Assembly: GCA_964517685.1 (NCBI GenBank) | Contig: CAZFCF010000001.1 | Coordinates: forward strand, 345,458-409,457 | Length of the DNA: 64,000 nucleotides | Origin: an uncultured Gammaproteobacteria bacterium | Lineage (GTDB): Bacteria > Cyanobacteriota > Vampirovibrionia > LMEP-6097 | Reading direction: 5' to 3' | Shown: positions 1 through 64,000 of the stretch, in pieces | Layout of the letters: each line of letters starts with the position of its first letter | Position numbering within the stretch: the stretch's first letter is position 1 | Translations under genes and position numbers: made by a program | The notes under the pieces: model-generated | Told to the model about the DNA's origin: nothing | What the model saw: only the letters and a program-made list of their open reading frames with translations | Databases searched by the model: none

Positions 1-992
1 ATGGAAACATGCTCAGGACGTATTTTGCCTTGTTCTTTTAGACGAGTAATTTGCAAAGTAAGAAATTGTGCTTTGCTGATTTCTGTGAGCATCCAAGCTA
101 AATCAGCTTGAATAAGCTGATGTGAAGCAATAGGTTTGCCGTGAAACTGCACGCGTGTAAGCGAGTAATCAAGAGCTGTTTGATAGCAATTCATTGCAGC
201 ACCAATCACACCCCAAGCTATACCAAGTCTAGCTGAGTTCAAACATTGCAAAGCAGCTTTTAGACCGCTATCTGTACCAGGTAAAAGATTTTCTTCTGGA
301 ATAATACAATCAGAAAATATCAATTCAGAAGTGACTGAAGCTCGTAAAGAATGTTTTCCAGTCATTAATTTGGTAGAGAATCCTGGAGTGTTTTTTTCCA
401 CCAAAAAGCCTCTGACATTAGCTCCTAGCTTTGCCCAAACAACTGCAATATCAGCAACAGAGCCGTTAGTGATCCACATTTTTGCGCCATTAAGTTTATA
501 ACCAGCCGTCACTTTTTCAGCACGTGTCTCCATTTCTGATGGATTAGAACCATGATCTGGTTCAGTTAAACCAAAGCAGCCAATAGCTTTGCCTTGAGCA
601 AGCAAAGGTAACCATTTATTTTTTTGTTCTTCACTACCAAAAGTTGCAATCGGAAACATCACAAGTGAAGTTTGTACAGAATTAAAAGATCTAATTGCTG
701 AATCACCGGCTTCAAGCATCATATTAATTAAACCGTAAGAGACATAACCAGTTCCCGGACAGCCATAGCCATGAATCGGCGCTCCAAGAAAACGCATGCC
801 ACCAATTTTAGGAATTAGTTCTTGCGGAAATCTATCTTCGTTATAAGCTTTATCAATAATTGGCATCACTTCTTTATTCGTGAAGTCCATAGTATTGTTC
901 ATGATCAAAATCTCTTCCTCACTTAATAGCGATTGGAAATCAGCAAAGTCAGTCAGACGAATCTTAGGCATAAATATAAGTTTATCAGCCAT
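1..992 (-). CDS. Acyl-CoA dehydrogenase, glutaryl-CoA dehydrogenase-like. The window contains the N-terminal ~330 codons; the C-terminus runs off the window start.
   Basis: Reverse translation from the ATG (complement of 990-992) gives MADKLIFMPKIRL...GCFGLTEPDHGSNPSEMETRAEK...KMWITNGSVADIAVVWAK. These are ACAD-family motifs. The reading frame is open to position 1. Confidence 0.75.
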   Translation of the reverse strand, partial: MADKLIFMPKIRLTDFADFQSLLSEEEILIMNNTMDFTNKEVMPIIDKAYNEDRFPQELIPKIGGMRFLGAPIHGYGCPGTGYVSYGLINMMLEAGDSAIRSFNSVQTSLVMFPIATFGSEEQKNKWLPLLAQGKAIGCFGLTEPDHGSNPSEMETRAEKVTAGYKLNGAKMWITNGSVADIAVVWAKLGANVRGFLVEKNTPGFSTKLMTGKHSLRASVTSELIFSDCIIPEENLLPGTDSGLKAALQCLNSARLGIAWGVIGAAMNCYQTALDYSLTRVQFHGKPIASHQLIQADLAWMLTEISKAQFLTLQITRLKEQGKIRPEHVS

Positions 993-1020
993 TTATTAGG
1001 ACGTCATTGTAAGTACTGAG

Positions 1021-1135
1021 AGCATTTTTTGAATACTCTCTTTCACTCCCTATTACTTGCTCCCTCCCAGCTGCGCCGCTCGGAAGCGCCGTAAAAAGGG
1101 GACCCTATAGTTCAAGAAAGTATTCAAAAAAATGC
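1021..1135. repeat. MITE-like element: a GC-rich core flanked by 17-bp terminal inverted repeats.
   Basis: TIR-L agcattttttgaatact (1021-1037) and TIR-R agtattcaaaaaaatgc (1119-1135). GC-rich core ...tccctcccagctgcgccgctcggaagcgccg... Confidence 0.55.
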
Positions 1136-1157
1136 ATGGCAATTATAAGAAGTCAAA

Positions 1158-1757
1158 CTAGACATCTGCTAACTTTCTTGCAGACGATTGAGCTCCAGGA
1201 ATAAAAGTTGAATACTGCTTAGAGCTTGCCATATAACGTGAGTCAGGATCTGAAGTCATTGCTGAATTAGTTTGATTTGCAGCAAGAGTATTACGAGAGT
1301 CTTTGCCACCAAGTAAATCTCTAAGCTGATTCACTTGCTCTTCTAATTTACTTAAACGCTCTTCAACAGATTCTGGTGGAGCTTTTCTATCAGCGATTTT
1401 TTGCCATTCATCAATGGCACTTGAACCTGCTTGCTCAGCAGCTCTTGAAGATTTAAATTCATCGCTTGCTCTTTGAAGCCTTGGCGTAGAAGAGTCACCA
1501 AGAATTGCACCAGGTCTAGAAGCTAAGAATCTTGCTTTACTTGCTCTGTCTCTTGCTTTATTTGCGCTCTGTGTATCACTGTCAGAAACAGGTTTAAACT
1601 CTGCATCAACTATTACCCCTCTAACAGTGTCTCGTCTAACAGTTGATTTATTGTGTAAAATTGGACCATTAGGATTCTGCGGGCCGCCTCTATTAACAAG
1701 ACTCGGCGCCAGTTTTTGCATGTGGTATGAACTACCAGATAGTGAATCAAAACCCAC
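1158..1757 (-). CDS. Hypothetical protein, 199 aa, Ser/Ala/Arg-rich with a coiled-coil segment.
   Basis: ORF track only. No recognisable motif. Confidence 0.4.
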   Translation of the reverse strand: MGFDSLSGSSYHMQKLAPSLVNRGGPQNPNGPILHNKSTVRRDTVRGVIVDAEFKPVSDSDTQSANKARDRASKARFLASRPGAILGDSSTPRLQRASDEFKSSRAAEQAGSSAIDEWQKIADRKAPPESVEERLSKLEEQVNQLRDLLGGKDSRNTLAANQTNSAMTSDPDSRYMASSKQYSTFIPGAQSSARKLADV

Positions 1758-1989
1758 TCTTCATTACATACGCAAGCTAAGTTAAAAATAGGTTAAGGAG
1801 ATTAATCAGCATCAGGGGCGTTGATTTCAAGTTAAAAATTTCTTAGAGACCAGAACAGATTCTAGGTGATATATTTATACAACCCTCCTGAACAGGGATT
1901 TGTTTAGAACTTAGTCAAAGTCAACAAAACTGAATAGTAATAAAGATAACCAAGCCTAGACTTGGTTATAAAAGAGCGCCCACCCGACG
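1758..1989. other. Non-coding region upstream of dnaA; candidate oriC or dnaA promoter.
   Basis: 232-bp AT-rich non-coding gap directly 5' of dnaA. aagttaaaaat is repeated twice. No clear TTATCCACA boxes are seen. Confidence 0.3.
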
Positions 1990-3501
1990 ATGTTAGATCA
2001 ATTAGAAAGCAATTTTAACCACAATATAGACCAAAATAGTAGCGAGCAAAGCGAATATTCATCAATAAGCATCAAAAGCTCAGAAGATTCTGAAAATATA
2101 GTTATAGAAAATGGCTATATCGAGCTTTGGCAACAGGTTCTTGAATATCTAGAGAAAAAACTCAGAAAACCCAGCTTTGATACGTGGATCAGACCAACAC
2201 AGCTAATCAAGATCGAAAGCGACACAGCAACGATTGCAGTGAAAAATGAGTTCACTAGAAACTTTCTGCTCCAAAGCTATTACAAAGAAATACAAGAGGC
2301 ATTAAAAGAAATTCTGGCTAAATCTATAGCTATAAAATTTATAGTTCTTATAGATTTAGAAATCCCTGAAAACCAGTCAATATCTAATGTTGAAAATGAG
2401 AAAAATTTTAACGATAAGCAAATTAGTCTTGCGGAAATAAAAACACCTAATAGTTCTTACAAGAAACATTCGACTAAACTCAACAGTAAATTCAATTTTC
2501 TAAATTTCATACTTGGTAAATCTAATCAAGCACCTTATACTTTTGCAAAAGCAATCACTGAAAGCAGTTCAGGAGTTTATAGTTCTCTATTTATACATTC
2601 AGATACAGGTCTGGGTAAAACTCATTTATTGCATGCCATTGGCAATCAAGCTCAGGAACTGCAATACGGGCTCAAAGTTAAATACGTTAAAGCTGAAGAC
2701 TTCACAAACGAACTTATAGTTTCCATTCAACGCAACAACACTGCACAGTTTAGATCTAATTACAGAAACTTAGATTTATTACTTTTCGATGATTTTCATT
2801 TTCTTGATAACAAAAAAACCTGCCAAGAAGAGTTTGCATTCACCCTAGAATCCATTATTGAAAATGGTGGCAAAGTAGTAATGTCTTCAGCAAAAATGAT
2901 TGAAGAGTTTAAAACTCTTTCAAATAAACTCAAAAGTAAAATTCGTGGTTCTTTAATCTCAACTATAGAGAAACCCAATTACACAACACGTTTAAAAATC
3001 CTTTCAGAGAAAGCTAATATCTCGCAAATTCAAATCAACGAAGAACATTTAGGATTTATAGCGGGTAAATTCGAGAACAATGTGCGTGAGCTTGAAGGTG
3101 CATTAATGCAAATATCCGCCTTTAAGAATTTTGCAGGTGAAAGTATTGATGATGATCTTATAGCTAATCTCTTTGGGGGTATTGCGCCAGAACCGGAATA
3201 CAAAGGTTTATCAATAGAAAAAATCACCAAGAAAGTCGCAGAATTTTATGACTGTGATTTATCGGAGCTTATCGGCAAGTCAAGAGTTAAAGAAATAGCT
3301 AACGCACGACATCTTGCTATCTATTTAGCTCATACAATTTTGAGACTGAGTTATACAAGAATCGGTGATTATTTTGCTGGAAGAAAGCATAGTTCAATAA
3401 TTCATTCTGCTTCGATGGTGAGAAAAGATATTAATTCAGATAACTCTAATAGTAATTATAAATACGCAATAGAACAAATTAAAAAATCTCTATCCGTCTA
3501 A
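1990..3501 (+). CDS. dnaA: Chromosomal replication initiator DnaA.
   Basis: Walker A GLGKTHLLHAIGNQ, an AAA+ core and the C-terminal DnaA DNA-binding signature ANARHLAIYLAH...RIGDYFAGRKHSSIIHS. The N-terminal ~60 aa is an extension; the true start may be internal. Confidence 0.9.
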   Translation: MLDQLESNFNHNIDQNSSEQSEYSSISIKSSEDSENIVIENGYIELWQQVLEYLEKKLRKPSFDTWIRPTQLIKIESDTATIAVKNEFTRNFLLQSYYKEIQEALKEILAKSIAIKFIVLIDLEIPENQSISNVENEKNFNDKQISLAEIKTPNSSYKKHSTKLNSKFNFLNFILGKSNQAPYTFAKAITESSSGVYSSLFIHSDTGLGKTHLLHAIGNQAQELQYGLKVKYVKAEDFTNELIVSIQRNNTAQFRSNYRNLDLLLFDDFHFLDNKKTCQEEFAFTLESIIENGGKVVMSSAKMIEEFKTLSNKLKSKIRGSLISTIEKPNYTTRLKILSEKANISQIQINEEHLGFIAGKFENNVRELEGALMQISAFKNFAGESIDDDLIANLFGGIAPEPEYKGLSIEKITKKVAEFYDCDLSELIGKSRVKEIANARHLAIYLAHTILRLSYTRIGDYFAGRKHSSIIHSASMVRKDINSDNSNSNYKYAIEQIKKSLSV

Positions 3502-3533
3502 CCAGAACTCTACTTTGGGTAAATAATTAAAAT

Positions 3534-4637
3534 ATGACTCAAACTTTAGAGCAGTACACTAAAGAAAATCCTTTTCTAACTTTGCTTTTAGAAAATTATA
3601 TTTTAAACAAACCTGGTTCAAGTAAAGATACCAGGCACTTTGTAATTAGTTTAAAAGACAGCGGTATTAATTATGAACCTGGTGATTCATTGTATGTTTG
3701 TCCAGAAAACGAAATCAATTTAGTCAATGAACTACTTAGCTATTTAAAACTTGATCTAAACAAAGAAGCAGAACTGCATCGCTTTACTCAAGAAATTAAT
3801 ATTACTAGAGCCAGTAATAAACTTTTCAAATTAATAGAAGGCAAGCTAGGTGAGGCTTTTAATACTACTGAAGCAACAGAGAAATTTAATGGCTATAGCA
3901 TTCCTGGCATTATCAAAACTCTTAAAGCACAGTATTCTAATTTAGAACTTAGTAGTAATGAAATTGCTGAAAACTCTTCTAAATTACAAGCAAGAGCATA
4001 TTCAATAGCCTCTTCTTTAAAAGCTCATCCAGAAGAAGTTCATCTTTGTATCTCCAGAGTAGATACAGAAGTCAATGGACAACAGGTTCTTGGAGTATGT
4101 TCTAACTATCTTTCATCTAGAGTGCCACTAAATCAAAAAAATCTAAGAATCTACTTACACAGCAATGATAAATTCAGGTTACCTAGCGAAAAAACTACCG
4201 ACATCATCATGGTTGGTCCTGGTACTGGCATTGCACCTTTTAGAGCCTTTATCGAAGAAAGAAATTTCCTAAGAGATCAAGGTGAAACAGTTGGCAAAGA
4301 CTGGCTTTTCTTTGGTGACCAAAAAGCTGCATATGACTACCTTTATGAAGACGAATTTGAAGCATATGCAAAAAAATATAACTTAAAAGTTACTACAGCC
4401 TTTTCACGTGATCAAGCTGAAAAAGTATATGTGCAAAATAAAATGAAAGAAAACTCGAAAGAGATTTTTGCAATGCTGGAAAATGGTGCTTACTTCTATG
4501 TGTGTGGTGATGCAAGACGTATGGCGAAAGATGTTGATCAAGCCTTACAAGAAATTATTACTGAGAACGGCAAGAACGCAGAAGAGTATATCAAAAACTT
4601 AAAAGATACTAAGAGATATTGCAGAGATGTCTATTAA
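3534..4637 (+). CDS. FAD/NAD(P)-binding oxidoreductase of the ferredoxin-NADP+ reductase / sulfite-reductase-flavoprotein (CysJ-like) family.
   Basis: FNR signature RAYSIASS, the NAD(P)-binding motif GPGTGIAPFRAF, and a C-terminal YVCGDARRMAKDV motif typical of the FNR superfamily. Confidence 0.6.
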   Translation: MTQTLEQYTKENPFLTLLLENYILNKPGSSKDTRHFVISLKDSGINYEPGDSLYVCPENEINLVNELLSYLKLDLNKEAELHRFTQEINITRASNKLFKLIEGKLGEAFNTTEATEKFNGYSIPGIIKTLKAQYSNLELSSNEIAENSSKLQARAYSIASSLKAHPEEVHLCISRVDTEVNGQQVLGVCSNYLSSRVPLNQKNLRIYLHSNDKFRLPSEKTTDIIMVGPGTGIAPFRAFIEERNFLRDQGETVGKDWLFFGDQKAAYDYLYEDEFEAYAKKYNLKVTTAFSRDQAEKVYVQNKMKENSKEIFAMLENGAYFYVCGDARRMAKDVDQALQEIITENGKNAEEYIKNLKDTKRYCRDVY

Positions 4638-6722
4638 ATGTCCGTCTTATTTGCATCACTTGGCATAATTTTTGGATCCCTTTATTTTGTAATTGGTGAT
4701 AATCGAGTTATGCTTGCAGCTTTAGTTGCATTCGTAATATCAAGTGCAGTCTTTACCACTCTTAGACATCGTCGCAAAGAAATCATTAGTTTTCTAGTTT
4801 TTTTCTTATTGATGTTTTTTAATTACAACCTGAGATCAGACTTTTTAGAGGTTTTTGACTTAGAGCAATATATCACCACAAACAAGTCACAGCTTTACTT
4901 TCAAATAGTAAGCCCACCTCGTAATAGAGTTTTCTATTCTGAATTTATAGTTCAAGTAAAAAATAAAAACAGAAAGTTCAGTAATATAGTCAAAGATATT
5001 TTCCTGCCTTATAGATTCTTAGCTAAAGCCCCTGCTACTTTAGGATTGGCAGAAGCTGATATAGTTGCCATTCAAGACCTTTCGCTCCATAGATTAGATC
5101 GATATAGATACAGAATCTACAAGAAAAACAAAGTCTTTAATGAATCAGAAACTAAGAGTATAAGTTTTGTTGCTTCTGAAGACAATATATTTACTAAGGT
5201 ACAAAACTCTATTAAAGAATATTTCTTTAGAAATCTAAGTTTCGAAAATGCTCAAATCGCCAGCAGCTTACTTCTTGGAGCTAAAACAGCAAGCCCTCCA
5301 GAAGAGTTTTCTAGGATTTCCTACAAACTCGGTATAGGTCATTTCTTGGCAGCATCAGGTTTTCAGCTCGTAGTTTTAGGGTTTTTAATAAACTCTATTT
5401 TCAAAACTCTCAAATTCAATCTCTATGTCACTAATTTAACAACCTTAGTATTAGTTCTGTTTTATGCGGGTCTAGCAGGGTTTAGTCCTTCTATAACTCG
5501 TGCAGCTATTTGCGTTGCTGTATTTTTACTCTTGCAACTTAGTAAGCGTAAAATGGATAGTAAAAGATTTTTACTAATACTGGCTGGAATAGTTTTATTT
5601 ATTGATCCCTACACTGTTTTAGACTTAGGCTTTCAATTCAGCTATCTAGCTACATTAGCTCTATTAATTTGGACTTCAACTATAGAGAAGAAACTTGAAT
5701 TTATTAAACCTAAATTCATTCGCGAAGGGGTGGCTATAACGCTTTCAGTACAGTTATTCTTGCTACCTTTATCAATTTATTACTTTGGAAATTTACAAAT
5801 CTGGAGTATCCTTGCCAATATAATTCTTACACCAATCTTGACTCTAATTACTTTACTTTCATTCTTTGGTCTATGTTTCCTTATTGAACCGCTTTTAAAT
5901 TTAACTAAATACTTGGTCTATCATGCCAACCAATTACCAGGTCTAGATTCTGCCTATGATATGGATTTCTCAAGTATGGTACTTATGACTTTATTTCTTA
6001 ATATGCTTGCCTTTGCAATCATAAGACCTAATATTAATACTCCAAATGATGCTGAGTTCATGAAAACTATTTATACACGCTATTACGATGAGAATATTTT
6101 TTTATTCTTGAAAAAAATATTTACTGACCCTTGTATGCAAATCAGTGTGCTAGTTTCTACTTTGGCTTTGCTTTTAGCAACTAGCCTGCCTCCATACAAC
6201 ACTGTTGTATTGCCTATTGAAAATGGCTTGATTAAAAATTTCCCTGCACTTAAGCAAGTAATGAAGGATAAATCAATTAATTCTCAATATCTTGATTATC
6301 AAGATTTGAAAATATTACTAATTAAGAATCGTAGTTCACTTAAGAAGTTAGGAACTCTGACTGGCAATCTACAAGAAGTAGATATTTTAATTTTGCCGCA
6401 GTTAAATGAAAAAGATATTTATTTAAATACTCTAATAGAAATTACTAAACCACAGTTTGTTGTTGCTTCAGTCAGGAGGAGTCATAGTAAAAAACAAATG
6501 CCGTCATCGCGAAGCCGCGAAGCGGCTGTGGCTGTCATTGCGAGCGAAGCGAAGCAATCCCCCGGCGCTCAAAATGGGATTGCCACGTCGCCTTCGCCTC
6601 CTCGCAATGACGACACAAATAAGGTGGATTCTAATTTGAAAATTATTACTGGAAAGGCTCACACCGTTATAGATTCAGGTGTATTATACATAAGTAAAGG
6701 AAAATTTTGGAGTCTCAATTAA
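4638..6722 (+). CDS. ComEC/Rec2-like polytopic membrane protein (competence/DNA-internalisation family). It carries an in-frame GC-rich palindromic insertion.
   Basis: Many TM helices; motif GIGHFLAASGFQLVVLGFL resembles the ComEC GxxHLLAISGLH motif. Residues ~615-665 (SVRRSHSKKQMPSSRSREAAVAVIASEAKQSPGAQNGIATSPSPPRNDD) are encoded by the 6498-6613 palindromic element. Confidence 0.55.
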   Translation: MSVLFASLGIIFGSLYFVIGDNRVMLAALVAFVISSAVFTTLRHRRKEIISFLVFFLLMFFNYNLRSDFLEVFDLEQYITTNKSQLYFQIVSPPRNRVFYSEFIVQVKNKNRKFSNIVKDIFLPYRFLAKAPATLGLAEADIVAIQDLSLHRLDRYRYRIYKKNKVFNESETKSISFVASEDNIFTKVQNSIKEYFFRNLSFENAQIASSLLLGAKTASPPEEFSRISYKLGIGHFLAASGFQLVVLGFLINSIFKTLKFNLYVTNLTTLVLVLFYAGLAGFSPSITRAAICVAVFLLLQLSKRKMDSKRFLLILAGIVLFIDPYTVLDLGFQFSYLATLALLIWTSTIEKKLEFIKPKFIREGVAITLSVQLFLLPLSIYYFGNLQIWSILANIILTPILTLITLLSFFGLCFLIEPLLNLTKYLVYHANQLPGLDSAYDMDFSSMVLMTLFLNMLAFAIIRPNINTPNDAEFMKTIYTRYYDENIFLFLKKIFTDPCMQISVLVSTLALLLATSLPPYNTVVLPIENGLIKNFPALKQVMKDKSINSQYLDYQDLKILLIKNRSSLKKLGTLTGNLQEVDILILPQLNEKDIYLNTLIEITKPQFVVASVRRSHSKKQMPSSRSREAAVAVIASEAKQSPGAQNGIATSPSPPRNDDTNKVDSNLKIITGKAHTVIDSGVLYISKGKFWSLN
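6498..6613. repeat. GC-rich palindromic element (RPE-like), complete copy inside comEC, in frame.
   Basis: caaatgccgtcatcgcgaagcc...tgtcattgcgagcgaagcgaagcaatcc...ggattgccacgtcgccttcgcctcctcgcaatgacg. GC is far above the local background. Left and right halves are mutually complementary. Confidence 0.8.
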
Positions 6723-7492
6723 TGACTAATATTGTTGCTATTGATCTAGGAGCTACAAATACTAAAATTGGTATTTTTGATAATGATAAACTCATTGCCC
6801 AAGAAGTTTTCACTACCTCAAAAAATCCTGAAGAGCTTGCAGAAAATATTTGCACCCATATAATTAATTTCACGCAGTATGAACCACTTGCTATTGGCGT
6901 GGGAGCTGCTGGCTTTTGGGATGAAAAATGTCTTTTAAAGCAAAGTCTTAATTTACCAGAATTAATTGATTATCCATTATGGGAAATAGTTTCTAAGAGT
7001 TTAAACTTGCCTATTTTTCTCAAAACTGATGTTGAGCTTGCCGTTATGGGTGAAGCAGTTTATGGTCTTAAGAACAAATACAGCAATGTTCTTTATATCA
7101 ATATGGGAACTGGTTTCAGCGCAGGGCTCTACAAAGATGGCGAAATTTTTACAACTAGTTATTCACCAACTTTAAGATTGAGCTTTATGGTACAAGCACA
7201 ATTACTGAATCAAGAAGAATCTACACCTTATGAGCAGAACCTTCAATCAATCATCACACTCTCATCAACCCTAATCAACTTGGCTTGTATTCTTTCTCCA
7301 GAAATTATTGTTTTTGGTGGTGGCAAAGTTGATAATAATTGGGATTCAATCATTGCTCCTGCAGTAGAAAAAGCTCAAGAATATTTAGATCAAGTTTTAG
7401 TCTATAAAATCAAATTTTCCAAGGCAAAACTAGAATATCCAACTTTATATGGAGCATATGAACTAGTAAAACGTGAAGTCTCATCTATTTAG
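6707..7492 (+). CDS. ROK-family sugar kinase (glucokinase-like).
   Basis: N-terminal IVAIDLGATNTKIG (ATPase phosphate-1), a KTDVELAVMGEAVYG ROK-like motif, and GGG near the C-terminus. Confidence 0.5.
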   Translation: MESQLMTNIVAIDLGATNTKIGIFDNDKLIAQEVFTTSKNPEELAENICTHIINFTQYEPLAIGVGAAGFWDEKCLLKQSLNLPELIDYPLWEIVSKSLNLPIFLKTDVELAVMGEAVYGLKNKYSNVLYINMGTGFSAGLYKDGEIFTTSYSPTLRLSFMVQAQLLNQEESTPYEQNLQSIITLSSTLINLACILSPEIIVFGGGKVDNNWDSIIAPAVEKAQEYLDQVLVYKIKFSKAKLEYPTLYGAYELVKREVSSI

Positions 7493-7521
7493 ACTATTCA
7501 GGAAAGATCTTCAGAGGAATA

Positions 7522-8196
7522 TTGATTATAGTGCTTCTTTTATTACGAAGATTAATATTTGTTCCTTTACTTGCTCTTAGCTTTCAGTGGCCAGCAGGTT
7601 CTGTAAGTTTATTAGATGGCGGCGGTGTTAAATCCAGTTCATTAAGTACTGGTCCTAGAGGCTATCTTGAACCCTATATTGCAAGAAATGTTGGGGATGT
7701 AATCACTATCAAAATAGTAGAAAATATTCAGTCCCTAAAAAAATCACAAATCATTCTTGATAACGATACTAGAAGTGATTCAGGTTTATCTCTTCAACTC
7801 GCCATGACTGCTACAAGCTCTCTTACTCCTTCAGCAAATAATGTGGCAAACATGCTTACTAATTTTTCTCTTCCGGTTGATTATTCAAGAAGAAATATCA
7901 AAGAGATTTCAGTGGACAACAAAGAACAATTTTTTACTTTAGTTAGCTGTTTAATAGTGGAAGTAGATCCAGAAAATGGCAATATGGTTGTAGAAGGTAG
8001 CAGACAGATCCTTATGGAAGGCGAGACTAAGAGCCTTTATGTCAGAGGTATTGTCTTCCCTAAAGATATAGATTCTAATAATGAATTACCAAGCTATAAG
8101 TTAGCCAATGCTCAAGTACAAATCATTGACAGTGGTACCCTTTCTAAAGAAAGAGACAGTGGATTCGTACAGAAAATATTTAGAAGACTTTTCTAG
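7522..8196 (+). CDS. flgH: Flagellar L-ring protein FlgH.
   Basis: ARNVGDVITIKIVEN matches the FlgH block RVGDIxTVxIxE. GNMVVEGSRQILMEGETKSLYVRGIVFPKDIDSNNELPS matches the FlgH C-terminal block. Start codon is uncertain; no clear lipobox. Confidence 0.6.
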   Translation: MIIVLLLLRRLIFVPLLALSFQWPAGSVSLLDGGGVKSSSLSTGPRGYLEPYIARNVGDVITIKIVENIQSLKKSQIILDNDTRSDSGLSLQLAMTATSSLTPSANNVANMLTNFSLPVDYSRRNIKEISVDNKEQFFTLVSCLIVEVDPENGNMVVEGSRQILMEGETKSLYVRGIVFPKDIDSNNELPSYKLANAQVQIIDSGTLSKERDSGFVQKIFRRLF

Positions 8197-9066
8197 GCTT
8201 GCTTGCACTTCTATAACTTTATTAACAGGAGCTTTCTTGTATTTAAGTCTGTATAATTCAACCCAACCATATTCTTTCAAGAAATATAAATCCTTCTTGA
8301 GGTTCTCAACCCAAACAAAAGAGTTATCAGGATTTCTAGGCTCTTCAGTTAAAGCTAAAAAGTCTGGAACCTTAATGCCAACAAAATCTATTGGAGCTTC
8401 AACATTATAAGCAGAGTTATCGATTAGAACTCTTGCACCATAAATAGGTGGATATTTAGCTGTATAGTATTTAGCCAGATATGGATGAATATTTTTATTA
8501 CCAGTTAAGTGTTGAAAAGATCTTTTGACATAAGATTTATAGAAGCCTACTGTATAGAGCTTAAGCTTTGATTTCTGTTGCGGATGTATATTATTGCGAT
8601 GATTAGGATAGAGAGCAAAATCTCTGTTATAAGGTTTACGAACATCCTCATTAGCAATGACCTTATCAAAGTATTTTGCTAATCCAGAACTGCCCAGAAT
8701 GTCCTTGGCATAGGCTTTACGATTATTAGTAAAAATCATAAGATTGAAACCCAATCTTTTAGCATATTCCAGAATCTCGATCGCTCCAGGACGAATCACA
8801 TATTGCTGACCATCTAAGGAAGTGTTGACCTTATATCCCAATCTCTTTGCAGTTGAAATATCTTCCTTAGTCATTCGATCTGAAGCAATTAAAGTCTCAT
8901 CTAAATCAAAAGCCAAATATTTAGAATTTTTGTCTAAGACTACAGCTTTAGGCGCAGCTTCATAAGTTTCAAGAACACCTTCAAAGGCATTAGCACTTAA
9001 ACCACTGAGTAGAAGAATAAGTAAAACTAAGAGATTTTTTTTGAGCATTTGAATAATTTTTATCAT
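8101..9066 (-). CDS. Secreted HAD-superfamily phosphatase of the FCP1/NIF (CTD-phosphatase-like) type.
   Basis: N-terminal signal peptide (LLVLLILLLSGLSANA). NIF-domain signature AFDLDETLIAS (DxDxT) plus downstream HAD-like blocks. The 3' end overlaps flgH by 96 nt. Confidence 0.5.
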   Translation of the reverse strand: MIKIIQMLKKNLLVLLILLLSGLSANAFEGVLETYEAAPKAVVLDKNSKYLAFDLDETLIASDRMTKEDISTAKRLGYKVNTSLDGQQYVIRPGAIEILEYAKRLGFNLMIFTNNRKAYAKDILGSSGLAKYFDKVIANEDVRKPYNRDFALYPNHRNNIHPQQKSKLKLYTVGFYKSYVKRSFQHLTGNKNIHPYLAKYYTAKYPPIYGARVLIDNSAYNVEAPIDFVGIKVPDFLALTEEPRNPDNSFVWVENLKKDLYFLKEYGWVELYRLKYKKAPVNKVIEVQASLEKSSKYFLYESTVSFFRKGTTVNDLYLSIG

Positions 9067-9188
9067 AACAGATGCTTAGCTGGGCTTGTTATTTAGCCAA
9101 TCGCCACTTTGGGTAGTGAAATTTTCTTGAATGAAAAAGTACTTTCGACCCCTTTCATTTCTATTTTGCGTTAAGCATAATTTTTATT

Positions 9189-9413
9189 GTGAAGACTGAG
9201 TACGATAAAATTATCGATGATTTTTGGAAATTAGTCGCAGTAATGCTGGCAAGCCCAGAAGCTAGTTTATTCCTATATACTTTCCAAAATTTTGAAAATA
9301 TAAACTACAATAATTATTATTGGGGCAAGCATCTAGTTGGACTAATTCTTGTGCTTGCTAGTTTAAGAGTATTTAGGGGAATCTACGAAAGAAATATAAG
9401 GGAAAAATTATGA
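9189..9413 (+). CDS. Small hypothetical protein, 74 aa.
   Basis: ORF track only, in an otherwise unannotated gap. Confidence 0.25.
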   Translation: MKTEYDKIIDDFWKLVAVMLASPEASLFLYTFQNFENINYNNYYWGKHLVGLILVLASLRVFRGIYERNIREKL

Positions 9414-9625
9414 ATGAAAGTTTAATTGGTTTATTAAAAGGTTTTGGTATGTTCTTTATGATGATAGGTTTTTTAGTATTTATTGGCAGACCTGTCAATA
9501 AAATGGCTTTTAAAAAAGAACTAGAACAAGAAAAGGCTATGAATCTTAAGGGAAAAGGTTGGTCATTAGAACGTTGGTTCTTTTGTGATATTTTAGCTTT
9601 TCCGAAAAAAGATTTTATGAATTAA
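9410..9625 (+). CDS. Small hypothetical membrane protein, 71 aa.
   Basis: Hydrophobic segment FGMFFMMIGFLVFIG. ORF track only. Confidence 0.25.
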   Translation: MNESLIGLLKGFGMFFMMIGFLVFIGRPVNKMAFKKELEQEKAMNLKGKGWSLERWFFCDILAFPKKDFMN

Positions 9626-12255
9626 CTAGCAACCACGTTAACTAATTTCTCTGGAACCACTATAACTTTCTTCACACTCAAGCCTTCAATACGCTTTTGC
9701 ATTTTAGTATTAGCTAAAGCAAGCTTTTCAATAGCAGCCTTATCCATTGATTTCTCAACTTCAATAACATCTATCTTTTTACCCATGAATTGAATCACGA
9801 GATTATAGCTATTAGTTTCTAGATACTCATCTTGATATTGAACCCATTTCTGTATATGTACTGAATTAGCTTTCATAAATTCAGCAGAGAAATCTTCATT
9901 AGTATTTTTCAGTAAAACCATTTCAAACCACAACTCTTCAGCTAAATGTGGAGTAAATGGAGAAAGAATTTTAATAAAGTTAAAAAGTACATGACGGAGA
10001 ACTTTTTGATCTTCTTCATCAAAGGTACTAGCAGATTCATTTCTAGCGTTTATATATTTGTACATTGAATTGATAAATTCGAACATTCTAGAAATAGCAG
10101 TATTAAAACCATTTCTTTCAGGATCTAAATCATTAGTAATCGCTTTAAGTGCTTGATGAAAAGCTCTAAGAATATCTGCATTATCAGATTCAAGCTCAGC
10201 TACGTTTTCATTAAAAGCAAATTCATAATTAGTAGTTTCTACTTTTAGTGTGTCTTTCAGTTGTTCGAAGAGACGCCATACTCTAGAAACAAATCTAAAT
10301 TGACCGATAGCAGCTTCATCTTGCCACTCTACTTCTGCTTCTACTGGAGCTGCAAAGAGAATAAATAATCTAGCTGCATCGGCACCATACTCATCGAAGA
10401 AATCATTAGTACCAACCACATTGCCGCGTGATTTAGACATCTTTGCTATCTTGCCTTCAGTCTCTGAATATTTCACCACCATACCTTGTGAAAGTAAGCG
10501 AGTGAAAGGTTCATCATAGTTCAGTAAACCACAGTCCCTAAGAGCCTTAGTGAAGAATCGAGAATAGAGTAAATGGAGAATTGCATGTTCTATACCACCC
10601 ACATATTGATCAACAGGAAAAACTTTATCCTTAGCAAAAGGTAAATTTAAATTATGCGCATCAGGATATCTCAAAAAATACCAACTACTACACATAAAGG
10701 TGTCCATAGTGTCAGTAATTCTTTTGGCTTTTTTACCAGTAGTCGCGCAAGTAGTTTCATACCACTCTGGACTATTTGCAAGTATAGAACCACCATCAGA
10801 CTTAGCTTTAGCAAAATCTATGTCGAGTGGAAGCTTTACAGGAAGCTGTTCATAAGGCACTGGATTAATTTCCCCATCTTCAGTTTCCACTAAAGGAATT
10901 GGACAACCCCAATAGCGTTGCCTGCTTATAAGCCAATCTCTCAATCTATAAGTAGTTTTGAAATCAGCAAAGCCTTTAGCCTTGCCCCACTGAACTATTT
11001 TAGTTTTAGCAGTTTCATTATCTAAGCCATTGAATTCACCACTGTTAACCAAAGTTCCAGTGCCAGTGTAAGCTGCTGTCATTGCGAGAAGGGCGGAGCC
11101 CGACGAAGCAATCCCATTGTGGTGACTTGAAGACCCATCTTCACCCTGAATAACCTCTTTCATTGGTAACTTGAATTCTTTAGCAAACTCAAAATCTCTT
11201 TCATCATGCGCAGGAACCGCCATCACTGCACCCGTTCCATAATCCACTAAAGCATAATCTGCAATCCAAACAGGAATTTTTTCGTTGGTAAAAGGATTGA
11301 GACAATAGGCACCAGTAAAGCAGCCAGTTTTTTTTCTACCTTCTGCTGTCCTTTCAATCTCTGTAAGTGACGCAGTTATAGTAATGTAATCAGCAATAGC
11401 TTTTTTCTGAGCTTCAGTACTTAGCTTAGCTACAAGCTTATGTTCGGGAGCCAAGACCATATAAGTCACTCCCATAATGGTGTCAGGTCTAGTAGTAAAA
11501 ACTTTAATTCTTTCGCTAGTAGCTTTGCCTTCAGCATCAAGAATAGGAAAATCAATTTCTGCACCTTGAGATTTACCAATCCAATTACGTTGCATTAGTT
11601 TTACGCTACTAGGCCAGTGTTCAAGCTTATCCAAGTCCGTGAGCAGTTCTTCTGCATAAGCAGTGATCTTCAAGAACCATTGTTTCATCATGCGTTTCTT
11701 GACTTCAGTGTTACCATGACGCCAACATTTACCATCTTCTACTTGCTCGTTTGCAAGCACAGTATTACATTCAGGACACCAATTAACAGGAGCTTCTTTC
11801 TGGTATGCAAGACCTTTATCATAAAGTTTTAGAAATAAATATTGAGTCCATTTGTAGTAATCTTCTCTACAAGAAACTACTTCCCTGTCCCAGTCATAAC
11901 TAGTGCCCATGCGCTTGAGCTGTTCATCACGCATATAACGAATATTTTCTTCAGTCCATTTACCTGGATGAATATTACGTTCGATAGCTGCATTCTCTGC
12001 AGGTAAACCAAAGGCATCAAAGCCCATAGGATTCAAGACATTAAAACCTTGCATTCTTTTGTAACGAGAAATTACATCTGAGATCGTATAAACGCGCATA
12101 TGTCCCATGTGGAGATTGCCACTAGGATAAGGAAACATCACTAGAGAATAAAACTGTTCTTTATTTTTCTCATTTTCATCATACTGATAGAGCTTGGCTT
12201 TTTCCCAAAGCCTTTGCCATTTAGTTTCAATGTTTTTTGGATTATATTCAGACAT
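9622..12255 (-). CDS. leuS: Leucine--tRNA ligase, with an in-frame GC-rich insertion.
   Basis: PYPSGNLHMGHMRVYTISDVISRY (HIGH region) and KMSKSRGN. 877 aa. The GC-rich element at 11076-11128 encodes EDGSSSHHNGIASSGSALLAMTAA within the protein. Confidence 0.9.
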   Translation of the reverse strand: MSEYNPKNIETKWQRLWEKAKLYQYDENEKNKEQFYSLVMFPYPSGNLHMGHMRVYTISDVISRYKRMQGFNVLNPMGFDAFGLPAENAAIERNIHPGKWTEENIRYMRDEQLKRMGTSYDWDREVVSCREDYYKWTQYLFLKLYDKGLAYQKEAPVNWCPECNTVLANEQVEDGKCWRHGNTEVKKRMMKQWFLKITAYAEELLTDLDKLEHWPSSVKLMQRNWIGKSQGAEIDFPILDAEGKATSERIKVFTTRPDTIMGVTYMVLAPEHKLVAKLSTEAQKKAIADYITITASLTEIERTAEGRKKTGCFTGAYCLNPFTNEKIPVWIADYALVDYGTGAVMAVPAHDERDFEFAKEFKLPMKEVIQGEDGSSSHHNGIASSGSALLAMTAAYTGTGTLVNSGEFNGLDNETAKTKIVQWGKAKGFADFKTTYRLRDWLISRQRYWGCPIPLVETEDGEINPVPYEQLPVKLPLDIDFAKAKSDGGSILANSPEWYETTCATTGKKAKRITDTMDTFMCSSWYFLRYPDAHNLNLPFAKDKVFPVDQYVGGIEHAILHLLYSRFFTKALRDCGLLNYDEPFTRLLSQGMVVKYSETEGKIAKMSKSRGNVVGTNDFFDEYGADAARLFILFAAPVEAEVEWQDEAAIGQFRFVSRVWRLFEQLKDTLKVETTNYEFAFNENVAELESDNADILRAFHQALKAITNDLDPERNGFNTAISRMFEFINSMYKYINARNESASTFDEEDQKVLRHVLFNFIKILSPFTPHLAEELWFEMVLLKNTNEDFSAEFMKANSVHIQKWVQYQDEYLETNSYNLVIQFMGKKIDVIEVEKSMDKAAIEKLALANTKMQKRIEGLSVKKVIVVPEKLVNVVAS
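11076..11128. repeat. Partial RPE-like element inside leuS, in frame.
   Basis: gctgtcattgcgagaagggcggagcccgacgaagcaatccc shares the left half with the 6498 and 56229 copies. Confidence 0.65.
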
Positions 12256-12304
12256 GCCTTGTACATTTTATCTTATTAAACAAGACTTCTTAAGGAGAGT
12301 ATTT

Positions 12305-12520
12305 CATTAAGCCTTATTAAGCGTAATAATTGATATGAATACGAGATGAGGCAAATGAAGCTTGGTTAGCAAATCAGCTGGGCGCGAAGTTTAAGGAATA
12401 TAAAGTTTTTTAATAATTTTTTTTATTCGCGAAGCGTGTTTCAAGCCCAGCTCGATTTGCTCCAAGCGTAATGAAGTTGAATCCGTATGAAATATCACAT
12501 TACGCTATAAGGCTTAATAA
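12305..12520. repeat. Nested palindromic element: outer inverted repeats plus an inner GC-rich palindrome, between the leuS start and the ABC-permease gene end.
   Basis: Outer arms cattaagccttattaagcgtaataa (12305-12329) and cattacgctataaggcttaataa (12497-12520, inverted). Inner arms gcttggttagcaaatcagctgggcgcgaag (12357-12389) and cgcgaagcgtgtttcaagcccagctcgatttgctccaagc (12428-12467). Confidence 0.6.
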
Positions 12521-13985
12521 ATACTCTATTAACTCCATCTATTAAAAAATTAAAAAACAAAGCAAGCAACGCAGCCGAAATCGCACCCATAAGTATTAAA
12601 GAATTATCACCGAGATCAATCCCAGTTTTAATCAAATCACCAAGACCACCGGCTCCGACAAAGGTAGCAAGTGTAGCCATGCCAACGCAAATCACCGTAG
12701 TAGTTTTAAGCCCTGCAAAAATATATGGCATTGCAAGTGGTAGCTTGATTCTCCACAGAATCAAAGACTCTTTGAGCGCGAGTGAATTAGCTAAATCTAT
12801 ATATTCAGGAGCAATAGTTTTAATTCCCGTATAAGTATTTTGGACTATTGGTAATAAGCCATAAAGTATCAAAGCCATAATTGCAGCTGGCATTCCCAAG
12901 CCTAATATTGGAATTAGTAGAGCAAGCAAAGCCAAGCTAGGAATGGTTTGTATGATTGAAGCTAAAGCTAAAACCAATTTAGCTAAATTCTCTTTATAGC
13001 TAATCAAGATCCCCAGACTAAGACCCAAAACTAAAGCTATTAAGACCGCAATAAAAGTTATTTGTAAATGTCTAACAAAGGCTTTAGCCAAACTTTGTAA
13101 ATCTTCTTCAAACCTAGATTTAGGCTGTAAAGCCTTTCTTTGAGTCAATTCAGCCACAAAAGAATTAGCAACCGATTCATAACTTTCACCATTAATAATT
13201 CGCTGATTTAATTCAATAATTTTTTGATTGCTTAAAGAACCTTCTAAGATTTTTATTACTGATTTTATTTGCGGGAAATTAACAAGTAAATCTTTTCTGT
13301 ATACCAGAATAGATTCATAACTCTTAAGAGCATTTAAATCATCTTTAAGTATCTGGAACTCTGAACTATTAATTCGGGAATCAGTAGAATAAGCATCTAT
13401 AAGATCCACTTTATTGGTTCTCAAAGCATCAAGAGCAATATTATATTCAAGAGCTTTTAAATTTTTGTGTAAATCTAATTTATAAATATCTTCCAAAAGA
13501 CTTAGCCCATCAGGTCTTGCAATGAAATTATGACTTAAGCCATAACGCAAATCTTCTTTCGTTAAATCTGAAATATTTTGTAAATGAATCTCATCAGCTA
13601 AACCTTTTCGAACTAGCAAAACAAAATTATTATCGAAACCAAGACTTTTACTGAAACTAATTTGTTTTTCAGCTAATGCGGTATTTAGATCCTTAGTAGA
13701 TTTCTTTAAACTCAAATCTCTACCAAAAATATAATTAGCTAAAGAAGAAATATAATCCGGATAAATATCAATCTTATTAGCTTGCAAAGCATTAAAACAA
13801 ATATTTACTCCTCCTAAGTAATAAAACTTTTTGACTTTATAATTAGTTTCTTGCTCAATGGTTTGTGAAAGGATTTCAGCTACTAATATCGACTCTGGGA
13901 AGTTACGAGAACCAATATTTATAATAGTTTCAGCCTTAGCACTCAATAAAAAACAAGAAATAAAAATTAGCCAAAAATACTTCAT
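12495..13985 (-). CDS. Osmoprotectant-type ABC transporter: substrate-binding domain fused to a permease domain.
   Basis: Signal peptide, an OpuAC/ProX-like N-terminal domain, and a C-terminal multi-TM domain with an ABC permease EAA-like loop. Confidence 0.6.
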   Translation of the reverse strand: MKYFWLIFISCFLLSAKAETIINIGSRNFPESILVAEILSQTIEQETNYKVKKFYYLGGVNICFNALQANKIDIYPDYISSLANYIFGRDLSLKKSTKDLNTALAEKQISFSKSLGFDNNFVLLVRKGLADEIHLQNISDLTKEDLRYGLSHNFIARPDGLSLLEDIYKLDLHKNLKALEYNIALDALRTNKVDLIDAYSTDSRINSSEFQILKDDLNALKSYESILVYRKDLLVNFPQIKSVIKILEGSLSNQKIIELNQRIINGESYESVANSFVAELTQRKALQPKSRFEEDLQSLAKAFVRHLQITFIAVLIALVLGLSLGILISYKENLAKLVLALASIIQTIPSLALLALLIPILGLGMPAAIMALILYGLLPIVQNTYTGIKTIAPEYIDLANSLALKESLILWRIKLPLAMPYIFAGLKTTTVICVGMATLATFVGAGGLGDLIKTGIDLGDNSLILMGAISAALLALFFNFLIDGVNRVFIKPYSVM

Positions 13986-13986
13986 A

Positions 13987-15483
13987 TTAGATTTTGTTCT
14001 CTTTATATTTCTCTAAAATATACTCTGCAAAGTAACTAATATCATCTTCAAGTTGAGAACGTTCTAAAGCAGCAAAGTATTTTTTACGATCTTCACTTGG
14101 AATAGTAAGCCATCTATATTTGCCTTGAACAAAAGCTAAGTTCATCAAAAATCTTGAAATCCTGCCATTGCCATCACTATGAGGATGAATCCAGACATAA
14201 AAATAATGTAAGAAAATTCCTCTTTCAAAACCATTCTCTATCTCTTTCAAATAATCAAATAAAGTATCTAATAAAGCATAAAGTTTTTCGTGTGCTGGAG
14301 GTACAAAATTAGCTCCCTTAATACTAACCATATGATTACGATAAACATTCAACTCACCATTGATCAACTTTGCATTAATACTAGGTTTCCACAGTTCTTG
14401 GAATAGTTTTTTAGACAAAGCTTCATTGATAACAAAATTACTTGAAATAATTTTTTTTATATATCCCAAAGCATTCATAAAACCTTTAGCAGCTAATTGA
14501 TTTTTCAAATCTACATCATCAACTTGTTCACTGTCGTTTTCTTGTAAATAATCAATAAGAGCCTTAGTTACTGTATAACCTTCAATAGTCAAACTATGGT
14601 AAGTATCATCAACAATAATTGCATCAATATCTTTATCCGTTAAGTTATTGGTTAATTTCTTTGGTTTTTTTAAATGCTCTAATATTTTTATAGCTTTTAA
14701 TATTGAAATTTCAAATCTAGAAACATATATAGGTTTTTCTGTATTAGTAGATAGAACAAAGTCATCAAAAGGATTTACCACTTTAATTTTGGCATCCATA
14801 ATTTTAAAGAACTCCTCTAACTCTAGACGAAGGACTGTATCTCCAATTTGATCTAAAGCTCCAATTAATCTTGCAAGTAAAACTGGTGAACTGTTAGCTT
14901 TAAAAAATTCAAGTATATATTGATCATCTCGATCTGATGATTTAAGCAATGACATGATTTCATATTTAAAATTTTTGTATTCACTTAAAGTGGAATTAAT
15001 TATCAAAAATTCATGTTTTAAATGACTATAAGAACCAGCAAAACAATTTGAAACTAAGATTGGTTTAGTATCAAAATTTTCATCATAAGCAGCAAGTATT
15101 TTCACACCTGAAATCAAGTCAATGATTCTATTTGACTTAGATTTAGTTGCTAAAGAAATTTGTGATGAGTGAATACTGAAATCTTCTACAAGAAATTTAT
15201 ATGCATAATTCCCAGTTAAATACCAACCATCTTTAAAACTTAAATTTAGAAATTGAAAAACTATAATCCAAAAATTATTTTTAAAAGCTATTTCTGCAGA
15301 ATCAAATTGATCTTTGATAAAACAATATTGTTTATTTAAATCTTCAAGAAAAGATTTATGCTTCAGAAATTTATAAATTTTAGTTTCAATAGAACTTTTT
15401 TCAAATACAAGTTGTTTTTGCTTAAGCTGGCGTTTTAGCCAATTCTTTGATTGAAGTTCAATATCATTCAAGGTTTCTGCCAT
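13987..15483 (-). CDS. Fic/Doc (Fido) family protein, 498 aa.
   Basis: Canonical Fic motif HPHSDGNGRISRFLMN (HxFx[DE]GNGRxxR). An upstream SLTIEG matches the inhibitory [ST]xxxE[GN] motif of class-II Fic proteins. Confidence 0.75.
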   Translation of the reverse strand: MAETLNDIELQSKNWLKRQLKQKQLVFEKSSIETKIYKFLKHKSFLEDLNKQYCFIKDQFDSAEIAFKNNFWIIVFQFLNLSFKDGWYLTGNYAYKFLVEDFSIHSSQISLATKSKSNRIIDLISGVKILAAYDENFDTKPILVSNCFAGSYSHLKHEFLIINSTLSEYKNFKYEIMSLLKSSDRDDQYILEFFKANSSPVLLARLIGALDQIGDTVLRLELEEFFKIMDAKIKVVNPFDDFVLSTNTEKPIYVSRFEISILKAIKILEHLKKPKKLTNNLTDKDIDAIIVDDTYHSLTIEGYTVTKALIDYLQENDSEQVDDVDLKNQLAAKGFMNALGYIKKIISSNFVINEALSKKLFQELWKPSINAKLINGELNVYRNHMVSIKGANFVPPAHEKLYALLDTLFDYLKEIENGFERGIFLHYFYVWIHPHSDGNGRISRFLMNLAFVQGKYRWLTIPSEDRKKYFAALERSQLEDDISYFAEYILEKYKENKI

Positions 15484-15501
15484 AACTATTAGTAATTATA
15501 C

Positions 15502-15616
15502 CCGATATTTTCCAGCAATTAATACCGATACTTTCCAGTGAATGAAGCCTAGCTTTACTAGAAAAAGTCGCCTAGTTTCACTAGAAAATCTTGCCTAGTT
15601 TTACTGGAAATTTCTA
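15502..15616. repeat. Tandem direct-repeat array, 5 units of 23 bp.
   Basis: Units start at 15502, 15525, 15548, 15571 and 15594: ccgatattttccag..., ccgatactttccag..., cctagctttactagaaaaagtcg, cctagtttcactagaaaatcttg, cctagttttactggaaatttcta. Confidence 0.7.
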
Positions 15617-15617
15617 A

Positions 15618-16295
15618 TTACTGGCTTAAAATAAGGCTTTTTAGCTCTAAGCTCCTATCAGCCAAACCCTCAATTTCTTCCGAGTTATGGCTTACAAGAA
15701 TCATTGAAGTACCCTGTTTTTTAAGCAATTGAAACTTATTAATCAAAATAGATTTAGTTTCTTTATCAATACCATTAAAGGGTTCATCAAGTAAAAGTAA
15801 TTTAGGTTTATTCATTAATGCCAAAGCTAAAGCGACTCTTTGCGCTTGCCCACCCGAAAGCTCTGCTGGATAACGACCTTCATATTCCCTAAAATTAATC
15901 TCCACAAAATCCAGTAATTCAGAAATTTCTTGTAAGAAAAAATCTTTCTTAGCTTGAAAGCCAAAAATCATTTCAGTGTTTCTCATTTCATTTTGCTTAG
16001 ATAAAGCCAAATTATCAAACACAGTTAAATGCGGAAATAGGATTCCTTTTTGGAAAATATATGAAATTTGTTTTCTAAGATCTTTTAAATCCCAATCATT
16101 GATTGATTTATCAAAGAAAGAAATAGAGCCCTTATCATAAGCCAAAAGCCGATTAATAAGTTTCAGAACTGTAGTTTTACCAGAACCACTGGGACCAATG
16201 ATAGCTAAGCATTCGGAATCAGTGACGTTAAAACTAAGATCACAAACAATCGGTTTATCACTAAAACTTTTAGAAATATCTCGTACTTCAAGCAT
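15618..16295 (-). CDS. ABC transporter ATP-binding protein.
   Basis: Walker A GPSGSGKTT, ABC signature LSGGQAQRV, Walker B LLLLDEP. Confidence 0.8.
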   Translation of the reverse strand: MLEVRDISKSFSDKPIVCDLSFNVTDSECLAIIGPSGSGKTTVLKLINRLLAYDKGSISFFDKSINDWDLKDLRKQISYIFQKGILFPHLTVFDNLALSKQNEMRNTEMIFGFQAKKDFFLQEISELLDFVEINFREYEGRYPAELSGGQAQRVALALALMNKPKLLLLDEPFNGIDKETKSILINKFQLLKKQGTSMILVSHNSEEIEGLADRSLELKSLILSQ

Positions 16296-16870
16296 TAGAA
16301 TACTTGAGTTACAGTTTCTACTAAATCAGGAACCTCTGCAAGCAAGGCACGCTCAACACCCATTTTCATAGTCATCAGAGCACTTGGACAAGTACCACAA
16401 GCCCCAACCATTCTTAGCCTTGCATCCTTAGCAACAACATCAACCAATTCAATATTGCCGCCGTCAGCAACTAAAGCAGGTCTAATTTTATTTAAAACAG
16501 CTTCAATACGTCCTCTAGCATCAGAGTCATCACCACTTGGAGCAGTTTCAGCAGGTTTATTTTGTTCTGCCCATTTATGCATTCCATCAAGATTAGATTT
16601 GATAGCTTCTTTAATCTCTAGATGAATATCTTTCCAATTGATATGTTCTTCTTTATCAACAGTAACGAAATTATTCATAACGAAAACTTTCTTGATACCA
16701 GGTATTTTAAAAAGAGATTCAGCGAGCGTATTGCCAACATTTTGAGCTTCATTAATGTTTAAATAACTCAGCGAATTTGAGTAAGGATAAATTACTTCAC
16801 TGCAAATAAACTTCAGGCTATTTGGGTTAGGGGTGTATTCCGCTCGTACAGTAAGGTTTAAGGTATCCAT
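16295..16870 (-). CDS. nfuA: NfuA-type Fe-S cluster assembly protein (Nfu_N + NifU-like domains).
   Basis: C-terminal GACGTCPSALMTMKMGVE is the NifU CxxC motif. An Nfu N-terminal domain is present. Confidence 0.65.
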   Translation of the reverse strand: MDTLNLTVRAEYTPNPNSLKFICSEVIYPYSNSLSYLNINEAQNVGNTLAESLFKIPGIKKVFVMNNFVTVDKEEHINWKDIHLEIKEAIKSNLDGMHKWAEQNKPAETAPSGDDSDARGRIEAVLNKIRPALVADGGNIELVDVVAKDARLRMVGACGTCPSALMTMKMGVERALLAEVPDLVETVTQVF

Positions 16871-16888
16871 ACTGTAATTATAGCTTAT

Positions 16889-18208
16889 TTAGTACTCAGG
16901 GAACCTGTCGTCTCCAGTATCATCGTCGTCGTCAGGGTTTTCGTTATATTCTTCAACATCTTCATCGTCTTCGAAGTCTTCGTCTTCTTCCTCTTCGACT
17001 TCTTCTTCATCTAGATCTTCAACATCATCTTCAAGGTCATCATCTTCTTCCTCAAGATCATCAGAATCATCATCTAGATCTTCATCAGGATCATCTAAAT
17101 CATCATCACCCAGCATAAGTTCTGCTTCTTGATCACTAAAATCGTTAGCACCTAATTCTTTACTATCTTGGCTTTCTAGTTCTAAAATAGACATGGTTTC
17201 ATCCTCTAAATCGATATTGTCAATAATATTATTATCCACATTTTCGCCATGTTGCAACAGGTAATCTTCTAAACTTAAATTTTCGAAATCAAGGTCATCT
17301 AATGGGTCAATTTTGACTTCTATTAAGCCTTCTAGAAGCTCGTTTTTAGGCTCAATCATTGGGTCTTTTAAGGGTTTTATCTCATAACCTAAATAACGTC
17401 CTAAGACCTCTTTTAATACTTTTATTTGACCACTGAAAGATGCGTCAAGACGACCACCTTGAGTATTTACAATACAAGAGCCTTGATCGATACTTTCATC
17501 TTTTTGAAAAACTAATTTTATGGAAGGATCGAGCACTTTTAACAAGGCTTTTTCCAGGAAAGCAACTTTATCAATATCCTTTGGATGTAAATAAATTTGC
17601 ATAATACCTTTGGCGGTAACAACTTTAGAAATAGCTCTTTCTACTTGAGTTTGCAAGACTTCATCATTAGTTTCAACTTCATATCCAAGGATTTGATTAA
17701 CTAAATCAAAAGCAATGGACATAATTTCTTTTTTGGATTCTTCAATTACATTTTTCTTAGCATGATGAAAAGTTGCGAGATAATTCATTAGCTCAGCAAT
17801 GATCTCTGAAGCTTTAGACATTCCCTCTTCAAAGGATTGTTTAAGTTCTTGTTCTTTTAAAATTACAATTTGATTTCTTTCATTTTCAAGTAATTTTTTA
17901 GTATCATAAATTTCAATCTCAGCAGTTTTTTTATAGGCATTAGCCTCCTCAACAATAGTTGCAGCCTCAGTTTGAGCCTCTTGGATCATTTGCTGTATTT
18001 CTTCTTCAGCATGAGATTTTTTAACAGCAATCTCCCTATTGAATTCCTCTAATAATGCTTCAGATTTTTTTTGTACTAAAGATTGAGCTTGATTCTCAAT
18101 TTCTTGAGTAATAGGATTATTGAAATTAAAACCAGAGTTAGAAATAGCAGTAGCTTTAGTAACAGGTACTACAATCTCCTTTACTGTTTTTTTCTTCTTT
18201 ATTAACAT
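16889..18208 (-). CDS. fliH: Flagellar assembly protein FliH (SctL family) with a ~170-aa poly-acidic C-terminal tail.
   Basis: N-terminal Glu/Ala/Gln-rich coiled coil. C-domain GSCIVNTQGGRLDASFSGQIKVLKEVL matches the FliH/YscL C-terminal block. Residues ~270-439 are >60% Asp/Glu. Confidence 0.6.
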   Translation of the reverse strand: MLIKKKKTVKEIVVPVTKATAISNSGFNFNNPITQEIENQAQSLVQKKSEALLEEFNREIAVKKSHAEEEIQQMIQEAQTEAATIVEEANAYKKTAEIEIYDTKKLLENERNQIVILKEQELKQSFEEGMSKASEIIAELMNYLATFHHAKKNVIEESKKEIMSIAFDLVNQILGYEVETNDEVLQTQVERAISKVVTAKGIMQIYLHPKDIDKVAFLEKALLKVLDPSIKLVFQKDESIDQGSCIVNTQGGRLDASFSGQIKVLKEVLGRYLGYEIKPLKDPMIEPKNELLEGLIEVKIDPLDDLDFENLSLEDYLLQHGENVDNNIIDNIDLEDETMSILELESQDSKELGANDFSDQEAELMLGDDDLDDPDEDLDDDSDDLEEEDDDLEDDVEDLDEEEVEEEEDEDFEDDEDVEEYNENPDDDDDTGDDRFPEY

Positions 18209-18580
18209 CTATACGTTCTCTAAAACTACTTCATCGATAATTTTTGCAATAGTGTGACTAATATTAGGTCGCATTTTTCTTTTACCTAATCTGTACTCAA
18301 TATATTCACGAACTAAAGGTCTTTCAGTAACAATGAACTCTTGGCTGCGTTGCACTTTAGTTTCATTTTTAACATTTGCAATTAATTTAAAAAAGTCTGG
18401 CCAAGATTTTGCGAAATAATCCCAATCCTCCTGTGACAAAGTCTCATCAATACTGAGATCCACTTCACTAATTTTTTGTACTAAAGGCAAGGGCAATTGT
18501 TCAAAAATAGATTTTTGCGTTTGTGGTGGTAGAGATCTTAAGATCAATGCCAGAGATTTTAATTTTCGATTCATGTCCAT
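18209..18580 (-). CDS. Short FliG-like protein, 123 aa, resembling only the FliG N-terminal (FliF-binding) domain.
   Basis: Sits in the fliG position between fliF and fliH. KLKSLALILRSLPPQTQKSIFEQLPLPLVQKISE resembles the FliG N-terminal block (KAAILLLSLGEE..AAEVLKHL...EV..L). No middle or C-terminal FliG domains follow. Confidence 0.4.
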   Translation of the reverse strand: MDMNRKLKSLALILRSLPPQTQKSIFEQLPLPLVQKISEVDLSIDETLSQEDWDYFAKSWPDFFKLIANVKNETKVQRSQEFIVTERPLVREYIEYRLGKRKMRPNISHTIAKIIDEVVLENV

Positions 18581-18602
18581 CCCAAATTCTCCAATTTAAA
18601 AA

Positions 18603-20366
18603 CTATTCATCCAGCCACATTTGAATTTTCTTAGCCAGTAGATCTGGTTTAGAACTTGCGACCGATTGAAAATCATTTAGAAGGTTATCAAATTGCATTT
18701 GCTCTTTAGCTTCAGGGCTATCATTTTGTACATATGAAGTCGCCTCTGGTTTCTCATATGGATTAGCAAAATCACTCTTAGACGGGTTTTGATTCATCAT
18801 TTCGCGAAGTAAAGCTTCTTGCTGTTCAAGTGCCTTACCCTCTCCAAAATCCTCAAAATCATTACTAATATAATTTTCGTTGAGAACTTCGTCAAATTCA
18901 TTAGAAAGATTTGGATCGATCTCAGGATTATAATTTTTGTTTGCAGCAGCACTTAAGAAATTCAGTGAGATTATTGCCACCAGAAGTAAGCCAACAATAA
19001 TTCCTACTATTGTAAGCACCTTCATGATTACACTCCATACTCCACCTTTAAAGAAGCTTGAAACGTTTTGCCATATAGTAGCTTTCGCAGCAGCAGAAGC
19101 TGGAGAATCTTTTGAATGTAAATCTACTACAGTGATCTTGACATTTTCTGCAGTGATCTCTGGACCAACTACAGCAGCCACACTGTCTCTTAATTGTTGT
19201 AATGAAATCATCGCTGGAACTGCTTTATCTACAGCCAGAGCAACTGTTACGTCACGAATGCCACCAGGTAAGAAAGTAATATTTTTTTGTTCATAACTAG
19301 GGAGCATCGTCTCATTGATATTAGTTGCATTATAATTTTTTCCGCTATTAGAATTAGCGCTGCCATCTCCACCGCCACCTGCAGCATTAGCTTGAAGTTG
19401 TTCTGTGTTAGCTTGGCGTGAACCAACTGCACCTTCTGAGTATAGAGTTTGTTGTTGTTGTACTTTTTCTCTAGCAAGTGAAACACTGACACTGACTTCG
19501 TATTCAGGAGAACCAAGAATCACATCAAGATACTTAGTAACTCTCTTTTCAATAATTTTATTTAGTCTTTCAACTTCATCGATGTAATCATCAGTACCGC
19601 CTTCTTCTTCGGCTTTGAAGCTGCTGTAATTTCTACCTTGAGTATCAACTATAGAAATTCTCTCTTTCTTTAAATTAGGAATATATCCTCTTAGAATATT
19701 TACAATACTTTTTACTTGTGATTTAGTGATCTCATCACCATCATTCTGAAGTTCGATTTGCACAGTTGCAGTAGTATCTGCTTCTTCATCAGTAAAGATT
19801 TTTTGCTCTGGAACATTTACTCTAACTATTGCTGAACGTAAACCTTCTAATCTACTTATAATTCTAGAAAGGTCACCATTGATAGCTCTAGTGAGTTTGA
19901 TACGTTTGTCATAATCACTTGCAGCCCAATCACTGACATCGAAAAGACCATAGTCGTCATTTTCTAAAAGATTGGTTCTTGAGAGTGATAGGTAAGAACT
20001 TTCAATTGCATTTTCGTAAACCTGGACAACATACTCTCCTGGTTTTTCACTTGGTATAACTTTAGCTTCAATGTTTACTGATTTTAACTTGGCAACAATT
20101 TCAAAAGCTCTAGCTTGATCTATTTCTTGTACTAGAGGTACTAATTTACCTTTGTTTTCGGCATTATTGTTTTCTTTTTTTCCAGCAAAGAAAAAAATTG
20201 AAATTGCAATTATGACAACAACAGAAACACCGATAATTGCATAAAGTCTTTTTTGAGGGTCATTTAAAATTCCTTGAAAGAAATTAGCTGCGCCGCCTCC
20301 TGCATTGTTGGTTCCTTCACCAAAATCAATGTCATTATTATTTTCTGTAGTAACTTCTCCTGCCAT
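18603..20366 (-). CDS. fliF: Flagellar M-ring protein FliF.
   Basis: 587 aa. N-terminal TM helix. The YscJ/FliF ring-building region (RLEGLRSAIVRVNVPEQKIF...ATVQIEL...ISIVDTQGR) aligns with E. coli FliF. C-terminal TM helix. Confidence 0.75.
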   Translation of the reverse strand: MAGEVTTENNNDIDFGEGTNNAGGGAANFFQGILNDPQKRLYAIIGVSVVVIIAISIFFFAGKKENNNAENKGKLVPLVQEIDQARAFEIVAKLKSVNIEAKVIPSEKPGEYVVQVYENAIESSYLSLSRTNLLENDDYGLFDVSDWAASDYDKRIKLTRAINGDLSRIISRLEGLRSAIVRVNVPEQKIFTDEEADTTATVQIELQNDGDEITKSQVKSIVNILRGYIPNLKKERISIVDTQGRNYSSFKAEEEGGTDDYIDEVERLNKIIEKRVTKYLDVILGSPEYEVSVSVSLAREKVQQQQTLYSEGAVGSRQANTEQLQANAAGGGGDGSANSNSGKNYNATNINETMLPSYEQKNITFLPGGIRDVTVALAVDKAVPAMISLQQLRDSVAAVVGPEITAENVKITVVDLHSKDSPASAAAKATIWQNVSSFFKGGVWSVIMKVLTIVGIIVGLLLVAIISLNFLSAAANKNYNPEIDPNLSNEFDEVLNENYISNDFEDFGEGKALEQQEALLREMMNQNPSKSDFANPYEKPEATSYVQNDSPEAKEQMQFDNLLNDFQSVASSKPDLLAKKIQMWLDE

Positions 20367-20463
20367 CCAAGTATTTCTTAATCAAATTCTTTATTCCACT
20401 TTTGTTTACTTAGCCATTTATCCCCGTCGCTTATCGGCTAGGTTTTTTAGGTAAATGCGCAAA

Positions 20464-20811
20464 TTAAACTTGCATACTAGTTAATTTATCAAAGGCACCA
20501 ACTACTTTTTGGCTTACCGCTGTTATTAACTTAAATGCTACATCAGCCTTACCTAAAGCAATCATCACTTCGTGAATATCAACCTTACCTGTATGAACAG
20601 CTTGAATACTGAGGTCTTCAGGCTTGCCCATCACGCTGTTTGCTTGATTGACTAATTGTCCTAAAGTCCCACCGAAGCTGGTTCCTGCGACTCCCGAGCC
20701 AGAACTAATATAACCGCTTAAAGCCGGATGATTAGGGACTCCTGGGACTCCCGGTAATTTGCCATAGCCTGCAAGCATGGGCATAGATTGAAATTGTTGT
20801 GTATTTGCCAT
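20464..20811 (-). CDS. fliE: Flagellar hook-basal body protein FliE.
   Basis: C-terminus VSQKVVGAFDKLTSMQV matches FliE (VRNKLVAAYQEVMSMQV in E. coli). Size is typical for FliE. Confidence 0.75.
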   Translation of the reverse strand: MANTQQFQSMPMLAGYGKLPGVPGVPNHPALSGYISSGSGVAGTSFGGTLGQLVNQANSVMGKPEDLSIQAVHTGKVDIHEVMIALGKADVAFKLITAVSQKVVGAFDKLTSMQV

Positions 20812-21085
20812 TAATTCTCCAATGAAACTTGGATTAATAGAACTAAATCAGACTTAAGAGCAGGTTAAGAACTTTGAGGAATCTTTATTCGAACGTAGGC
20901 GAAAGCATAGAGCTTGCTCTTATGCTGAGCTGAGAGAGAACATAGTTTTGTGAAACAAAACTTTATCTTTAAACAAGATTCAAGCAAAAATGGCTAAAAA
21001 ATTACCTGTTATAATCTGAGAGTCTTTTAATTAGGGTCTTGGGCCATAGTTAAGGCACGGTGTATTTTATAAGGAGTTATATTCA

Positions 21086-21322
21086 ATGGCTGAAATGGAA
21101 ACTGTAGGTTTAGCAATAGGTGCTGGTATCGCTGCTCTCGGAGTAACAGGTCCTGCAATAGCAGTAGGTAATGTAGCGGCAAAAATGCTTGAAGGGTCTG
21201 CAAGACAACCTGAGCATACTGGTGCGCTTTTTACTAACGCAATTATATTTGCGGGTATGTCTGAAGCATTAGGGATTCTTGCATGGCTAGTTTCTTTCCT
21301 AATTTTTGGGAAAATCGCTTAG
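21086..21322 (+). CDS. atpE: F0F1 ATP synthase subunit c.
   Basis: 78 aa, two TM helices, GLAIGAGIAALG... with a conserved acidic residue in helix 2. Confidence 0.85.
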   Translation: MAEMETVGLAIGAGIAALGVTGPAIAVGNVAAKMLEGSARQPEHTGALFTNAIIFAGMSEALGILAWLVSFLIFGKIA

Positions 21323-21342
21323 TTTATACTAAATAATCAACA

Positions 21343-21792
21343 ATGGCACTAAATTTTACTTTTGTAATTTTTACTATGAGCTTCATTATCTTTCTTGGGA
21401 TAATGAAGCTTGTTTTTTTTGATAAACTCAAAAAAGTCATTACGCACAGAGAGAAATTTATAGAAGCTAACTTAGAAGCGGCTCGTAAAGCTGCAAAGCA
21501 AGCTAATGCTGAGCTTAAAGATTCTAATTCTTCTGACATTTTAAGCAAAGCTAGAATTCAATCCCAAGAAATTATTTCTCAAGCAATTGAAATTGCTAAT
21601 TCTAAAAAACAATCTTTATTAGATGCATCGCACGAAGAAATTCAAAACAAAATTTCTAGCGAACTAAAAGATATTAACTCTGAAAAAGACGAACTAATGG
21701 CTTCATTAGGTAATCAAGTTCAAGAGATCGTAAAATTCACTCTTGATAAGTTCTACACAGAGCTTGGTGATAAAGAAACAGTAGCTGCATAA
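21343..21792 (+). CDS. F0F1 ATP synthase subunit b'.
   Basis: Single N-terminal TM helix followed by a long charged coiled coil. First of two consecutive b-type genes. Confidence 0.6.
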   Translation: MALNFTFVIFTMSFIIFLGIMKLVFFDKLKKVITHREKFIEANLEAARKAAKQANAELKDSNSSDILSKARIQSQEIISQAIEIANSKKQSLLDASHEEIQNKISSELKDINSEKDELMASLGNQVQEIVKFTLDKFYTELGDKETVAA

Positions 21793-21806
21793 AACAATAA
21801 AACGAA

Positions 21807-22301
21807 ATGGAAAACAATCAATTAATTCAACAAGTACTTGAAAGCAATCTAATCAATTTCACTATTGCTTTAATTATACTTGTAGTTTTCCTAGTTAAAT
21901 TCGTACCTAAATCAACTCAAGAGCGTAAGACAGAACTTGAACGTGAGATAGCGGCTGCAAAACAAGCCAAATTAGAAGCTGAGGAAAAGCTCAAAGAACT
22001 TGAACGTGAAATAGAAAGAGCTAAACAAGAATCAATTAAAATTGTTGAGAACGCGAAGATCAGTGGCGAAAAAATCAAAGAAGAAACTTTGGTTCAAGCT
22101 AAAAATGAAATAGAGAAATTAAACAAACAAGCTATTCATGAAATTGAACTACAAAAAACTTCAGCAATAGAAAATCTTAGAAAAGAAGTTGCACAGAAAG
22201 TTTATGAGCTTACTGAAAAAGCAATCTCTGAAAGAAGTTCAGATTTAAACAAATCTATTAACAGTAAAGTTATTAGAGACCTAGAAGGAGCAAAAAACTA
22301 A
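21807..22301 (+). CDS. atpF: F0F1 ATP synthase subunit b.
   Basis: N-terminal TM helix followed by an E/K/A-rich coiled coil. Second b-type gene. Confidence 0.65.
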   Translation: MENNQLIQQVLESNLINFTIALIILVVFLVKFVPKSTQERKTELEREIAAAKQAKLEAEEKLKELEREIERAKQESIKIVENAKISGEKIKEETLVQAKNEIEKLNKQAIHEIELQKTSAIENLRKEVAQKVYELTEKAISERSSDLNKSINSKVIRDLEGAKN

Positions 22302-22834
22302 TGATCAGCTCTAAAGATCTATTAATCATCAAAAAATACGCTGAAGCTCTCGCTAAAGTGAAACTTTCAGAAGGCATTATCACTCAATTAGAATTGCTCA
22401 AAAATCTTATTGAAGAGAATTCTGAATTCAGTTCCTTCCTGGCTAATCCAAGCATCAAAAAAGAAGTCAAGGCAGATCTTATTAGAAAAACTTTCTCTGC
22501 TACTTTCGATTCAGAACTAATTAACACTCTATTAGTGCTTTTAGAGAAGCGCAGAGTTAATCTTTTTAGTTCACTTGCTGATGCTTATAGAGAAATCTAC
22601 AATAAAGCTAATAATGTTTCTACTGCAGAAATAAGCGCTCCTCAAGAAATCAAAGATTCAGAACTGAATGCTATTAAAGATAGGCTTGAAAAGCTTTTCA
22701 ACAAAAATATCAACATCACGCAAACAATTGATAGTTCAATTAGCGCTGGTATGAAAATCAAAGTAGAGAATAAAGTTATTGATTCCACTTTAGAGAAGAA
22801 AATGCGTGATCTTAAAGAGCTTTTGAATATATAA
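22301..22834 (+). CDS. atpH: F0F1 ATP synthase subunit delta (OSCP).
   Basis: 177 aa. C-terminal ISAGMKIKVENKVIDSTLEKKMRDL matches the delta-subunit block (IGG.I..GD.VIDGS). Confidence 0.7.
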   Translation: MISSKDLLIIKKYAEALAKVKLSEGIITQLELLKNLIEENSEFSSFLANPSIKKEVKADLIRKTFSATFDSELINTLLVLLEKRRVNLFSSLADAYREIYNKANNVSTAEISAPQEIKDSELNAIKDRLEKLFNKNINITQTIDSSISAGMKIKVENKVIDSTLEKKMRDLKELLNI

Positions 22835-22836
22835 CC

Positions 22837-23271
22837 ATGAGTACTGAAGGAAAAATTGCCATTGCTTCAGATCATGCAGCTTTTAAGCTCAAAGAATTTC
22901 TAAAAAAATATCTTCAAGAGAAAGGTTCGACAGTAGTCGATTTAGGTTGTGACTCTGAGGAATCAACCGACTATCCTATATATGCTCACAAATTAGCTCA
23001 GTACGTACAGACTGAGAATGCTCAAGGTATCTTATTATGCGGCAGCGGTATTGGCATGAGCATAGTTGCCAACCGCTATAAGGGTGTTAGAGCAGCACTT
23101 TGTACTAATACAGAATTTGCTAAATTATCTCGAGAACATAATAATGCCAATGTCTTAGTCTTAGCGGCACGCTTCACTGATGAAAGTACTGCCAAAGAAA
23201 TTCTTGAAACCTGGCTGGATACTGAGTTTGAAGGTGGTAGACACCAAAAACGTGTTGAACAAATAGATTAA
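22837..23271 (+). CDS. rpiB: Ribose-5-phosphate isomerase B / LacAB family sugar-phosphate isomerase.
   Basis: IAIASDHAAFKLK...GILLCGSGIGMSIVANRYKGVRAAL is typical of RpiB. Confidence 0.75.
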   Translation: MSTEGKIAIASDHAAFKLKEFLKKYLQEKGSTVVDLGCDSEESTDYPIYAHKLAQYVQTENAQGILLCGSGIGMSIVANRYKGVRAALCTNTEFAKLSREHNNANVLVLAARFTDESTAKEILETWLDTEFEGGRHQKRVEQID

Positions 23272-23294
23272 GGGACTAAAATGTTAAGATCTAA

Positions 23295-23783
23295 GTGACA
23301 AGTCCATCAGAAATGAGAAATATACTATCAGTACTTGTTGAAAATGAAGCCGGAGTTCTTGCCAGAATCTCTGGTATGTTTAGCCGCCGTGGTTACAATA
23401 TTGAAAGTATTACGGTAGGTGAATCTGAAGTTCCAGGCTTAAGCCGTATGGTAATTGTTACTAATATTGAAGACGTTGAGCAGATTCAAAAACAATTACA
23501 TAAGCTCATTAACACTATTAAAGTTACTAACCTTTCTGATTTAAGCTATGTCGATAGAGAATTAGCTTTAATTAAAGTCTCTACCAAAATTAATCGCGGT
23601 GAGATTATTGAAATCGCTAGTCTTTTTAGAGCCCGCATTATTGATGTGGCTGATGACGCTCTAATTATAGAAGCCATTGGTGACAATGAAAAAATCAATG
23701 CACTCATTCAAATTTTAAAACCCTTCGGAATCAAAGAAGTTTCTAGAACTGGGACTATCGCGATGATTCGCGGCAAGAAGTAA
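23295..23783 (+). CDS. ilvH: Acetolactate synthase small (regulatory) subunit.
   Basis: N-terminal ACT domain LSVLVENEAGVLARISGMFSRRGYNIESITVG is typical of IlvH/IlvN. Confidence 0.7.
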   Translation: MTSPSEMRNILSVLVENEAGVLARISGMFSRRGYNIESITVGESEVPGLSRMVIVTNIEDVEQIQKQLHKLINTIKVTNLSDLSYVDRELALIKVSTKINRGEIIEIASLFRARIIDVADDALIIEAIGDNEKINALIQILKPFGIKEVSRTGTIAMIRGKK

Positions 23784-23790
23784 TTTAAAA

Positions 23791-23920
23791 CGCCGTCATT
23801 GCGTCAACTTAGGCTCAAATGCCGTCATCGCGAAGCCTCGAAGAGGCTGTGGCGATCCAGTCTACCAACTATTCCAATTGACTGGATCCCCAGCTTGCTA
23901 CGCAAGCCGAGGATGACGCC
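23791..23920. repeat. RPE-like GC-rich palindromic element, intergenic.
   Basis: cgccgtcattgcg...caaatgccgtcatcgcgaagcctcgaagaggctgtggcgatccagtctacca...gactggatcccc...cgcaagccgaggatgacgc. Confidence 0.8.
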
Positions 23921-23990
23921 TACTTAACCAAATTATAACAATCATATGTATTCATACACTCCATAGAGGGGAAAGAGGAGTACTCAGAAT

Positions 23991-24608
23991 ATGGCAGACA
24001 GTAAAATTAATCCAGTATTGGAGCAAGTTGCATCAAGCAACAAGAAAGAACATGGCCTCAGAGATGAGAAAAAACAGGTCGCGAAACTAGAATCGCGCAT
24101 AAACTCTCTTTTACAACAAAAAGATTCTTTAGATCCTTCAGTAATCATGAGCCTTAGAGGCGAAGCTGCAATGCTTGATAAAACTGCAGATTACGCTGAT
24201 AAATTAGCTACGCTATCTGAAAAAAATGATCCAGATTTTAAGAAGAAAAATCTAGAGGAAGTCAGGGAACTTTTAAGTACACAACTTGGTATTCCAGCAG
24301 AGTTCGTAGATCAATTAAGTATTCTCGTTAAAGCTGGTCCAGAGGCACTAAGAGAAGCTGCAAATGTTTATAGAACTGAAGCTGCTAAAAAACGTGAACA
24401 TGCAGATTTACTCGGTACTCAACTTGAAAAAGTTGATAAAGAGATTAAAGAGCTTAATCACATAAAAGAGCAGCTATCTGATCAAAACGGTTCAGCTAGT
24501 AGTTCAATCAAAAATTTTCTTGCTGATCTTCGTTACAAAGAAGCTATCAGAGATAAGTCGGAGCAAGTACTTAAGGAGATGTTACAGCAAATAGAAGCTG
24601 GGGTGTAA
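23991..24608 (+). CDS. Hypothetical coiled-coil protein, 205 aa.
   Basis: ORF track. Charged, helical. First of a three-gene set. Confidence 0.4.
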   Translation: MADSKINPVLEQVASSNKKEHGLRDEKKQVAKLESRINSLLQQKDSLDPSVIMSLRGEAAMLDKTADYADKLATLSEKNDPDFKKKNLEEVRELLSTQLGIPAEFVDQLSILVKAGPEALREAANVYRTEAAKKREHADLLGTQLEKVDKEIKELNHIKEQLSDQNGSASSSIKNFLADLRYKEAIRDKSEQVLKEMLQQIEAGV

Positions 24609-24610
24609 TT

Positions 24611-24886
24611 ATGGGTGTCAATCCATCACTAGAATTAGCATATTCAGAATTCAAAACAGAGCTTTATGAGTCGCAGATGACTTCGCTTGAGAATTCAATG
24701 GACCAACTCATGCAGAACAATGAGGATGGTTCAGCAACAGCTCAAGTAGCACAACTTCGTTCACAAATTAATACAGTGAGAGGTTCAATAGGTTTTTGGA
24801 GAGGTGAAGCAAGTTATTGGAGACAAGAAATTAACGAAGGTAAGCTAGCAACTAAAGAGGGTAACAAACTAGCATCGTCATCATAA
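24611..24886 (+). CDS. Small hypothetical coiled-coil protein, 91 aa, paralogous to the next ORF.
   Basis: Shares a C-terminal block with the 24903-25166 product: FWRGEASYWRQEINEGK versus AFWKQELNESKEARK. Confidence 0.4.
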   Translation: MGVNPSLELAYSEFKTELYESQMTSLENSMDQLMQNNEDGSATAQVAQLRSQINTVRGSIGFWRGEASYWRQEINEGKLATKEGNKLASSS

Positions 24887-24902
24887 GAGAGGACCAAATA
24901 CT

Positions 24903-25166
24903 ATGTCGTCAGTAAACACAACAGTAAAATTAGCCAGTGTAGTAAGTGATATAGATGCTCTACAGACAGCTGTCAGCGACGTTGAACGTCGTATGGATGC
25001 ATCTTTACTGGGAGCATCAACTGAGGATATTGGTGCATTAAGACTAGAATTAGAAAGATTAAAATCATCACTTGGTGAATCCAGAAACTCAGAAGCTTTT
25101 TGGAAACAGGAATTAAACGAAAGTAAAGAAGCAAGAAAAGCCCAAGGCGATATAGCAAGGGCATAG
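24903..25166 (+). CDS. Small hypothetical coiled-coil protein, 87 aa, paralogous to the previous ORF.
   Basis: See the previous entry. A 3-nt gap separates it from 24611-24886 and a 16-nt gap separates the two paralogs, suggesting an operon. Confidence 0.4.
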   Translation: MSSVNTTVKLASVVSDIDALQTAVSDVERRMDASLLGASTEDIGALRLELERLKSSLGESRNSEAFWKQELNESKEARKAQGDIARA

Positions 25167-25198
25167 AGAATTCTTATACATGATATATTGCTTTTAGT

Positions 25199-26047
25199 AT
25201 GCTTCCAAAAGCAATAATCACCGGTGGTACAGGTTATATAGGTTCTAACTTACTAGAGAATTTAACAGAATTTGATATTACTGTTTGTGATAGAACTCTC
25301 AAAAGAGAGAATTTATCCAAGCCTGAATTATACAAATATATTCAAATTGATTTATGCCAAGAGTTCAAATCAAAAGAATTTGAGCAAGCTATTCTTGATT
25401 CACAAATAATTATTCATAGTAGTTTTTTAGGAAATTTTGCCAATGAAAAAAATTTTATTGACTATGTGGCAAAAAGAAATCCACAAATTAAATTTGTTTA
25501 TTTATCCAGCGCTGCAGTTTATGGTGATCTTGAAGCAGAGTATAAAGAAAATTCTCACGCTAGTTTTTCAGAAGGGTCTATCTGTAAACCAATCAATGAC
25601 TACGGTAGAACCAAGCTAGTTTGCGAAGATTTAGTAAAAAATACTTTTGCTAATTATCTCATTATACGAATTGCTAATCCCTTTGGCAAAGAAGTTTCTA
25701 ATAAAGGTATGTATAAACTTTTTAAAACTAAACTGGAAGCAGGTGAGCGTAAATTAGATCTCAATGCAGATTTTCCCGGACAAATTATCAGAGATTTTAT
25801 TTATATAGATGAGCTTTGCAAACAAGTTAGCAACTTGATTACTAACCAACAGACAGGTGTATTTAACATTAGTTCAGGCTCTGGTAGAACACTGGAAGAT
25901 TTAATTCAAGAACTTGCGCAAAGTTTAAATATCAATTACCAAGATATAGAACTTAATTATGCTGATCATAAAGTAGATGAAATTAAAGTATCTATATTGG
26001 GGTCGTACTTCAACAAGCAACAAAAATCAAATAAGCTTCTAGAATAA
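25199..26047 (+). CDS. NAD-dependent epimerase/dehydratase (SDR family).
   Basis: Rossmann motif ITGGTGYIGSNL near the N-terminus. Confidence 0.65.
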   Translation: MLPKAIITGGTGYIGSNLLENLTEFDITVCDRTLKRENLSKPELYKYIQIDLCQEFKSKEFEQAILDSQIIIHSSFLGNFANEKNFIDYVAKRNPQIKFVYLSSAAVYGDLEAEYKENSHASFSEGSICKPINDYGRTKLVCEDLVKNTFANYLIIRIANPFGKEVSNKGMYKLFKTKLEAGERKLDLNADFPGQIIRDFIYIDELCKQVSNLITNQQTGVFNISSGSGRTLEDLIQELAQSLNINYQDIELNYADHKVDEIKVSILGSYFNKQQKSNKLLE

Positions 26048-26097
26048 AGTTAGAAGCGAAATTATATTAAATTTGTTGCTTGTTGAAGTACGACCCC
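25999..26097. repeat. Perfect 26-bp inverted repeat (ggggtcgtacttcaacaagcaacaaa and its complement) separated by 47 bp; a hairpin between convergent genes.
   Basis: Arm 1 at 25999-26024 lies inside the 3' end of the epimerase CDS. Arm 2 at 26072-26097 is immediately downstream of the convergent IMPDH-family gene. Confidence 0.7.
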
Positions 26098-26098
26098 G

Positions 26099-27202
26099 TT
26101 AGAAAGCCTTATGTGGCTTACCTTCCAGGTAACTACTGTAAGTAATTTTCACAAACTTAGCTTTCTCTTGAAGTTCTTTTATATTACGGGCGCCACTATA
26201 GCTAAGACCACTTTTCAGTCCTTTGGTCATACGCGGAAGTATATGTCTAACACTACCTTTATATCTAACAGTAAGTGCCACGCCTTCTTCATTGATGTTC
26301 TCAATTCCAAAATCACTTTGTGCCATAGCTGATGCCATGCCTCTATAACTTTTGGTCATCTCTTCATTTTCATTACGCCAAACTTTTCCTGGAGTTTCTT
26401 TACAACCAGAGAACACTGAACCCATCATTACTGCATCAGCGCCAGCAGCAAGTGCTTTAGTAATATCGCCATAGACTTTGATACCACCATCAGCAATGAT
26501 AAAAATTTCTTTGCCGGGATTTGCTTTTAAGAAATCATCCTTAGCTTGCTTTGCTGCAATTACAGCAGAAAGCTGCGGGTAACCAGCTCCTGTTTTAACT
26601 CTGGTAGTACAGACAGAACCCGGTCCTATTCCGACTTTGATACAATCTGTGCCCCACTCAAAAAGTGCTTTAGCAGCTTCATAAGTTGCAACATTACCAG
26701 CAATGATTCCAATTTTACTGCCGTAAGTAGTTCTAAGATATTGAATTTTTTTCTTCACTAAAGCATGATGACCATGAGCAACATCTATACAAAAATGTTT
26801 AATGCCTACTTTAAAAGCTGCTTCAACTCTCTCTTGATCATGCACTCCGATTGAAACCACTAAGGGCTTCTCAGCTTCATTTTCTTCTTTAAAAAGTTCT
26901 CTATATTTATTGATCTCTTCAAGCAATTCTTCAATTGACATATAACGATGTAAGAAACCAGTGGCACCGTGTTTAGCCATAGTGAAAGCCATTTGATGCT
27001 CAGTAACTGTATCCATATTTGCAGAGATATAAGGAATCTCTAAAGGGAAATCACTAAGAATTTTTGTAGTAACTTTAACTTCCTCTCTATGCTCAACATC
27101 TGAGTATTGGGGGATGAGAAGCACGTCATCAAAAGTTAGGCCCTCTTCAAATTTAAAATTAAGATTCATAGTATTTTGTAAATAAGCAAACCAAATTATC
27201 AT
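26099..27202 (-). CDS. IMP dehydrogenase / GMP reductase family oxidoreductase without a CBS insert.
   Basis: LTFDDVLLIPQYS at the N-terminus and the catalytic loop GIGPGSVCTTRVKTGAGYPQLSAV. Confidence 0.75.
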   Translation of the reverse strand: MIIWFAYLQNTMNLNFKFEEGLTFDDVLLIPQYSDVEHREEVKVTTKILSDFPLEIPYISANMDTVTEHQMAFTMAKHGATGFLHRYMSIEELLEEINKYRELFKEENEAEKPLVVSIGVHDQERVEAAFKVGIKHFCIDVAHGHHALVKKKIQYLRTTYGSKIGIIAGNVATYEAAKALFEWGTDCIKVGIGPGSVCTTRVKTGAGYPQLSAVIAAKQAKDDFLKANPGKEIFIIADGGIKVYGDITKALAAGADAVMMGSVFSGCKETPGKVWRNENEEMTKSYRGMASAMAQSDFGIENINEEGVALTVRYKGSVRHILPRMTKGLKSGLSYSGARNIKELQEKAKFVKITYSSYLEGKPHKAF

Positions 27203-27283
27203 AGCCCGCGGCTATCCTTATAGTTATAAATTTCTATAAGGTTTAATAGAGATCTTGCAAAACTGTTTTCACACCGTCTTTCT

Positions 27284-29506
27284 TTGTGTATTATAAAGAG
27301 GGACAAAAAACAACCAGTAAATACGATTATGAAATTTATAGACTTTAAAAATATATGGGTAAGGCTCGCAATTATAGTAATTATTGCGGCAATCACTTGG
27401 TCAAGTAGTATCACCAATGAATTCGTTGGTTACGATGACATCAAACTAATAATTCGTAACGAAAGAGTACAGAAAGATCTTGCTTATACTCTGAATTTTT
27501 ATTGGAATATAGTTTCAGATAGTCATAACGTAGCTTGGACAAATTACCCAACAGTAATTTATAGACCTCTAGAGTGGTTTGGTTCAGCAGTAGGTTACAA
27601 AATCTGGGGACCTAGATCTTGGGCATACCATTTATTTGTAAATTTTAGTTTCCACATTCTCAATTCAATATTACTGTTCTTTATTATTTCAAAGATATTT
27701 TATACACCGATCAAAGGCACTGAAGATCCAGCAATAGAGATTGTTTCAAGTCCAAAGGCTTTGACCAAAACTAAAGGTAAAAAAAGTAAAAGCTCTACCA
27801 AAACCTTTACTCAAAATACAAATAAATTAGAGAACTTACATAGAGTTTCTTGGTGGTTACCTTTTGTAATTATTCTACTTTGGGTAATACATCCTCTACA
27901 TAATGAGGCAGTAAATATGCTGACTTCTGGTGTTGGCTTCTTGTCAGCAACTCTATTCTGCCTGACCGGTTTTACTATTTTTCTCTATGTACAAGACCTT
28001 CATAAATTAAAGAATATTGGACTTTTAGTACTCGCAAGTGCTCTCATGTTTATTGGCTATCATGGTTCAGAAATGACTGTCATTGCCCCTTGGGTTTTAG
28101 TAGTAGTATTTGCTCGCTCGATCTTGGGCAGGGACATCAAAAGCTATAAGCATGAGCTTTTCAAGATTATTTTGGCATTTGCTTCATCTATTAGCTATCT
28201 TTCACATAGATCTTTTATTGTATCTGAAGATAAAGAATGGATGGCAGGTGGACTCAATAATTTCTTTGAAAGACTATTTGTAGTTGCACCAGAAATTTTA
28301 TTTCATTACGTTAAATTATTTTTCTTTCCTATCAAACTCACTGTAGATCAGCATCACAATGTAGTTTTAGAAAATGCTTACACACCTTACCATTTACTAT
28401 GCTTTGCAGTTGCTTTAGCTTTTGTTCTTGGCTTTTTTTATTTTATGTTTTTAAAAGAACCAGATTATGATTTGCACAATAAATTAATTGCTGGATCTAT
28501 CTTCTTTACTGGCTTTAGCATTGCAATTTCTCTGAACATTATTCCTCTCTATGTACTTGCAAGAGACAGATATACTTACTTTTTTTGTTTAGGTATGTAT
28601 TGTGTGATTTTTCTTATTGCTGATAAATATTGGTTTAGCAAAGATTCAATTAAAGAAAAATTATTTAACAACATAAATAATCTAAGAACTATTTTGATTA
28701 CAATACTTTGTATTTTAGTAGTTGCTTACGGAACTAGATCTTTTATAAAATCATTTGATTGGCGCAATGGTGAAGCTTTCTGGAGCTCTACGATTGACTC
28801 TGTAAGTGATCTTGGCAGTAAACAAAATTGGCGCTATAGATTATTGCAATATTATCAAGATCCAGGTACTACTACTTTTGTAGCAAATCAATTTATTAAA
28901 GAGAAAGCTCAAAAAGATTTCAATGAGTTTCCTTTTATTTACAACTTACTCAATAATCAAACTATTAATTTTTACCTCAAGGAGGCTGCAAACCCAGATC
29001 ATTATCTACTTAATAAATATTCTTACATTGGTAATAAAGCAATTGCTTCTGCATTATTCTTTAATGCAACTGAAGCTTTGACTACATCACAGTTTGACCT
29101 TGCAATGAATTTATTCAAAGCATCTCATTTATACTATCCTGAGCATTTCCAAACTAACTTGCAAATGCTTATTCATACTTATGGTCAGGATGAGAAATTT
29201 ACAAACTATCTATTAAGTAAAATGGAAAAGGATGCCTATAGTAATTCATTCTTAGCTAAAGGATTAATGGATGGACTGTTCTATATTAAACATCCTCGAA
29301 CTTACCAATATGCAAGGCTCTATGCACAACGCTTTCCAAACACACAAGTATTCAATGTCTATCTTTTCCATGCATCCTTAATGGTAAAAGATTATCCAAC
29401 AGCTTATGCTGCGGCAAAAGAAGTCACGAAGAAATACGTTGAACAAGATACTTTTAGTGACTTTATGAGACAGTATGAAGCGGCAAATGGGATTTCTAAG
29501 CCTTAA
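27284..29506 (+). CDS. Polytopic membrane protein with a C-terminal TPR-like region (PMT/ArnT-like glycosyltransferase fold plus TPR, TMTC-like).
   Basis: ~10 predicted TM helices in the N-terminal 450 aa, then a soluble helical-repeat C-terminus. The start may be the internal MKFIDFKN at ~27329. Confidence 0.45.
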   Translation: MCIIKRDKKQPVNTIMKFIDFKNIWVRLAIIVIIAAITWSSSITNEFVGYDDIKLIIRNERVQKDLAYTLNFYWNIVSDSHNVAWTNYPTVIYRPLEWFGSAVGYKIWGPRSWAYHLFVNFSFHILNSILLFFIISKIFYTPIKGTEDPAIEIVSSPKALTKTKGKKSKSSTKTFTQNTNKLENLHRVSWWLPFVIILLWVIHPLHNEAVNMLTSGVGFLSATLFCLTGFTIFLYVQDLHKLKNIGLLVLASALMFIGYHGSEMTVIAPWVLVVVFARSILGRDIKSYKHELFKIILAFASSISYLSHRSFIVSEDKEWMAGGLNNFFERLFVVAPEILFHYVKLFFFPIKLTVDQHHNVVLENAYTPYHLLCFAVALAFVLGFFYFMFLKEPDYDLHNKLIAGSIFFTGFSIAISLNIIPLYVLARDRYTYFFCLGMYCVIFLIADKYWFSKDSIKEKLFNNINNLRTILITILCILVVAYGTRSFIKSFDWRNGEAFWSSTIDSVSDLGSKQNWRYRLLQYYQDPGTTTFVANQFIKEKAQKDFNEFPFIYNLLNNQTINFYLKEAANPDHYLLNKYSYIGNKAIASALFFNATEALTTSQFDLAMNLFKASHLYYPEHFQTNLQMLIHTYGQDEKFTNYLLSKMEKDAYSNSFLAKGLMDGLFYIKHPRTYQYARLYAQRFPNTQVFNVYLFHASLMVKDYPTAYAAAKEVTKKYVEQDTFSDFMRQYEAANGISKP

Positions 29507-29567
29507 GGATCCAGAACTACTCAAAAGATATTGATATTTCACGAATCGATGAGTTATTATCTTCCAC

Positions 29568-30380
29568 ATGGCAACAAAAAACGCAGTAAATAACACAGGA
29601 ATAACTCCTTTAATAAATGTTATAGAGCAAGCTGCTAAAGAAGCTCATTCTAATCCTGTGGATTCGACTATTACTGATCCTAGTTCTTCTACTTCTGCTC
29701 CTTTTAATCAACTTTTTACCAAGAGTATTTCTATGGCTAATGAACTTCTTTCCTCTCCTTTCTCAAACGAGAGTAACATGACTGTAACAGAAAATATTGT
29801 TAATGGAATTACGGCACTTGGTTATAAAGCTGCGGGACAAATTTCTTCAGTACTAAACAATGTTAGCCTCACACTTGGAAACACAATAAGAAAAAAACTG
29901 CAAAACGAAGCAAGAGAAACTTTAATCACAACTCTTAACGATCCTAGTGTGCAAATTGACTGTAAACCAATATACAAGAAGGGTTCAATTCCAGTAAGTA
30001 AATTCTTTGGATATCCAATACAGAGAGTTCCCACAACTCTTACTCTTAAGACTCAAGATCAAAAAATGCGCACTTATACAATATGGCTTGAAATTGAAAA
30101 TCCAGAAACAGAAGGTATAATTAGTAATTGGTCAAACATAGAAAATATTCAACTATTAAAAGTAGAACAAGATTTGATTACGGATTCTTCTGGTTTAAAT
30201 GGAAATAACCTTAAACTTGAGATAGGGGTAGTTCCACCATCTCCACCGCCGCCGCCGCCAAAACCTGGCGAACGAACTCAATTATACTATCCAGACCCTT
30301 TTGATCAAGAACTTTTAGATTGCCTCAACAAAAAAGATATTTTGAATAAAGCTTGGAAAGCAGCTCTTGGCTATTCTTAA
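29568..30380 (+). CDS. Hypothetical proline-rich protein, 270 aa.
   Basis: Contains VVPPSPPPPPPKPGE. No TM segment. Ser/Thr/Asn-rich N-terminus. Confidence 0.45.
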   Translation: MATKNAVNNTGITPLINVIEQAAKEAHSNPVDSTITDPSSSTSAPFNQLFTKSISMANELLSSPFSNESNMTVTENIVNGITALGYKAAGQISSVLNNVSLTLGNTIRKKLQNEARETLITTLNDPSVQIDCKPIYKKGSIPVSKFFGYPIQRVPTTLTLKTQDQKMRTYTIWLEIENPETEGIISNWSNIENIQLLKVEQDLITDSSGLNGNNLKLEIGVVPPSPPPPPPKPGERTQLYYPDPFDQELLDCLNKKDILNKAWKAALGYS

Positions 30381-30525
30381 TAGCCAAATCGATATAGAAG
30401 AAGGCAAACACATAGAATCTAAGATCTCTCTACAAGGTTTGCTTGCCTCATAAAGAATCCTCATACTTATAAATAGCAGCCGGTCGTATATTGGCTTCTA
30501 GAGCTATAATCTCAGATTTATTTAA

Positions 30526-32004
30526 TTGACATTACGTCGCGATTCAGCTATTATCTCGAGGGTGCAGGTCAGATCACTATTCAAACCTTTTTACTATGCT
30601 CCAGACAGCGAAGCTACAAGTGGAGCTGGGGCAGAACCACCACCAGAAAGTAATTTTAATAAAAAGCTTGCAGCCAAAGTCAAACCTAACCCAAATCTGC
30701 AATTAAAGTTAGCAGTAATATCTTTCCGTCAAAAAACTTCTGCTTTGTATGAAGAAGCATTAGATCCTGACGACCCTGTGGGCACTTTATATAAAAAGAA
30801 TAAAACTAAAGTTGACCTAGAGCAATTAGCAGAAGAAGTAAAAAAACTTATTGAACAAGGTGCAGATCCTAATTTTCAAATCAAAGGAAGATTTTTACTG
30901 GGTTTTCTATGTGAAATTTACGATCACCTAAATTCCATATCTGATTTTGGTCCAGAAGCAAAATCACTTAACGATGTCTTTAAAGAATTAGTTATTAGCT
31001 TAGTAGAATCAGGAGCCAACTTAGCCAATATTGAGTGGAGATGGCGAGATCATGAATCATCCTATAATCCCATATTATCGATATTTAATCATTCCGAGGA
31101 TTTCAATAATTTAGAAAAGCTTCTATTAATTAACTCAACTGCTCAAAGTGTTTTAGATCAAACAACATTACTACATCAAGTCATTAAAATTTACTCACCA
31201 AGGGATAAAACATCTGATTACAACGATAAATTTGCAAAGATAGTTGAGGCAATGATTATGAATGGTGCAGATCCAGATTCAAGGAATGCAGATGGTGATT
31301 CAGCTAAAGATGCGGCTCTTGGACTTGATCACTGCTCCACTGCAATTAAAAAAGCTCTCGGTATACAAGATTGTCTACCTAATCTTTATGAACTTTATCA
31401 GAAAGGTGATTTTGATGATGAGCTCTTGGAAAGAAGTCATCCTGATGATCTTATTACTAATGATGTAAGTAACTCTGTAATTTATTTGATGACTAGTAAA
31501 GGAGATATAGAAAATTTAAAAAAAATTTTAAAGCCAGCTAAAATAAATTTTTCAAATAATCCAGAATTTTGGACTAGGATATTGCGCGAAGCATTGGACA
31601 CGTTACGTCCATCCTCTCGTGGTGAAAATGCAATAGAAGTAATAATGTTTTTTCTAAATAATGGAGTCAAACCAGATTACCTTATATCTAATCGCTTTTT
31701 TACTCTTATAACAGATATAAGGTTATTAGGTAGCATTAGACCATTACCACAAGAATTTTTAGATAAAATTATAGAAACATCTCGCTATTTAAGTGATATT
31801 AACCTTAAAGAACTACGTGAATTTATTGAAAAAAAATATCATTTAAGTAATGATAAAGCTCTTTTGAAAAAATTCCCAAGAGCTACACCTGAGAATATGG
31901 ACGAATTAAAAAGGTTATATAATCAATATATTGTAAATCCAGAGAAGCCTGAGAACTTAACGAACCTCAATATACACCTGCATTTTATTAAAAATAGAGA
32001 TTAA
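30526..32004 (+). CDS. Ankyrin-repeat protein, 492 aa.
   Basis: Several ANK-like units: LIEQGADPNFQIKGRFLLGFLCEI, LVESGANLANIE, MIMNGADPDSRNADGDSAKDAALG, FLNNGVKPDYL. Confidence 0.6.
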   Translation: MTLRRDSAIISRVQVRSLFKPFYYAPDSEATSGAGAEPPPESNFNKKLAAKVKPNPNLQLKLAVISFRQKTSALYEEALDPDDPVGTLYKKNKTKVDLEQLAEEVKKLIEQGADPNFQIKGRFLLGFLCEIYDHLNSISDFGPEAKSLNDVFKELVISLVESGANLANIEWRWRDHESSYNPILSIFNHSEDFNNLEKLLLINSTAQSVLDQTTLLHQVIKIYSPRDKTSDYNDKFAKIVEAMIMNGADPDSRNADGDSAKDAALGLDHCSTAIKKALGIQDCLPNLYELYQKGDFDDELLERSHPDDLITNDVSNSVIYLMTSKGDIENLKKILKPAKINFSNNPEFWTRILREALDTLRPSSRGENAIEVIMFFLNNGVKPDYLISNRFFTLITDIRLLGSIRPLPQEFLDKIIETSRYLSDINLKELREFIEKKYHLSNDKALLKKFPRATPENMDELKRLYNQYIVNPEKPENLTNLNIHLHFIKNRD

Positions 32005-32040
32005 AATTAAACCAGTCAATCAGAAGTTCTTAAGTAGACT

Positions 32041-32106
32041 GGATTGCCACGTCGGACTTCGTCCTCCTCGCAATGACATGGATCCTTACGCTTCGCTCAG
32101 GATGGT
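32041..32106. repeat. RPE-like element, right half, at the junction of the ankyrin-gene insertion.
   Basis: ggattgccacgtcggacttcgtcctcctcgcaatgacatggatccttacgcttcgctcaggatgg. The last 30 nt are identical to the ddl insert at 41133-41163. Confidence 0.7.
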
Positions 32107-32951
32107 AACTGATACTTATAAATAGCCGCCGGTCGTATATTGGCTTCCAGGACTATAATCTCTGACCCATCTTGTTTCATTAAGTCAATAGAAAAAATCT
32201 CAGGCATAATGATTTGGTTAGCCCAAGCGAACTCATCAATCACATTAACTATTTCAGCAATAAATTTCTTTTGAGCATCGCCCCAGTTTTCTTGGATATA
32301 TAAATCACCAAATATATAAAGTGCTTTGGTCTCTTTGGCATCCTTTATATATTCTTGTAAGAGACAATCATCATATTTTAAAATTTTGCTAATTGCTTCA
32401 TTGCCTACATTTAACTCTGTGACTGGGATTACTGCAAAGTCAATTTTTTCAGTTCCATGACGTGGCTTAACTGCGATAGATTGAAATTTAGATAGTTTAT
32501 TTTTTTCCTCATCACTAATAAATTTATGATTAGTATGAATGGTTAAAGTGAAAGGCTGTCTAATTTCATTTGCTGTCATTAAGGCATAAAACAAAAATTT
32601 ATCATCAAAGATTTTAGCTATTTTATTGTAGGGATTAACCTGATAGACTTCATGGTCAAATGCCCATTTGGAGATGGTTTTATGAAGGCTTATTTCTTCG
32701 TCCAAAGGTAGATGCACAGTATAAATATAAAAAGATTTAGGATCTAACTCTAAGAGCTTATTCAAATCATCATAATGACAAGTAAGAACTTCTTTAAAAT
32801 CTGTTTTTTCTTTTATAGCTTTTAGAGAAGATTCGAGTAATTTACCATCAAGACCATGTACTAAATATAGAGATAAATTTTTCTTAGAACCTCTAAATTT
32901 AAGCTCTCTACCCAAATTAAAATCTTCGAATTTATTAGCTAGACTTCTCAT
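32097..32951 (-). CDS. Hypothetical protein with weak ATP-grasp-like features.
   Basis: Weak ATP-grasp resemblance (KPRHGTEKIDFAVI, QEYI, LEANIRPA). Its last ~18 codons are duplicated at 30463-30516. Confidence 0.35.
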   Translation of the reverse strand: MRSLANKFEDFNLGRELKFRGSKKNLSLYLVHGLDGKLLESSLKAIKEKTDFKEVLTCHYDDLNKLLELDPKSFYIYTVHLPLDEEISLHKTISKWAFDHEVYQVNPYNKIAKIFDDKFLFYALMTANEIRQPFTLTIHTNHKFISDEEKNKLSKFQSIAVKPRHGTEKIDFAVIPVTELNVGNEAISKILKYDDCLLQEYIKDAKETKALYIFGDLYIQENWGDAQKKFIAEIVNVIDEFAWANQIIMPEIFSIDLMKQDGSEIIVLEANIRPAAIYKYQLPS

Positions 32952-33442
32952 AAATATGCTCTTGGGTTAATTGCCTTAGAGAAATTTTTACCATCTTCAT
33001 AGAACATAACCCTGATGCCTCTAAAGCCAATTTTAGCCTTGCCTCTATAGTTATTTTCATAAGCAACTAAACCTTTCTGGAAAAAATGACCTTGAACTTT
33101 AGCCTGGTTAACTTCTTTTACATAACTACCTCTTTGACCTAACTCAAACATTTTCAAAGCTCGGTTTTTAACTTCTTCTCTATTTAAATTTGGATTTGCA
33201 TGAGGTTGTGGATAAAGATGTTCCATCTTTACTTTGTCATTGAGGAAGAAAGCTTTAAGACGCCAGCTACTATCTAATGAATAAGTTACATAGCCAGTAA
33301 AGCCTAGCTTAGAAGGGAAGTCCTTAACTTCTACAGGCTGACCATACTGAGCTAGATTTTGCTCATAATTATTATTCAATTTTGCAGAGACTTTATTAAC
33401 ACTAAAGAATATTAATAAAGCTAAAGCTAATTTGTATTGCAT
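32948..33442 (-). CDS. Hypothetical secreted protein.
   Basis: Signal peptide MQYKLALALLIFFSVNKVSA. I start the CDS at internal Met 38 (33442). The longer 33553 start would overlap the divergent kinase gene. Confidence 0.4.
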   Translation of the reverse strand: MQYKLALALLIFFSVNKVSAKLNNNYEQNLAQYGQPVEVKDFPSKLGFTGYVTYSLDSSWRLKAFFLNDKVKMEHLYPQPHANPNLNREEVKNRALKMFELGQRGSYVKEVNQAKVQGHFFQKGLVAYENNYRGKAKIGFRGIRVMFYEDGKNFSKAINPRAYL

Positions 33443-33516
33443 AGAGTTAATTATATAGCAAATGAATGATTGAAGTTTGGAAGCAGTGCCAAAATGATTT
33501 AGAATTACTTTTCTAG

Positions 33517-34773
33517 ATGTCTGATTTGAAAATTGAAAATAGAACATACTCATGGAGCTGGTTTAGAAGCTTAGTTAAAATCATTAAAGATTACGATCAG
33601 GTGAATTTAATTGTAGAAAAAGTCCAAGAGTCGTTTATTGATTATTTAAATTATTATCGTGCAGAAATTTTTATCGTAGAGAATCCTGACAAAGAAGGTA
33701 ATGAAAAAAACTACGTAGATAAACTTGCTAGTTCATCTTTTTTTAGTAGAGAAGTTATAGAAGATATTTTCCTACATAAGAAGCCTTGTAGATTGGATGA
33801 CAAACAAGTTATTTTTCCATTAGAGACAGAGGATAGAATCTTAGGTTTAGTTTACGTTTATAGTAAAGAACAAATTAACCAAGAAGAATTTAATATGCTC
33901 TGGTCTTTTTGTGATCACTTAGCAACTAGAGTAAATGAATTACAAATGCCGACAAATTTAGATCCAGTTTCTAAAACTAAAATCAAAGAGATCTCCAATT
34001 CAATTTTCAATAACCTAAAAAGCTTTCTGGAAGCGTCTTTAGGACGATTAAAAGTACTGGAAGAACAGAATATTCAACTCGTAGAAGTTAACCGCACCAG
34101 AACAGAATTAATCAATAACGTTTCTCATGAATTAAGAACTCCGCTTGTAAGTATTATGGGCTTTTCAAATTTATTACAAAGACATGAAGCTAAGCCTGAA
34201 TTAATCAAAGAAGCCAGTGAACAAATTCAATCAGCTGGAAGCCGTCTCTCAAGGATGATTGATGACTTGATCCAACTCAACCGAGCTAGCACACGTGGCT
34301 GGGATATCAATTCAGAAAAATTAGATATTGGTGAGATTACAAAGTTTGTCATCAACACTCTTGCACCCCTAAACAAAGATCATAATTTTACAGTTAGCTA
34401 TATCAATGAATATCCGCTCATTAAAGCAGATAGAAAACTTTTAAGACAAGTTATAGAGAATCTCTTAATCAATGCCATTAAATATTCACCTTATGGTGGT
34501 GAAATTAATTGCTCAATAAAAATAGACGAAGGAAAAAAAGAATTAATTTTTGCAATTCGTGATAATGGCATAGGCATGACTAGAGAAGAACATGACAGGG
34601 TTTTTGAAAGATTTTATCGTGCGAAGAATCCTCAAACAGAAAATATTCCAGGCTTAGGCTTAGGTTTAAGTATCTGTAAGGATGTTATAGAAGCGCTCGA
34701 TGGTAAAATAAGCTGTGAATCAGAGTTTGGCACCGGTTCAATTTTTACTATTGTTTTTAATTATGGAAATTAA
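33517..34773 (+). CDS. Cytoplasmic sensor histidine kinase (GAF-like N-terminal domain, HisKA, HATPase_c).
   Basis: H-box NVSHELRTPLVSIMGFSNLL, N/G boxes IRDNGIGMTREEHDRVFERFYRA and GLGLGLSICKDV. No TM helix. Confidence 0.8.
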   Translation: MSDLKIENRTYSWSWFRSLVKIIKDYDQVNLIVEKVQESFIDYLNYYRAEIFIVENPDKEGNEKNYVDKLASSSFFSREVIEDIFLHKKPCRLDDKQVIFPLETEDRILGLVYVYSKEQINQEEFNMLWSFCDHLATRVNELQMPTNLDPVSKTKIKEISNSIFNNLKSFLEASLGRLKVLEEQNIQLVEVNRTRTELINNVSHELRTPLVSIMGFSNLLQRHEAKPELIKEASEQIQSAGSRLSRMIDDLIQLNRASTRGWDINSEKLDIGEITKFVINTLAPLNKDHNFTVSYINEYPLIKADRKLLRQVIENLLINAIKYSPYGGEINCSIKIDEGKKELIFAIRDNGIGMTREEHDRVFERFYRAKNPQTENIPGLGLGLSICKDVIEALDGKISCESEFGTGSIFTIVFNYGN

Positions 34774-35086
34774 AGAAATTACAGTTCAAGAACTTAAAGG
34801 CATGCAAGATAGTGGCAAAGACTATGTTCTTATAGACGTGCGTAATCCTGATGAATTTGATTATTGCAACTTGGGTGGCACTTTAATACCAATGTCACAA
34901 ATTGCTGAAAGGCTTACAGAGATTCCTAAAGACAAACTAGTAATCATTCATTGTCATCACGGCGGCAGAAGCCGCAAAGTAGTTCAATGGTTACAAGATG
35001 CTCAGGGATTTGATAACTTACATAATCTCTATGGCGGCATCCATGCGTGGTCCACTGAAATAGACACAAGTGTGCCTATGTATTGA
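34763..35086 (+). CDS. Rhodanese-domain sulfurtransferase.
   Basis: Active-site loop IIHCHHGGRSRK. Start taken as ATG at 34763, overlapping the kinase stop by 11 nt. Confidence 0.7.
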   Translation: MEIKEITVQELKGMQDSGKDYVLIDVRNPDEFDYCNLGGTLIPMSQIAERLTEIPKDKLVIIHCHHGGRSRKVVQWLQDAQGFDNLHNLYGGIHAWSTEIDTSVPMY

Positions 35087-35087
35087 A

Positions 35088-35355
35088 ATGAGTCTTAAAA
35101 GCATAATGTGATCTTCATATAGATTCGACTTCATTCCACTTGGAGCAAATCAAGCTTCTTTCTTCTCATCTCATATTACGATCAATATTACGCTTCTAAG
35201 ACTCATTATCAATATAGTTATCATTTCCAAGAGCCTCTCCGAAAAGCTCCCAGATGCTAGGCTTGCGAGTCCCCGAGGAGCCGGAGTTTACTTAGCGTAA
35301 ATGAGGACGACGAGGGGCGAGCGTAACAACGCAGATGGGACTTTGCGGAAGGCTC
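35088..35355. repeat. Composite palindromic element: an AT-rich hairpin followed by a GC-rich palindrome of a different family, intergenic.
   Basis: atgagtcttaaaagc (35088-35102) pairs with gcttctaagactcat (35192-35206). gagcctctccgaaaagctcccagatgc (35231-) pairs with gcagatgggactttgcggaaggctc (-35355). Confidence 0.55.
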
Positions 35356-36463
35356 AATACTCATTTGACTTAATAACTTTTAACCTGCTCAGCTCTACAT
35401 TGTAATCAATGACCGCGTTAATCGTAGCCAGTATCGGCAAAGCAAAAGCAATACCAATAATGCCTCCAACTTTCGCGCCGATGATCACAGCAAAGATTAT
35501 TGCTAAAGGATGTAGTCCTAAAGCATCACCCATTATTCTTGGAGCGATGAAGTTATCTCTCAGGAATTGTGTGTAGAGTAGATAAATTGCAAAGGCAATA
35601 ATTCCTTTACTCAATCCACTGGTCAAGCAAATGATTACTATACATGGAATAATTGCAGTCCAAGTTCCTATTACAGGAAAGACCTCTAACATCTGAGCAA
35701 AGGCAAACAATACAGCAAAAGGCACTTGCAAAAATAAATAAGTAACCAACATAACTGCAGAAGTCATAGTTGCAATTTGTACTTGTCCTGAGACAAAGGC
35801 ATTTAAACTACAATTTATTTTGACACGAATGGCCTGTAAATGCCTTGCAAGTCTGTCAGAGAATGGGGTTAAGAAGAGATGCCAAGCTCTATCTCCATCA
35901 ATTAACATATAAAAAGTCATTATTAAACTGAGAACTACGTAAAGAATAATGTTCACCGAGCTTGCAATTACCGTCATAAAAGTAGCTCCAGCATCAGCAA
36001 CATTTACTTGAGTTACAAAGCCAATTAAAGAATTTAAAATCTCTTCTTCACGCATATGTGAAAGAGGTAATTCAATTTGATAATTCTTCAGTAAAAATAA
36101 ATTCAAATTCAGCAAGAGCTGATAAATCTCTGTAACCAAGTTAGGCAAAGAGTTTCGTAACACTATAAACTGATCAACAATAGCAGGATAGCCAAAATAT
36201 ATTATGCAAACTAAAATCAAAACTGCAGCTGAGAATATTGATATAACAGCAAGTCCTCGTGATTTTATATGCCTTGCTAAAAAATTCACGGGTCTTGCAA
36301 GCATATAGTTAATTAGAATCGCAACAAAAAAACAAAAAACAATATCTTTAAATTGTTCGCCTATTTTTATTAGGACATAGCCAAGCGCAATCCATAACAA
36401 AACCAAAAGTAATCTATAAACTTGCTGTTTTAGAGAATTTATAGATTTATCATCAGGAATCAC
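35354..36463 (-). CDS. AI-2E family transporter (PerM/YdiK-like membrane protein).
   Basis: 369 aa, ~8 TM helices. Topology and size are typical of the AI-2E/UPF0118 family. Confidence 0.5.
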   Translation of the reverse strand: MIPDDKSINSLKQQVYRLLLVLLWIALGYVLIKIGEQFKDIVFCFFVAILINYMLARPVNFLARHIKSRGLAVISIFSAAVLILVCIIYFGYPAIVDQFIVLRNSLPNLVTEIYQLLLNLNLFLLKNYQIELPLSHMREEEILNSLIGFVTQVNVADAGATFMTVIASSVNIILYVVLSLIMTFYMLIDGDRAWHLFLTPFSDRLARHLQAIRVKINCSLNAFVSGQVQIATMTSAVMLVTYLFLQVPFAVLFAFAQMLEVFPVIGTWTAIIPCIVIICLTSGLSKGIIAFAIYLLYTQFLRDNFIAPRIMGDALGLHPLAIIFAVIIGAKVGGIIGIAFALPILATINAVIDYNVELSRLKVIKSNEY

Positions 36464-36545
36464 TTACTTATATTTAAAGATACCCTGCAAAGCTTGTCAA
36501 AAAATATACTTAATATATAATGAAAAACTGACGACCAAATCTTCC

Positions 36546-37271
36546 ATGGCAACAATAACCATCAAAAAAAATAAAAACGGCACCTTCTTAGACTTAAGTA
36601 AGGAGGACTTTTGTTCCCGTGATTTTTTTGCAGGATTTTCTGACTTTACAAATCAAGTATCAACATTCCTTTCTGGCACTTCAGTTTCTCTAATAGTTCC
36701 CAATGAATTAAAGAGAGAAGAGACTGAAAATTTAAATGTCATCAAACAACTTAAGGAAGAATTGAATAGAAGAAATATTTCTCTCAAGGCAATAGTCAGT
36801 GAGCTAGAGAATGCAAGCGTTGATGACGAGAGCGCTTTAAAGACTAAGGTAAAAAAAATTACTAAAGCTAAAAAAGAAAAAATAGAAGAACAAGTTTCAG
36901 AAAAAGAAATAATCGATACCAGTTCTTTACCTGAAACTTTATATATCAAAAATAATCTTCGCTCAGGTCAGCTCATTAAATATCCAGGAAATGTTTTTGT
37001 ACTTGGAGATGTAAATCCCTCTGCAGAAATTTTTGCTGATGGTGATGTAATCATTTGGGGTACTTTAAGAGGAATCGTTCACGCAGGCGTTGCTGGGGAT
37101 GCTAATGCCAAAGTGATTGCGATGGACATTAAAGCAGGTCAGATCAGAATTGCTAATAAATTAGCTTCATTAAACAAAAAAAGCTCTCAATTAAAATTTA
37201 ATAACGGAAATAAAATCCCATTAGTTGCAAAAATCGAGAATAATGAGATAATAATCACAAGGTATTTTTAA
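36546..37271 (+). CDS. minC: Septum site-determining protein MinC.
   Basis: C-terminal LRSGQLIKYPGNVFVLGDVNPSAEIFADGDVIIWGTLRGIVHAGVAGD beta-helix block. Followed by minD and minE. Confidence 0.8.
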   Translation: MATITIKKNKNGTFLDLSKEDFCSRDFFAGFSDFTNQVSTFLSGTSVSLIVPNELKREETENLNVIKQLKEELNRRNISLKAIVSELENASVDDESALKTKVKKITKAKKEKIEEQVSEKEIIDTSSLPETLYIKNNLRSGQLIKYPGNVFVLGDVNPSAEIFADGDVIIWGTLRGIVHAGVAGDANAKVIAMDIKAGQIRIANKLASLNKKSSQLKFNNGNKIPLVAKIENNEIIITRYF

Positions 37272-37273
37272 AT

Positions 37274-38074
37274 ATGGCAGACGGTAAAGTAATAGTAATC
37301 ACATCAGGCAAAGGAGGAGTAGGAAAAACTACTACCACCGCTAATATTGGAGCTGCTTTGGCAAGCTTAGGTAAAACAGTCTGCGTTATGGACATGGATA
37401 TCGGTTTAAGAAACCTTGATATTCTTATGGGTCTTGAAAATAGAGTTGTTTATAACTTAGTTGAAGTTGTAGAAGGCACTTGCACACTCAAACAAGCTTT
37501 AGTAAAAGACAAAAAAATGCCAAATCTTTGTTTGCTACCAGCAGCGCAAACTAGAGACAAAACTGCAGTTAACTCAGATCAAATAAAAGCTTTAGTAGAA
37601 GAAATCAAAACAGTTTTTGATTTTGTTTTAGTTGATTGCCCAGCAGGTATTGAATCTGGTTTCCAGAACAGCATTGCTGGAGCAGATCAAGCAGTAGTAG
37701 TAGTAACTCCTGAAATGTCGTCAGTAAGAGATGCTGACAGGATTGTAGGATTGCTTGAAGCAAGAAGAGATCAATTTGCAGCTATTAATTTAATTGTAAA
37801 TAGAGTTAAACCAGGTCTTATAGAAGCTAATCAAATGATGAGCGTCGATGATATCTGTGAAATCCTTTCAATCGATCTTATTGGCGTGGTTCCTGATGAT
37901 GAAGACATCATTATTTCTACTAACAAAGGAGAGCCGCTTTCTCTTACTACCAATAAGTCAGCAGGACAAGCTTACAGAAACATAGCGAAAAGATTACTCG
38001 GTGAGGAAGTACCTTTTATGGAACTGAATAAAAGACTTAACATCATTAATAAAATAAAGGCGATATTTGCTTAA
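37274..38074 (+). CDS. minD: Septum site-determining ATPase MinD.
   Basis: VIVITSGKGGVGKTTTTANIGAALA deviant Walker A. C-terminal amphipathic helix. Confidence 0.9.
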   Translation: MADGKVIVITSGKGGVGKTTTTANIGAALASLGKTVCVMDMDIGLRNLDILMGLENRVVYNLVEVVEGTCTLKQALVKDKKMPNLCLLPAAQTRDKTAVNSDQIKALVEEIKTVFDFVLVDCPAGIESGFQNSIAGADQAVVVVTPEMSSVRDADRIVGLLEARRDQFAAINLIVNRVKPGLIEANQMMSVDDICEILSIDLIGVVPDDEDIIISTNKGEPLSLTTNKSAGQAYRNIAKRLLGEEVPFMELNKRLNIINKIKAIFA

Positions 38075-38086
38075 AGGATTATTGAT

Positions 38087-38434
38087 ATGAGAAATATTTT
38101 TCGTTGGCTTTTAGGAATTAAACATGATGGTAGCGGGGTTACAGCTTCTAATCGCATGAAGACAATGCTGGTCAATGATCGTTATCAATTACCACAGGGT
38201 GTTATTGAACAACTTAAGCAAGATTTTCTTTCTGTAGCAGCAAGATATTTTGATGTCGACCTTGATTCATCTGAGTGTGTGATAAAATCACTCGGTGACC
38301 GCAAAGCGTTCATTTCAGCCACAGTACCACTTTTAGGTAGAGGTATCCCAAAAGATGCAAACACAACAGGAAAACACAACTCGTCAAAAGCTTCAAGAAG
38401 AAATAGCGGCAATTTTTCGTCTACCGCTTCCTGA
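38087..38434 (+). CDS. minE: Cell division topological specificity factor MinE, with an unusual C-terminal extension.
   Basis: N-terminal MRNIFRWLLG...SNRMKTMLVNDR membrane-targeting and anti-MinCD region is typical of MinE. The ORF continues ~30 aa beyond the usual length and overlaps the bioB start by 80 nt. Confidence 0.65.
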   Translation: MRNIFRWLLGIKHDGSGVTASNRMKTMLVNDRYQLPQGVIEQLKQDFLSVAARYFDVDLDSSECVIKSLGDRKAFISATVPLLGRGIPKDANTTGKHNSSKASRRNSGNFSSTAS

Positions 38435-39317
38435 ACTAATTTTTAAAGCACAGCTTATTCATAGAGAATTTCATGACCCGAATGAGATTCAATTCTGCAC
38501 CCTGAGTAGTATCAAGACTGGCGCTTGTCCAGAGGATTGTGGCTACTGCTCACAATCAGCCCGCTATAAGACAGGACTCCAGTATGAGCCGTTAATTTCT
38601 GAAGAGCAAATGCTAAAAGAAGCCAGAGAAGCGCAAGCAAATGGCTCGACGAGATTTTGTATGGGAGCCGCTTGGCGTGAGATTCCTGATGGACCAGATT
38701 TTGATCGCGTGGTTAATGTGGTCTCTGAAGTTAAAGCTATGGGCATGGAGCCTTGTGTGACTCTTGGTATGTTAACTTCAGAGCAAGCTCTACGCTTAAA
38801 AGCTGCCGGACTACATAGTTACAATCACAATATAGACACTTCTGAAGAGCATTATTCTAAGATCATCTCTACTAGAACTTTTCAAGATCGTTTAGATACT
38901 ATTAGCCATGTGCAAGAAGCAGGCATTAATGTTTGTTGTGGTGGAATTTTGGGGCTCGGAGAAAGTTTTGAAGATAGAGTTAGCTTTGTAGCTAGCCTTG
39001 CAGCAATGGACCCACAGCCTAGCTCAGTGCCAATCAATGTCCTAGTGCCGATTGCAGGGACTCCGCTTGAAGAGGCTGAGCCTATAGATAAATTTGATTT
39101 AGTGCGCACTGTAGCTGTTGCCCGCATTATGATCCCGCGTGCGCGCATTAGATTATCAGCAGGCAGGTTAACTATGAGCGAAGAACTGCAAGCAATGTGC
39201 TTTATAGCTGGAGCTAATAGTATCCACACTGGAGATAAACTTCTTACAACTCCACTTGCCGGCAAATCGAAAGACCATGAGCTGGTTGAGAAACTTGGCA
39301 TGAAGGTTGCAAGGTAG
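38355..39317 (+). CDS. bioB: Biotin synthase.
   Basis: Radical-SAM motif IKTGACPEDCGYCSQS. Typical BioB length. Confidence 0.9.
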   Translation: MQTQQENTTRQKLQEEIAAIFRLPLPELIFKAQLIHREFHDPNEIQFCTLSSIKTGACPEDCGYCSQSARYKTGLQYEPLISEEQMLKEAREAQANGSTRFCMGAAWREIPDGPDFDRVVNVVSEVKAMGMEPCVTLGMLTSEQALRLKAAGLHSYNHNIDTSEEHYSKIISTRTFQDRLDTISHVQEAGINVCCGGILGLGESFEDRVSFVASLAAMDPQPSSVPINVLVPIAGTPLEEAEPIDKFDLVRTVAVARIMIPRARIRLSAGRLTMSEELQAMCFIAGANSIHTGDKLLTTPLAGKSKDHELVEKLGMKVAR

Positions 39318-39330
39318 TTTTTATATCAAA

Positions 39331-40353
39331 TTACGCGAAGCTGTAATATTCTGCTAGATTATAGTCTTTTTGAATCTTAGTAAAATCTATAAATTTGCGA
39401 CTTTGTTCGTAATTCTCAGCAGCTTCTTTAGTTGGAAGTTCACAGACATTAGCAGATTTACTAAACTTCTCTACTGTAAAAGCTTCTTGAATAGCTGCTT
39501 TGATACCTGATGTCTTACTGTTTTCTGTAATTGATTTAAAGAACCTAAATTGCCTCAAGAGATTCTCTAATTTATAAATTTCTACTTCAAGATCATGTTG
39601 TTGTTTTTCATTTGGTACTTCATAATTTATTTTACTGCGCTCTTCATAACAACTCCCTAATTGGTAATCTATTAAATAAGCTAATTGACCTAGCCTTTTA
39701 TTTATGAGAGACCCTAAATCATTTTCATTTTCTCTTAGAAGTTTACTTTTATTAGATTGAACAATGTTTTTTAATTCTTTTGCAGCCTTATCACTTTTTT
39801 CTTTCAAAAGATTTTGCAAAGCCGAGAACAATATTCTTTCACGTAAATCTATAGTCACTTTATTTGGACTATGTAGAGAACCAAAGAACCTTGTGAGCAT
39901 AGGTATTCTTTGATTAGCTAAAGCTAAATTTAGATGTGTTTTAACATCCAGTTCCCCATCCAAAAATTTTCTCTCAGGTGCATTTGAATTAATCACTGGT
40001 CTAGATTCAGCTCTATCAACAGCTTTTGCAGAACCTTGTTCTAAATTAGAAACTTCTCCCAGAAGTTTAGGTCGTATAGACTTCCATTGTTGATACAAAG
40101 ACTTGAGTTCTTGTCTTAAATTTCTAAAGAAACCAGGTTGCTTAATTAAGTCAAACTGGTTGTTTATAGTTTTGATGAACGTAGGTAATTTGTGTTGCTC
40201 TTCTGAACTTAATGTCCTTAACTCACCTCTCTTGTAGCCAGAGAATATCTTTTGAGCATTAGGAATAGTCATTCTTTGCAAACTGTCTAGTTCCTTTAAT
40301 CCTCCATAAACAAAGTTAAGGGCATGGGTTATTTGGGTAGTAGTGTGGACCAT
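39331..40353 (-). CDS. Hypothetical protein, 340 aa.
   Basis: ORF track. Helical, charged, no TM segment, no recognisable motif. Confidence 0.4.
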   Translation of the reverse strand: MVHTTTQITHALNFVYGGLKELDSLQRMTIPNAQKIFSGYKRGELRTLSSEEQHKLPTFIKTINNQFDLIKQPGFFRNLRQELKSLYQQWKSIRPKLLGEVSNLEQGSAKAVDRAESRPVINSNAPERKFLDGELDVKTHLNLALANQRIPMLTRFFGSLHSPNKVTIDLRERILFSALQNLLKEKSDKAAKELKNIVQSNKSKLLRENENDLGSLINKRLGQLAYLIDYQLGSCYEERSKINYEVPNEKQQHDLEVEIYKLENLLRQFRFFKSITENSKTSGIKAAIQEAFTVEKFSKSANVCELPTKEAAENYEQSRKFIDFTKIQKDYNLAEYYSFA

Positions 40354-40409
40354 TCAGAAATATTATCTAAAAACAATTAGGTTGTCAATATCTCTTCAAT
40401 AGCATCCAT

Positions 40410-40478
40410 AAAAAGTTTCGATTATAATCGAAACTTTTTGATATTTTAGGAAAGTTTAGATTATAGTCTAAACTTTTA
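40410..40478. promoter_or_regulatory. Two adjacent ~28-bp palindromes (candidate operator sites) in a divergent promoter region.
   Basis: aaaagtttcgattataatcgaaactttt (perfect) and gaaagtttagattatagtctaaactttt (one mismatch). Centres are ~39 bp apart, between the 39331-40353 gene (minus strand) and ddl (plus strand). Confidence 0.5.
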
Positions 40479-40491
40479 ATAACTAAACATT

Positions 40492-41499
40492 ATGGACAAA
40501 TCAATCATAGTAATTTGCGGTGGACTTTCAGAAGAAAGAGAAGTTTCATTAAGATCTGGAGCAAATGTTCATAGTGCCTTACAGAGACTAGGTTACGCTA
40601 ATGCTGAGTTATTTGATTTCAAAGATTATAATTCACTTTCTGATCTAGTTGAAAAAAAACGCCAAGGAAAATTTGATCAAGCTTTCTTACTTACTCATGG
40701 TACTTATGGTGAAGATGGTTGTATTCAAGGTTTTATGGAATTACTGGGTGTACCGTATACCGGTTCAAAGGTTGAAACTAGCGCTATTTGCATGAATAAG
40801 ACTCGTACTAAAGAAATTCTTAGTGCGCATAATTTACCAATATTAAAAACTTATTTAGCTAAAGAAGTATATGAAGGTTCGACTGATCTAGATGCCAATA
40901 CGGAAATAATCCTCAAACCTAGTGTCGGCGGTTCTAGTGTCGGCATTACCAAATTCAATTCTCAAGCTGAATTCAAGAATTTTATAGATGCAAATATTCA
41001 AGTTAAAAATGAAATTGAAAAATATTTCATTGAGAAATTTATTCGTGGTACTGAAGTAACTACAAGTATTATTGAAGCAAACTTGGAGATGATCACAGAG
41101 AATAAGAATCATTGTAAGGCTTTGCAAAGAACTGGATCCTTACGCTTCGCTCAGGATGACGGGACTATAGTTTCATTACCTATATTAGAATTACGTCCTA
41201 AAAACGAATTCTACGATTATGAAGCTAAATATACTAAGGGCATGACTGAGTTTGTTTTGCCTGCGGAGATAAGCACAGAACTAGAAGAAGCAATTCATAC
41301 CTATGCCCTGGAAGCCTTTCATCAATTAGATTGTAAGGGTGCAGCTAGAGTTGATTTTATTATCGATGGTAAAACTAATAAGCCTTATATTCTTGAAGTT
41401 AATACTTTACCTGGCATGACTGATACAAGTGATTTACCTGCGCAAGCTAAAGCGGCAGGGATTAGTTACGATGAGCTGGTGAGAATTATTCTTTCTTAG
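40492..41499 (+). CDS. ddl: D-alanine--D-alanine ligase, with a small in-frame GC-rich insertion.
   Basis: ATP-grasp Ddl blocks (IIVICGGLSEEREVSLRSG; EVNTLPGMT). TGSLRFAQDDGTIV is encoded by the GC-rich fragment at 41133-41163. Confidence 0.85.
   Translation: MDKSIIVICGGLSEEREVSLRSGANVHSALQRLGYANAELFDFKDYNSLSDLVEKKRQGKFDQAFLLTHGTYGEDGCIQGFMELLGVPYTGSKVETSAICMNKTRTKEILSAHNLPILKTYLAKEVYEGSTDLDANTEIILKPSVGGSSVGITKFNSQAEFKNFIDANIQVKNEIEKYFIEKFIRGTEVTTSIIEANLEMITENKNHCKALQRTGSLRFAQDDGTIVSLPILELRPKNEFYDYEAKYTKGMTEFVLPAEISTELEEAIHTYALEAFHQLDCKGAARVDFIIDGKTNKPYILEVNTLPGMTDTSDLPAQAKAAGISYDELVRIILS
41133..41163. repeat. Short RPE-like fragment, in frame in ddl.
   Basis: ggatccttacgcttcgctcaggatgacggg. 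Confidence 0.6.
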
Positions 41500-42118
41500 T
41501 CTCGGTCTTAAAATTATACTCTTCACCCTTAATCAGGCGGCTAATATTGCCACTATGTTTAATCAGAACTATATAAATAAAAGCAAATATACCAAAGCAA
41601 ATCACTGGCAGAGTTTCACCAAAGAGCCAGAGCCAAATAGGAACTAAGGGCACACAAACTATAGAACCTAAAGAAGAGAAACCTGAGAGCTTAACTGTAG
41701 TAACCCAAATTACAAGAGTGATCAAAGCCACTATTGGATTCAGTGCTAGCAAAACACCCAAACCCGTTGCTGAAGATTTACCACCTTTAAAACCAATAAA
41801 AATACTTTTACTATGAGCAATAATCGGCACAAGAGATAGCGCAAGAAACAACCATTGCAAATCTCCTGGGAAAAGTCCTGAATAATTCTTAGCCCAGAAC
41901 ACTGGCAGAAAGCCTTTGAGCACATCTACAAGTAGAACCACAAATGCTTGCCATTTACCTACTAGACGTAAAACATTAGTAGCACCAGTACTGCCGCTGC
42001 CTTCTTTAGTTAGATCTATACCAAAAGCTTTACCCATCCAATAGCCACTTGGAATAGCTGCCACTAAATAAGTAAAACTGAAAAGTAAAATATAACTAGT
42101 TAGATTCTGGAAATTCAT
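41486..42118 (-). CDS. plsY: Glycerol-3-phosphate acyltransferase PlsY.
   Basis: AAIPSGYWMGK...GSGSTGATNVLR conserved PlsY N-terminal motifs. Confidence 0.85.
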   Translation of the reverse strand: MNFQNLTSYILLFSFTYLVAAIPSGYWMGKAFGIDLTKEGSGSTGATNVLRLVGKWQAFVVLLVDVLKGFLPVFWAKNYSGLFPGDLQWLFLALSLVPIIAHSKSIFIGFKGGKSSATGLGVLLALNPIVALITLVIWVTTVKLSGFSSLGSIVCVPLVPIWLWLFGETLPVICFGIFAFIYIVLIKHSGNISRLIKGEEYNFKTETKKE

Positions 42119-42449
42119 AATGAAGAGTTTTAGTGGTCATTAAAAAGTAATTCTTAGCTTCGAGATTCTTGGGATTTAATTTTATGGCTTCATCCAAAAG
42201 CTCTTTGGCTTCTCTATATCTTTGATGTTTATCAATCTTAAGATCGGAAAGTTTATATAAAGCAAATTCCTGATGTACTTCAGAATTATAATTCTTAGCT
42301 CTAGTTGTTTTATATTGGTTTAAAACTTCAATGGCTTTTTCATAACGCTTTTCTTTAACTAAATTCTTAGCCTCACCCAGGTCTTCAAAGACCCCGCAGG
42401 CAGTAACCAGAAACAAAGTCAAAAATGCTGTTATGATTTTTTTAAGCAC
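42096..42449 (-). CDS. Small lipoprotein with TPR-like helices.
   Basis: Lipobox LVTAC. Helical repeats. Confidence 0.4.
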   Translation of the reverse strand: MLKKIITAFLTLFLVTACGVFEDLGEAKNLVKEKRYEKAIEVLNQYKTTRAKNYNSEVHQEFALYKLSDLKIDKHQRYREAKELLDEAIKLNPKNLEAKNYFLMTTKTLHYEFPESN

Positions 42450-42478
42450 AAAGATAATGATAGAACATTAAGCCAATC

Positions 42479-43501
42479 ATGGATAGAGCCGCCCACAAAG
42501 CCATAAAAATAAGCCTTTCAGCAAAGATTTCATTACTGATTTTAGTAACGCTTTATTCAATAATGCTACTTAGTGATTTTATTGCACCATATGATCCGCT
42601 TTATCAAAATCCCGAAGCTGGCTATGCTAGTCCCACAAAAATTCATTTAAATAAAAATGGCTTCTATATTTATCCACAGAAATTTTTAATTGATGAGCAA
42701 AGTTACCAAAAACAAAATATCGAAGTTGATGAGAAGCTTGGTGGCAAAAAATACTATTTAAAATTTTTCCAAGAGGGCAAACTATTTAGCGTAGAAAAAC
42801 CAGCTCATATTTATATTTTAGGAACAGATAGAATTGGCAGAGATTTATTTTCACGTTTGGTACATGGCAGTAAACCAAGCTTACTCATTGGTTTTCTGGG
42901 CATACTTATAGCCTTTCCCATTGGCGCAATCTATGGTGGTATCTCTGGCTACTTGGGTGGACCTGTAGACAATATAATGATGCGTCTTGCCGAGGCGATT
43001 ATGTCCTTGCCAACTTTTTATCTACTAATAATTCTTTCAGCGATGTTACCTGCTAGTTTGGATAACTTCCAAAGGTTCTCTTTGATCACAGTGATTCTCT
43101 CTTTTGTATCTTGGGCTGGACTTTCAAGAATCATCAGAGGCCAAGTGCTTTCAATTAAATCCAAGGAATTTATAGATTCAGCCAAAACTATTGGACAAAA
43201 GGATTACGCAATAATTCTCAAACATCTCATACCGCATACCTTTAGTTTCTTAGTTATTGCCATGACTTTAAGCGTGCCGGGTTTTATCATCGGTGAGTCA
43301 GCACTAAGCTTCTTAGGTTTAGGCATTAATCAACCTGATCCCAGCTGGGGCAATATACTTTCTGAAGGTAAGGATCTGAGTAATATTCTTACAAGACCTT
43401 GGCTCATTTTTATTCCTACTACATTGATCTTTGCTGCGGTGTTTAGTTTTAATATACTTGGGGATTATTTGAGAGATTTGTTGGATCCGAAGAGTCAGTA
43501 A
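42479..43501 (+). CDS. ABC transporter permease, OppC/DppC-like.
   Basis: Six TM helices. Binding-protein-dependent permease EAA region (MRLAEAIMSLPTFYLL). Confidence 0.65.
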   Translation: MDRAAHKAIKISLSAKISLLILVTLYSIMLLSDFIAPYDPLYQNPEAGYASPTKIHLNKNGFYIYPQKFLIDEQSYQKQNIEVDEKLGGKKYYLKFFQEGKLFSVEKPAHIYILGTDRIGRDLFSRLVHGSKPSLLIGFLGILIAFPIGAIYGGISGYLGGPVDNIMMRLAEAIMSLPTFYLLIILSAMLPASLDNFQRFSLITVILSFVSWAGLSRIIRGQVLSIKSKEFIDSAKTIGQKDYAIILKHLIPHTFSFLVIAMTLSVPGFIIGESALSFLGLGINQPDPSWGNILSEGKDLSNILTRPWLIFIPTTLIFAAVFSFNILGDYLRDLLDPKSQ

Positions 43502-43506
43502 TAGCA

Positions 43507-43609
43507 AATGCCGTCATCGCGAGCCAGCGAAGCTGGCGTGGCGATCCAGTCTGCCACAAGCTTTAATCAGTTCTGGATCCCTACGTCGCTTCGCTCCTCA
43601 GGATGACGA
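43507..43609. repeat. RPE-like GC-rich palindromic element abutting the truncated xerD-like gene.
   Basis: aaatgccgtcatcgcgagccagcgaagctggcgtggcgatccagtctgccaca...ctggatccctacgtcgcttcgctcctcaggatgacgac. Confidence 0.8.
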
Positions 43610-43610
43610 C

Positions 43611-44411
43611 TTACAAATTCACAGTCTTCTGCCCAGTAAGGTCTCTGAGCAAAGTCTCATGGGCGCCGTTTTCTTTCATATGCTTGAGAAAACTATTGCG
43701 CAGAATTGACGGAGAAACTCTTTTAGTAAGTCCAGATTTCTTAGCTGCATCTCTAATCAAACGAAAGATTTCGCGCTCTGAAACTCCTTCACCACGGCGA
43801 TTAAGTATAAGCTTAGAGTTAATACCCAGATTATTGTTTTTAATATGCTCTTGAATATAGCTTGCAAGTAGCTGATTGAAGGGGATTATGCGTTCTTTAA
43901 ATTTATTAGATCTTGGAATAGTAATTAATTGTGACTCTAAATCAATATCTGTAATAGTCAGCTTAACTAGTTCACCAACTCTGATTCCAGTAGCATAAAT
44001 TAACTCCAAAACAATTTTACTTTTTAGATCATGCTCTTCATAATCAAGCAAAATTACAATTTCATCTTCAGAAAGAAAAGTACAAGTCTTGTTACGGTAT
44101 TGAGAATCTCTTTGGATTTGCATAAAAGGATCTCTACTAACTAAACCCTTCTCTCTGAGCCAAATCCAAAAACCATGCATTGCCGTTAATTTACGATTGA
44201 CAGCAGCTGTAGATTTACCCTGCTCTTCGATATAAGCTCTAAATTTATTTAGGATCTCAGAATTTAAATTAGTAAGTAGAAAATTTACATCAAGCTTGTT
44301 AACACAAAAATTATAAAAATCCATTAAATCGCGGCGATAAAGTCTAAGAGAATTAAAACTAAAAATCTTATTTTCTTCGATATAATTTATGTATTCTCCT
44401 AAAAGCTCCAT
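43611..44411 (-). pseudogene. XerC/XerD-like tyrosine recombinase that appears C-terminally truncated. The reading frame stops where a GC-rich palindromic element begins.
   Basis: N-terminal LYRRDLMDFYNFC core-binding block. Catalytic ATGIRVGEL (Arg) and ILRNSF (H-x-x-R) are present, but the final GH..TT..Y.H tyrosine block is absent. The stop codon abuts the element at 43507-43609. Confidence 0.5.
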
Positions 44412-44463
44412 AGCAATTCAGTATTAAAGGATTATAGCCCAACAAGCGCAAGCTTGTCTTTAG

Positions 44464-45189
44464 ATGATGAACAAAAAAACAATGCCACAAAAACTTCTTG
44501 CAATAGTGCCCGCTGCCGGCACTGGCAGCCGCATGAATAGTGATACGCCAAAACAATTTATTGAGATCAATGGCAAACCAATTCTCATCATTACTCTTGA
44601 AACCCTTATAAACACTGGATTTTTCGAGAAAATTATCATCCCTACAATTGATATAAATTACAGCAAAGAAATCATTCACAAGTTTCTAGCAGAGCATGAA
44701 AATTCCTTAATAGTATGCAGTGGTGGTAAAACGCGTCAAGAAAGCGTTTACAAGGCTTTACAAGAAGCAAAGAAATTTGCTATTGAAACTCAGCTGACTT
44801 TGGTGCACGATGCTGCGCGAGCATTAATTGATCAAGAAACAATCACTAATGTAATCGATAAAGCTATAGAAACTGGCGCTGCAAGCGCTGCAAGGCCAGT
44901 AACAGATACTCTAAAACTTAGTCGTTTGCAAAATTCAGACTTTATAATCGAAAAAAATATCTCTCGCGAAAATCTTTGGACAATGCAAACACCACAAGTT
45001 TTCAAATCATCTCTTTTGTATGAGGCACATCAAAAAGCTCATGAAGAAAATTTCTCAGGAACAGATTGTTGTGCACTTGTAGAAAATCTCGGACAAGAAA
45101 TTTATTTAGTAGAAAGCCCTTTGACTAATATCAAAATTACAACCCAAGAGGATATTAGTTTTGCGAAGGTCGTATTTTATCAAGGTTAG
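44464..45189 (+). CDS. ispD: 2-C-methyl-D-erythritol 4-phosphate cytidylyltransferase.
   Basis: LLAIVPAAGTGSRMNSDTPKQFIEINGKPIL. Confidence 0.85.
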   Translation: MMNKKTMPQKLLAIVPAAGTGSRMNSDTPKQFIEINGKPILIITLETLINTGFFEKIIIPTIDINYSKEIIHKFLAEHENSLIVCSGGKTRQESVYKALQEAKKFAIETQLTLVHDAARALIDQETITNVIDKAIETGAASAARPVTDTLKLSRLQNSDFIIEKNISRENLWTMQTPQVFKSSLLYEAHQKAHEENFSGTDCCALVENLGQEIYLVESPLTNIKITTQEDISFAKVVFYQG

Positions 45190-48097
45190 CATTAATAAAA
45201 TTTTCAAAAGCACGAGAAAAAGCACCATATTCATCGTCCATATGGTCACGGTTTATATTATTGGCAAGGAGAATCCAATCGGTTCTCATATCTCTAAATC
45301 CTCTCATTATTGAAATCTCATTATCATATGTTGCATTAAATTTATTAGGATCTATTTGTTTTATGTCCAATCCTCGAAGTTTAACAACAGCTTCAATAAC
45401 AATAGCTTTTAAAGCTTTGTCCATATCAGAAGAATGAATTTTACTTCTTATCTCCGCAAGATTTGTATGAAACTTATATTTTTCTTCTGCTTTTGGCGGC
45501 GGAGAGACTATTGAATCATCTTTAGCAAGAGCAGTGATAGTAAAAAATAGTTGGCTTGCAAGAGAGTCTATAAGCTTAATTTCTTTTTTAACTAAAGTTG
45601 CTTTAGCTTCTCTTGGATCTGCTGCTGAACCTTCTCTTCTGAAGAATGCTCCATACTCCAATAATGCTGTTTTATAATTACTAAAAGTATCTCTAAAATC
45701 ATTTAATATAGTTAACCCGCTTCGCTGACCTTTAGGTAATTTCAAATCTATTATTTTTTTGTCTTTAAGAAAATCTATTAAATTAGAATAAAATACTCCA
45801 TGATTTTTAGATTTTTCAATTAAATCCTTGATACTAGGCTTAAGATGCGATTTATCATCTGCCTGCTTTGCAATTGATTTAGATACTTTCTTTTCCTCAA
45901 CAACATCGGCAATCATGCTTCTTACTGCCTTTTCATCAAACTTTGCATAATATGGACCATCATTCTTGAATTCTTCTAAAGCAAAGCTGAATCCTTTCTT
46001 ATTGAGCGGCTCCTGTGTCGGTGGTAATTGTTGTACTGATTTTTCAGAGACAGAAGATGCTGGTACTGCTGCTGTTTGCTCATTTGGTTTCACTGAGTTC
46101 TCTTCTATTTTTCTAATACGTTGATTAATATATTCTTCAAATTTATTTTTAAAATTCACAAAAGCTTGATCCTTTTCAAAATGATTACTCTTAATAAAAT
46201 TTTTCAAGGCACCGAGTGGCACAGACCATGATAAGTCACTGCCTATTATTTCTTCAGCCAATTTTCCTGTTTCTGAATCTGTTTGAGCTGTGCCTTCACT
46301 CCTTCCTTTTATTTGATGTGCTGCTTCTCTAACAAGTTTTCTTAATATGAAATCCTCTTTTTTAATTCCTCCTTTAATTTCTCCATCTTTAATCATTGCA
46401 ATCGATAGCTCTAAGCTTGTAGGATTAAAATGTGCTTTATAGCCTGAAGTTGTGGTAGTACTCACATTTTCAGGTGCTGGTTCTTCAGCTACTTTTACTT
46501 TATTTGTACCTTGTCCAGGTTTATTATTACGTAAAGTAAAAACCAAATCTTTTTTTTGCTTTTCTAGATTTGATGGCAATTCATCATGAATTTTATTTAT
46601 TTGATCGTGTATAAAATTTGTATCCCCAACAGATTCCATTTTGTTGTCGTCATCTTCTAACTTATAAGTAATTGAAGGTTGAGACTTAGAATCATCTGGA
46701 TATCGAGTTTCTATAACAAGTGTTTTTGGCCCTACTCGATTAGCTAGATAATAATGATTTACACTCACATCTTTAACAACTTGTGATAAATCTAATTTTA
46801 ATTTGACCGATGACTTACCATCAACTAAATTCTGCGAACCTGCTTCAATATCAGTTAGATAGGGAAGTAATTCAAGAATACGGTCAAGATCTTGAAAGTC
46901 TCTCAATATGTGTGAAAGATGTCGACCGTCGGGTTCTTCTAACGGTTGCACAGAAGTCATTCCAAGAGGAAGTATCTCTTGTGTTTCAAGCTTTTCATCG
47001 CGTAGATTTTCAAAAAGTTTTCTTTGTTTAGAATCCGATGGCAAAGCTTGTAAAATAGTATTTAAAGCTTGATTATCATTATTTTCTAGAGACCAGCAGC
47101 CCCTAACCTCCCTACCATTTCTACCTCTACATGCAAAGGTAATAAACTGTTTATCACTAATCATTTCTGTTTTTATTACAACAACTTGTTTACCAATATT
47201 AGACAATAAATCTAACTTTAAAGATATAGAATTTTTATCTTCTCCTTTATCAACTGATTCAATATAAGGTATAAGTGCAAGAAAATCTTCTAATTTACGG
47301 TTTTCCAAAAGTTTATGTTCAAAATTATCCCAAAGGTCTTTTGCAATTTTTGGATCTATTGGCTTTGCTTTACTTTGCTTAATTGCAGTAGGTAATAAAT
47401 TACTAAACTGTTTTCTAATTTGAGTTGGTAAACTTCCTAGAATTTTCGAAAGAACGTTTATCGGAAGAGTATACTCCAAGCCATTGATACCAAACTTAAT
47501 CACCTTTTCGTTAATTCCAATCTCTATCGGTAATTGATATGCATTGATATTTTTTGGCAATGTTGCTTCCAGTGAAAAAACTGCTAATAAACCTTTGTAA
47601 TCTTCCGGCTCAGGTAAAGAATCTAGAGTAGAATTTTCTTGAGGATACTTTTTTTCTACCTTAACAACATAAGGCAGCAATCTTTTCAAATCCTCAAGTC
47701 CTCCAGTTGTGCCCATCATTAATTTAGTGATGGAAGATTCAAGTTTTTCTTTTTTACTACGACGTGATGCTGCAAAAACGAGACCACCACCACTTAATAA
47801 AGTACTAAGTGCAATATATAAATTTTTGTCATATAGAATTTTATTGATTTGATCAGCCACTATTGCTGTATCTTCAATTGTTGTTTCTTCAATCGTAGTT
47901 GCTGGAATTTTTCTAATATCAATATACTCTTCACCACCATCACCTATAAAGTCTGGCTTCAAAGGCATTTCAGCTTTTTTGGTTATCGTATTAGTTGTAT
48001 TATTTTTAGAAGGCTCAACTAAATCATGAACAGTGTAAGCTCCAAAGCCTGTTAAGCTTAGCCCAGTGAATGTAACTATATTTTTCAGGAAGCTCAT
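45155..48097 (-). CDS. Large hypothetical protein, 980 aa, with an N-terminal hydrophobic segment and internal ~100-aa repeats.
   Basis: Repeated block L(E/D)(D/R)(L/F/I)(K/L)(R/A/E)L(L/I)PY(V/I/L)... recurs at least three times, followed by a K/E-rich C-terminus. Confidence 0.45.
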   Translation of the reverse strand: MSFLKNIVTFTGLSLTGFGAYTVHDLVEPSKNNTTNTITKKAEMPLKPDFIGDGGEEYIDIRKIPATTIEETTIEDTAIVADQINKILYDKNLYIALSTLLSGGGLVFAASRRSKKEKLESSITKLMMGTTGGLEDLKRLLPYVVKVEKKYPQENSTLDSLPEPEDYKGLLAVFSLEATLPKNINAYQLPIEIGINEKVIKFGINGLEYTLPINVLSKILGSLPTQIRKQFSNLLPTAIKQSKAKPIDPKIAKDLWDNFEHKLLENRKLEDFLALIPYIESVDKGEDKNSISLKLDLLSNIGKQVVVIKTEMISDKQFITFACRGRNGREVRGCWSLENNDNQALNTILQALPSDSKQRKLFENLRDEKLETQEILPLGMTSVQPLEEPDGRHLSHILRDFQDLDRILELLPYLTDIEAGSQNLVDGKSSVKLKLDLSQVVKDVSVNHYYLANRVGPKTLVIETRYPDDSKSQPSITYKLEDDDNKMESVGDTNFIHDQINKIHDELPSNLEKQKKDLVFTLRNNKPGQGTNKVKVAEEPAPENVSTTTTSGYKAHFNPTSLELSIAMIKDGEIKGGIKKEDFILRKLVREAAHQIKGRSEGTAQTDSETGKLAEEIIGSDLSWSVPLGALKNFIKSNHFEKDQAFVNFKNKFEEYINQRIRKIEENSVKPNEQTAAVPASSVSEKSVQQLPPTQEPLNKKGFSFALEEFKNDGPYYAKFDEKAVRSMIADVVEEKKVSKSIAKQADDKSHLKPSIKDLIEKSKNHGVFYSNLIDFLKDKKIIDLKLPKGQRSGLTILNDFRDTFSNYKTALLEYGAFFRREGSAADPREAKATLVKKEIKLIDSLASQLFFTITALAKDDSIVSPPPKAEEKYKFHTNLAEIRSKIHSSDMDKALKAIVIEAVVKLRGLDIKQIDPNKFNATYDNEISIMRGFRDMRTDWILLANNINRDHMDDEYGAFSRAFENFINANLDKIRPSQN

Positions 48098-48131
48098 ATT
48101 ATCTATACTATTATAAAGTATTGAAATACTA

Positions 48132-51041
48132 TTATTTTACATTTGTTGGAGTTTTTATAATTGTATAATCGCCATCCACTTTCTTAAAGAGTTCACGACC
48201 AATAGTTTTTAATAATGATTGAATCTCAATAAAAATTGGATAGTATTGATTATTGTTTTTTTGTTCTGATTTTTTGGTTAAATAATTTAAATAGGGATAA
48301 CCTTCACCTAATTTCACCCCAACACTTTGATTCTGCAATACAGCTAATTCTTTTGCTTTATCTAAGCCATTAATAGCCTCGTTCTTATTATTTGCTTGAG
48401 CTGTTTGTACTACAATCTCATCTTTATTTTTTGCATAAATTCTCAATGCAACTGCACTTGTAGAATTATGGTAAAGCAATTCAATACTGCCATCATCTGT
48501 TTTAATTCTATCTACCTTAGAATTTGCTAGCTCATGTTTACCAAATAATTTTTCTTTAGCTTCATTTGATAATTTCAATTCACTTAGTTTTAAAGCTTCA
48601 TCAATTGTTTTAGTTTCTTTGGAAACAGGTGGTGTTGAAGTTTTGATTGGCTTTGTAGTTTCTTGCTTAGGTGATTTTTTCACTTCAGGAATTGCTAGTT
48701 CCAATTTAGAACCAAGCTGTTTTAAATCTACTTTTCCTAATTTAATTCTTATTGGAGCTGGCTCTGTTTCTTTCGCTGGCTGTTCTTTAGTTTCTTTTTC
48801 CTGCTCAGGTGATTCTTTCATTTCTTCGATTACTATTGGTTCAAAAGTTTTGTTAGACTGACTCAAATCTTTATTTAATGAAATTCTGATTGGAGTTAAA
48901 TCCACAATTGATTCTGGTGTTGCCGCAGCACCTCTATTATTTTCTTTTGTCTCGGAAGGATTTTTAGCAACAGTAGACTTATCCATATAAAAATCCTTAC
49001 CTTTGAAGTCATAAGTTGTATTTGTCGGTCTTGAAGGAGTAGTCTCAACCTCAGAAGTAGTCCTTTTAATATCAGTAATATCCCTAACTAATGGCTTCCT
49101 TGGAGTACGCTCAGCAAGAGTATTTGATTTAAAAATTTGACCTTCTAAATTTAGCGCAGTAGCTATTGGTGGAGCTATCTTATTAGCACCCTTCATAAAC
49201 CCACTAACATTAGTTTTTACAGCCTTGCCAAATTCAACTGCTTCAGTCGCAAAGTCTAAACCTTGCAGCAGCATTGATTTTGCAGTTTCATTTATTTCAT
49301 TCTTTAATTGAGTTTTTAAATCTTCATTTAAATCACTCAAAGCTTTTATGCCGACAGGAAGCATCATGAGACCATCTGCTAGACCTTTTGTACCTGAAAT
49401 TACTAAAGGTCCCAAATTTGGTATATCAATAGGTTCATCAGCGATAGTTACAGGCAAAGCCGGTGGCTCTGGTCTTTCTTCAACAATATTAATTGGTAAT
49501 TCTGGTGGCGGCGGTCCTACTTCTGCTTCAGGATTCTTCATTGGCTTTACTACTATTGGAGCCGTCTTATTTTCTGACTCTGGTGCAAAAGTTACTGTTG
49601 TAGGTATTTCATTTTCATCAGCAACCATTGCTTCAATTGGTGAATTATTTTCATATTGCTTGAGAATATGATTGATGCCTTCTTTTACAGTTTCATCACT
49701 GCTGCTTTTCATTTCCTCTAAAAAATTACGAGCAATTTCTGTTATATTTTTATCTGCAAAAATAATATCCTTAGAAGATGAATCAATAACAAATTCTTCA
49801 GCTAACTCTGCACTCTTTAAAGCAGAATCTTCATCTGTATCATAACTTGCACGTATTGCTATAGTTCCAGGATCTTTATAGCTAATTTTTAAAGCTAATG
49901 CTTTTATATCATCAAGTTCTCCATTATCACTAATCAAAGTATGTGGATGAACCAGATCAAGACTATTAGTTTCTTTATTAAAATTTGATTTCTCTTTTAT
50001 ATTACTACCATTTAAGTTCATGCACCATAGCGCACCAGGCGTTCTCAAATTGTAACCATTATATTTATCTCTTTTAAAACTTGGTATAAATTCTTTTTCT
50101 ACTTTTGGCGCAGATTCTGGTGGACTTGGCATTGCTTCTGCTGCTTTCTTTTCCGAGTCTCTGATCATTGTTTTTAATTTTTCGCTTGCTTCAGGTTTTT
50201 CAGGAACAGTGTCGTTAAACCATACTTTAGCTTCAGTAGCAAAAAGATTTTTACCTTTGTTCTCCTCACGACCCAACCAGTCCAGAGCTGATTTATAAGG
50301 TACATAGCTAAAGCCATCACTACCATCCTTTTTAGAATAGTGATCAATTAAATACCACTCATTATCTATTTTTGCCTGATATAAAAAAGAATTTACTTCT
50401 TCCGGTTTTGATCCAAAGTTCTCCGGCTTAGATTTTGTTAACTCAGTAATAACTGGTTCACTTTCCACTTTTGCATCTTCTATTGGAGTTACTGGCTTTT
50501 CTGTTACCGGCATCTCAGGCTTTGACTCAATACCTTTTTCTTCAGTACCTGATGGTGCATTCATATAATCAATACTTTGCTTCAAGCTTGCTGGTACTAC
50601 TGTCCATCCAAGAGTCTTTGAGTGTGCTGGATCAAAAATCGATCCACCATTCTTTCTAATTTCATTTGCTTTAGATTCTTTAATCATTTTTACGCTTGGA
50701 TCAACACCCGCTCTAGTATCGCGTAAAACTAAATATGACTCACCATTAGTACGAGCTCGATAAAATTTCAAACCTTGATAATTTTCTTTATCTAAACTCG
50801 AATCAAATTCTTTTGGACTAAGTTCTTTTGTATCAAATGTTGTCCATGGAGCTGGACTAACTATTGAATTAGAATCATTAGTTGTATTTGGCGTAAAACT
50901 GTCTTTCGGTGCAGCACAACTTGGAGCCTGTGTTTGTACAGGAGCACAAGGCTGAGATTTATGATATTTATGTTTTGCCTGCATTACAGGTGCATAAAAA
51001 GCTTGTTGCTGAATAAATTGCTGTCTACATTTTTTCCCCAT
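48132..51041 (-). CDS. Large hypothetical protein, 969 aa, Pro/Glu/Lys/Thr-rich, with a GPPPPELP proline motif.
   Basis: ORF track. Low-complexity and P-rich linkers. No TM segment. Confidence 0.45.
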   Translation of the reverse strand: MGKKCRQQFIQQQAFYAPVMQAKHKYHKSQPCAPVQTQAPSCAAPKDSFTPNTTNDSNSIVSPAPWTTFDTKELSPKEFDSSLDKENYQGLKFYRARTNGESYLVLRDTRAGVDPSVKMIKESKANEIRKNGGSIFDPAHSKTLGWTVVPASLKQSIDYMNAPSGTEEKGIESKPEMPVTEKPVTPIEDAKVESEPVITELTKSKPENFGSKPEEVNSFLYQAKIDNEWYLIDHYSKKDGSDGFSYVPYKSALDWLGREENKGKNLFATEAKVWFNDTVPEKPEASEKLKTMIRDSEKKAAEAMPSPPESAPKVEKEFIPSFKRDKYNGYNLRTPGALWCMNLNGSNIKEKSNFNKETNSLDLVHPHTLISDNGELDDIKALALKISYKDPGTIAIRASYDTDEDSALKSAELAEEFVIDSSSKDIIFADKNITEIARNFLEEMKSSSDETVKEGINHILKQYENNSPIEAMVADENEIPTTVTFAPESENKTAPIVVKPMKNPEAEVGPPPPELPINIVEERPEPPALPVTIADEPIDIPNLGPLVISGTKGLADGLMMLPVGIKALSDLNEDLKTQLKNEINETAKSMLLQGLDFATEAVEFGKAVKTNVSGFMKGANKIAPPIATALNLEGQIFKSNTLAERTPRKPLVRDITDIKRTTSEVETTPSRPTNTTYDFKGKDFYMDKSTVAKNPSETKENNRGAAATPESIVDLTPIRISLNKDLSQSNKTFEPIVIEEMKESPEQEKETKEQPAKETEPAPIRIKLGKVDLKQLGSKLELAIPEVKKSPKQETTKPIKTSTPPVSKETKTIDEALKLSELKLSNEAKEKLFGKHELANSKVDRIKTDDGSIELLYHNSTSAVALRIYAKNKDEIVVQTAQANNKNEAINGLDKAKELAVLQNQSVGVKLGEGYPYLNYLTKKSEQKNNNQYYPIFIEIQSLLKTIGRELFKKVDGDYTIIKTPTNVK

Positions 51042-51185
51042 GATTTAATTACCTTCCGTTTTATCGAATCCTCACTTGATATTAAAAGGATAATGATAGG
51101 GAAATTTTGACAGGTAAACCCTTAATCAGGTATTAACTATTAAGTATCAACTTGGAGTTCTGTCTTCTAAAAAGCTTATGGTAGG

Positions 51186-51222
51186 CTGGATTGCCACGCC
51201 GCTTCGCGGCTCGCAATGACGA
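51186..51222. repeat. RPE-like fragment, right half, intergenic.
   Basis: ctggattgccacgccgcttcgcggctcgcaatgacga. Confidence 0.6.
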
Positions 51223-51259
51223 TTATTGTCCTTAAATTAACACCCATGCTCCCGATGGA

Positions 51260-52279
51260 CTATATCCAAAATATAGGATCTAGCCCTGGGATCGCGGCAC
51301 CATCAATGATCTGATTAATTTGTTTTCTGACTTTATTTTTATAAGCTTCTTGTAAGGGATGCGATTCAGGCATGCAGGCTTCTAAAGAAAACTTGCCAGC
51401 CCATTCATCATTTTCCATATCTTCAGCACCCAAATTACGAGCAGCCATTTCACTACAGTGATTCATTAGATTTTGTGCAAAGACAATTTCATTAGTAGGT
51501 CTTAGAGCCGCAGTGGCAGTTTCTTTAGCAAGCGATATAGTCCAACACACAGTTCCATCATCAAATCTTTCTACTGAGTTGAGATATTTACTTTCACCCC
51601 GACCACCAAGGTGAGCAATCTGTCTCAGGTTGCGATATTGATCCACAGTGGTTTCATTAATTACAATTGGTTCTGTTTTATCAAAAGAGCAATGTTTCAC
51701 ACTAATAATATGATGAGCCTCATCATATTGAATAACTTGCACAAAATTTGTTTGCAAGGTTTTTTCTGATGGATAAGCGATAAGTACTTGATTTGCAGCT
51801 TCATTTCTTTTAAACCAAACCTGGAAATCTCTTTTATCAGGTCTTGTAATATCAAGCATTTGATTAAAAGCAAATTCACTTAAATGAGAATATTGCGCAT
51901 GAATCTTGGATAATCGTTGCTTAGTCATAGAACAGATTCTAGGCTGAAACCCTTTCTCTTCCAGGCTTTCAATGTTACCCAAATTAACGTAAGGCTCAAG
52001 ATTACGAGAAGGAATAAGTTCTAGTGTTTGTTTAAACTCTGGAGAGTTATGCTGCGGAAAGACTCCGACTCTTTTATCTTCTTGTGGAAAAGCAATATTT
52101 ACTTTACTTGCCTGACCAGGCTTAGTCATCAAAACTAACTCAGTAAGATTTTCTGGATCAAGTCGCTTACCGCTTTTACTGGAATTTTTATATGCATAAG
52201 GACCACCAACATAATTAAACTTATGTTCAAGTCTTACACTCTCAACTGCTTTTGCTTCTTCTTTTTGTTCTTCATCCAT
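51260..52279 (-). CDS. Hypothetical protein, 340 aa, paralog of the 52343-53446 product.
   Basis: Shared blocks with its neighbour: RVG(V/R)FPQHN, RDF(Q/D)VW, PIVINETT/PLVINQT, NS(V/L)ERFDDGT, ARNLGAE, GKFS(L/P)EAC(M/V)PESH, VRKQ(I/V)NQI(I/V)DGA(A/C)IPGL(D/T)PIF. Confidence 0.5.
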   Translation of the reverse strand: MDEEQKEEAKAVESVRLEHKFNYVGGPYAYKNSSKSGKRLDPENLTELVLMTKPGQASKVNIAFPQEDKRVGVFPQHNSPEFKQTLELIPSRNLEPYVNLGNIESLEEKGFQPRICSMTKQRLSKIHAQYSHLSEFAFNQMLDITRPDKRDFQVWFKRNEAANQVLIAYPSEKTLQTNFVQVIQYDEAHHIISVKHCSFDKTEPIVINETTVDQYRNLRQIAHLGGRGESKYLNSVERFDDGTVCWTISLAKETATAALRPTNEIVFAQNLMNHCSEMAARNLGAEDMENDEWAGKFSLEACMPESHPLQEAYKNKVRKQINQIIDGAAIPGLDPIFWI

Positions 52280-52342
52280 CTCTATGCAGAGAGTATCTTT
52301 TAGAAATAATTCTATGTCTAAAGAAACCTACCTTAAGTTAGC

Positions 52343-53446
52343 TTAGCCTGTAAAACTAGTATTTTCAAGCGTAGAGATTGGGAAGATTGGCGTTAAACCA
52401 GGTATACAAGCTCCATCAACAATTTGATTAACTTGTTTTCTTACTGAAGTTTTGTACTCTCTTCTAACTATGTATTTATCATGGGATTCAGGCACACAAG
52501 CCTCAGGAGAGAACTTACCAATCCAAGACTGAGTTTTAGTATCAATACCTTCTGCACCTAAATTTCTTGCTGAGAACTCTGTAAGTTCTTTATTCAGACC
52601 AGGCAATAGAATTACTTCTCCATCATCTTTCAAGACTGCTGAACCAACTACATTCTTACCAAACTTAAAGTCAGAAGTAGTCCACATGATAGTTCCATCA
52701 TCAAATCTCTCCAAAGAATTCACAAAAGAATTAGAAGTAGATCCCGTAACGCCCACATGAGCAATATTGCGAGTACGACCATCTTTATCAATGCAGGTTT
52801 GATTTATTACCAGTGGAATACTCGTCTCATAAACCACATGCCTTAAATCACAGACAGCACCTGATTCATCAAGGAATACACTTTGCATAAATTGAATCAA
52901 AAAGTTATGAGGATTAATATAGGCAATCATAATTTCACCTTCAACTTCTCTAACCCAAACATCAAAATCTCTTTTTTCTACTTCACTTTGCAAACAAAGC
53001 ATCTCTTTAAAACATTCAGAACTTAAATGAGCAAACTGGTTTGCTAAATTCGCAATTTTTTTCTTGGTAAGAGTGGCTTTATGTGGCTTAAAGCCAGCCT
53101 CTTCTAAACTAAATACAGAATGCAGGTCACGATATTTATCCAGCGTGAGAGAAGCTAAAACTTGAATTCCAGTTTGAAAAGCACCTGGAGTATTGTGTTG
53201 AGGAAATCTACCTACTCTTTGATCGCGAGGTGGTACCTTTAATTCTAATAATCTTGCTTGTCCAGGAGATGCATAAACTATTCTTGACTGAGAAGGTAAG
53301 TTTTTGTTTTTATTTGATTTAGAAGTCTTACTTAAGTAATTAAAATTATGCTTGATATTCAATGCTTGGCCAGGAGCAGTATCTAATACCTCCTGAGCAA
53401 GTTTAATTGCATCATCTATAATTGCCGATTGCGACATCTGACCCAA
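52343..53446 (-). CDS. Hypothetical protein, 367 aa, paralog of the 51260-52279 product.
   Basis: See the paralog entry. Confidence 0.5.
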   Translation of the reverse strand: MGQMSQSAIIDDAIKLAQEVLDTAPGQALNIKHNFNYLSKTSKSNKNKNLPSQSRIVYASPGQARLLELKVPPRDQRVGRFPQHNTPGAFQTGIQVLASLTLDKYRDLHSVFSLEEAGFKPHKATLTKKKIANLANQFAHLSSECFKEMLCLQSEVEKRDFDVWVREVEGEIMIAYINPHNFLIQFMQSVFLDESGAVCDLRHVVYETSIPLVINQTCIDKDGRTRNIAHVGVTGSTSNSFVNSLERFDDGTIMWTTSDFKFGKNVVGSAVLKDDGEVILLPGLNKELTEFSARNLGAEGIDTKTQSWIGKFSPEACVPESHDKYIVRREYKTSVRKQVNQIVDGACIPGLTPIFPISTLENTSFTG

Positions 53447-53508
53447 CCCCTCCTAGGGTTATGTAGCTATTGTTGCTGGATTGGATTAAGGGTTGGTTAA
53501 GGTGAAAT

Positions 53509-54345
53509 TTATTTCTTCCCATCAATGATTTTCTTTTTGTTTTGGGGTAAATAATTTTCTTGGCTAATAATAGATTTGCCAGTTTTTGATTCTAGATCTT
53601 TTCTGGCTTTACCAGCTACTCCACCACCGGTTTTGGCAGCCTCTTTGTTTTGCACAAAACCATGTGCATCATTTTTTCTAGTAATCTCTGTGGTTGCAGC
53701 TTCGCCAAGCATTGAAAAAATTAACTCTAAATCAGTCATGTGATCTCTTAAATTTTCGCGCTTGAGATTTTTGTGTTTTTTATATTCACTTGGAGTCATT
53801 CCAAAAGTTGCTCTGGATATTTCTGCAGTAAGAATTGAATATTCTTTTCCTTCTTTGACATCACGTTGCTTCCATTCATCTGTAAGTTCTTCACGAATGG
53901 CAATAGAGCGCATACGCTTTTCTATCCAATTCTCTGAATAACCTTTAGCTTTATAAATTTCTCTTGCTCTTTGACTAGCAAGCTCAGGATTTTCAATTTC
54001 TTTAACTCGGTCATATCCAACTTGAGCAAGCCAAAGTTTTAGTGGTTCTGCTTTTGGCGATGGAATTGACTGAATAATTCGAAGCATCGTTTCAGTATTA
54101 GCACAATCAGTTTTGCGATATTTGCCATCAATTGCTAATAATTTCAACTGGTTACAATTTGTAACCGTTTGATTTGAACCTTCATTCATTAACCTATTTT
54201 TTAGGACTTTCCAGTAATTTCTAGCGTCTTCACTAACTCCTAAAACATCAATTACATCTACAACAGAAAACCACCATTCATCATTATGTAAGGTTTTACG
54301 GATTTCCTTTTCTTCAAAAATGGCTAATTTATATTCTTCATTCAT
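53509..54345 (-). CDS. DinD-like (DNA-damage-inducible protein D) / Bro-N family protein.
   Basis: C-terminal RDHMTDLELIFSMLGEAATTEITRKNDAHGF...KTGGGVAGKARKDLE aligns with E. coli DinD (DHMGSTELAANLFRATQTEEKLKRDGV...GRKVRQTIQELGG). Confidence 0.55.
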   Translation of the reverse strand: MNEEYKLAIFEEKEIRKTLHNDEWWFSVVDVIDVLGVSEDARNYWKVLKNRLMNEGSNQTVTNCNQLKLLAIDGKYRKTDCANTETMLRIIQSIPSPKAEPLKLWLAQVGYDRVKEIENPELASQRAREIYKAKGYSENWIEKRMRSIAIREELTDEWKQRDVKEGKEYSILTAEISRATFGMTPSEYKKHKNLKRENLRDHMTDLELIFSMLGEAATTEITRKNDAHGFVQNKEAAKTGGGVAGKARKDLESKTGKSIISQENYLPQNKKKIIDGKK

Positions 54346-54453
54346 CGCGATACTCTTACAAATATATTAGCACAGAGGGTCTTTAAAAAGCTCCTAATTA
54401 TTGATATTCAATGATAAATTTATTTTCAGTTTTTATTAAATACTTTTTTAAAA

Positions 54454-57363
54454 TTATGAGATTGCCATCAATTCATCTTCAAAGATTTTTTTCTTATTAC
54501 TAACTTCATCCAGATTAGCTTTCAGTTCTTCTATCTTTTCAGGAGAAGCATTCTTAATAAAGCCATCAGAGCTAAGTCTTGAGTTTAGAACTTTAATATC
54601 AGCATTAAGTTTCTCAATTTGCTTTTTGATTTTCTCTGAGAGCTTATTGAGATCTACAATGCCACTTAAAGGAACTATAACTTCAATTCCAGAAATTTGA
54701 TTTTTGAAAGCAGGCTTAGCATCTACAGTATTAGACTCAAAACTTACTTTACTTAATTTCACTGGATTCTTTATATATTCACTAAAGTTCTCAAGCTTAG
54801 ATTTCAAAGCCTGATCTTTAATTACTAAAATCACCTCAAAATTCACTGACCATGGGATATCTAGAGACTGACGAATATTACGCAAGTTACCAATTAGATC
54901 TTTAATAAGTTCTACAGTGCTATTAGCTTCTGAGAAATTAAAATTCTCTGCTTTAGGATAGCTTGCAAAACAAATTGATTTAGTCTCAGCATTATCAATC
55001 GCAGAAAAATCATACTTAGCTTTTAGCTCTTGCCAAATCTCTTCAGTGATAAATGGAGCAATTGGATGTAAGGCTCTTAAAGACGCTTCAAGAATATAAA
55101 AGAGAATTTGTTTTTGGCTAGATTTATCAGCACTATCTATCTTAGTAAATTCAATATACCAATCACAAAAATCGAACCAAGTAAACTCATAGATTAGCTT
55201 TTGGATCTTGGTTAGATCATATCCCTTAAATGCTTCATCAATTTCAGCAAGCACTTTAGAGAATTTAGTTAAAACCCATTTATCAGTTTCAAGTAAGTTA
55301 CTAGTGTCTAATTTGCTCATGACTGCAGGCTTAAAAGTTCCACCGTCATCTAGCTTAGTCATCACAAACTTAGTTGCATTAAAAAGCTTGTTACAGAATT
55401 TACGATACTGCTCAAATGTATCAGAGAACCAAGCTTCGTTCTGATCTTTACGACCAGGGAATTTTACATCTTGTTGTCCATGAATACCGACGCTGGCATA
55501 CCAAAGACGACTAGCATCAGCGCCATATTTACTAACCATCTCTAAAGGATCAATAGCATTGCCTTTAGACTTACTCATACGTTTACCATCAGGTGTTTGC
55601 ACAACTGGATGAATCAATATATCTGAGAAAGGCTGCTTACCATTTTCAAAATATATACTTGAGAAAATCATTCGCGTCACCCAGAGATTAATGATCTCTC
55701 TTGCAGTTGCAAGCACATCAGTCGGGTAGAATTTTTCAAAAACTTTTTGATCGAAGTCTGTAGTCTCAAGCTCACCTTTAGCAGACTTCAAGGTCTCAAA
55801 CGGCCAGAGTGCACTACTAAACCAAGTATCAAGTACATCATCATCTTGCCTATGATCTAGTTCTCTAGCTTTTTCAGCAGCATAGTATCTAGTCACCAAG
55901 CCTGATTCATCATCGGCAGGGTTTTCTTTATCGTTAAAAGGATTAGGAGTACCAGCATTCGTCTCATAATAGAAAACTGGAATTCTATGTCCCCACCAAA
56001 TCTGACGGCTTACACACCAGTCTTGAATATTTTCAAGCCAGTTTTTAAAAATCACATTATATCTTTCTGGAGTGAATTGCGATTTACCAGAAGCAACTAA
56101 ATCGAGTGACTTTTGAGCTAGACCTTGCATTGCTAAGTACCACTGTTCACTTAGATAAGGTTCGATTTCAGTATTGCAACGATCGTGAAGGTCTTTTTCT
56201 TGGTCGTATTCTGTAGTTTGCACAAGTACGTCATTGCGAGCAGAGCGTGTCATTGCGAGCGGAGCGAAGCAATCTCCCTGCATAGACTGGATCGCCACGC
56301 CCTGCTGCGCAGGACTCGCCATGACATTTTTGTTGTCACTGTGACCAAGTAAAGCAAGAACCTTCTCTCTTGCAGCATACCTATCAAGCCCAGTCAACCC
56401 AAGGCTTTCAGGGATCTCTGGGCAAGCTTTCATCTTGGCTTGTTTATCCATAATTATTGGTTTATCTAAGCCATGTTTTTTACCAATCTCGAAATCATTA
56501 GCATCATGTGCTGGAGTAACTTTTAGGGCACCAGTACCAAAGTCGGTCTTCACATGCTCATCAAGAATCACAGGAATTTCTTTATTGCTAAGTGGGATTA
56601 AAACCTTAACTGAATCAGGAGCGTTTTTAATTTGTTTAATCAAACCAGAGAATCTCTCATCATTAGGATTAATCGCAACTGCCACATCACCAAACATAGT
56701 CTCTGGACGGGTTGTAGCGACAGTAATTGATTCATTAGAATCTTTGATTTGGTATTTAATTTCGTAAAGTTTTTTCTTAGTTGTTTCTTTTGCAATTTCC
56801 AAATCCGAAAGTGAAGTAAGACATTTAGGACACCAATTCACTACACGATTACCGCGATAAATTAGTCCATCATTGAAATATTTAATAAAAGCATTCTGCA
56901 CCGCTGAAGCGTAGTGGTCATCCATGGTGTAGCGAATACGTTTATAATCTGGACTAAAGCCCAAGACTTTCATTTGCTCAATGATTTTATTACCGTAGTC
57001 TTCTTTCCAAGCTTTCACTCGCTTGAGAAATTCTTCTCTACCTAGATCTTCTTTTCTTTTGTGTTCGGTTTGCTTGAGATTTTTCTCAACCACCAGCTGA
57101 GTACCGATACCAGCATGATCAGTACCAATTTGCCAAAGCACATCTTTACCAAGCATACGGTTGTAACGAATTAGAATATCTTGGATAGTGCCACCCAAGG
57201 CATGACCCATATGTAACTCGCCAGTCACATTCGGTGGTGGCAAAGCAATAGAAAAACTTTCAGTATTTTCACGGACAGTGGTATCAAAAATACCTTGCTC
57301 AAGCCAATTTTTCATCCATTTGCTTTCGATTTCTATTGGTGAATATTGTTTGCTTGCGTCCAT
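54454..57363 (-). CDS. valS: Valine--tRNA ligase, with an in-frame GC-rich insertion.
   Basis: PPPNVTGELHMGHALG and KMSKSKGN, plus a C-terminal coiled coil. The element at 56229-56326 encodes ...NKNVMASPAQQGVAIQSMQGDCFAPLAMTRSARNDV... Confidence 0.9.
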   Translation of the reverse strand: MDASKQYSPIEIESKWMKNWLEQGIFDTTVRENTESFSIALPPPNVTGELHMGHALGGTIQDILIRYNRMLGKDVLWQIGTDHAGIGTQLVVEKNLKQTEHKRKEDLGREEFLKRVKAWKEDYGNKIIEQMKVLGFSPDYKRIRYTMDDHYASAVQNAFIKYFNDGLIYRGNRVVNWCPKCLTSLSDLEIAKETTKKKLYEIKYQIKDSNESITVATTRPETMFGDVAVAINPNDERFSGLIKQIKNAPDSVKVLIPLSNKEIPVILDEHVKTDFGTGALKVTPAHDANDFEIGKKHGLDKPIIMDKQAKMKACPEIPESLGLTGLDRYAAREKVLALLGHSDNKNVMASPAQQGVAIQSMQGDCFAPLAMTRSARNDVLVQTTEYDQEKDLHDRCNTEIEPYLSEQWYLAMQGLAQKSLDLVASGKSQFTPERYNVIFKNWLENIQDWCVSRQIWWGHRIPVFYYETNAGTPNPFNDKENPADDESGLVTRYYAAEKARELDHRQDDDVLDTWFSSALWPFETLKSAKGELETTDFDQKVFEKFYPTDVLATAREIINLWVTRMIFSSIYFENGKQPFSDILIHPVVQTPDGKRMSKSKGNAIDPLEMVSKYGADASRLWYASVGIHGQQDVKFPGRKDQNEAWFSDTFEQYRKFCNKLFNATKFVMTKLDDGGTFKPAVMSKLDTSNLLETDKWVLTKFSKVLAEIDEAFKGYDLTKIQKLIYEFTWFDFCDWYIEFTKIDSADKSSQKQILFYILEASLRALHPIAPFITEEIWQELKAKYDFSAIDNAETKSICFASYPKAENFNFSEANSTVELIKDLIGNLRNIRQSLDIPWSVNFEVILVIKDQALKSKLENFSEYIKNPVKLSKVSFESNTVDAKPAFKNQISGIEVIVPLSGIVDLNKLSEKIKKQIEKLNADIKVLNSRLSSDGFIKNASPEKIEELKANLDEVSNKKKIFEDELMAIS
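56229..56326. repeat. RPE-like element inside valS, in frame, with a duplicated left end.
   Basis: cgtcattgcgagcagagcgtgtcattgcgagcggagcgaagcaatctccc...gactggatcgccacgccctgctgcgcaggactcgccatgaca. Confidence 0.8.
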
Positions 57364-57527
57364 TACTTTAAGTTAAATTAGCATATTAAGGCAAATCTAT
57401 ATAATTGCTGAGCCGAATAGTAAAATTAATCGGCTCAAATAAAAGATAATTCTGAGCCGATTGTTCTTAATATCATATTAATTTTGGTGTTATATATGAT
57501 ACTAAATCTGGTATTATAATATTATGA

Positions 57528-57785
57528 TTGGACAAAAAATATACTAAAATTCTCAGGAAAATCAAAGAGAATCCAAAAGCTGTAACAGTCACTGAACTCA
57601 TAAAGCTAATGGAATTGATCGGTTTTTCTTATAGAAGAGGTTCTAAGAATCATTATATTTTTTACTATCAATCATTAACTATTGGAGTTGCGCCTCCTCA
57701 TCCTGGCAAACATATAAAACCAATTTATGTAAGAGAATGTCTAAAGGCAATTAATGAGGTAATAGAAAATGACCAAAAAAACTAA
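57528..57785 (+). CDS. hicA: HicA-family mRNA interferase toxin.
   Basis: 85 aa; HicA (YcfA-like) C-terminal block HPGKHIKPIYVRECLK. Confidence 0.6.
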   Translation: MDKKYTKILRKIKENPKAVTVTELIKLMELIGFSYRRGSKNHYIFYYQSLTIGVAPPHPGKHIKPIYVRECLKAINEVIENDQKN

Positions 57786-58152
57786 AGAACAAAATTTCAA
57801 ACAAGAAATAAAAAACTATCTAGAGCTTCCATATAGCTTCACGGTTGCCAAAGATACTGATGAAGACGAAGAGGAATACTTTTATGCTTTAGTCAATGAA
57901 TTACCTGGTTGCGTTTCAGACGGCAAAACCCCAGAAGAAGCTTTGAAGAACATTAAAGATGCAATGTACGATTGGATTGAAACAGCTTTAATTAATGGGG
58001 AGAGAATTCCTGAACCTAATAAATGCAGCGGTAAATTTTCAGTAAGAATTCCACCTTCTTTGCATCAAGATCTTATTAATAAAAGTAATCGTGAAGGCGT
58101 AAGTATTAACCAACTAGTTACTTCTGCTATTTCAAGAGCTGTGGGTTTTTAG
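57769..58152 (+). CDS. hicB: HicB-family antitoxin.
   Basis: Overlaps hicA by 17 nt. HicB fold motif LPGCVSDGKTPEEALKNIKDA and a C-terminal RHH-like GVSINQLVTSAISRAVG. Confidence 0.6.
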   Translation: MTKKTKEQNFKQEIKNYLELPYSFTVAKDTDEDEEEYFYALVNELPGCVSDGKTPEEALKNIKDAMYDWIETALINGERIPEPNKCSGKFSVRIPPSLHQDLINKSNREGVSINQLVTSAISRAVGF

Positions 58153-58164
58153 TAGGTAAATTGA

Positions 58165-58515
58165 CTATCGGCTAGAAAACAAAACTTTTCCTGTTCGTTT
58201 AATTTCTCTAATAAAATCAGGATCAATATAGGAATCTTCGTTGTAATAACTTTTTGAAGGAAATGCCAATAACTGCAAATATGGCTCACAAAGTCCAGCT
58301 TTTCTAGAAACGGTTAAAACATTCTTGAACATAGCCTGTCCAACTTCTAAATCTGGTGAGACGACAGCAATATCTACATCACTCAAATCTGTTGCTGTGC
58401 CTTTTGCATAGGAACCAAAAAGTATAATCTCATCAATTTGAAAACTCTTTGTAACCGAATTAACGACTTTATCTGTAAGTTCTTTTAATTCTACGGTAGT
58501 TTTTTTTCCAGCCAT
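58165..58515 (-). CDS. Minimal nucleotidyltransferase (MNT; Pol-beta superfamily).
   Basis: LFGSYAKGTATDLSDVDIAVV is the GS...D.D motif. No HEPN partner gene is adjacent. Confidence 0.6.
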   Translation of the reverse strand: MAGKKTTVELKELTDKVVNSVTKSFQIDEIILFGSYAKGTATDLSDVDIAVVSPDLEVGQAMFKNVLTVSRKAGLCEPYLQLLAFPSKSYYNEDSYIDPDFIREIKRTGKVLFSSR

Positions 58516-58674
58516 GCAAATATCCTTTTTGTTTCCGTAATCAAGTTTTTAAGTAATTTTTCTAAAGAATCATGACATTTCTCAATGTAAGTAAGATTAA
58601 TCAATATGATGTAAGAATTTTACTATCTTTAAGGCTTAGAAAGACCTTTCTAACTATGATATATTAATTCAGTT

Positions 58675-61600
58675 ATGACCAATCAGGTTACTGATTCCAA
58701 TAAAGATTCTAATCAGGTCCAAGAGAATAAATACACTAAGACTATTTTGCTGCCGCAAACAGATTTTCCAATGCGTGGCAATGGTCCAGTAAGAGAACCT
58801 GAATTCCAAAAGACCTGGTATGAGCAAAAAGTTTATGAAAAATCACTGGCTCTGAAAGAGAAGAATGGTGCTGAGATGTTTATTCTTCATGATGGACCAC
58901 CTTATCTAAGTTCGGATAAAATCCACATCGGAACTGCACTCAACAAAATTCTTAAAGACATAGTTATCAAATATAAATCACAGCGTGGTTTTAGAACGCC
59001 TTACATACCTGGCTATGACTCACATGGTTTACCAATCGAGAACGCGGTAGTAAACGGGATTAAAGGCGGCAGGCAAGCAGTAAGCATCCCTGAACTGCGC
59101 GAGAAATGTAAAGATTTTGCTCTTCAAAACCTTAAGGGACAAGAAGCTAAGTTCAAAAGACTTGGAGTCTTGGGGGATTGGGAGCATCCTTATATAACTT
59201 TAGATCCTAAGTTCGAAGCTGAACAACTAAGAGTCTTTGGTGAGATGGCTGCTAAAGGCTATATCTATAGAGGTCTTAAGGCTGTCTATTGGAGCTATGG
59301 TGCAGAGACCGCTTTAGCTGATGCTGAAGTAGAATACAACGAAGCACATGAGTCACAAGCTATCTATGTGGCTTTTCCTTTTGAAGAAAAATCACTCAGC
59401 AACACTAATAAAGCAATCAGCAAATTTAAATTTAAAGACCAGCTTAAAACTGCTAAAGCACTGATCTGGACTACAACTCCTTGGACTATACCTGCTAACT
59501 TAGCAATCGCTTTAAATAAAAAAATTGATTACTGCATAGTTAAAGCAATTAAAGAAAACGAGAAAGATGGTACTACTAAAGAAATTGGTAATTTTATTCT
59601 TGCTGAAAAGCTCATAGCTTCTGTTGCTAAAGAAACTAATCTTAAGCTTGAACAAGTTACTGAAACTTTTAAAGGCGCTGAACTAGAAGGTGCAGTTTTC
59701 TTACATCCACTTTTCGGCAGAGAATCTGTAATAGTTTTTGGTGATCACGTTACTACTGAAGCCGGTACAGGTTCTGTACACACCGCACCTGGACATGGTC
59801 AGGAAGATTTTCAAGTTGGTAAAGAATATAACTTAGATATTCTTTGTCCTGTTGATGGCAGAGGTATCTACACTAAAGATGCTGGCACATATGAATTTAA
59901 AACAGATATTCTTTACAAAATTGCTGGTAGTAATGAAAGTCTAAAAGCTAAATTAGAGAATTTAGGCAAGCCACAAAAGCTTGATTTCATGGGCTTACAT
60001 ACTATCAAGCAAGGTAATGATGCAATTATTGCAGCGTTAATTGATGCAGGCGCGCTAGTCAAAAAAAGCAAACTAGTTCATAGCTATCCTTATTGTTGGA
60101 GATCTAAAACTCCACTACTTTATCGTGCAACCGAACAGTGGTTTGCCAGCGTTGATGGCTTTCGCCAAAAAGCCCTTGATGAAATCAAACGTGTAGAATG
60201 GATTCCAGAAAGGGGCATGAACCGCATCTATTCAATGGTAGAGGATAGAGGCGATTGGTGTATTTCCCGTCAACGTACTTGGGGAGTGCCGATTCCAGCT
60301 TTTTATGATAAATCTCAGCTGAATGAAAGCGGCAACCCACTTGCCTTTCTGGATCAAGAAATCATTGAACATGTTGCCAAAATTTTTGCAGAAGAAGGAA
60401 GTTCAGCTTGGTACACAAAAGAAATCAAAGATCTACTACCTAGTCATTATTTAGAAGGCAATCCTAGAAAGGATTCCAAACATCCACAATATAATCCAGA
60501 AAAACTCAGCAGAGAAATGGATACTATGGATGTTTGGTTTGATTCTGGTTCTACTCACAGAGCAGTAGTAGCAGCACGTCCAGAACTTTGTCCTGATGGT
60601 AAATTCAAACCCGTAGATTTATATCTCGAAGGTTCAGATCAACATCGTGGCTGGTTCCAATCAAGCTTACTTACTTCAGTTGCAACCAATGGTTTTGCAC
60701 CATATAAAGCTGTTCTAACTCATGGCTTTGTTATGGATGAGAAGGGACAGAAAATGTCTAAGTCAGCCGGTAACGTAGTGGATCCTGAAGATGTAATCCA
60801 AAAATATGGCGCAGATATACTCAGGCTCTGGGTTGCAAGCGTGGACTATTCTATCGATATTAAAGTTGGCGACAATATGTTCAAACAGCTTAGCGATATC
60901 TACAGAAATTTCAGAAACACTTGTAGATATATGCTTGGTAGCTTGTATGACTTCAATCCAGAAACAGATAGCCTGCCATATGCAGAGCTCAACGAACTCG
61001 ATAAACTCATCTTGCATCGCTTGCAAAACCTCAAAGAGAAACTAACTGAGTCTTTTGATAAATATCAATTCTTTAAGTATTATCAATTAATTCAGAATTT
61101 CTGTTCTGTAGATTTATCATCTTTCTATTTCGATATCATTAAAGATAGACTTTATACTAATGCTGCAAATTCTAAATCACGCAGAGCTGCGCAAACAGTA
61201 ATCTATGAGCTACTTTCAGCGCTTAATAGATTATTCGTGCCAGTGGTGCCGCATTTAGCAGAAGATGTTTTACAACATAGTCCCGAACAAGTGAAAAAAT
61301 CATACTTAAAGAAAGACTTCTTTACTAAAGGCTGTACTGAAAAAGAATTTAGTGTTCTACTCTCCTCCTGGCCTGCTATTGATACTGAATTCGTGAATAA
61401 TCAACTTGAGCAAGATTGGAATAAGATTCTTGAGATTAGAGAATTAGCTTTCAAAGAGATTGAACTTCTTCGTCAGAACAAAGTTATAGGCAAGTCTTTA
61501 GAAGCTGAAGTAACTATTCATGCTGATCCCCAAACAGAAAAATTTTTAAAAAGTATTCAAGATGAAATCAACGCAGTGTTTATAGTTTCGAATCACCAGA

Positions 61601-61734
61601 TTATTTCAGATACAGTAAATAAAGTTGTTGCTGGTAAATTTGCTGGAGTTAAATGCGAACGTTGCTGGAAGTTATTTGCTGAAAGCGATATGCGTGGGGA
61701 GATTTGCTTTAGCTGTCAGGAAGCATTGCTATAA
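58675..61734 (+). CDS. ileS: Isoleucine--tRNA ligase (bacterial type, C-terminal zinc finger).
   Basis: KMSKSAGN, class-I editing and catalytic domains, and C-terminal CERCWK...CFSCQ. Confidence 0.9.
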   Translation: MTNQVTDSNKDSNQVQENKYTKTILLPQTDFPMRGNGPVREPEFQKTWYEQKVYEKSLALKEKNGAEMFILHDGPPYLSSDKIHIGTALNKILKDIVIKYKSQRGFRTPYIPGYDSHGLPIENAVVNGIKGGRQAVSIPELREKCKDFALQNLKGQEAKFKRLGVLGDWEHPYITLDPKFEAEQLRVFGEMAAKGYIYRGLKAVYWSYGAETALADAEVEYNEAHESQAIYVAFPFEEKSLSNTNKAISKFKFKDQLKTAKALIWTTTPWTIPANLAIALNKKIDYCIVKAIKENEKDGTTKEIGNFILAEKLIASVAKETNLKLEQVTETFKGAELEGAVFLHPLFGRESVIVFGDHVTTEAGTGSVHTAPGHGQEDFQVGKEYNLDILCPVDGRGIYTKDAGTYEFKTDILYKIAGSNESLKAKLENLGKPQKLDFMGLHTIKQGNDAIIAALIDAGALVKKSKLVHSYPYCWRSKTPLLYRATEQWFASVDGFRQKALDEIKRVEWIPERGMNRIYSMVEDRGDWCISRQRTWGVPIPAFYDKSQLNESGNPLAFLDQEIIEHVAKIFAEEGSSAWYTKEIKDLLPSHYLEGNPRKDSKHPQYNPEKLSREMDTMDVWFDSGSTHRAVVAARPELCPDGKFKPVDLYLEGSDQHRGWFQSSLLTSVATNGFAPYKAVLTHGFVMDEKGQKMSKSAGNVVDPEDVIQKYGADILRLWVASVDYSIDIKVGDNMFKQLSDIYRNFRNTCRYMLGSLYDFNPETDSLPYAELNELDKLILHRLQNLKEKLTESFDKYQFFKYYQLIQNFCSVDLSSFYFDIIKDRLYTNAANSKSRRAAQTVIYELLSALNRLFVPVVPHLAEDVLQHSPEQVKKSYLKKDFFTKGCTEKEFSVLLSSWPAIDTEFVNNQLEQDWNKILEIRELAFKEIELLRQNKVIGKSLEAEVTIHADPQTEKFLKSIQDEINAVFIVSNHQIISDTVNKVVAGKFAGVKCERCWKLFAESDMRGEICFSCQEALL

Positions 61735-61742
61735 TCTTGTAA

Positions 61743-63419
61743 ATGTTCTCTAGAATAGAGCCATTCTCAAAACAAAACTTCTATTACAACCTTGATGGGT
61801 TGGAACCTGCTTCACCATTAAATCCAAAACTTCCAGAATCTATAATTCCTCAACTTTCAGAAGGTCCAAATCCTAGCAACGAATTTGACAGTAAATTTTT
61901 AAAACTAATAAATGATCCAGATTTTTTTACTAAATTTCCCTTTAGAACAGTGGTTCTACAAAATATAAATGATCAAAAATTATTAGAAAAACTCACAAAA
62001 GGTTTTGAAGCTTATTTTCTTAGACAAGTAGAACCAGGAGATTGTGATAGATCTATAATGCGAGAAAATCTAAATAGATTTTCACAAAATACACATCTAA
62101 ACCCTGAGCAGCAAACTAGATTAACCAAATGCTTTCTTCGCAGCTTTGGACAAAACGAAACTAAAGCAGAGATATTAGAAAAAATTTTAAATGACTCAGA
62201 GTTAAATACAATTGAGGATGACACAATTATTGGATGTTTTCCTTGGACTAAAGATGATTTAGAAAAACTCTGCAAAGTAGCATATGACAATCTTTTATCT
62301 TCGCTTACTTATCATCTTAGTAAATTAGAGCTTAGTCCAGAACAATTTAAAGGTTTAATTTCTGTCACCCGAGACTCTTTAGCCTCTACTCAAAATGCAG
62401 CAGAAAGAATAAGCTTAAAAGCTATTATTCAAAATTTAATTCGAAATCCAGCAATATATAAAATAGAAAATAGAGATAGTTTAGATATTTTAATTAGCTT
62501 ATTAGACAAGAAAATAAAAATTGATTTACATCCCATTCAAAATGTAGTTAATCAAGCTCAATTATCCAAAATTACAAAAATTTATAAAGAACAAAATGGA
62601 TTTATTGATAAATATTTTATTGAAGCTTTAGCAAAAAATAAAAATTTTAGTTTAGCAGAATTCAAAGAGTTTCTTGAAAAGTATACAACCTTCAAAGGCT
62701 TAGGATTAGAATATCAGCTTTCAAAACATTATAGTAAGCCAGTTATAAACCTCAAGCAAATTTCAGCTTTTTTTGATCACTTAACGGAGAATACAACAAT
62801 TGACGAAGATGATGATCCGACTTTTGAATTTGCAAGTGATTTAATATCCTCCATAGCAAACTTAGATGATACTTTATTTGAAAAACTTTTAAAGTCACTA
62901 TCCATCACTGAATACGATAGCTCCAGGAATAAAATTTTATATGCTTTAGCTTCATCAGTAATAAGCAAACAACAAATTGACAAACTAATTGATAAAGTTG
63001 ATGAAGTTTTTGAAGATATTGATAATTCAATTGAAGCTTTACCCTCAATTGATCCACTAGTAACAGATATGAGATCTTTACAAGAAAGTGTTTTGTTTTT
63101 TAATCAATCTTTGAAATCATTAACGGAAAAAAATCCTTCGAAATTTGACTTGAGTACATTCATTAGATCTTTATTTGCAAATAAGAATATTAATCTTCAA
63201 CAAATAAAACATCTATTAGATATACTCAAGCCAATTATGGAAACTGCAAATATTCCTGTCACCTACTGGACGAGCAACTCTTCAGAGCTTAACCAATTAA
63301 AATTACTATTTTTAGATAGAAATGATGATAAAGAATTTGAAAGATTCATTCAAGTAGCCAAAAAATATCCAGATAGTCTTTCGGGCAAAGTTTATGCTTA
63401 CGCCACTACAGCAGCTTAA
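61743..63419 (+). CDS. Hypothetical protein, 558 aa.
   Basis: ORF track. Helical. No motif recognised. Confidence 0.4.
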   Translation: MFSRIEPFSKQNFYYNLDGLEPASPLNPKLPESIIPQLSEGPNPSNEFDSKFLKLINDPDFFTKFPFRTVVLQNINDQKLLEKLTKGFEAYFLRQVEPGDCDRSIMRENLNRFSQNTHLNPEQQTRLTKCFLRSFGQNETKAEILEKILNDSELNTIEDDTIIGCFPWTKDDLEKLCKVAYDNLLSSLTYHLSKLELSPEQFKGLISVTRDSLASTQNAAERISLKAIIQNLIRNPAIYKIENRDSLDILISLLDKKIKIDLHPIQNVVNQAQLSKITKIYKEQNGFIDKYFIEALAKNKNFSLAEFKEFLEKYTTFKGLGLEYQLSKHYSKPVINLKQISAFFDHLTENTTIDEDDDPTFEFASDLISSIANLDDTLFEKLLKSLSITEYDSSRNKILYALASSVISKQQIDKLIDKVDEVFEDIDNSIEALPSIDPLVTDMRSLQESVLFFNQSLKSLTEKNPSKFDLSTFIRSLFANKNINLQQIKHLLDILKPIMETANIPVTYWTSNSSELNQLKLLFLDRNDDKEFERFIQVAKKYPDSLSGKVYAYATTAA

Positions 63420-63506
63420 GTACAAACACGTAATTCAGCCTAAAAACAATTTCTCTTCAAACACTTATGCTATGCTAAATCCAAATAAATCAAAGGGGGA
63501 TTTATC

Positions 63507-63866
63507 ATGGGATTAGTTTACGCAGATTTAGTTTTAGAAAATGCAAAGTTTGATCAACCAAACAAAGTCAGAGTCAAGGCTTTAGTTGATACGGGATCGC
63601 TGTATCTTTGTATTCCAGAGTCTGTTTGTGAGAAATTAGGAATAACAGGATTTTACAAAAAGCAGGTAAGACTTGCAGATGGTAGCTATAGAGAATCTAA
63701 GTATGTTGGTCCAATAGAGGTTAAGTATGAAGACAAGGGCTGCCTGGTTGGTGCTTTAGTAATGGGAGATGAAGTTTTATTGGGAGCAATTCCCATGGAA
63801 GACATGGACATAATGGTTGATCCCTCTGGGCAACGCTTAATTACAGCTAATCAAGGTAGGGCTTAA
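63507..63866 (+). CDS. Retropepsin-like (clan AA) aspartic protease.
   Basis: Catalytic LVDTGSLYLCIP (D-T-G-S), ~120 aa. Single-lobe retropepsin size. Confidence 0.55.
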   Translation: MGLVYADLVLENAKFDQPNKVRVKALVDTGSLYLCIPESVCEKLGITGFYKKQVRLADGSYRESKYVGPIEVKYEDKGCLVGALVMGDEVLLGAIPMEDMDIMVDPSGQRLITANQGRA

Positions 63867-64000
63867 AAAGTATTACTGATTGCCAAGATGTAATTATCCT
63901 TAAAAATTGATATAAGAGCTTATTTTTTAAAAAGCTCATGCTATAAATACGCATTGTGGCTTTATCACAAAAAGCCAAATTTTGCATGTTTGCTAAAGCA

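What the first reader, a model, noticed from the sequence alone, without database searches (positions are those of the whole stretch)
6498..6613. GC-rich palindromic elements related to RPEs inserted in frame in protein-coding genes across the window
At least nine copies or fragments of one GC-rich palindromic repeat superfamily are present. The consensus left end is caaatgccgtcatcgcgaagcc / tgtcattgcgagcgaagcgaagcaatcc and the right end is ggat[tc]gccacg...ctcgcaatgac / ggatcc.tacg.cttcgctc.aggatgacg. Four copies sit inside open reading frames without breaking them: comEC-like 6498-6613, leuS 11076-11128, ddl 41133-41163 and valS 56229-56326. They add 10-45 residues of Ala/Ser/Gly/Arg-rich peptide. 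This behaviour, selfish palindromic DNA tolerated inside housekeeping proteins, is classically described for Rickettsia palindromic elements. Here the element sequence and the genomic context look different: flagellar genes, minCDE, bioB and ispD are all present.
Basis: partly seen in the sequence, partly recalled or inferred. Interest (0 to 1): 0.8.

Follow-up and report, generated by a model that had tools for sequence, protein, structure and literature searches.

The report
Hairpin repeats inserted in-frame in genes
A low-GC, flagellated relative of cyanobacteria (Melainabacteria) carries GC-rich hairpin-forming repeats, four of them sitting in frame inside essential genes as in Rickettsia, and the repeat belongs to a family found across many bacterial phyla.

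Summary
The window holds 8 loci (about 15 hairpin "arms") of a GC-rich palindromic repeat; the motif GTCATYGCGA occurs 10 times against 0.08 expected. Four loci lie inside intact ComEC, LeuS, Ddl and ValS genes.

Close orthologues show these are recent insertions. A 92%-identical ValS and a 90%-identical Ddl have empty sites. ComEC orthologues at 58% identity or less lack the segment. The ComEC and ValS sites carry different element content in genomes only about 10% diverged, so turnover is fast.

The host is not a Rickettsia. Best named protein hits are Melainabacteria/Caenarcaniphilales.

The element is not lineage-specific. Units with the same termini (GTCATTGCGAG…CTCGCAATGAC) occur in Bradyrhizobium, sphingomonads, Tisiphia/Rickettsiaceae, Coxiellaceae, Bacteroidota, Chloroflexota, Patescibacteria, Planctomycetota and cyanobacteria. 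Some sit in frame in GuaA and UvrA.

The unit is one arm: GTC-ATnnn-GAG-(mini-hairpin, often C-GNA-G)-n'n'n'AT-CC. The closing stem covaries within an arm, independently of the partner arm.

No target-site duplication, linked transposase or GTAG signature was found. I read it as a non-autonomous REP/dRS3/RPE-like selfish hairpin repeat: a new member of a known kind. The mobilising enzyme is unknown.

The parts
4638..6722 (+). ComEC/Rec2-like gene, host of the insert named in the finding
   Evidence: Pfam Competence domain and TIGR00360. The ORF is intact.
6495..6532 (+). Truncated type-A left arm (CAAATGC-CGTCATCGCGA-AGCCGC GAA GCGGCT-GTGGC), in frame in ComEC
   Evidence: The same 5' 22 nt occur at 23816 and 43505. 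It folds as its own hairpin.
6533..6613 (+). Complete type-B element: left arm 6533-6560, loop, right arm 6576-6613. It codes VIASEAKQSPGAQNGIATSPSPPRNDD in ComEC.
   Evidence: Arm HMM E = 1.8e-9 and 2.5e-6. ssDNA fold z = -5.0. It is 75-81% identical to Novosphingobium, Methylosinus and Aulosira copies. It is absent from ComEC orthologues at 58% identity or less, and present in decayed form in the 81%-identical orthologue.
9622..12255 (-). leuS, host gene
   Evidence: TIGR00396, 1014.7 bits, full length.
11076..11116 (+). Single type-B arm (TGTCATTGCGAG-AAGGGCGGAGCCCGAC-GAAGCAATCC), read on the minus strand as GIASSGSALLAMT in the LeuS editing domain
   Evidence: Arm HMM E = 2.7e-6. There is an 11-12 residue gap at this point against T. 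thermophilus LeuRS 1H3N/2V0C.
23816..23920 (+). Complete type-A element, intergenic, just 3' of the acetolactate synthase small-subunit gene. A short fragment CGCCGTCATTGCG lies at 23791-23803.
   Evidence: It folds as a four-way junction, z = -5.7.
32036..32078 (+). Single type-B arm (right-arm orientation), intergenic between convergent genes
   Evidence: Arm HMM E = 4.6e-6.
32079..32106 (+). Single type-A arm (GGATCCTTACGCTTCGCTCAGGATGG). It supplies the last codons and the TGA stop of ORF 32097-32951(-).
   Evidence: 91% identical to the Ddl copy (family D14). Translation ends ...IYKYQLPS*.
40492..41499 (+). ddl, host gene
   Evidence: NF002378, 302 bits.
41131..41163 (+). Single type-A arm in Ddl, an exact 30-nt (10-codon) insertion coding about QRTGSLRFAQ
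   Evidence: The site is empty in the 90%-identical orthologue at DNA level (L187) and in the 85-88% orthologues. In the AlphaFold2 model the only segment with pLDDT below 50 is residues 216-221, a coil between two strands.
43505..43608 (+). Complete type-A element between a convergent ABC permease gene and a XerC/D-like recombinase gene
   Evidence: fold z = -5.35. The orthologous site in L187 holds a different variant with both-sided changes in the closing stem and an unrelated inner hairpin.
51184..51222 (+). Single type-B arm, intergenic
   Evidence: Arm HMM E = 4.4e-7. It folds as an ATTGC...GCAAT-closed hairpin.
54454..57363 (-). valS, host gene
   Evidence: NF004349, 977 bits, full length.
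56229..56327 (+). Partial arm (56229-56247) plus a complete but decayed type-B element (56248-56327), read on the minus strand as NVMASPAQQGVAIQSMQGDCFAPLAMTRSARNDV in ValS
   Evidence: Arm HMM E = 2.9e-9 and 4.7e-4. There is a ~35 aa gap against T. thermophilus ValRS 1GAX. The site is empty in the 92%-identical orthologue and holds a single arm in the 87% orthologue.
35233..35349 (+). A different GC-rich imperfect palindrome (type C), intergenic. It is included because a relative carries it in frame at the ComEC hot spot.
   Evidence: 82.6% identical over 109 nt to L128 2647-2753, inside that genome's ComEC. No Rfam match.

Best explanation
These are copies and half-copies of a non-autonomous, hairpin-forming selfish repeat in a Caenarcaniphilales-like melainabacterial genome.

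The building block is one arm of about 27-40 nt: GTC, then a 5-bp closing stem (ATTGC...GCAAT in type B; ATCGC...GCGAT or ATCCY...RGGAT in type A). The stem encloses GAG, a variable mini-hairpin that is often a C-GNA-G triloop, and CGAA. The arm ends in CC. Two arms in inverted orientation around a variable loop make the 70-105 nt palindrome.

Shown:
- Arms occur singly, as inverted pairs and in tandem.
- They sit at gene 3' ends and inside genes.
- They appear, disappear and are replaced at the same sites among genomes about 10% diverged.

Inferred:
- They spread and turn over through the folded single-stranded form of the arm. An enzyme supplied in trans (a site-specific or ssDNA recombinase/transposase not encoded nearby) would recognise it, helped by recombination between copies.
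- In essential genes, only insertions that fall in a tolerant loop, add a multiple of three bases and use one of the two stop-free frames per orientation survive selection. That filter leaves the in-frame Ala/Ser/Gly/Arg-rich loops in ComEC, LeuS, Ddl and ValS.
- The inserts themselves are probably neutral passengers that then decay.
For: Repeat is real and structured:
- 10 motif hits against 0.08 expected; ssDNA folds z = -5 to -6; type A folds as a four-way junction; single arms fold as closed hairpins.

Recent insertion and turnover:
- ValS: full element in the window, one arm in the 87% orthologue, empty site in the 92% orthologue.
- Ddl: exact 30-nt insertion against the 90% orthologue.
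- ComEC: type B in the window and in the 81% outgroup. In the two ~90% relatives there is instead a full or remnant type-C element. Nothing is present at 58% identity or less.
- The intergenic copy at 43505 is replaced by another variant in L187.

The arm is the unit, with structural constraint on it:
- In L015, L044 and L084 the two arms differ but each keeps its own complementary stem: CCCT/AGGG with TTCT/AGAA, TCCT/AGGA with TTCT/AGAA, and TCGC/GCGA with TTGC/GCAA.
- 17 of 91 non-canonical arm candidates have perfectly complementary triplets, against about 1.4 expected.
- The orthologous 43505 copy changed on both sides of the stem.
- The inner segments are enriched for hairpins: stems of 5 bp or more in 12% against 1% of shuffles. 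45 of 113 carry C-GNA-G.

Non-autonomous:
- No transposase family among the 44 window ORFs scanned.
- No recurrent neighbour gene in 120 loci.

Frame filter:
- 4 of 6 frames are open in the modal copy.
- In-frame copies occur in GuaA, UvrA and other ORFs of unrelated low-GC genomes.
- In the Ddl model the insert is the only low-confidence coil.

Breadth:
-.
Against: - No mobilising enzyme was identified, and no transposition intermediate or clean junction rule was found. There is no target-site duplication, and flanks beyond YC|...|GR are unconserved.
- The strong sequence conservation of the stems across phyla is unusual for selfish repeats. It could point to a conserved host function instead.
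- Many covariation cases are few in number and were picked by a regular expression, so they are not independent samples.
- Translation of the inserts is assumed from intact ORFs only.
- The LeuS insertion was checked only against distant solved structures.
Confidence: 0.75

Rival explanations
1. REP/REPIN system: the arms are REP sequences and the inverted pairs are REPINs. A single-copy RAYT (HUH tyrosine transposase) elsewhere in the genome would mobilise them.
For: - Arms occur as singlets, inverted doublets and tandem clusters, and sit at 3' ends of genes.
- Covariation in the stems points to a hairpin being recognised.
- RAYT homologues exist in cyanobacteria, Chloroflexota, Neisseria and Legionella records.
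Against: - The arms lack the GTAG/CTAC signature.
- In Neisseria gonorrhoeae and Gloeocapsa the RAYT gene is flanked by GTAG-type REPs, not by GTCAT-type arms, although GTCAT/dRS3-type arms are abundant in the same Neisseria record.
- No Y1 transposase was found among the 44 window ORFs scanned.
- Half of the loci are intragenic.
Confidence: 0.12
2. Classical MITE: a deletion derivative of an insertion sequence, moved by a DDE transposase that binds the GTCATTGCGAG terminal inverted repeats.
For: - There are 11-13 bp terminal inverted repeats.
- The size is 70-105 nt and there are many dispersed copies.
Against: - No target-site duplication at any of 126 copies or at the empty/filled pairs.
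- Single arms are common.
- Internal stems are as conserved as the termini.
- Each arm covaries on its own.
- No parent IS with these ends was seen in 120 loci.
Confidence: 0.08
3. Host-function element: the hairpins are kept because they act as transcription terminators, mRNA 3' stabilisers or binding sites of a conserved protein. The intragenic copies would be by-products.
For: - All intergenic copies lie just 3' of a gene, and three of the five intergenic loci (type C included) lie between convergent genes.
- The stems are conserved across phyla.
Against: - There is no T-run after the hairpins.
- There is no Rfam family.
- Orientation relative to transcription is not fixed.
- Copies are gained, lost and swapped between close relatives, and the in-gene copies decay without compensation.
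Confidence: 0.15
4. No dedicated enzyme: copies spread and are exchanged only by homologous recombination or gene conversion between dispersed copies and incoming DNA, as proposed for neisserial NIME arrays.
For: - Different element types and variants occupy the same site in close relatives.
- Arms form mosaic tandem arrangements.
- A ComEC uptake gene is present.
- Bentley 2007 (PMC1797815) proposes recombination at dRS3.
Against: - Recombination alone does not create new sites inside unique genes such as ddl or valS.
- Arms are too short (27-40 nt) for efficient RecA-dependent exchange.
Confidence: 0.12
5. The segments are ancestral parts of the proteins, or assembly artefacts.
For: - A ~20 aa extension next to the Ddl insert is indeed ancestral to the clade.
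Against: - Sites are empty in 85-92%-identical orthologues.
- The identical proteins are on independent assemblies.
- The same DNA sequence occurs in intergenic places and in other phyla.
Confidence: 0.02

Closest known systems
Rickettsia palindromic elements (RPE, especially RPE-4/-6/-7) and Wolbachia palindromic elements
   Same: - GC-richer palindromic repeats in an AT-rich genome, inserted in frame in housekeeping genes such as tRNA synthetases.
- The added peptide lies in a loop.
- Different element groups sit at the same site in orthologues (PMC3767692).
- ATGAC forms part of the palindromic ends.
- Elements with identical termini are present in Tisiphia and Rickettsiaceae genomes.
   Different: - The host is a flagellated melainabacterium, not an obligate intracellular alphaproteobacterium.
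- Units are shorter (70-105 nt, and single 27-40 nt arms).
- The encoded peptides match no NCBIfam family.
- Sequence kinship to the curated RPE consensus sequences was not tested directly.
REP sequences, REPINs and BIMEs with RAYT transposases
   Same: - Short imperfect-palindrome units occur singly, as inverted doublets and in mosaic clusters.
- They sit at gene 3' ends.
- The stems covary.
- They are non-autonomous.
   Different: - No GTAG/CTAC signature.
- RAYT genes examined are flanked by other repeats.
- Half of the loci here are intragenic.
- Near-identical stems occur in many phyla, whereas REPs are lineage-specific.
Neisseria dRS3 repeats and NIME arrays
   Same: - dRS3 is ATTCCC-N8-GGGAAT (PMC1797815).
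- In N. gonorrhoeae it is flanked by GTC...CC, exactly like the arms here: CGTCATTCCCGCGCAGGCGGGAATCC.
- It forms arrays, is dynamic between strains, and has been proposed as a recombinase target.
   Different: - The stem sequence (ATTGC, ATCGC or ATCCY) and the spacer length (12-22 nt with a mini-hairpin) differ.
- NIME arrays were described as confined to Neisseria and intergenic.
- Here arms form palindromic pairs and enter genes.
Bacterial MITEs that fuse to ORFs (ERIC, BOX, Coxiella QMITE1, Anabaena MITEs)
   Same: - Small non-autonomous repeats that can make in-frame fusions (PMC10969869; PMC3184786).
   Different: - Those have target-site duplications and a parent IS or defined inverted-repeat ends. 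Neither was found here.

Membership tests
RPE (Rickettsia palindromic elements) | Dispersed palindromic repeat of roughly 100-150 bp | tested here: met
   There are 8 loci in 64 kb. Complete copies are 81-105 nt with strong ssDNA folds. They are shorter than classical RPEs.
RPE (Rickettsia palindromic elements) | Inserted in frame in protein-coding genes without disrupting them | tested here: met
   ComEC, LeuS, Ddl and ValS are intact and full length. Empty sites exist in close orthologues.
RPE (Rickettsia palindromic elements) | Inserted peptide lies in a solvent-exposed loop | tested here: met
   In the Ddl AlphaFold2 model, residues 216-221 are the only segment with pLDDT below 50, a coil between two strands. 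The ValS and LeuS inserts fall in gaps against solved structures. Exposure itself was not computed.
RPE (Rickettsia palindromic elements) | Sequence similarity to one of the RPE-1 to RPE-10 consensus sequences | tested here: inconclusive
   No NCBIfam hit for the six-frame peptides. The shared ATGAC terminus is reported for RPE-4/-6/-7. Same-terminus elements occur in Tisiphia and Rickettsiaceae.
RPE (Rickettsia palindromic elements) | Host is Rickettsia (or Wolbachia for WPE) | tested here: not met
   Best named ValS and Ddl hits are Melainabacteria/Caenarcaniphilales. Flagellar genes and b/b' ATP synthase genes are present.
REP/REPIN-RAYT | Short imperfect palindromes occurring as singlets and inverted doublets | tested here: met
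REP/REPIN-RAYT | Conserved GTAG (CTAC) tetranucleotide at the foot of the hairpin | tested here: not met
   The termini are YCGTCAT...ATGACGR.
REP/REPIN-RAYT | A RAYT gene flanked by the repeats | tested here: not met
   None among the 44 window ORFs scanned. Neisseria and Gloeocapsa RAYT genes are flanked by GTAG-type REPs. The rest of this genome could not be read.
Neisseria dRS3/NIME | 20-bp unit ATTCCC-N8-GGGAAT | tested here: not met
   The arms here are ATTGC-N12-22-GCAAT and variants. The architecture and the GTC...CC flanks are the same, but the sequence differs.
Neisseria dRS3/NIME | Arrays of units separated by variable spacers, dynamic between strains | tested here: inconclusive
   There are small tandem or mosaic groups at 6495-6613, 32036-32106 and 56229-56327. 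Turnover between relatives was seen. No long arrays occur in this window.
Neisseria dRS3/NIME | Target of a Piv/IS110-type recombinase | not testable with these tools
   No such gene was found among the 44 window ORFs scanned. This needs the whole genome and experiments.
MITE (DDE transposase-dependent) | Terminal inverted repeats | tested here: met
   11-13 bp termini.
MITE (DDE transposase-dependent) | Target-site duplication | tested here: not met
   The flank logo over 126 copies and three empty/filled comparisons show none.
MITE (DDE transposase-dependent) | Parent insertion sequence with the same ends | tested here: not met
   No recurrent transposase-like neighbour in 120 loci.

The most novel reading that the evidence does not exclude
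The GTC-ATnnn-...-n'n'n'AT-CC arm is the recognition module of one ancient, still unidentified recombinase or ssDNA transposase system. That system would operate in many bacterial phyla. Rickettsia RPE-4/-6/-7, Wolbachia WPE, Neisseria dRS3/NIME and the elements here would then be local faces of a single pan-bacterial mobile hairpin superfamily that repeatedly remodels loops of essential proteins.
Probability: 0.2. Interest if true: 0.8.

Novelty: new member of a known kind. Interest (0 to 1): 0.55.

Why it matters
In-frame palindromic insertions in essential genes have mostly been treated as a curiosity of Rickettsia and Wolbachia, tied to intracellular life. Here the same behaviour appears in a flagellated, non-photosynthetic relative of cyanobacteria. 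Empty, half-filled and filled sites occur among genomes only about 10% apart, which gives a natural series for studying how such inserts arise and decay.

The element also shares its ends and its arm architecture with repeats in a dozen phyla, and with the neisserial dRS3 unit. If that kinship is real, several separately named repeat families have a common mechanism. The unknown enzyme could then be sought by comparative genomics.

There is a practical side too. These repeats generate spurious short ORFs and unexpected loops in aminoacyl-tRNA synthetases, Ddl, UvrA and GuaA, and annotators and structure modellers should expect them.

Tried and rejected
- Rfam: no family at gathering score in the window. 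Only chance-level matches at E up to 10 on the elements. No tRNA or tmRNA.
- NCBIfam on six-frame peptides of the elements: nothing.
- Literature search for the terminal strings: only primers turned up.
- The metagenome scan with the type-A 5' 18-mer gave mostly chance hits in high-GC coding DNA. Only about six were real elements, and none came from a close relative. It served only to show that ATCGC...GCGAT variants exist elsewhere.
- Search for a linked gene: all-against-all comparison of ORFs from 120 loci gave only ABC transporters, response regulators and dehydrogenases.
- RAYT hypothesis: E. coli RayT was used as a tblastn query against plasmids. Homologues were found, but their flanks carry GTAG-type REPs.
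- Rickettsia plasmid pRF could not be fetched, and no Rickettsia plasmid matched in blastn.
- My first reading of a 30-aa Ddl insert, taken against E. coli-type DdlB, was wrong. Twenty of those residues are a clade-wide extension.
- The apparent CAAAT direct repeats flanking type-A copies were dropped as a target-site duplication. The left CAAATGC is part of the element, and the right ACAAAT in ComEC is host sequence shared with L126.
- A fixed-format arm alignment for a formal pair count gave too few variant arms to be useful. A looser regular expression mis-terminated many arms.
Full report
**1. What is in the sequence**

The window is AT-rich, 29-39% G+C in 2-kb windows. A 30-nt G+C scan and motif searches pick out eight sharply GC-rich loci that share sequence.

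Two related element types are present.
- Type B reads TGTCATTGCGAG-x-CGAAGCAATCC, a loop, then GGATTGCCACG-x'-CTCGCAATGACG.
- Type A reads CAAATGC-CGTCATCGCGA-x-GTGGCGATCCAG, a loop, then CTGGATCCYTACG-x'-CAGGATGACG.

The complete copies are 6533-6613 (B), 23816-23920 (A), 43505-43608 (A) and 56248-56327 (B, decayed). The other loci are single arms or mosaics:
- 6495-6532: an A left arm abutting the B element.
- 11076-11116: a B arm.
- 32036-32078 plus 32079-32106: a B arm and an A arm in tandem.
- 41131-41163: an A arm.
- 51184-51222: a B arm.
- 56229-56247: a partial arm.

The 10-mer GTCATYGCGA occurs 10 times against 0.08 expected from shuffles. An HMM built from arms of other genomes finds seven B arms at E<1e-3. 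Complete copies fold as single-stranded DNA far better than shuffles, z = -5 to -6. The type-A copy at 23816 folds as a four-way junction. Single arms fold as hairpins closed by ATTGC/GCAAT.

**2. The host genes are intact and the segments are insertions**

ORFs 4638-6722(+), 9622-12255(-), 40492-41499(+) and 54454-57363(-) are uninterrupted. They score as full-length ComEC-like, LeuS, Ddl and ValS.

*ValS.*
- There is a 46-residue stretch where T. thermophilus ValRS has 11.
- The 92%-identical orthologue P0002 has nothing there.
- The 87% orthologue P0003 has only RHCEERSDEAIQ, which is one arm (CGTCATTGCGAGGAACGAAGTGACGAAGCAATCCAG).
- The window has a full element plus a partial arm, 39 residues more than P0002.

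*Ddl.*
- Most of the extra length against E. coli-type DdlB is a clade-wide extension.
- The element part is exactly 30 nt. It is absent from the 90%, 88% and 85% orthologues and from the DNA of L187.
- In an AlphaFold2 model (mean pLDDT 90.9), the only segment below 50 is residues 216-221, inside the inserted peptide. It is a coil between two strands.

*LeuS.* A single arm read as GIASSGSALLAMT coincides with an 11-12 residue gap against T. thermophilus LeuRS, in the editing domain. No close orthologue could be examined.

*ComEC.* All orthologues at 58% identity or less lack about 46 residues.

The identical proteins, inserts included, are on independent ENA, NCBI and Logan contigs. This rules out an assembly artefact.

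**3. Turnover at fixed sites**

At the ComEC site:
- The window carries A-arm plus B.
- The 81%-identical outgroup L126 carries one decayed B element in the same frame.
- One ~90% relative (L128) carries a different GC-rich palindrome.
- The other ~90% relative (L127) carries only a remnant of that palindrome.

That third element (type C) is 82.6% identical over 109 nt to an intergenic sequence of the window, 35233-35349.

The intergenic type-A copy at 43505 is matched in L187 by another variant at the same place. Its closing stem has changed on both sides (ATCGC/GCGAT to ATCCT/GGGAT). Its inner hairpin is unrelated (GCCAGC-GAA-GCTGGC against GATCAC-GTA-GTGATT).

So elements are gained, lost and replaced within about 10% protein divergence, and certain sites are hot spots. 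Matsutani et al. describe the same pattern for RPE-4/-6/-7 in Rickettsia (PMC3767692).

**4. Who is the host**

The best named hits of ValS and Ddl are Candidatus Melainabacteria, Caenarcaniphilales, Gastranaerophilaceae and Obscuribacterales. The window also carries dnaA, FlgH, FliH and FliF genes, and paired ATP synthase b/b' genes as in cyanobacteria. It is not a rickettsial genome.

**5. The element is not private to this lineage**

- blastn against plasmids finds full-length type-B relatives (75-81% identity) in Novosphingobium, Methylosinus, Methylocystis, Halomonas and Aulosira. Partial matches occur in Methylobacterium, Legionella lytica and Calothrix.
- The hits came from Bradyrhizobium, sphingomonads, Candidatus Tisiphia, Rickettsiaceae and Rickettsiales MAGs, Coxiellaceae, Legionellales, Micavibrio, Pedobacter, Mucilaginibacter, Flavobacterium, Chloroflexota, Patescibacteria, Planctomycetota, Margulisiibacteriota, Microcoleus, a Clostridiaceae MAG and two contigs of a Candidatus Caenarcanales MAG.
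- The inner motifs CGAAGCAATCC and GGATTGCTTCG were not part of the pattern, yet they are conserved in nearly all hits. The segments x and x' and the loop vary freely.
- Beyond one or two bases (YC|...|GR) the flanks are unconserved, and there is no target-site duplication.
- Most copies have 2-4 of 6 frames open. In each orientation the single TGA lies in GCAATGAC.
- In other low-GC genomes, copies sit in frame in GuaA (L038), UvrA (L044, peptide VIASKAKQSHSTGSANNGIATSPLAPRNDN, the same frame as in the window's ComEC) and two further ORFs.

**6. Anatomy: the arm is the unit**

Among 236 arms, x is most often CGNAGCG. This gives GCGNAGC, a two-base-pair stem with a GNA triloop, with N = C, A, T or G. 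From my own knowledge of the literature (Hirao and colleagues, not retrieved here), d(GCGNAGC) is an unusually stable DNA mini-hairpin, more so than the RNA equivalent. That hints at a single-stranded DNA form. Longer x segments are enriched for hairpins of unrelated sequence.

The five-base stem that closes each arm covaries within the arm and independently of the other arm:
- L015: CCCT/AGGG in one arm and TTCT/AGAA in the other.
- L044: TCCT/AGGA and TTCT/AGAA.
- L084 (Tisiphia): TCGC/GCGA and TTGC/GCAA.
- L111: CTC/GAG in both arms.
- The window's type A: ATCGC/GCGAT on the left and ATCCY/RGGAT on the right.

Of 91 non-canonical arm candidates, 17 have perfectly complementary triplets, where about 1.4 are expected. 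These cases are few and were selected by pattern, so they are indicative rather than a formal test.

A sister variant with ATTCC/GGAAT stems is common in Azospirillum, Legionella, Cupriavidus and Neisseria records. In N. gonorrhoeae it reads CGTCATTCCCGCGCAGGCGGGAATCC. That is the 20-bp dRS3 unit of neisserial NIME arrays (Bentley 2007, PMC1797815), with the same GTC...CC flanks as here.

**7. What moves it**

Nothing in the window does. Pfam scans of 44 ORFs found no transposase family. A XerC/D-like tyrosine recombinase gene ends 3 nt from the copy at 43505 and is syntenic in L187, but nothing ties it to the repeat.

No gene recurs next to the element in 120 loci.

The REP/RAYT model was tested with E. 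coli RayT as a query. Homologues exist in Neisseria, Gloeocapsa, Kovacikia, Chloroflexota and Legionella records. Those inspected in Neisseria and Gloeocapsa are flanked by GTAG-type REPs, not by GTCAT-type arms.

The absence of duplicated flanks and of a parent IS argues against a DDE-type MITE.

I therefore commit to the following. The elements are non-autonomous selfish repeats. Their arm, folded as a hairpin, is the substrate of a trans-acting recombinase or ssDNA transposase that remains unidentified. Recombination between copies contributes to replacement at occupied sites. Selection then filters insertions in essential genes to those that keep the frame and fall in tolerant loops.
- Shown: the existence, insertion, turnover, arm architecture and frame properties.
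- Inferred: the enzyme and the single-stranded intermediate.

**8. Comparison with what is known**

In behaviour this is the RPE phenomenon (Ogata 2000 and 2002, as summarised in PMC10969869). It resembles the RPE-4/-6/-7 group most closely, through the ATGAC ends and through different groups sharing a site.

Membership of the named RPE families is not shown. The encoded peptides hit no NCBIfam model and the host differs.

In architecture it is closest to REP/REPIN and to dRS3/NIME, but it fails a defining feature of each: GTAG with a flanking RAYT, and the ATTCCC-N8-GGGAAT sequence.

**9. Verdict**

The finding is real and correctly read by the first stage. It is a new member of a known kind: palindromic selfish repeats that enter genes in frame. 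Two things make it more than routine. The host is a melainabacterium with clear filled, half-filled and empty alleles. The arm module is shared across many phyla, which may link several separately named repeat families. Interest 0.55.

Noticed in passing
window 35233-35349; L128 2647-2753: A third GC-rich imperfect palindrome (AAAGCTCCCAGATGCTAGGCTTGCGA...GGCGAGCGTAACRACGCAGATGGGACTTT) is intergenic in the window. In a ~90% relative it lies in frame in ComEC, at the same site where the window has the A+B elements. It has no Rfam match.
   Followed up: partly
window 12449-12491 and 35114-35156: A 43-52 nt motif (TTCATA..GATTC.ACTTCATT.C.CTTGGAGCAAATC.AGCT), about 85% conserved, lies a few bases 3' of two unrelated genes. 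It has the same orientation relative to each gene. It may be a 3'-UTR element or small RNA. The 35114 copy has no Rfam hit.
   Followed up: partly
window 30441-30516 and 32090-32165: An 80%-identical duplicate of the 3' end of ORF 32097-32951(-) sits in the spacer upstream of ORF 30526-32004. The intact ORF takes its last codons and TGA stop from the type-A arm at 32079-32106.
   Followed up: partly
window 51260-52279 and 52343-53446: These are tandem paralogous genes, with repeat families spaced 1122-1140 nt apart. Neither has a Pfam match. The large ORFs 27284-29506, 45155-48097 and 48132-51041 also match nothing.
   Followed up: no
window 16926-17107: Nine overlapping copies of an acidic (Asp/Glu-rich) coding repeat lie inside the FliH-like ORF 16889-18208(-).
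   Followed up: no
window 1990-3501 and about 57000-58700: dnaA lies near the left end of the window. However, cumulative GC skew reaches its minimum around 57-58 kb, at the divergent valS/ileS-like gene pair. The replication origin may not be next to dnaA.
   Followed up: no
window 25986-26110: There is a 49-nt inverted repeat (80% complementary, 27-nt loop) spanning the ends of two convergent genes, an epimerase and IMPDH. It looks like a bidirectional terminator.
   Followed up: no
window 43611-44411: A XerC/D-like tyrosine recombinase gene ends 3 nt from the type-A element at 43505-43608. Gene order and an element at that spot are conserved in the relative L187.
   Followed up: partly
plasmid record NZ_CP076395.1 (Sphingopyxis indica) 30815-30891: An ATTCC-stem relative of the arm pair lies under the annotated ileS gene. 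This suggests in-gene copies also occur in free-living alphaproteobacteria.
   Followed up: no
L188 (Neisseria gonorrhoeae NZ_CP119142.1) and L190 (Gloeocapsa pGLO7428.01): RAYT homologues are flanked by GTAG-type REP hairpins. In Neisseria a cluster of dRS3 units with GTC...CC flanks sits about 150-270 nt upstream of the same gene. The gonococcal record is chromosome-sized (2.17 Mb) although filed as a plasmid.
   Followed up: partly

Follow-up and report, generated by a model that had tools for sequence, protein, structure and literature searches.

In the textbook bacterial flagellum, FliG has three domains and links the MS ring to both the switch and the stators. Its N-terminal domain, FliG_N, has an armadillo-like structure; in canonical flagella it folds together with two C-terminal helices of FliF and thereby fixes the rotor to the MS ring. 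The filament-less basal bodies of Buchnera-type, non-motile endosymbionts are flagellum-derived structures that have been kept without motility and presumably export proteins; in Buchnera, fliG, fliM, and fliN are all retained at full length. The non-flagellar type III secretion system (injectisome) is likewise a non-rotating export machine of flagellar descent. It keeps homologs of FliF (SctJ), FliH (SctL), FliI (SctN), and the export gate, has no FliG-like protein, and uses a secretin in place of the L and P rings.

Partial flagellar gene sets are already known in the Melainabacteria/Vampirovibrionia (Soo et al. 2014, PMC4040986; Utami et al. 2018, PMC5877343; bioRxiv 10.64898/2026.04.24.720558). 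These sets, from the same class as the DNA studied here, keep flhA/B, fliI, fliP/R, flgB/C/F/G, and fliE and have no hook, filament, switch, or stator annotations, and a secretion role has been postulated for them in those reports. The table for Ca. Caenarcanum lists only FlhA, FlhB, FliI, FliP, and FliR, with no FliG/M/N, MotAB, FlgE, or FliC; it is annotation-based and incomplete, is also without FliE/F/H and FlgH for this organism, and simply scores FliF, FliG, and FliH as absent (Soo et al. 2014, PMC4040986). Gastranaerophilales with partial sets similarly have no FliG/FliM/FliN/MotAB in the published tables (Soo et al. 2014, PMC4040986). Published reports infer flagellar losses in Melainabacteria and describe complete flagella in some of them. 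The partial-set reports are presence/absence tables, and neither a conserved single-domain FliG nor a fliE-fliF-X-fliH operon is mentioned in those of their texts and supplements that were searched. No relevant publication on a FliG that is truncated or consists of the N-domain alone came up in literature searches, and a single-domain FliG appears to be undescribed so far.

Results

A flagellar operon with a short gene in the fliG position

The window analyzed here is the whole 64,000-nt stretch of DNA, which belongs to a member of the Caenarcaniphilales, non-photosynthetic relatives of the cyanobacteria, and all positions are counted within it. ORF listing combined with Pfam and NCBIfam searches gave, on the minus strand, the gene order fliE, fliF, a 123-aa ORF, fliH, and an Nfu-type gene (Table 1). 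A preliminary description of this DNA had recognized fliE, fliF, and fliH, and the Pfam matches bear this out, with the ORFs lying exactly where it had placed them. The tight packing between fliF and fliH that it reported can be read from the sequence: 22 nt separate the fliF stop from the start of the 123-aa ORF, and the fliH ATG follows immediately after the TAG of the latter. At nine related loci, fliF and the 123-aa homolog overlap at their stop and start (gap −1), and the homolog runs up to or into the start of fliH. The in-frame TAG-ATG prompted us to consider a read-through fusion with fliH, which was rejected because the junctions of relatives (−11, −1, and +1 to +11 nt) fall in other frames. 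Promoter and terminator counts within the operon did not exceed shuffle expectation. The fliE gene is syntenic in 22 of 22 related genomes; an atpE/ATP synthase operon (21086+) is divergent from it.

Table 1. Features of the flagellar locus and of the solitary flgH gene in the 64,000-nt window
Feature	Position	Strand	Details
fliE	20464..20811	-	115 aa; opens the operon; Pfam FliE 4.3e-15 and TIGR00205 5e-14, both above cut-off
fliF, MS-ring protein	18603..20366	-	587 aa; Pfam YscJ_FliF 1e-31, YscJ_FliF_C 2e-8
FliF C-terminal tail, residues ~558-587	18606..18695	-	QFDNLLNDFQSVASSKPDLLAKKIQMWLDE; canonical two-helix FliG_N-binding motif
GGAG ribosome-binding site of the 123-aa gene	18589..18592	-	8 nt 5' of the ATG; sequence read directly
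123-aa FliG_N-like single-domain ORF, fliG position	18209..18580	-	without FliG middle or C-terminal domain
fliH	16889..18208	-	439 aa; Pfam FliH 4.1e-19
Nfu-type Fe-S scaffold gene	16295..16870	-	Pfam Nfu_N 1.9e-23, NifU 4.3e-22
flgH, L-ring lipoprotein, solitary	7522..8196	+	Pfam FlgH 5.1e-28

The preliminary description had also placed an L-ring gene elsewhere in the window, and flgH indeed lies about 9 kb from the operon; orthologs that are 61 to 67% identical are found ∼7 kb from fliH at three related loci (L017, L018, and L021). Besides fliE, fliF, the 123-aa ORF, fliH, and flgH, a Pfam survey detected no flagellar gene in the 64-kb window, and tblastn with FliG/I/J/P/Q/R, MotA/B, and flagellin queries added none there.

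The 123-aa protein is predicted to adopt a FliG_N fold

The 123-aa protein had been likened to the FliF-binding N-terminal domain of FliG, a resemblance that finds support in structure prediction and profile-profile comparison but is detected by no curated HMM. Searches with the Pfam FliG_N/M/C (PF14842/PF14841/PF01706) and NCBIfam FliG models at E ≤ 1 returned zero families for the window protein, which reached none of the cut-offs, and likewise no FliG family for seven other family members; in a control FliG (L013), all three Pfam FliG domains were detected. The family profile matched no FliG chain among PDB sequences, its sole match being a spurious de novo design (E 0.32), and every Foldseek match was non-significant (best E ∼1). 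Folding the protein for comparison with the FliG N-domain, a check proposed in the preliminary description, yielded models with an N-terminal armadillo-like domain of the FliG_N fold, and FliG chains ranked first among 48,164 PDB representatives, occupying the top 7 places for the first model and four of the four top places for the second. The best structural match of the predicted model covered 83 of 88 residues of FliG_N specifically.

Profile-profile alignment with hhalign placed residues ∼10 to 40 in register with FliG residues ∼9 to 41 (Prob 33–43%, P 2.4e-4 to 4.6e-4). The score of 32.8 lies about 9 sd above those of 200 column shuffles (mean 13.0, sd 2.2, maximum 19.4), and the alternatives ARM_M and ARM_C were weaker (P ∼0.009). 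When a FliG HMM was run over 2,256 six-frame ORFs, 13 of the 15 top matches belonged to the 123-aa family, at HMM positions ∼10 to 46. We conclude that the family possesses, as predicted by these models, the FliG_N fold together with an N-terminal FliG sequence signal.

With FliG_N (Pfam PF14842; PDB ID: 5TDY, T. maritima FliF_C:FliG_N, and 5WUJ, H. pylori FliF-FliG), the 123-aa protein shares the slot between fliF and fliH, a comparable size of about 100 to 120 residues, and an N-terminal helix-turn-helix motif, K-x-A/L-x-L-L-x-S-L, that aligns in register. Unlike FliG_N, the domain constitutes the entire protein, with no helix-NM running on into FliG_M or FliG_C; it falls below all curated HMM thresholds, and its residues 45 to 123 have invariant positions of their own (W53, W60-P61, E86-R87, Y93, and P105). 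The N-terminal domain of MgtE (Pfam MgtE_N, PF03448) belongs to the same helical repeat superfamily and is homologous to the FliG armadillo repeats; many true FliG proteins are also matched by Pfam MgtE_N.

Another hypothesis is that the gene is not derived from fliG at all, and that a lineage-specific small helical protein, for example an export chaperone, a regulator, or an accessory of FliH or FliF, sits in the fliG slot and owes its likeness to shared helical-repeat geometry. Against this stand the top structural ranks of FliG chains and the near-complete coverage of FliG_N in the predicted models, the in-register profile match at the N-terminus so far above shuffles, the exact fliG position, and a FliF that keeps its FliG-binding tail, and we consider such an origin unlikely.

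FliF and FliH, and the whereabouts of the remaining flagellar genes

FliF exceeds the Pfam cut-offs for YscJ_FliF (110.6 bits, cut-off 24.4) and YscJ_FliF_C (35.2 bits, cut-off 23.8) and lies below the NCBIfam equivalog cut-off (114.8 versus 129.75). Relatives are 54 to 97% identical in Caenarcaniphilales and 34 to 43% in other Melainabacteria. The C-terminal tail is near-invariant in 25 loci and aligns with the FliF tails of E. coli, Ralstonia, and Phycisphaerae (motif ..P..vA.li+.Wl..(D/E)). Judged from this alignment, FliF retains the FliG-binding motif, and the 123-aa protein would be expected to bind FliF physically.

FliH contains a conserved N-terminus (MLIKKKK), a FliH domain at residues 135 to 263, corresponding to the FliI-binding C-terminal domain (Pfam 69.2 bits, cut-off 24.1), and an atypical acidic C-terminal tail (residues ∼280 to 439, 49% D/E). 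It stays under the NCBIfam equivalog cut-offs (82.3 versus 148.9) and also scores against SctL models; orthologs are found in all related loci, with tails of varying length. The conserved FliH domain implies a FliI partner. That no fliI follows fliH, as the preliminary description emphasized, is true by position but says little, because flagellar genes are scattered in the genome, as is the case for flgH, and FliI is listed for a Caenarcaniphilales genome (Soo et al. 2014 supplement, PMC4040986). The gene found where fliI would canonically follow had been named nfuA. This name does not hold in the strict sense, because the NCBIfam NfuA model (TIGR03341) gives 39 bits, far below its cut-off of 269; the gene's Pfam Nfu_N and NifU domains identify it as an Nfu-type scaffold. 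It lies 3' of fliH in most relatives, in some of them in inverted orientation, and probably does not belong to the machine.

We also considered that FliG could be split, the 123-aa protein being the N-domain of a working rotor, with the middle and C-terminal domains supplied by another gene elsewhere, the C ring and stators encoded at other loci, and rotation kept. Torque reaches the MS ring through the covalent N-M link of FliG, and we know of no functional FliG split at the N-M helix. Such an arrangement would fit the scattered genes of this system (flgH solitary, fliI not beside fliH), the complete flagella of some Melainabacteria, and a genome coverage that here amounts to the 64-kb window. 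However, no FliG_M/C-like ORF stood out from the background in the roughly 0.6 Mb that the window and related loci comprise, and genes for FliG_M/C, FliM, FliN, MotA/B, hook, filament, export gate, and FliI were not found in the window or within ±10 kb of related loci. FliG/FliM/FliN/MotAB are also missing from the published tables for Ca. Caenarcanum and for the Gastranaerophilales with partial sets, and a split FliG seems improbable to us.

The short gene is genuine and under purifying selection

The 123-aa ORF is a real gene under strong purifying selection. It is far beyond a chance ORF: it has 45 homolog clusters, all of 119 to 126 aa, the order fliE-fliF-X-fliH is preserved without change in 22 species-representative genomes of the Caenarcaniphilales (the only tier that a GTDB genome scan recovered), and the median dN/dS is 0.03. 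The same synteny recurs in four deeper Melainabacteria lineages (L010, L012, L042, and L043), whose FliF is 35 to 43% identical. Altogether, the slot between fliF and fliH holds a 123-aa-type gene in the window and in at least 26 related loci; two canonical controls (L013 and L036) carry a full-length fliG in the same slot. These data, together with the translational coupling to fliF and fliH, uphold the earlier suggestion that the gene is genuinely short rather than decayed, its length staying within 119 to 130 aa throughout a clade of order rank and also outside it. A 205-aa ORF 3' of fliF in lineage L009 is methyltransferase-like and no relative of the 123-aa protein. The two ∼970-aa ORFs at 45 to 51 kb are not paralogs.

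A profile search that exhaustively covered 1.84e9 representative proteins returned only 6 clusters, all of 72 to 130 aa, and never found the domain as part of a longer FliG. The middle and C-terminal domains, described as missing from the window protein, are missing from every detectable relative too. There is no FliG_M with its FliM-binding EHPQR motif: the protein stops at residue 123, fliH begins with the next codon, and the relatives in all 45 and 6 clusters have at most 130 aa. Nor is there a FliG_C with the charged torque helix that faces MotA, for which Pfam gave no signal and hhalign only the P of 0.009 noted above.

A decaying motility locus, in which the ORF is the 5' remnant of a pseudogenized fliG and the system is heading for loss, had been offered as a possible reading and might be suggested by the partial sets and inferred losses published for Melainabacteria and by lineage L009, which is without both the 123-aa gene and fliH, but purifying selection and conserved synteny all but rule it out: length stays constant as above over 45 clusters and at least 26 loci, the median dN/dS is 0.03, there is no downstream FliG-M/C coding trace because fliH starts 0 to 11 nt from the 123-aa stop, and identity to the window protein in relatives (48–76%) is as high as that of FliF (54–65%) and above that of FliH (28–44%).

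Discussion

We favor, with a probability of roughly 65%, the interpretation that the 123-aa gene encodes a stand-alone homolog of the FliG N-domain that sits on the MS ring of a flagellum-derived, non-rotating basal body or export apparatus. An ancestral fliG of the Caenarcaniphilales and sister Melainabacteria lineages would have been stripped of two domains, the middle one that binds FliM and the C-terminal one that faces the stator and generates torque, and the remaining FliG_N domain would have been kept since then by strong purifying selection. The 123-aa protein would be co-translated with FliF and FliH from the tightly coupled fliE-fliF-X-fliH operon, and each FliF C-terminal tail would take one copy, giving a cytoplasmic collar beneath the MS ring. 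This collar would stabilize ring assembly and may, in place of the C ring, serve as the surface on which the FliH(-FliI) export ATPase complex docks; the docking role, like the absence of rotation, is an inference. The parts of the machine would be the MS ring, FliE, rod genes (in sister lineages), the L ring protein FlgH, and a type III export apparatus.

Somewhat short of even odds, in our estimation, is the broader proposal that the Caenarcaniphilales and sister Melainabacteria orders possess a stable, order-wide conserved, non-rotating flagellum-derived machine composed of an MS ring, a FliG_N-only collar, FliH/FliI, an export gate, FliE, rod genes, and an L ring, without C ring, stators, hook, or filament. 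The annotation-based, incomplete table for Ca. Caenarcanum accords with such a gene content. In contrast to Buchnera, the rotor protein would here be reduced to its anchoring domain, and the hosts are free-living or environmental MAG lineages rather than obligate endosymbionts. Unlike the injectisome, the present system keeps FliE, a flagellar-type FliF with its FliG-binding tail, and FlgH, with flgB/C/F/G rod genes in sister lineages.

The 123-aa family would explain why FliG is scored absent by annotation pipelines in these genomes, and flagellar gene censuses of the Vampirovibrionia can now include it as a new family of small proteins. A single-domain FliG under strong selection suggests that the FliF-binding N-domain performs an essential function by itself: it may help the MS ring to assemble or remain stable, or the export ATPase complex may dock on it. 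If the broader proposal is true, anchoring and stabilization of the MS ring by the FliG N-domain would be separable from torque generation and switching, and the lineage would have 'de-motorized' its flagellum independently, in parallel to the origin of the injectisome. It would then offer a living example of the step from a rotary flagellum to a static export or envelope-spanning machine that has been postulated for that origin.

A conserved short gene in the fliG position

An ORF map of 15-23 kb reproduced exactly the operon coordinates of the preliminary description (see table). Both Pfam and NCBIfam bear out the FliE, FliF, FliH and Nfu-type assignments. The 123-aa ORF is preceded by GGAG 8 nt ahead of its ATG, which lies 22 nt from the fliF stop, and its TAG abuts the fliH ATG. 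Downstream of the Nfu-type gene lie an ABC ATPase gene and then a Fic-domain gene, which is syntenic in L014, L017 and L019 (51-58% identity), three of the related loci compared.

Features of the window and of related loci
Sequence	Feature	Coordinates	Strand	Remarks
Window	dnaA	1990-3501	+
Window	flgH	7522-8196	+	solitary; Pfam survey
Window	Fic-domain protein	13987-15483	-	498 aa; just downstream of operon
Window	Nfu-type gene	16295-16870	-	191 aa; Nfu_N + NifU
Window	fliH	16889-18208	-	439 aa; Pfam FliH 4e-19
Window	unnamed ORF (X)	18209-18580	-	123 aa; no Pfam or NCBIfam match
Window	fliF	18603-20366	-	587 aa; Pfam YscJ_FliF 1e-31, FliF_C 2e-8
Window	fliE	20464-20811	-	115 aa; Pfam FliE 4e-15
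Window	five consecutive ORFs	27284-33553		740, 270, 492, 284, 201 aa; no Pfam match at 1e-5
Window	possible mobile island	43611-54345
Window	tyrosine recombinase	43611-44411		possible mobile island
Window	two unrelated ORFs, ~970 aa	45155-48097, 48132-51041		possible mobile island; no Pfam match
Window	ORFs of 339 and 367 aa			possible mobile island; no Pfam match
Window	Bro-N domain protein	53509-54345		possible mobile island
Window	HicB-like antitoxin gene	57769-58152	+
Window	nucleotidyltransferase (MNT/Pol-beta type) gene	58165-58515	-	adjoins HicB-like antitoxin gene
L010	ten-gene operon	2683-10394
L012	ten-gene operon	5677-13509
L042	ten-gene operon	5771-13414
L043	ten-gene operon	6112-13493
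L009	fliF, 205-aa methyltransferase-like ORF, acpP	9572-11879

Metagenomic contigs carry the exact 123-aa protein too, flanked by the same genes. Searching 5.8e9 proteins recovered homologues in 45 clusters, all of 119-126 aa and down to 50% identity, with named sources being Candidatus Caenarcaniphilales or Melainabacteria MAGs. Scanning GTDB with one genome for each species gave 22 loci, all from Caenarcanales/Melainabacteria-type MAGs; assemblies with the locus include JAJTHA01, JBILGG01, CAZELI01, CAZKAT01, JAYQSH01, JABSOS01, DUDT01, JAKVAO01 and JBMOEX01. With a reference panel as queries, tblastn found the same order in 22/22: atpE on the opposite strand, then fliE-fliF-X-fliH, with nfu usually next. 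Identities to the window proteins across these loci were 54-65% for FliF, 48-76% for X and 28-44% for FliH. At nine loci X begins before fliF has ended, and its stop codon either runs into the fliH start or lies directly against it. In the family alignment an N-terminal block (KLKSLALILRSLPP..Q..IFEQLP) is invariant, as are W53, W60-P61 and E86-R87 at scattered positions, and the median dN/dS of X is 0.03 (Nei-Gojobori, 34 pairs with unsaturated dS). The preliminary description had suggested that the short gene is genuine and not decayed; this is borne out by the dN/dS, the narrow length range of the 45 clusters and the synteny of the 22 loci. X is accordingly no remnant but a working gene, coupled in translation to its neighbours. 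The titles 'uncultured Gammaproteobacteria' or 'Proteobacteria bacterium' on L017, L018, L019, L022, L029 and L035, which carry the Caenarcaniphilales-type atpE/fliE-fliF-X-fliH locus, are probably taxonomic mislabels.

Relationship to the N-terminal domain of FliG

The 123-aa ORF had no matches at E ≤ 1 in Pfam and NCBIfam, curated HMMs returned no FliG match for its product, and a search with the family profile against PDB sequences failed to recover FliG. Profile-profile comparison with 22 planctomycete FliGs aligned residues 10-38 with FliG residues 9-37 (Prob 33%, P 4.6e-4), and with 12 diverse FliGs (E. coli, Ralstonia, Azospirillum, Roseivivax, two actinobacteria and planctomycetes) the best alignment once more paired the two N-termini (Prob 43%, P 2.4e-4); lower scores against the family came from the homologous armadillo motifs of FliG_M and FliG_C (P ~0.009). 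Shuffling the columns of the family alignment 200 times gave scores averaging 13.0 (sd 2.2, maximum 19.4), and reversing it gave 14.9, as against 32.8 for the real alignment. The profile-profile signal for the FliG N-terminus is modest but consistent. Searched without filters against all 2,256 six-frame ORFs from the window and Melainabacteria loci (~0.6 Mb), a FliG HMM placed the 123-aa family in 13 of the top 15 positions, at HMM positions ~10-46, each hit being individually non-significant (E 0.45-1), and detected no stronger FliG-like ORF in that sequence.

The FliM-binding middle and torque-generating C-terminal domains are absent from the 123-aa protein and from every detectable relative, all of which are 72-130 aa with none longer, in agreement with the preliminary description, which gave these domains as absent from the short gene. 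The protein carries an N-terminal sequence signal and, in predicted structures only, a FliG_N fold, and we regard it as a putative, divergent stand-alone FliG_N-like domain. Having no M or C domain and scoring below curated thresholds, it does not qualify as a member of the FliG family; its putative working is FliG_N-like and its structural kinship to FliG_N is supported by the models.

Partner proteins

The last ~30 residues of FliF are nearly invariant in the clade (F-D/E-x-L-L-N-N-F-Q-x-V-A-x-x-K-P-D/E-x-L-A-K-K-I-Q/E-x-W-L-D/E) and align with the C-terminal ends of FliF from E. coli, Ralstonia and Phycisphaerae (...P..vA.li+.Wl..D/E), the FliG_N-binding segment in canonical motors. By this alignment, FliF of the clade has kept its FliG-binding tail. 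The FliH domain and flgH are also conserved. FliH orthologues (window, L010-L012, L014-L035) all start MLIK[KRA]K and range from 264 to 975 aa, with acidic low-complexity C-terminal tails of very variable length (residues ~280-439 in the window protein, 49% D/E), whereas canonical FliH has no such tail.

Distribution

FliF homologues fall into three identity tiers: 53-97% in Caenarcaniphilales, 34-43% in other Melainabacteria and <30% in other phyla. In the second tier, the sister lineages L010, L012, L042 and L043 share a ten-gene operon, flgF-flgG-(184-266 aa unknown)-flgB-flgC-SLT-fliE-fliF-(126-130 aa)-fliH, followed by an unrelated gene on the other strand; their small proteins align over their full length with the window protein at 28-30% identity. 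Sister-lineage assemblies carrying the locus include GCA_964602915.1 and GCA_004769085.1. The SLT gene of this operon is FlgJ-like, and the 184-266 aa protein, with no Pfam match, may be FlgA/P-ring-related and divergent, or else novel. L009, from a RIFCSPLOWO2-type Melainabacteria lineage, has neither the small gene nor fliH at this site, suggestive of additional reduction or of relocation. The third-tier, Phycisphaerae-like L013 served as a canonical control (flgB-flgC-fliE-fliF-fliG-fliH-fliI-fliJ...motA-motB...fliOPQR-flhB), with a fliG of 335 aa encoding FliG_N/M/C. Exhaustive hmmsearch of 1.84e9 representative proteins with the family profile gave only six clusters, all of 72-130 aa and never as part of a longer protein; by this search the family is narrow in distribution.

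Other genes of the window and of the genome

Beyond the operon, a Pfam survey of all window ORFs ≥110 aa found flgH alone as a further flagellar gene, so the flagellar genes of this genome are dispersed. The earlier remark that no fliI follows fliH thus holds for the position and not as a statement on the whole genome. Within ±10 kb of the 22 related loci, tblastn with the reference panel detected no FliG, FliI, FliJ, MotA/B or FliP/Q/R, and retention of the FliH domain argues that FliI is encoded elsewhere in the genome. The supplementary table of Soo et al. 2014 (PMC4040986) lists FlhA, FlhB, FliI, FliP and FliR for Ca. Caenarcanum bioreactoricola, whose column we assigned by eliminating IMG identifiers, and has no FliG/M/N, MotA/B, FlgE or FliC; it is a lower bound only, because FliE/F/H and FlgH are missed too.

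For the five consecutive ORFs, precomputed annotations on matching contigs are likewise empty. The HicB-like and nucleotidyltransferase genes, probably a toxin-antitoxin-related pair, sit between ValRS-like and IleRS-like genes. Cumulative GC skew is still falling to ~56 kb, past dnaA, so the skew minimum does not coincide with dnaA.

Proposed role

Partial flagellar gene sets are known from earlier work on Melainabacteria, which judged them insufficient for a functional flagellum and postulated a role in secretion (PMC4040986; PMC5877343; bioRxiv 10.64898/2026.04.24.720558); we found no mention of a conserved FliG_N-only gene or of a fliE-fliF-X-fliH operon. Complete flagella are present in the Vampirovibrionia lineages ACD20, Gastranaerophilales MEL.B1/B2 and Vampirovibrio. 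Comparable systems are filament-less flagellar basal bodies and, in function, injectisomes; in contrast to injectisomes, the present one retains, alongside FliE, FlgH and rod genes, a piece derived from FliG.

We favor, at a probability of roughly 0.65, a FliG_N collar, in which one copy of X would co-fold with each FliF tail and the copies would make up a thin collar in the cytoplasm, stabilising the MS ring. A split FliG, with an M/C gene encoded elsewhere, appears unlikely, finding no support in the ~0.6 Mb of loci searched nor in published tables. A decaying pseudogene remnant is contradicted by the dN/dS of 0.03 and the clade-wide constancy of X and can be dismissed with near certainty; the same observations speak against the degenerating motility system entertained in the preliminary description. 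Extending the FliG_N collar to a fully de-motorised machine is more tentative, at somewhat worse than even odds. Without FliG_M/C nothing would hold FliM/FliN or face MotA, and we infer that such a structure would neither rotate nor switch; FliH might dock on the X collar or on FlhA, replacing the C ring.

Follow-up and report, generated by a model that had tools for sequence, protein, structure and literature searches.

On balance, the 54-nt direct repeat in the window (the whole 64-kb stretch of DNA analysed) appears to be the recombination scar of a lineage-specific gene gain, in which a 1649-bp unit took the place of the 3′ end that a gene for a remote ATP-grasp family member originally had. 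The features of the locus are collected in Table 1.

Table 1. Features of the locus, with positions numbered along the window.
Feature	Coordinates	Strand	Remarks
Conserved membrane-protein gene, 740 aa	27284..29506	+	Left anchor of the locus
Lineage-specific block, ~2.6 kb	about 29494-32112 (29507..32111)	.	Without counterpart in related genomes
Possible module fragment, 11-14 nt (GTTCTGGATCCTTA)	29504..29517	-	Abuts the stop codon of the 740-aa gene; weak
Orphan ORF, 270 aa, with proline run	29568..30380	+	Part of the extra block
Tail and stop (EDSL, stop) joined to the orphan copy	30448..30462	-	Native-looking
Left repeat copy, in-frame remnant of the last 18 conserved ATP-grasp codons	30463..30516	-	
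Promoter-like site (TTGACA, 17 nt, TATTAT)	30526..30554	+	11/12 consensus positions; consensus match only
Orphan helical-repeat gene (492-aa ORF), degenerate ankyrin-like motifs	30562..32004	+	
RPE-like module a (CTGGATTGCCACG...CTCGCAATGAC)	32037..32078	+	nhmmer E 1.2e-8
RPE-like module b	32079..32108 (nhmmer match 32079-32106)	+	nhmmer E 0.0034
Remote ATP-grasp family gene, 284 aa	32097..32951	-	Right anchor of the locus
Right repeat copy, functional 3′ coding end (residues 263-280)	32112..32165	-	Translation and alignment

Two direct copies of the repeat had been described in an earlier reading of the letters alone (the sequence-only reading), and both the positions and the orientation given there were confirmed. 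Over the 54 nt the copies are identical at 49 positions, with five mismatches at 30478, 30499, 30501, 30502 and 30514 and with identical stretches of 15 and 20 nt. A blastn-short comparison within the window found 47/51 identical positions (E 1.7e-13), and local alignment gave 51/57 (30460-30516 against 32109-32165). Beyond this, the 22 nt to the left match at 12 positions, which is marginal (empirical p ~0.004), and no significant extension was found to the right. If real, the leftward extension would mean that part of a palindromic module was duplicated together with the gene end, which would complicate the view of the left copy as the native end. A 36-nt core with one degenerate position matches solely 30463-30498 and 32112-32147 in the 64-kb window, with no matches in 100 shuffles, and an exact scan with this core found no further copies in JGI metagenome contigs. 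The sequence-only reading had considered that the copies might belong to a longer dispersed repeat; as far as testable, in the window and in the JGI contigs, the segment is unique to this locus. Both copies are covered by Logan assemblies of the separate runs SRR7369913 and SRR7369912, and the right copy alone by those of SRR7369924 and SRR7369911, in each case at 100% identity to the window. Since the locus is reproduced in these assemblies, the repeat is not an assembly artefact. Rfam yielded nothing at the gathering threshold across the whole window and a chance match only at the E-value threshold on 29400-32300, and a megablast search of 26000-36000 against a plasmid collection gave no match.

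The right copy was found to form the C-terminus of the minus-strand ATP-grasp-like gene, as the sequence-only reading had held, and its translation runs to SEIIVLEANIRPAAIYKYQLPS followed by the stop codon. The family relationship of the 284-aa protein is remote. Its match to Pfam ATPgrasp_ST (E 0.0039, 16.9 bits) lies below the cut-off of 31.4, its match to TIGR00768 (rimK_fam) has an E-value of 0.0013, and a sequence search of the PDB gave no match. ATPgrasp_ST is matched by 12 of its 19 homologues (best 4e-7), and the others match R2K_2, ATP-grasp_3 or RimK. Residues E269, N271, I272 and R273 (E-x-N-I-R) are invariant across the 19 homologues and all lie inside the right copy, so that the duplicated segment contains the one C-terminal motif that is invariant in the family. 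E-x-N is the C-terminal metal-binding motif of the ATP-grasp fold. Beyond IY-x-[YF], the tails of the homologues are freely variable. Given this pattern of conservation, an insertion into the duplicated segment is predicted to be viable only with a replacement end supplied.

In the same frame, the left copy reads SEIIALEANIRPAAIYKYEDSL followed by a stop codon, and stop codons also precede it, which makes it an orphan fragment; its earlier description as an orphan duplicate of the gene end therefore stands. The native tail of one homologue (L017) is matched at 8/13 positions by the tail of the left copy and at 4/13 by the current tail of the gene, a comparison over 13 nt only. Together with its EDSL tail, the left copy may be the 3′ end that the ATP-grasp gene originally had. 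The coding differences between the copies amount to 4/51 nt, and each copy differs from the relative L006 (90% protein identity) at 13-14/51. The copies are thus closer to each other than to L006, and the duplication therefore postdates the split from this relative. Three of the four differing codons are synonymous; mostly synonymous differences would be expected if the copies had diverged as coding alleles, in what is a very small sample.

It could also be supposed that the left copy was kept because it is functional, either as an upstream regulatory segment or as an RNA that, by its complementarity to the ATP-grasp mRNA at the 3′ end, ties expression of the inserted gene to that of its neighbour. 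The copy does lie directly upstream of the promoter-like site, and its core is ~90% identical against no more than 55% in the adjacent 22 nt, a pattern that would indicate uneven decay if the flanks were homologous. However, the similarity of the flanks is marginal or absent, and sharp boundaries are therefore a simpler account of the pattern than functional retention. With no Rfam match, no unusual folding at the junction and no second genome that carries the left copy, such a function is highly improbable.

A comparison of synteny with related genomes, which had been proposed as a check on the insertion, revealed the empty site in three contigs from two related lineages. In L006, and in L007 and L008 (69% protein identity), the ATP-grasp gene and the 740-aa gene's orthologue are immediate convergent neighbours, 0-37 bp apart, and the segment is present in a single copy, as anticipated. 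The 740-aa gene aligns with L006 at 85% nucleotide identity up to 29493 and also has a homologue in L007. The corresponding interval in L006 is 22 bp, and in one relative the two anchor genes overlap tail to tail by 4 bp. As the anchors adjoin in the relatives, the window carries ~2.6 kb of extra DNA with two orphan genes. The blastn breakpoints of this block fall at 29493 and 32113 against L006 and at 29436 and 32109 against L007, and its GC content equals that of the flanks. The empty sites support a lineage-specific insertion, and in this respect the locus is the footprint of gene insertion that the sequence-only reading had seen in it. The further claim that the repeats bound the insertion fails: the left copy lies mid-block between the 270-aa and 492-aa ORFs, so the repeats do not enclose the whole insertion and the 270-aa ORF is left outside them. 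In the relatives the left flank is the 740-aa gene, whereas in the window the left copy adjoins the 270-aa ORF instead.

In the more distant L010 (50% identity) a different gene, encoding an SLBB protein, was found between the same two anchors, so the junction is generally variable. This variability would agree with a history in which nothing was gained, both ORFs and the duplication being ancestral and deleted in the related lineages. Such a history is very unlikely, since it needs two independent clean deletions, in the 90% and in the 69% relatives, one of them restoring the 4-bp overlap. Moreover, the repeat copies are far more alike than either is to L006, and the 270-aa ORF shows no relationship to the SLBB protein. 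A sliding-window scan of divergence from L006 along the ATP-grasp gene gave no clear recombination breakpoint, and no genome with the arrangement of a donor, or with one between the empty and the filled state, turned up in protein homologue searches or in the JGI metagenome contigs.

The two orphan genes are native in GC content, GC3 and codon usage, on the basis of which a relative is the likely donor. For the 270-aa ORF (GC3 0.21), a word-indexed search among 5.8 billion proteins returned no homologue but the ORF itself, no Pfam, NCBIfam or PHROG family was matched, and no similarity was found to the SLBB protein of L010 or to the 492-aa ORF. The mechanical 492-aa ORF begins at TTG 30526, and GTG 30562 is the likelier start because it fits the N-termini of the homologues. 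The promoter-like site adjoins the left copy downstream and stands upstream of this gene; 14 such sites occur in the region against 11.2 +/- 3.9 in shuffled sequence, which is no excess. A word-indexed homologue search with the 492-aa ORF likewise returned only itself, and four homologues in all were found, which are remote and bacterial. They lie in unrelated contexts, away from this site and without flanking duplications, and no member of the family was found in viral contigs. The context of L013 was compared with that of the window and rejected as a counterpart, its downstream gene not being an SLBB orthologue and its AAA_14 gene being 28% identical to that of L009. The 492-aa ORF matched no transposase family in Pfam, NCBIfam or PHROG.

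The sequence-only reading had called this gene an ankyrin-repeat gene lying between the copies. The 492-aa ORF does lie there, but the ankyrin call is weak, its match to Pfam Ank (PF00023; E 0.013, 16.2 bits) falling below the gathering cut-off of 21.1. Ank is matched by three of the four family members (best E 1.8e-4), and a family profile and Foldseek gave designed ankyrins as the top matches; for the structure, a single-sequence AF2 model (pLDDT 41) was dropped in favour of an alignment-based one. As in bacterial ankyrin-repeat proteins, the motif xxVxxLIxxGADPN recurs in the helical-repeat protein. The same reading had proposed that a eukaryote-like protein was brought in. With bacterial homologues and native codon usage, nothing suggests a eukaryotic origin, and a literature search found nothing relevant on ankyrin in Caenarcaniphilales.

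At the right end of the block, two RPE-like modules stand in the same orientation. Module b ends 3-6 nt from the right repeat, in keeping with the earlier observation that a palindromic element abuts it, and it provides the current tail of the ATP-grasp gene, that is, the last four codons (QLPS) and the stop. This module is identical at 26/26 positions to 41133-41158 inside the Ddl gene, and copies related to module a lie at 6577-6611, 11077-11114 and 51181-51198. A module HMM detected 15 modules at 8 sites in the 64 kb. The reading frames of ComEC, LeuRS, Ddl and ValRS run through modules without interruption, and the in-frame insertion in Ddl is missing from the L007 orthologue. The HMM found no decayed module even at E < 50, either beside the left copy or where the 740-aa gene stops; the possible fragment at the latter place, which matches module starts at 43570 (1 mismatch) and 41129 (2 mismatches), is not detected by it. 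A module-like 16-mer at 30535-30550, seen by inspection, has 4 mismatches to the consensus and was rejected as not significant. The module region folds no more stably than shuffles on either strand. A literature search on the module motif found nothing relevant. The modules resemble RPE, MITE-like and REP-like repeats (reviewed in PMC10969869) in being short, dispersed and palindromic, and they resemble RPE-type repeats in lying in frame within essential genes, where one rewrites the tail and stop of the ATP-grasp gene. They differ from RPE in their host, which, from homologue names (Melainabacteria or Caenarcaniphilales), appears Melainabacteria-like and not Rickettsia, in being ~40 nt long and arranged singly, in tandem or as inverted pairs, and in having no Rfam family.

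The position of these modules bears on the origin first suggested for the repeat, in which a mobile unit with RPE-like modules at its ends would have left a long target-site duplication, or the palindromic element would have driven a rearrangement. The modules of the clade are clearly mobile, as seen from the Ddl insertion missing in L007 and from their number in the window, one of them ends beside the right repeat, and the 16-mer at 30535-50 could be taken as a weak partial counterpart. Nevertheless, this origin is quite unlikely. Target duplications of bacterial transposons and MITEs are short, typically 2-15 bp, and a repeat of 54-57 bp is far beyond that range. No inverted repeat joins the ends of 30517-32111 and no transposase was found, modules are detected by the HMM at the right end only, and none of the remaining module sites in the window is flanked by a duplication, a pattern for which the sequence-only reading had suggested searching. 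Nor do the empty sites show the two repeat flanks contiguous, the 740-aa gene and not the 270-aa ORF standing at the left. A staggered cut does not predict tails of differing origin, and the two tails, as judged from their sequences, would fit replacement and displacement of a gene end better. A bolder proposal is that the modules constitute a gene-capturing unit that enters conserved genes at their 3′ ends, carries or copies a replacement end and leaves a target duplication of ~54 bp. This is improbable; if true, it would be a non-autonomous mechanism spreading orphan effector-like genes in Melainabacteria-like genomes, with the insertions in ComEC, LeuRS, Ddl and ValRS as its form without cargo.

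Site-specific integration would account for the repeats as attL and attR of a decayed or non-autonomous 1.6-kb element that, like tRNA-targeting islands, carries with it a replacement for the gene end. As in integrative elements and genomic islands that use an att site at the 3′ end of a tRNA or protein-coding gene and restore this end, the target gene here has its 3′ end within the direct repeats and is intact after insertion. The identical stretches of 15 and 20 nt inside the repeat would be in line with this, as would a tyrosine recombinase gene at 43611-44411, at a distance of 11.5 kb. However, L007 has this gene in syntenic position although its site is empty, which makes a housekeeping gene of the Xer type probable. 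Unlike such integrative elements, the segment is small, at 1.6 kb, and holds no integrase, its single ORF being a non-recombinase, and no recurrence at the site is known. Cargo homologues likewise occur elsewhere without flanking repeats, and none occurs in viral contigs. Integration of this type is therefore unlikely.

Under the favoured reading, in which the native gene end was displaced, the 1649-bp unit (30517-32165) would have been joined into the ATP-grasp gene 54 nt upstream of its conserved coding end. The unit would have comprised the promoter-like site, the helical-repeat gene, the two RPE-like modules and a replacement of the last 18 conserved codons. This replacement copy would leave the catalytic-type E-x-N-I-R motif on the gene body, the palindromic module would add the four-codon tail and stop, and the old gene end would have moved 1.6 kb downstream, where it is now non-coding. 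The incoming DNA may have come from a close relative that already had the palindromic element and the helical-repeat gene next to its ATP-grasp gene. Two routes can be envisaged. In the first, homologous pairing in the gene body would be combined with an illegitimate join at 30516/30517, that is, homology-facilitated illegitimate recombination (HFIR), resulting in C-terminal displacement. In the second, a circular intermediate would enter by a single crossover within the short homology; a homology of 54 bp is short for a RecA-dependent single crossover. A separate or earlier event would have brought the 270-aa ORF to this locus. Competence of the host would be plausible, given that ComEC (Pfam Competence, E 1.5e-44) is encoded in the window.

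Both routes have precedents. Displaced 3′ regions at Rhs, CDI and T6SS effector loci have been attributed to HFIR (PMC5361080). The arrangement there is similar in that an intact gene with a new 3′ end comes first, then cargo, and after it the former end as a fragment that runs in the same direction as the gene; the constant gene body serves as the homologous anchor, and no element-encoded enzyme is needed. In those loci the gene is a polymorphic toxin, whereas here it is a housekeeping-type ATP-grasp enzyme with just 18 conserved codons duplicated. Since both ends encode nearly the same peptide, no new function was swapped in, unlike at the toxin loci. The cargo also differs, being an immunity gene there and a convergent orphan gene here, and a single displacement is found rather than an array. 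For the second route, experiments have directly recorded single crossovers by which part of a gene end (lacZ, 109-950 bp) became duplicated (PMC3240628). Such Campbell-type events likewise leave part of the gene end directly duplicated around the integrated DNA, with one intact gene. The present case differs in its homology of 54-57 bp at ~90% identity, and the circular intermediate is hypothetical.

As a scar of gene gain by recombination the locus is clean but ordinary, and it reveals no new type of system. The occurrence of RPE-like modules in frame in essential genes outside Rickettsia is the larger side observation. If the favoured reading holds, the locus would be a well-resolved natural case in which a small, AT-rich uncultured bacterium gained orphan genes at a convergent junction while keeping a conserved enzyme: incoming DNA would have replaced the catalytic C-terminus, and the old end would have stayed behind as a dated scar. 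The displaced 3′ end, a pattern known from polymorphic-toxin loci, would thereby be found at an ordinary metabolic-type gene.

Allowing for one degenerate position, the 36-nt core of the repeat is present at two places in the window and no others, and 100 shuffles gave no match. The two copies were aligned by blastn-short over 51 nt (92% identity, E 1.7e-13) and by local alignment. The locus was 100% identical to the window in four Logan assemblies from separate runs, two of which span both copies, and an assembly artefact was therefore ruled out as the source of the repeat. These results confirm the two direct copies claimed by the sequence-only reading, which had also raised a dispersed repeat family as a counter-explanation; no third copy was found in the window or in JGI metagenome contigs. 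A 22-nt leftward extension of the repeat is marginal (12/22 positions match, empirical p ~0.004), and the rightward extension was not significant.

Translated, the right copy closes the 284-aa ORF on the minus strand (SEIIVLEANIRPAAIYKYQLPS and then the stop codon), in agreement with its assignment to the C-terminus of an ATP-grasp-like gene. In the same frame, the left copy reads SEIIALEANIRPAAIYKYEDSL and a stop codon; since stop codons sit directly upstream in this frame, it is an orphan gene end, as had been proposed. The 284-aa protein, predicted to be a remote ATP-grasp, scores under both the Pfam and NCBIfam cut-offs; 12 of its 19 homologues match ATPgrasp_ST (best E 4e-7) and others match R2K_2, ATP-grasp_3 or RimK. 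E269, N271, I272, and R273 are invariant among the 19 homologues and all lie within the duplicated segment. E-x-N is the C-terminal metal-binding motif of the ATP-grasp fold, and the tail of 0-5 residues past IY-x-[YF] varies freely among homologues. Taken together, these features imply that the gene's last indispensable stretch is the duplicated 54 nt.

Relatives were found through a genome-collection scan and exact-protein look-ups. In L006, a MAG locus, the ATP-grasp gene shares a 4-bp tail-to-tail overlap with the gene orthologous to that of the 740-aa membrane protein. The gap is 37 bp in L007 and L008, two Logan loci syntenic with the window for >10 kb on each side of the junction. From these convergent neighbours and the blastn breakpoints, it follows that the window carries ~2.6 kb absent from the relatives. 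The right breakpoint falls, to within a base, where the right repeat ends, and the extra block holds two ORFs (270 and 492 aa) with the left repeat between them. The proposed check for empty sites in related genomes thus favours an insertion footprint, but its extent had been understated, since the block is 2.6 kb with two orphan genes rather than one.

The convergent junction beside the ATP-grasp gene is generally variable. An unrelated SLBB gene occupies it in L010 (50% identity), and the neighbours differ again in others. The contig of L017 stops past the ATP-grasp stop codon, in sequence that is rich in GC and does not resemble the 740-aa gene. A repeat may have broken the assembly there, so that lineage may differ yet again at this junction. 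Named ATP-grasp homologues are all labelled Caenarcaniphilales, Melainabacteria or Cyanobacteria; L006 was deposited as an uncultured Gammaproteobacteria bacterium, a label that is probably wrong.

In the alignment, 4 of the 51 coding nt common to both copies distinguish one copy from the other, against 13-14 that separate either copy from L006. Because the copies are nearer to each other than to L006, the duplication postdates the split from that lineage. As the block is absent from relatives of 90% and 69% identity and the duplication is derived, parsimony favours a gain in the window lineage.

Both copies have the KY codons, beyond which the left one reads GAGGATTCTTTAT (EDSL and stop); 8/13 positions of this stretch agree with L017's native tail (AAAGATTTTTCTT, KDFS and stop). 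The right-copy tail matches the L017 tail at 4/13 and is itself module sequence: the QLPS codons and stop of the ATP-grasp gene come from the second of two same-orientation modules, which stops 3-6 nt short of the right repeat, much as the palindromic element had been said to abut it. These 13-position tail matches and the breakpoints tentatively suggest that the left copy and its tail are the native end. The candidate arrived unit would then comprise a promoter-like site, the helical-repeat gene, two modules, and the replacement end. No module was detectable beside the left copy by the module HMM; a module-like 14-nt fragment, which is weak evidence, adjoins the 740-aa gene at its stop codon.

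The 492-aa ORF had no relative in a word-indexed search of 5.8 billion proteins; HMMER, run exhaustively over 1.84 billion representatives, found just four (39-30% identity). Three are clear family members on uncultured-bacterial contigs in unrelated contexts, with no flanking direct repeats around them. Since homologue N-termini (MR..L..Y..ADG...) align from about the GTG codon, this is the likely start. The ORF matches Pfam Ank below the cut-off (E 0.013), and 3/4 family members match it (best E 1.8e-4). Its family profile matches designed ankyrins through a recurring GADPN motif (E 2.2e-5), and Foldseek with an alignment-based AF2 model (pLDDT 75) gave DARPins and AnkB as best matches (E 3e-4). 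This evidence is consistent with ankyrin repeats but weak, and the product is therefore described as a helical-repeat protein whose ankyrin-like repeats are degenerate, the earlier label of ankyrin-repeat gene being too strong. For the 270-aa ORF, no homologues or families were found. GC, GC3 (0.21), and synonymous-codon usage of both orphans equal those of neighbouring genes; nothing points to a recent distant or eukaryotic donor, and the suggested eukaryote-like origin is not upheld.

On balance, the empty sites support an insertion footprint, one that probably formed when a new gene end replaced and displaced the old one. The length of the repeat and the lack of inverted termini and of a transposase make a transposase-type target-site duplication, one of the two forms first suggested, unlikely. 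Att-type site-specific integration into the 3' end of the ATP-grasp gene is improbable: the unit lacks an integrase, and the sole nearby tyrosine recombinase also has a syntenic counterpart in L007, where the site is empty. For displacement of the gene end, the order is gene body, new end, cargo, and old end, the last in the orientation of the gene. This architecture is that of Rhs and T6SS loci, where C-terminal displacement was attributed to homology-facilitated illegitimate recombination (PMC5361080). The same architecture also results when a circular molecule carrying a gene-end fragment integrates by a single crossover; experimentally, such crossovers duplicated 109-950 bp of lacZ (PMC3240628). 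We infer these displacement steps and a donor that was a close relative of the recipient; in that donor, a module would already have rewritten the tail and the helical-repeat gene would have been convergent to the ATP-grasp gene. A close donor is argued for by the native cargo composition, the mostly synonymous copy differences (3/4 differing codons), and the modules that often follow this gene in relatives. Neither a donor nor an intermediate genome was found. Since the window encodes ComEC, the cell could plausibly take up DNA.

Features of the window and of related loci
Feature	Position or source	Descriptor
Relative L006	MAG contig CAYQSL010000219	90% protein identity
Relative L017	Logan, SRR13608730	90% protein identity
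Relatives L007 / L008	two Logan samples	69% protein identity
Repeat core	30463-30498; 32112-32147	same strand
Locally aligned copies	30460-30516; 32109-32165	51/57 identical
Breakpoints, L006	29493; 32113	blastn
Breakpoints, L007	29436; 32109	blastn
270-aa ORF	29568-30380	
Promoter-like consensus	30526-30554	TTGACA-17-TATTAT
Likely start, 492-aa ORF	30562	GTG
Candidate arrived unit	30517-32165	
Same-orientation modules	32037-32078; 32079-32106	HMM
In-frame module, ComEC	6495-6615	41 aa
In-frame module, LeuRS	11076-11115	14 aa
In-frame module, Ddl	41131-41161	11 aa, TGSLRFAQDDG
In-frame module, ValRS	56229-56326	34 aa
Intergenic/single modules	23816-23920; 43505-43610; 51186-51222	
Modules in relatives	L009 4392-4505; L011 6127-6167; L014 3168-3236, 6657-6745; L015 5301-5369	
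Miniature hairpin	L007 10861-10886; L008 6793-	26 nt, GTCATTGCGAGAAGCGTAGTAATGAC
L017 contig end	1451-1493	43 nt
Inverted repeat	25986-26034; 26062-26110	49 nt, 80% complementary, 27-nt loop
Inverted-orientation pair	12449-12491; 35114-35156	43 nt, 86% complementary, 22.6 kb apart
Acidic tract	16926-17107	in ORF 16889-18208
Start of L001-L003	34026	

Using an HMM built from the window's own copies, 15 RPE-like modules of ~40 nt were found at 8 sites. Their consensus runs from CTGGATyGCCACG through a short stem-loop around CTTCG to CTCGCrATGAC; a second form follows the pattern CTGGATCC...AGGATGAC. Full inverted pairs are intergenic, each after CAAATGCC, and one module is single. Past the ATP-grasp stop codon, between this gene and the convergent membrane-protein gene, L007 and L008 carry a miniature hairpin with both module termini (GTCATTGCGAG...AATGAC). 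It may be what is left of a collapsed element, or a footprint at the same site. Because it follows this stop codon, module-type elements are frequent at the junction in the clade. Distant relatives with ATP-grasp proteins of just 46-53% identity have the family too, and it is thus old and widespread in the clade.

Other repeats were also observed. A 49-nt inverted repeat, unrelated to the RPE-like family, spans the ends of convergent ORF 25199-26047 and an IMPDH/GMP-reductase-like gene. A 43-nt pair, intergenic at both places and with no further copy within 3 mismatches, may be a second dispersed family or small RNA. A degenerate 9-21-nt periodic repeat encodes a D/E-rich low-complexity tract. 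Three independent Logan contigs begin at one point within a histidine-kinase gene, which suggests a population variant or an assembly-breaking repeat.

The scar is a new instance of an already known type of recombination scar and of modest interest. In-frame modules are read through in the ComEC, LeuRS, Ddl, and ValRS genes; the Ddl module is identical at 26/26 positions to the one ending the ATP-grasp gene, and the Ddl orthologue of L007 lacks 8 residues exactly at the module point. Rickettsia RPEs are likewise read through in frame, whereas the host here looks like Melainabacteria or Caenarcaniphilales. The more notable by-product is that essential genes of a Melainabacteria-like genome contain RPE-like modules in frame.
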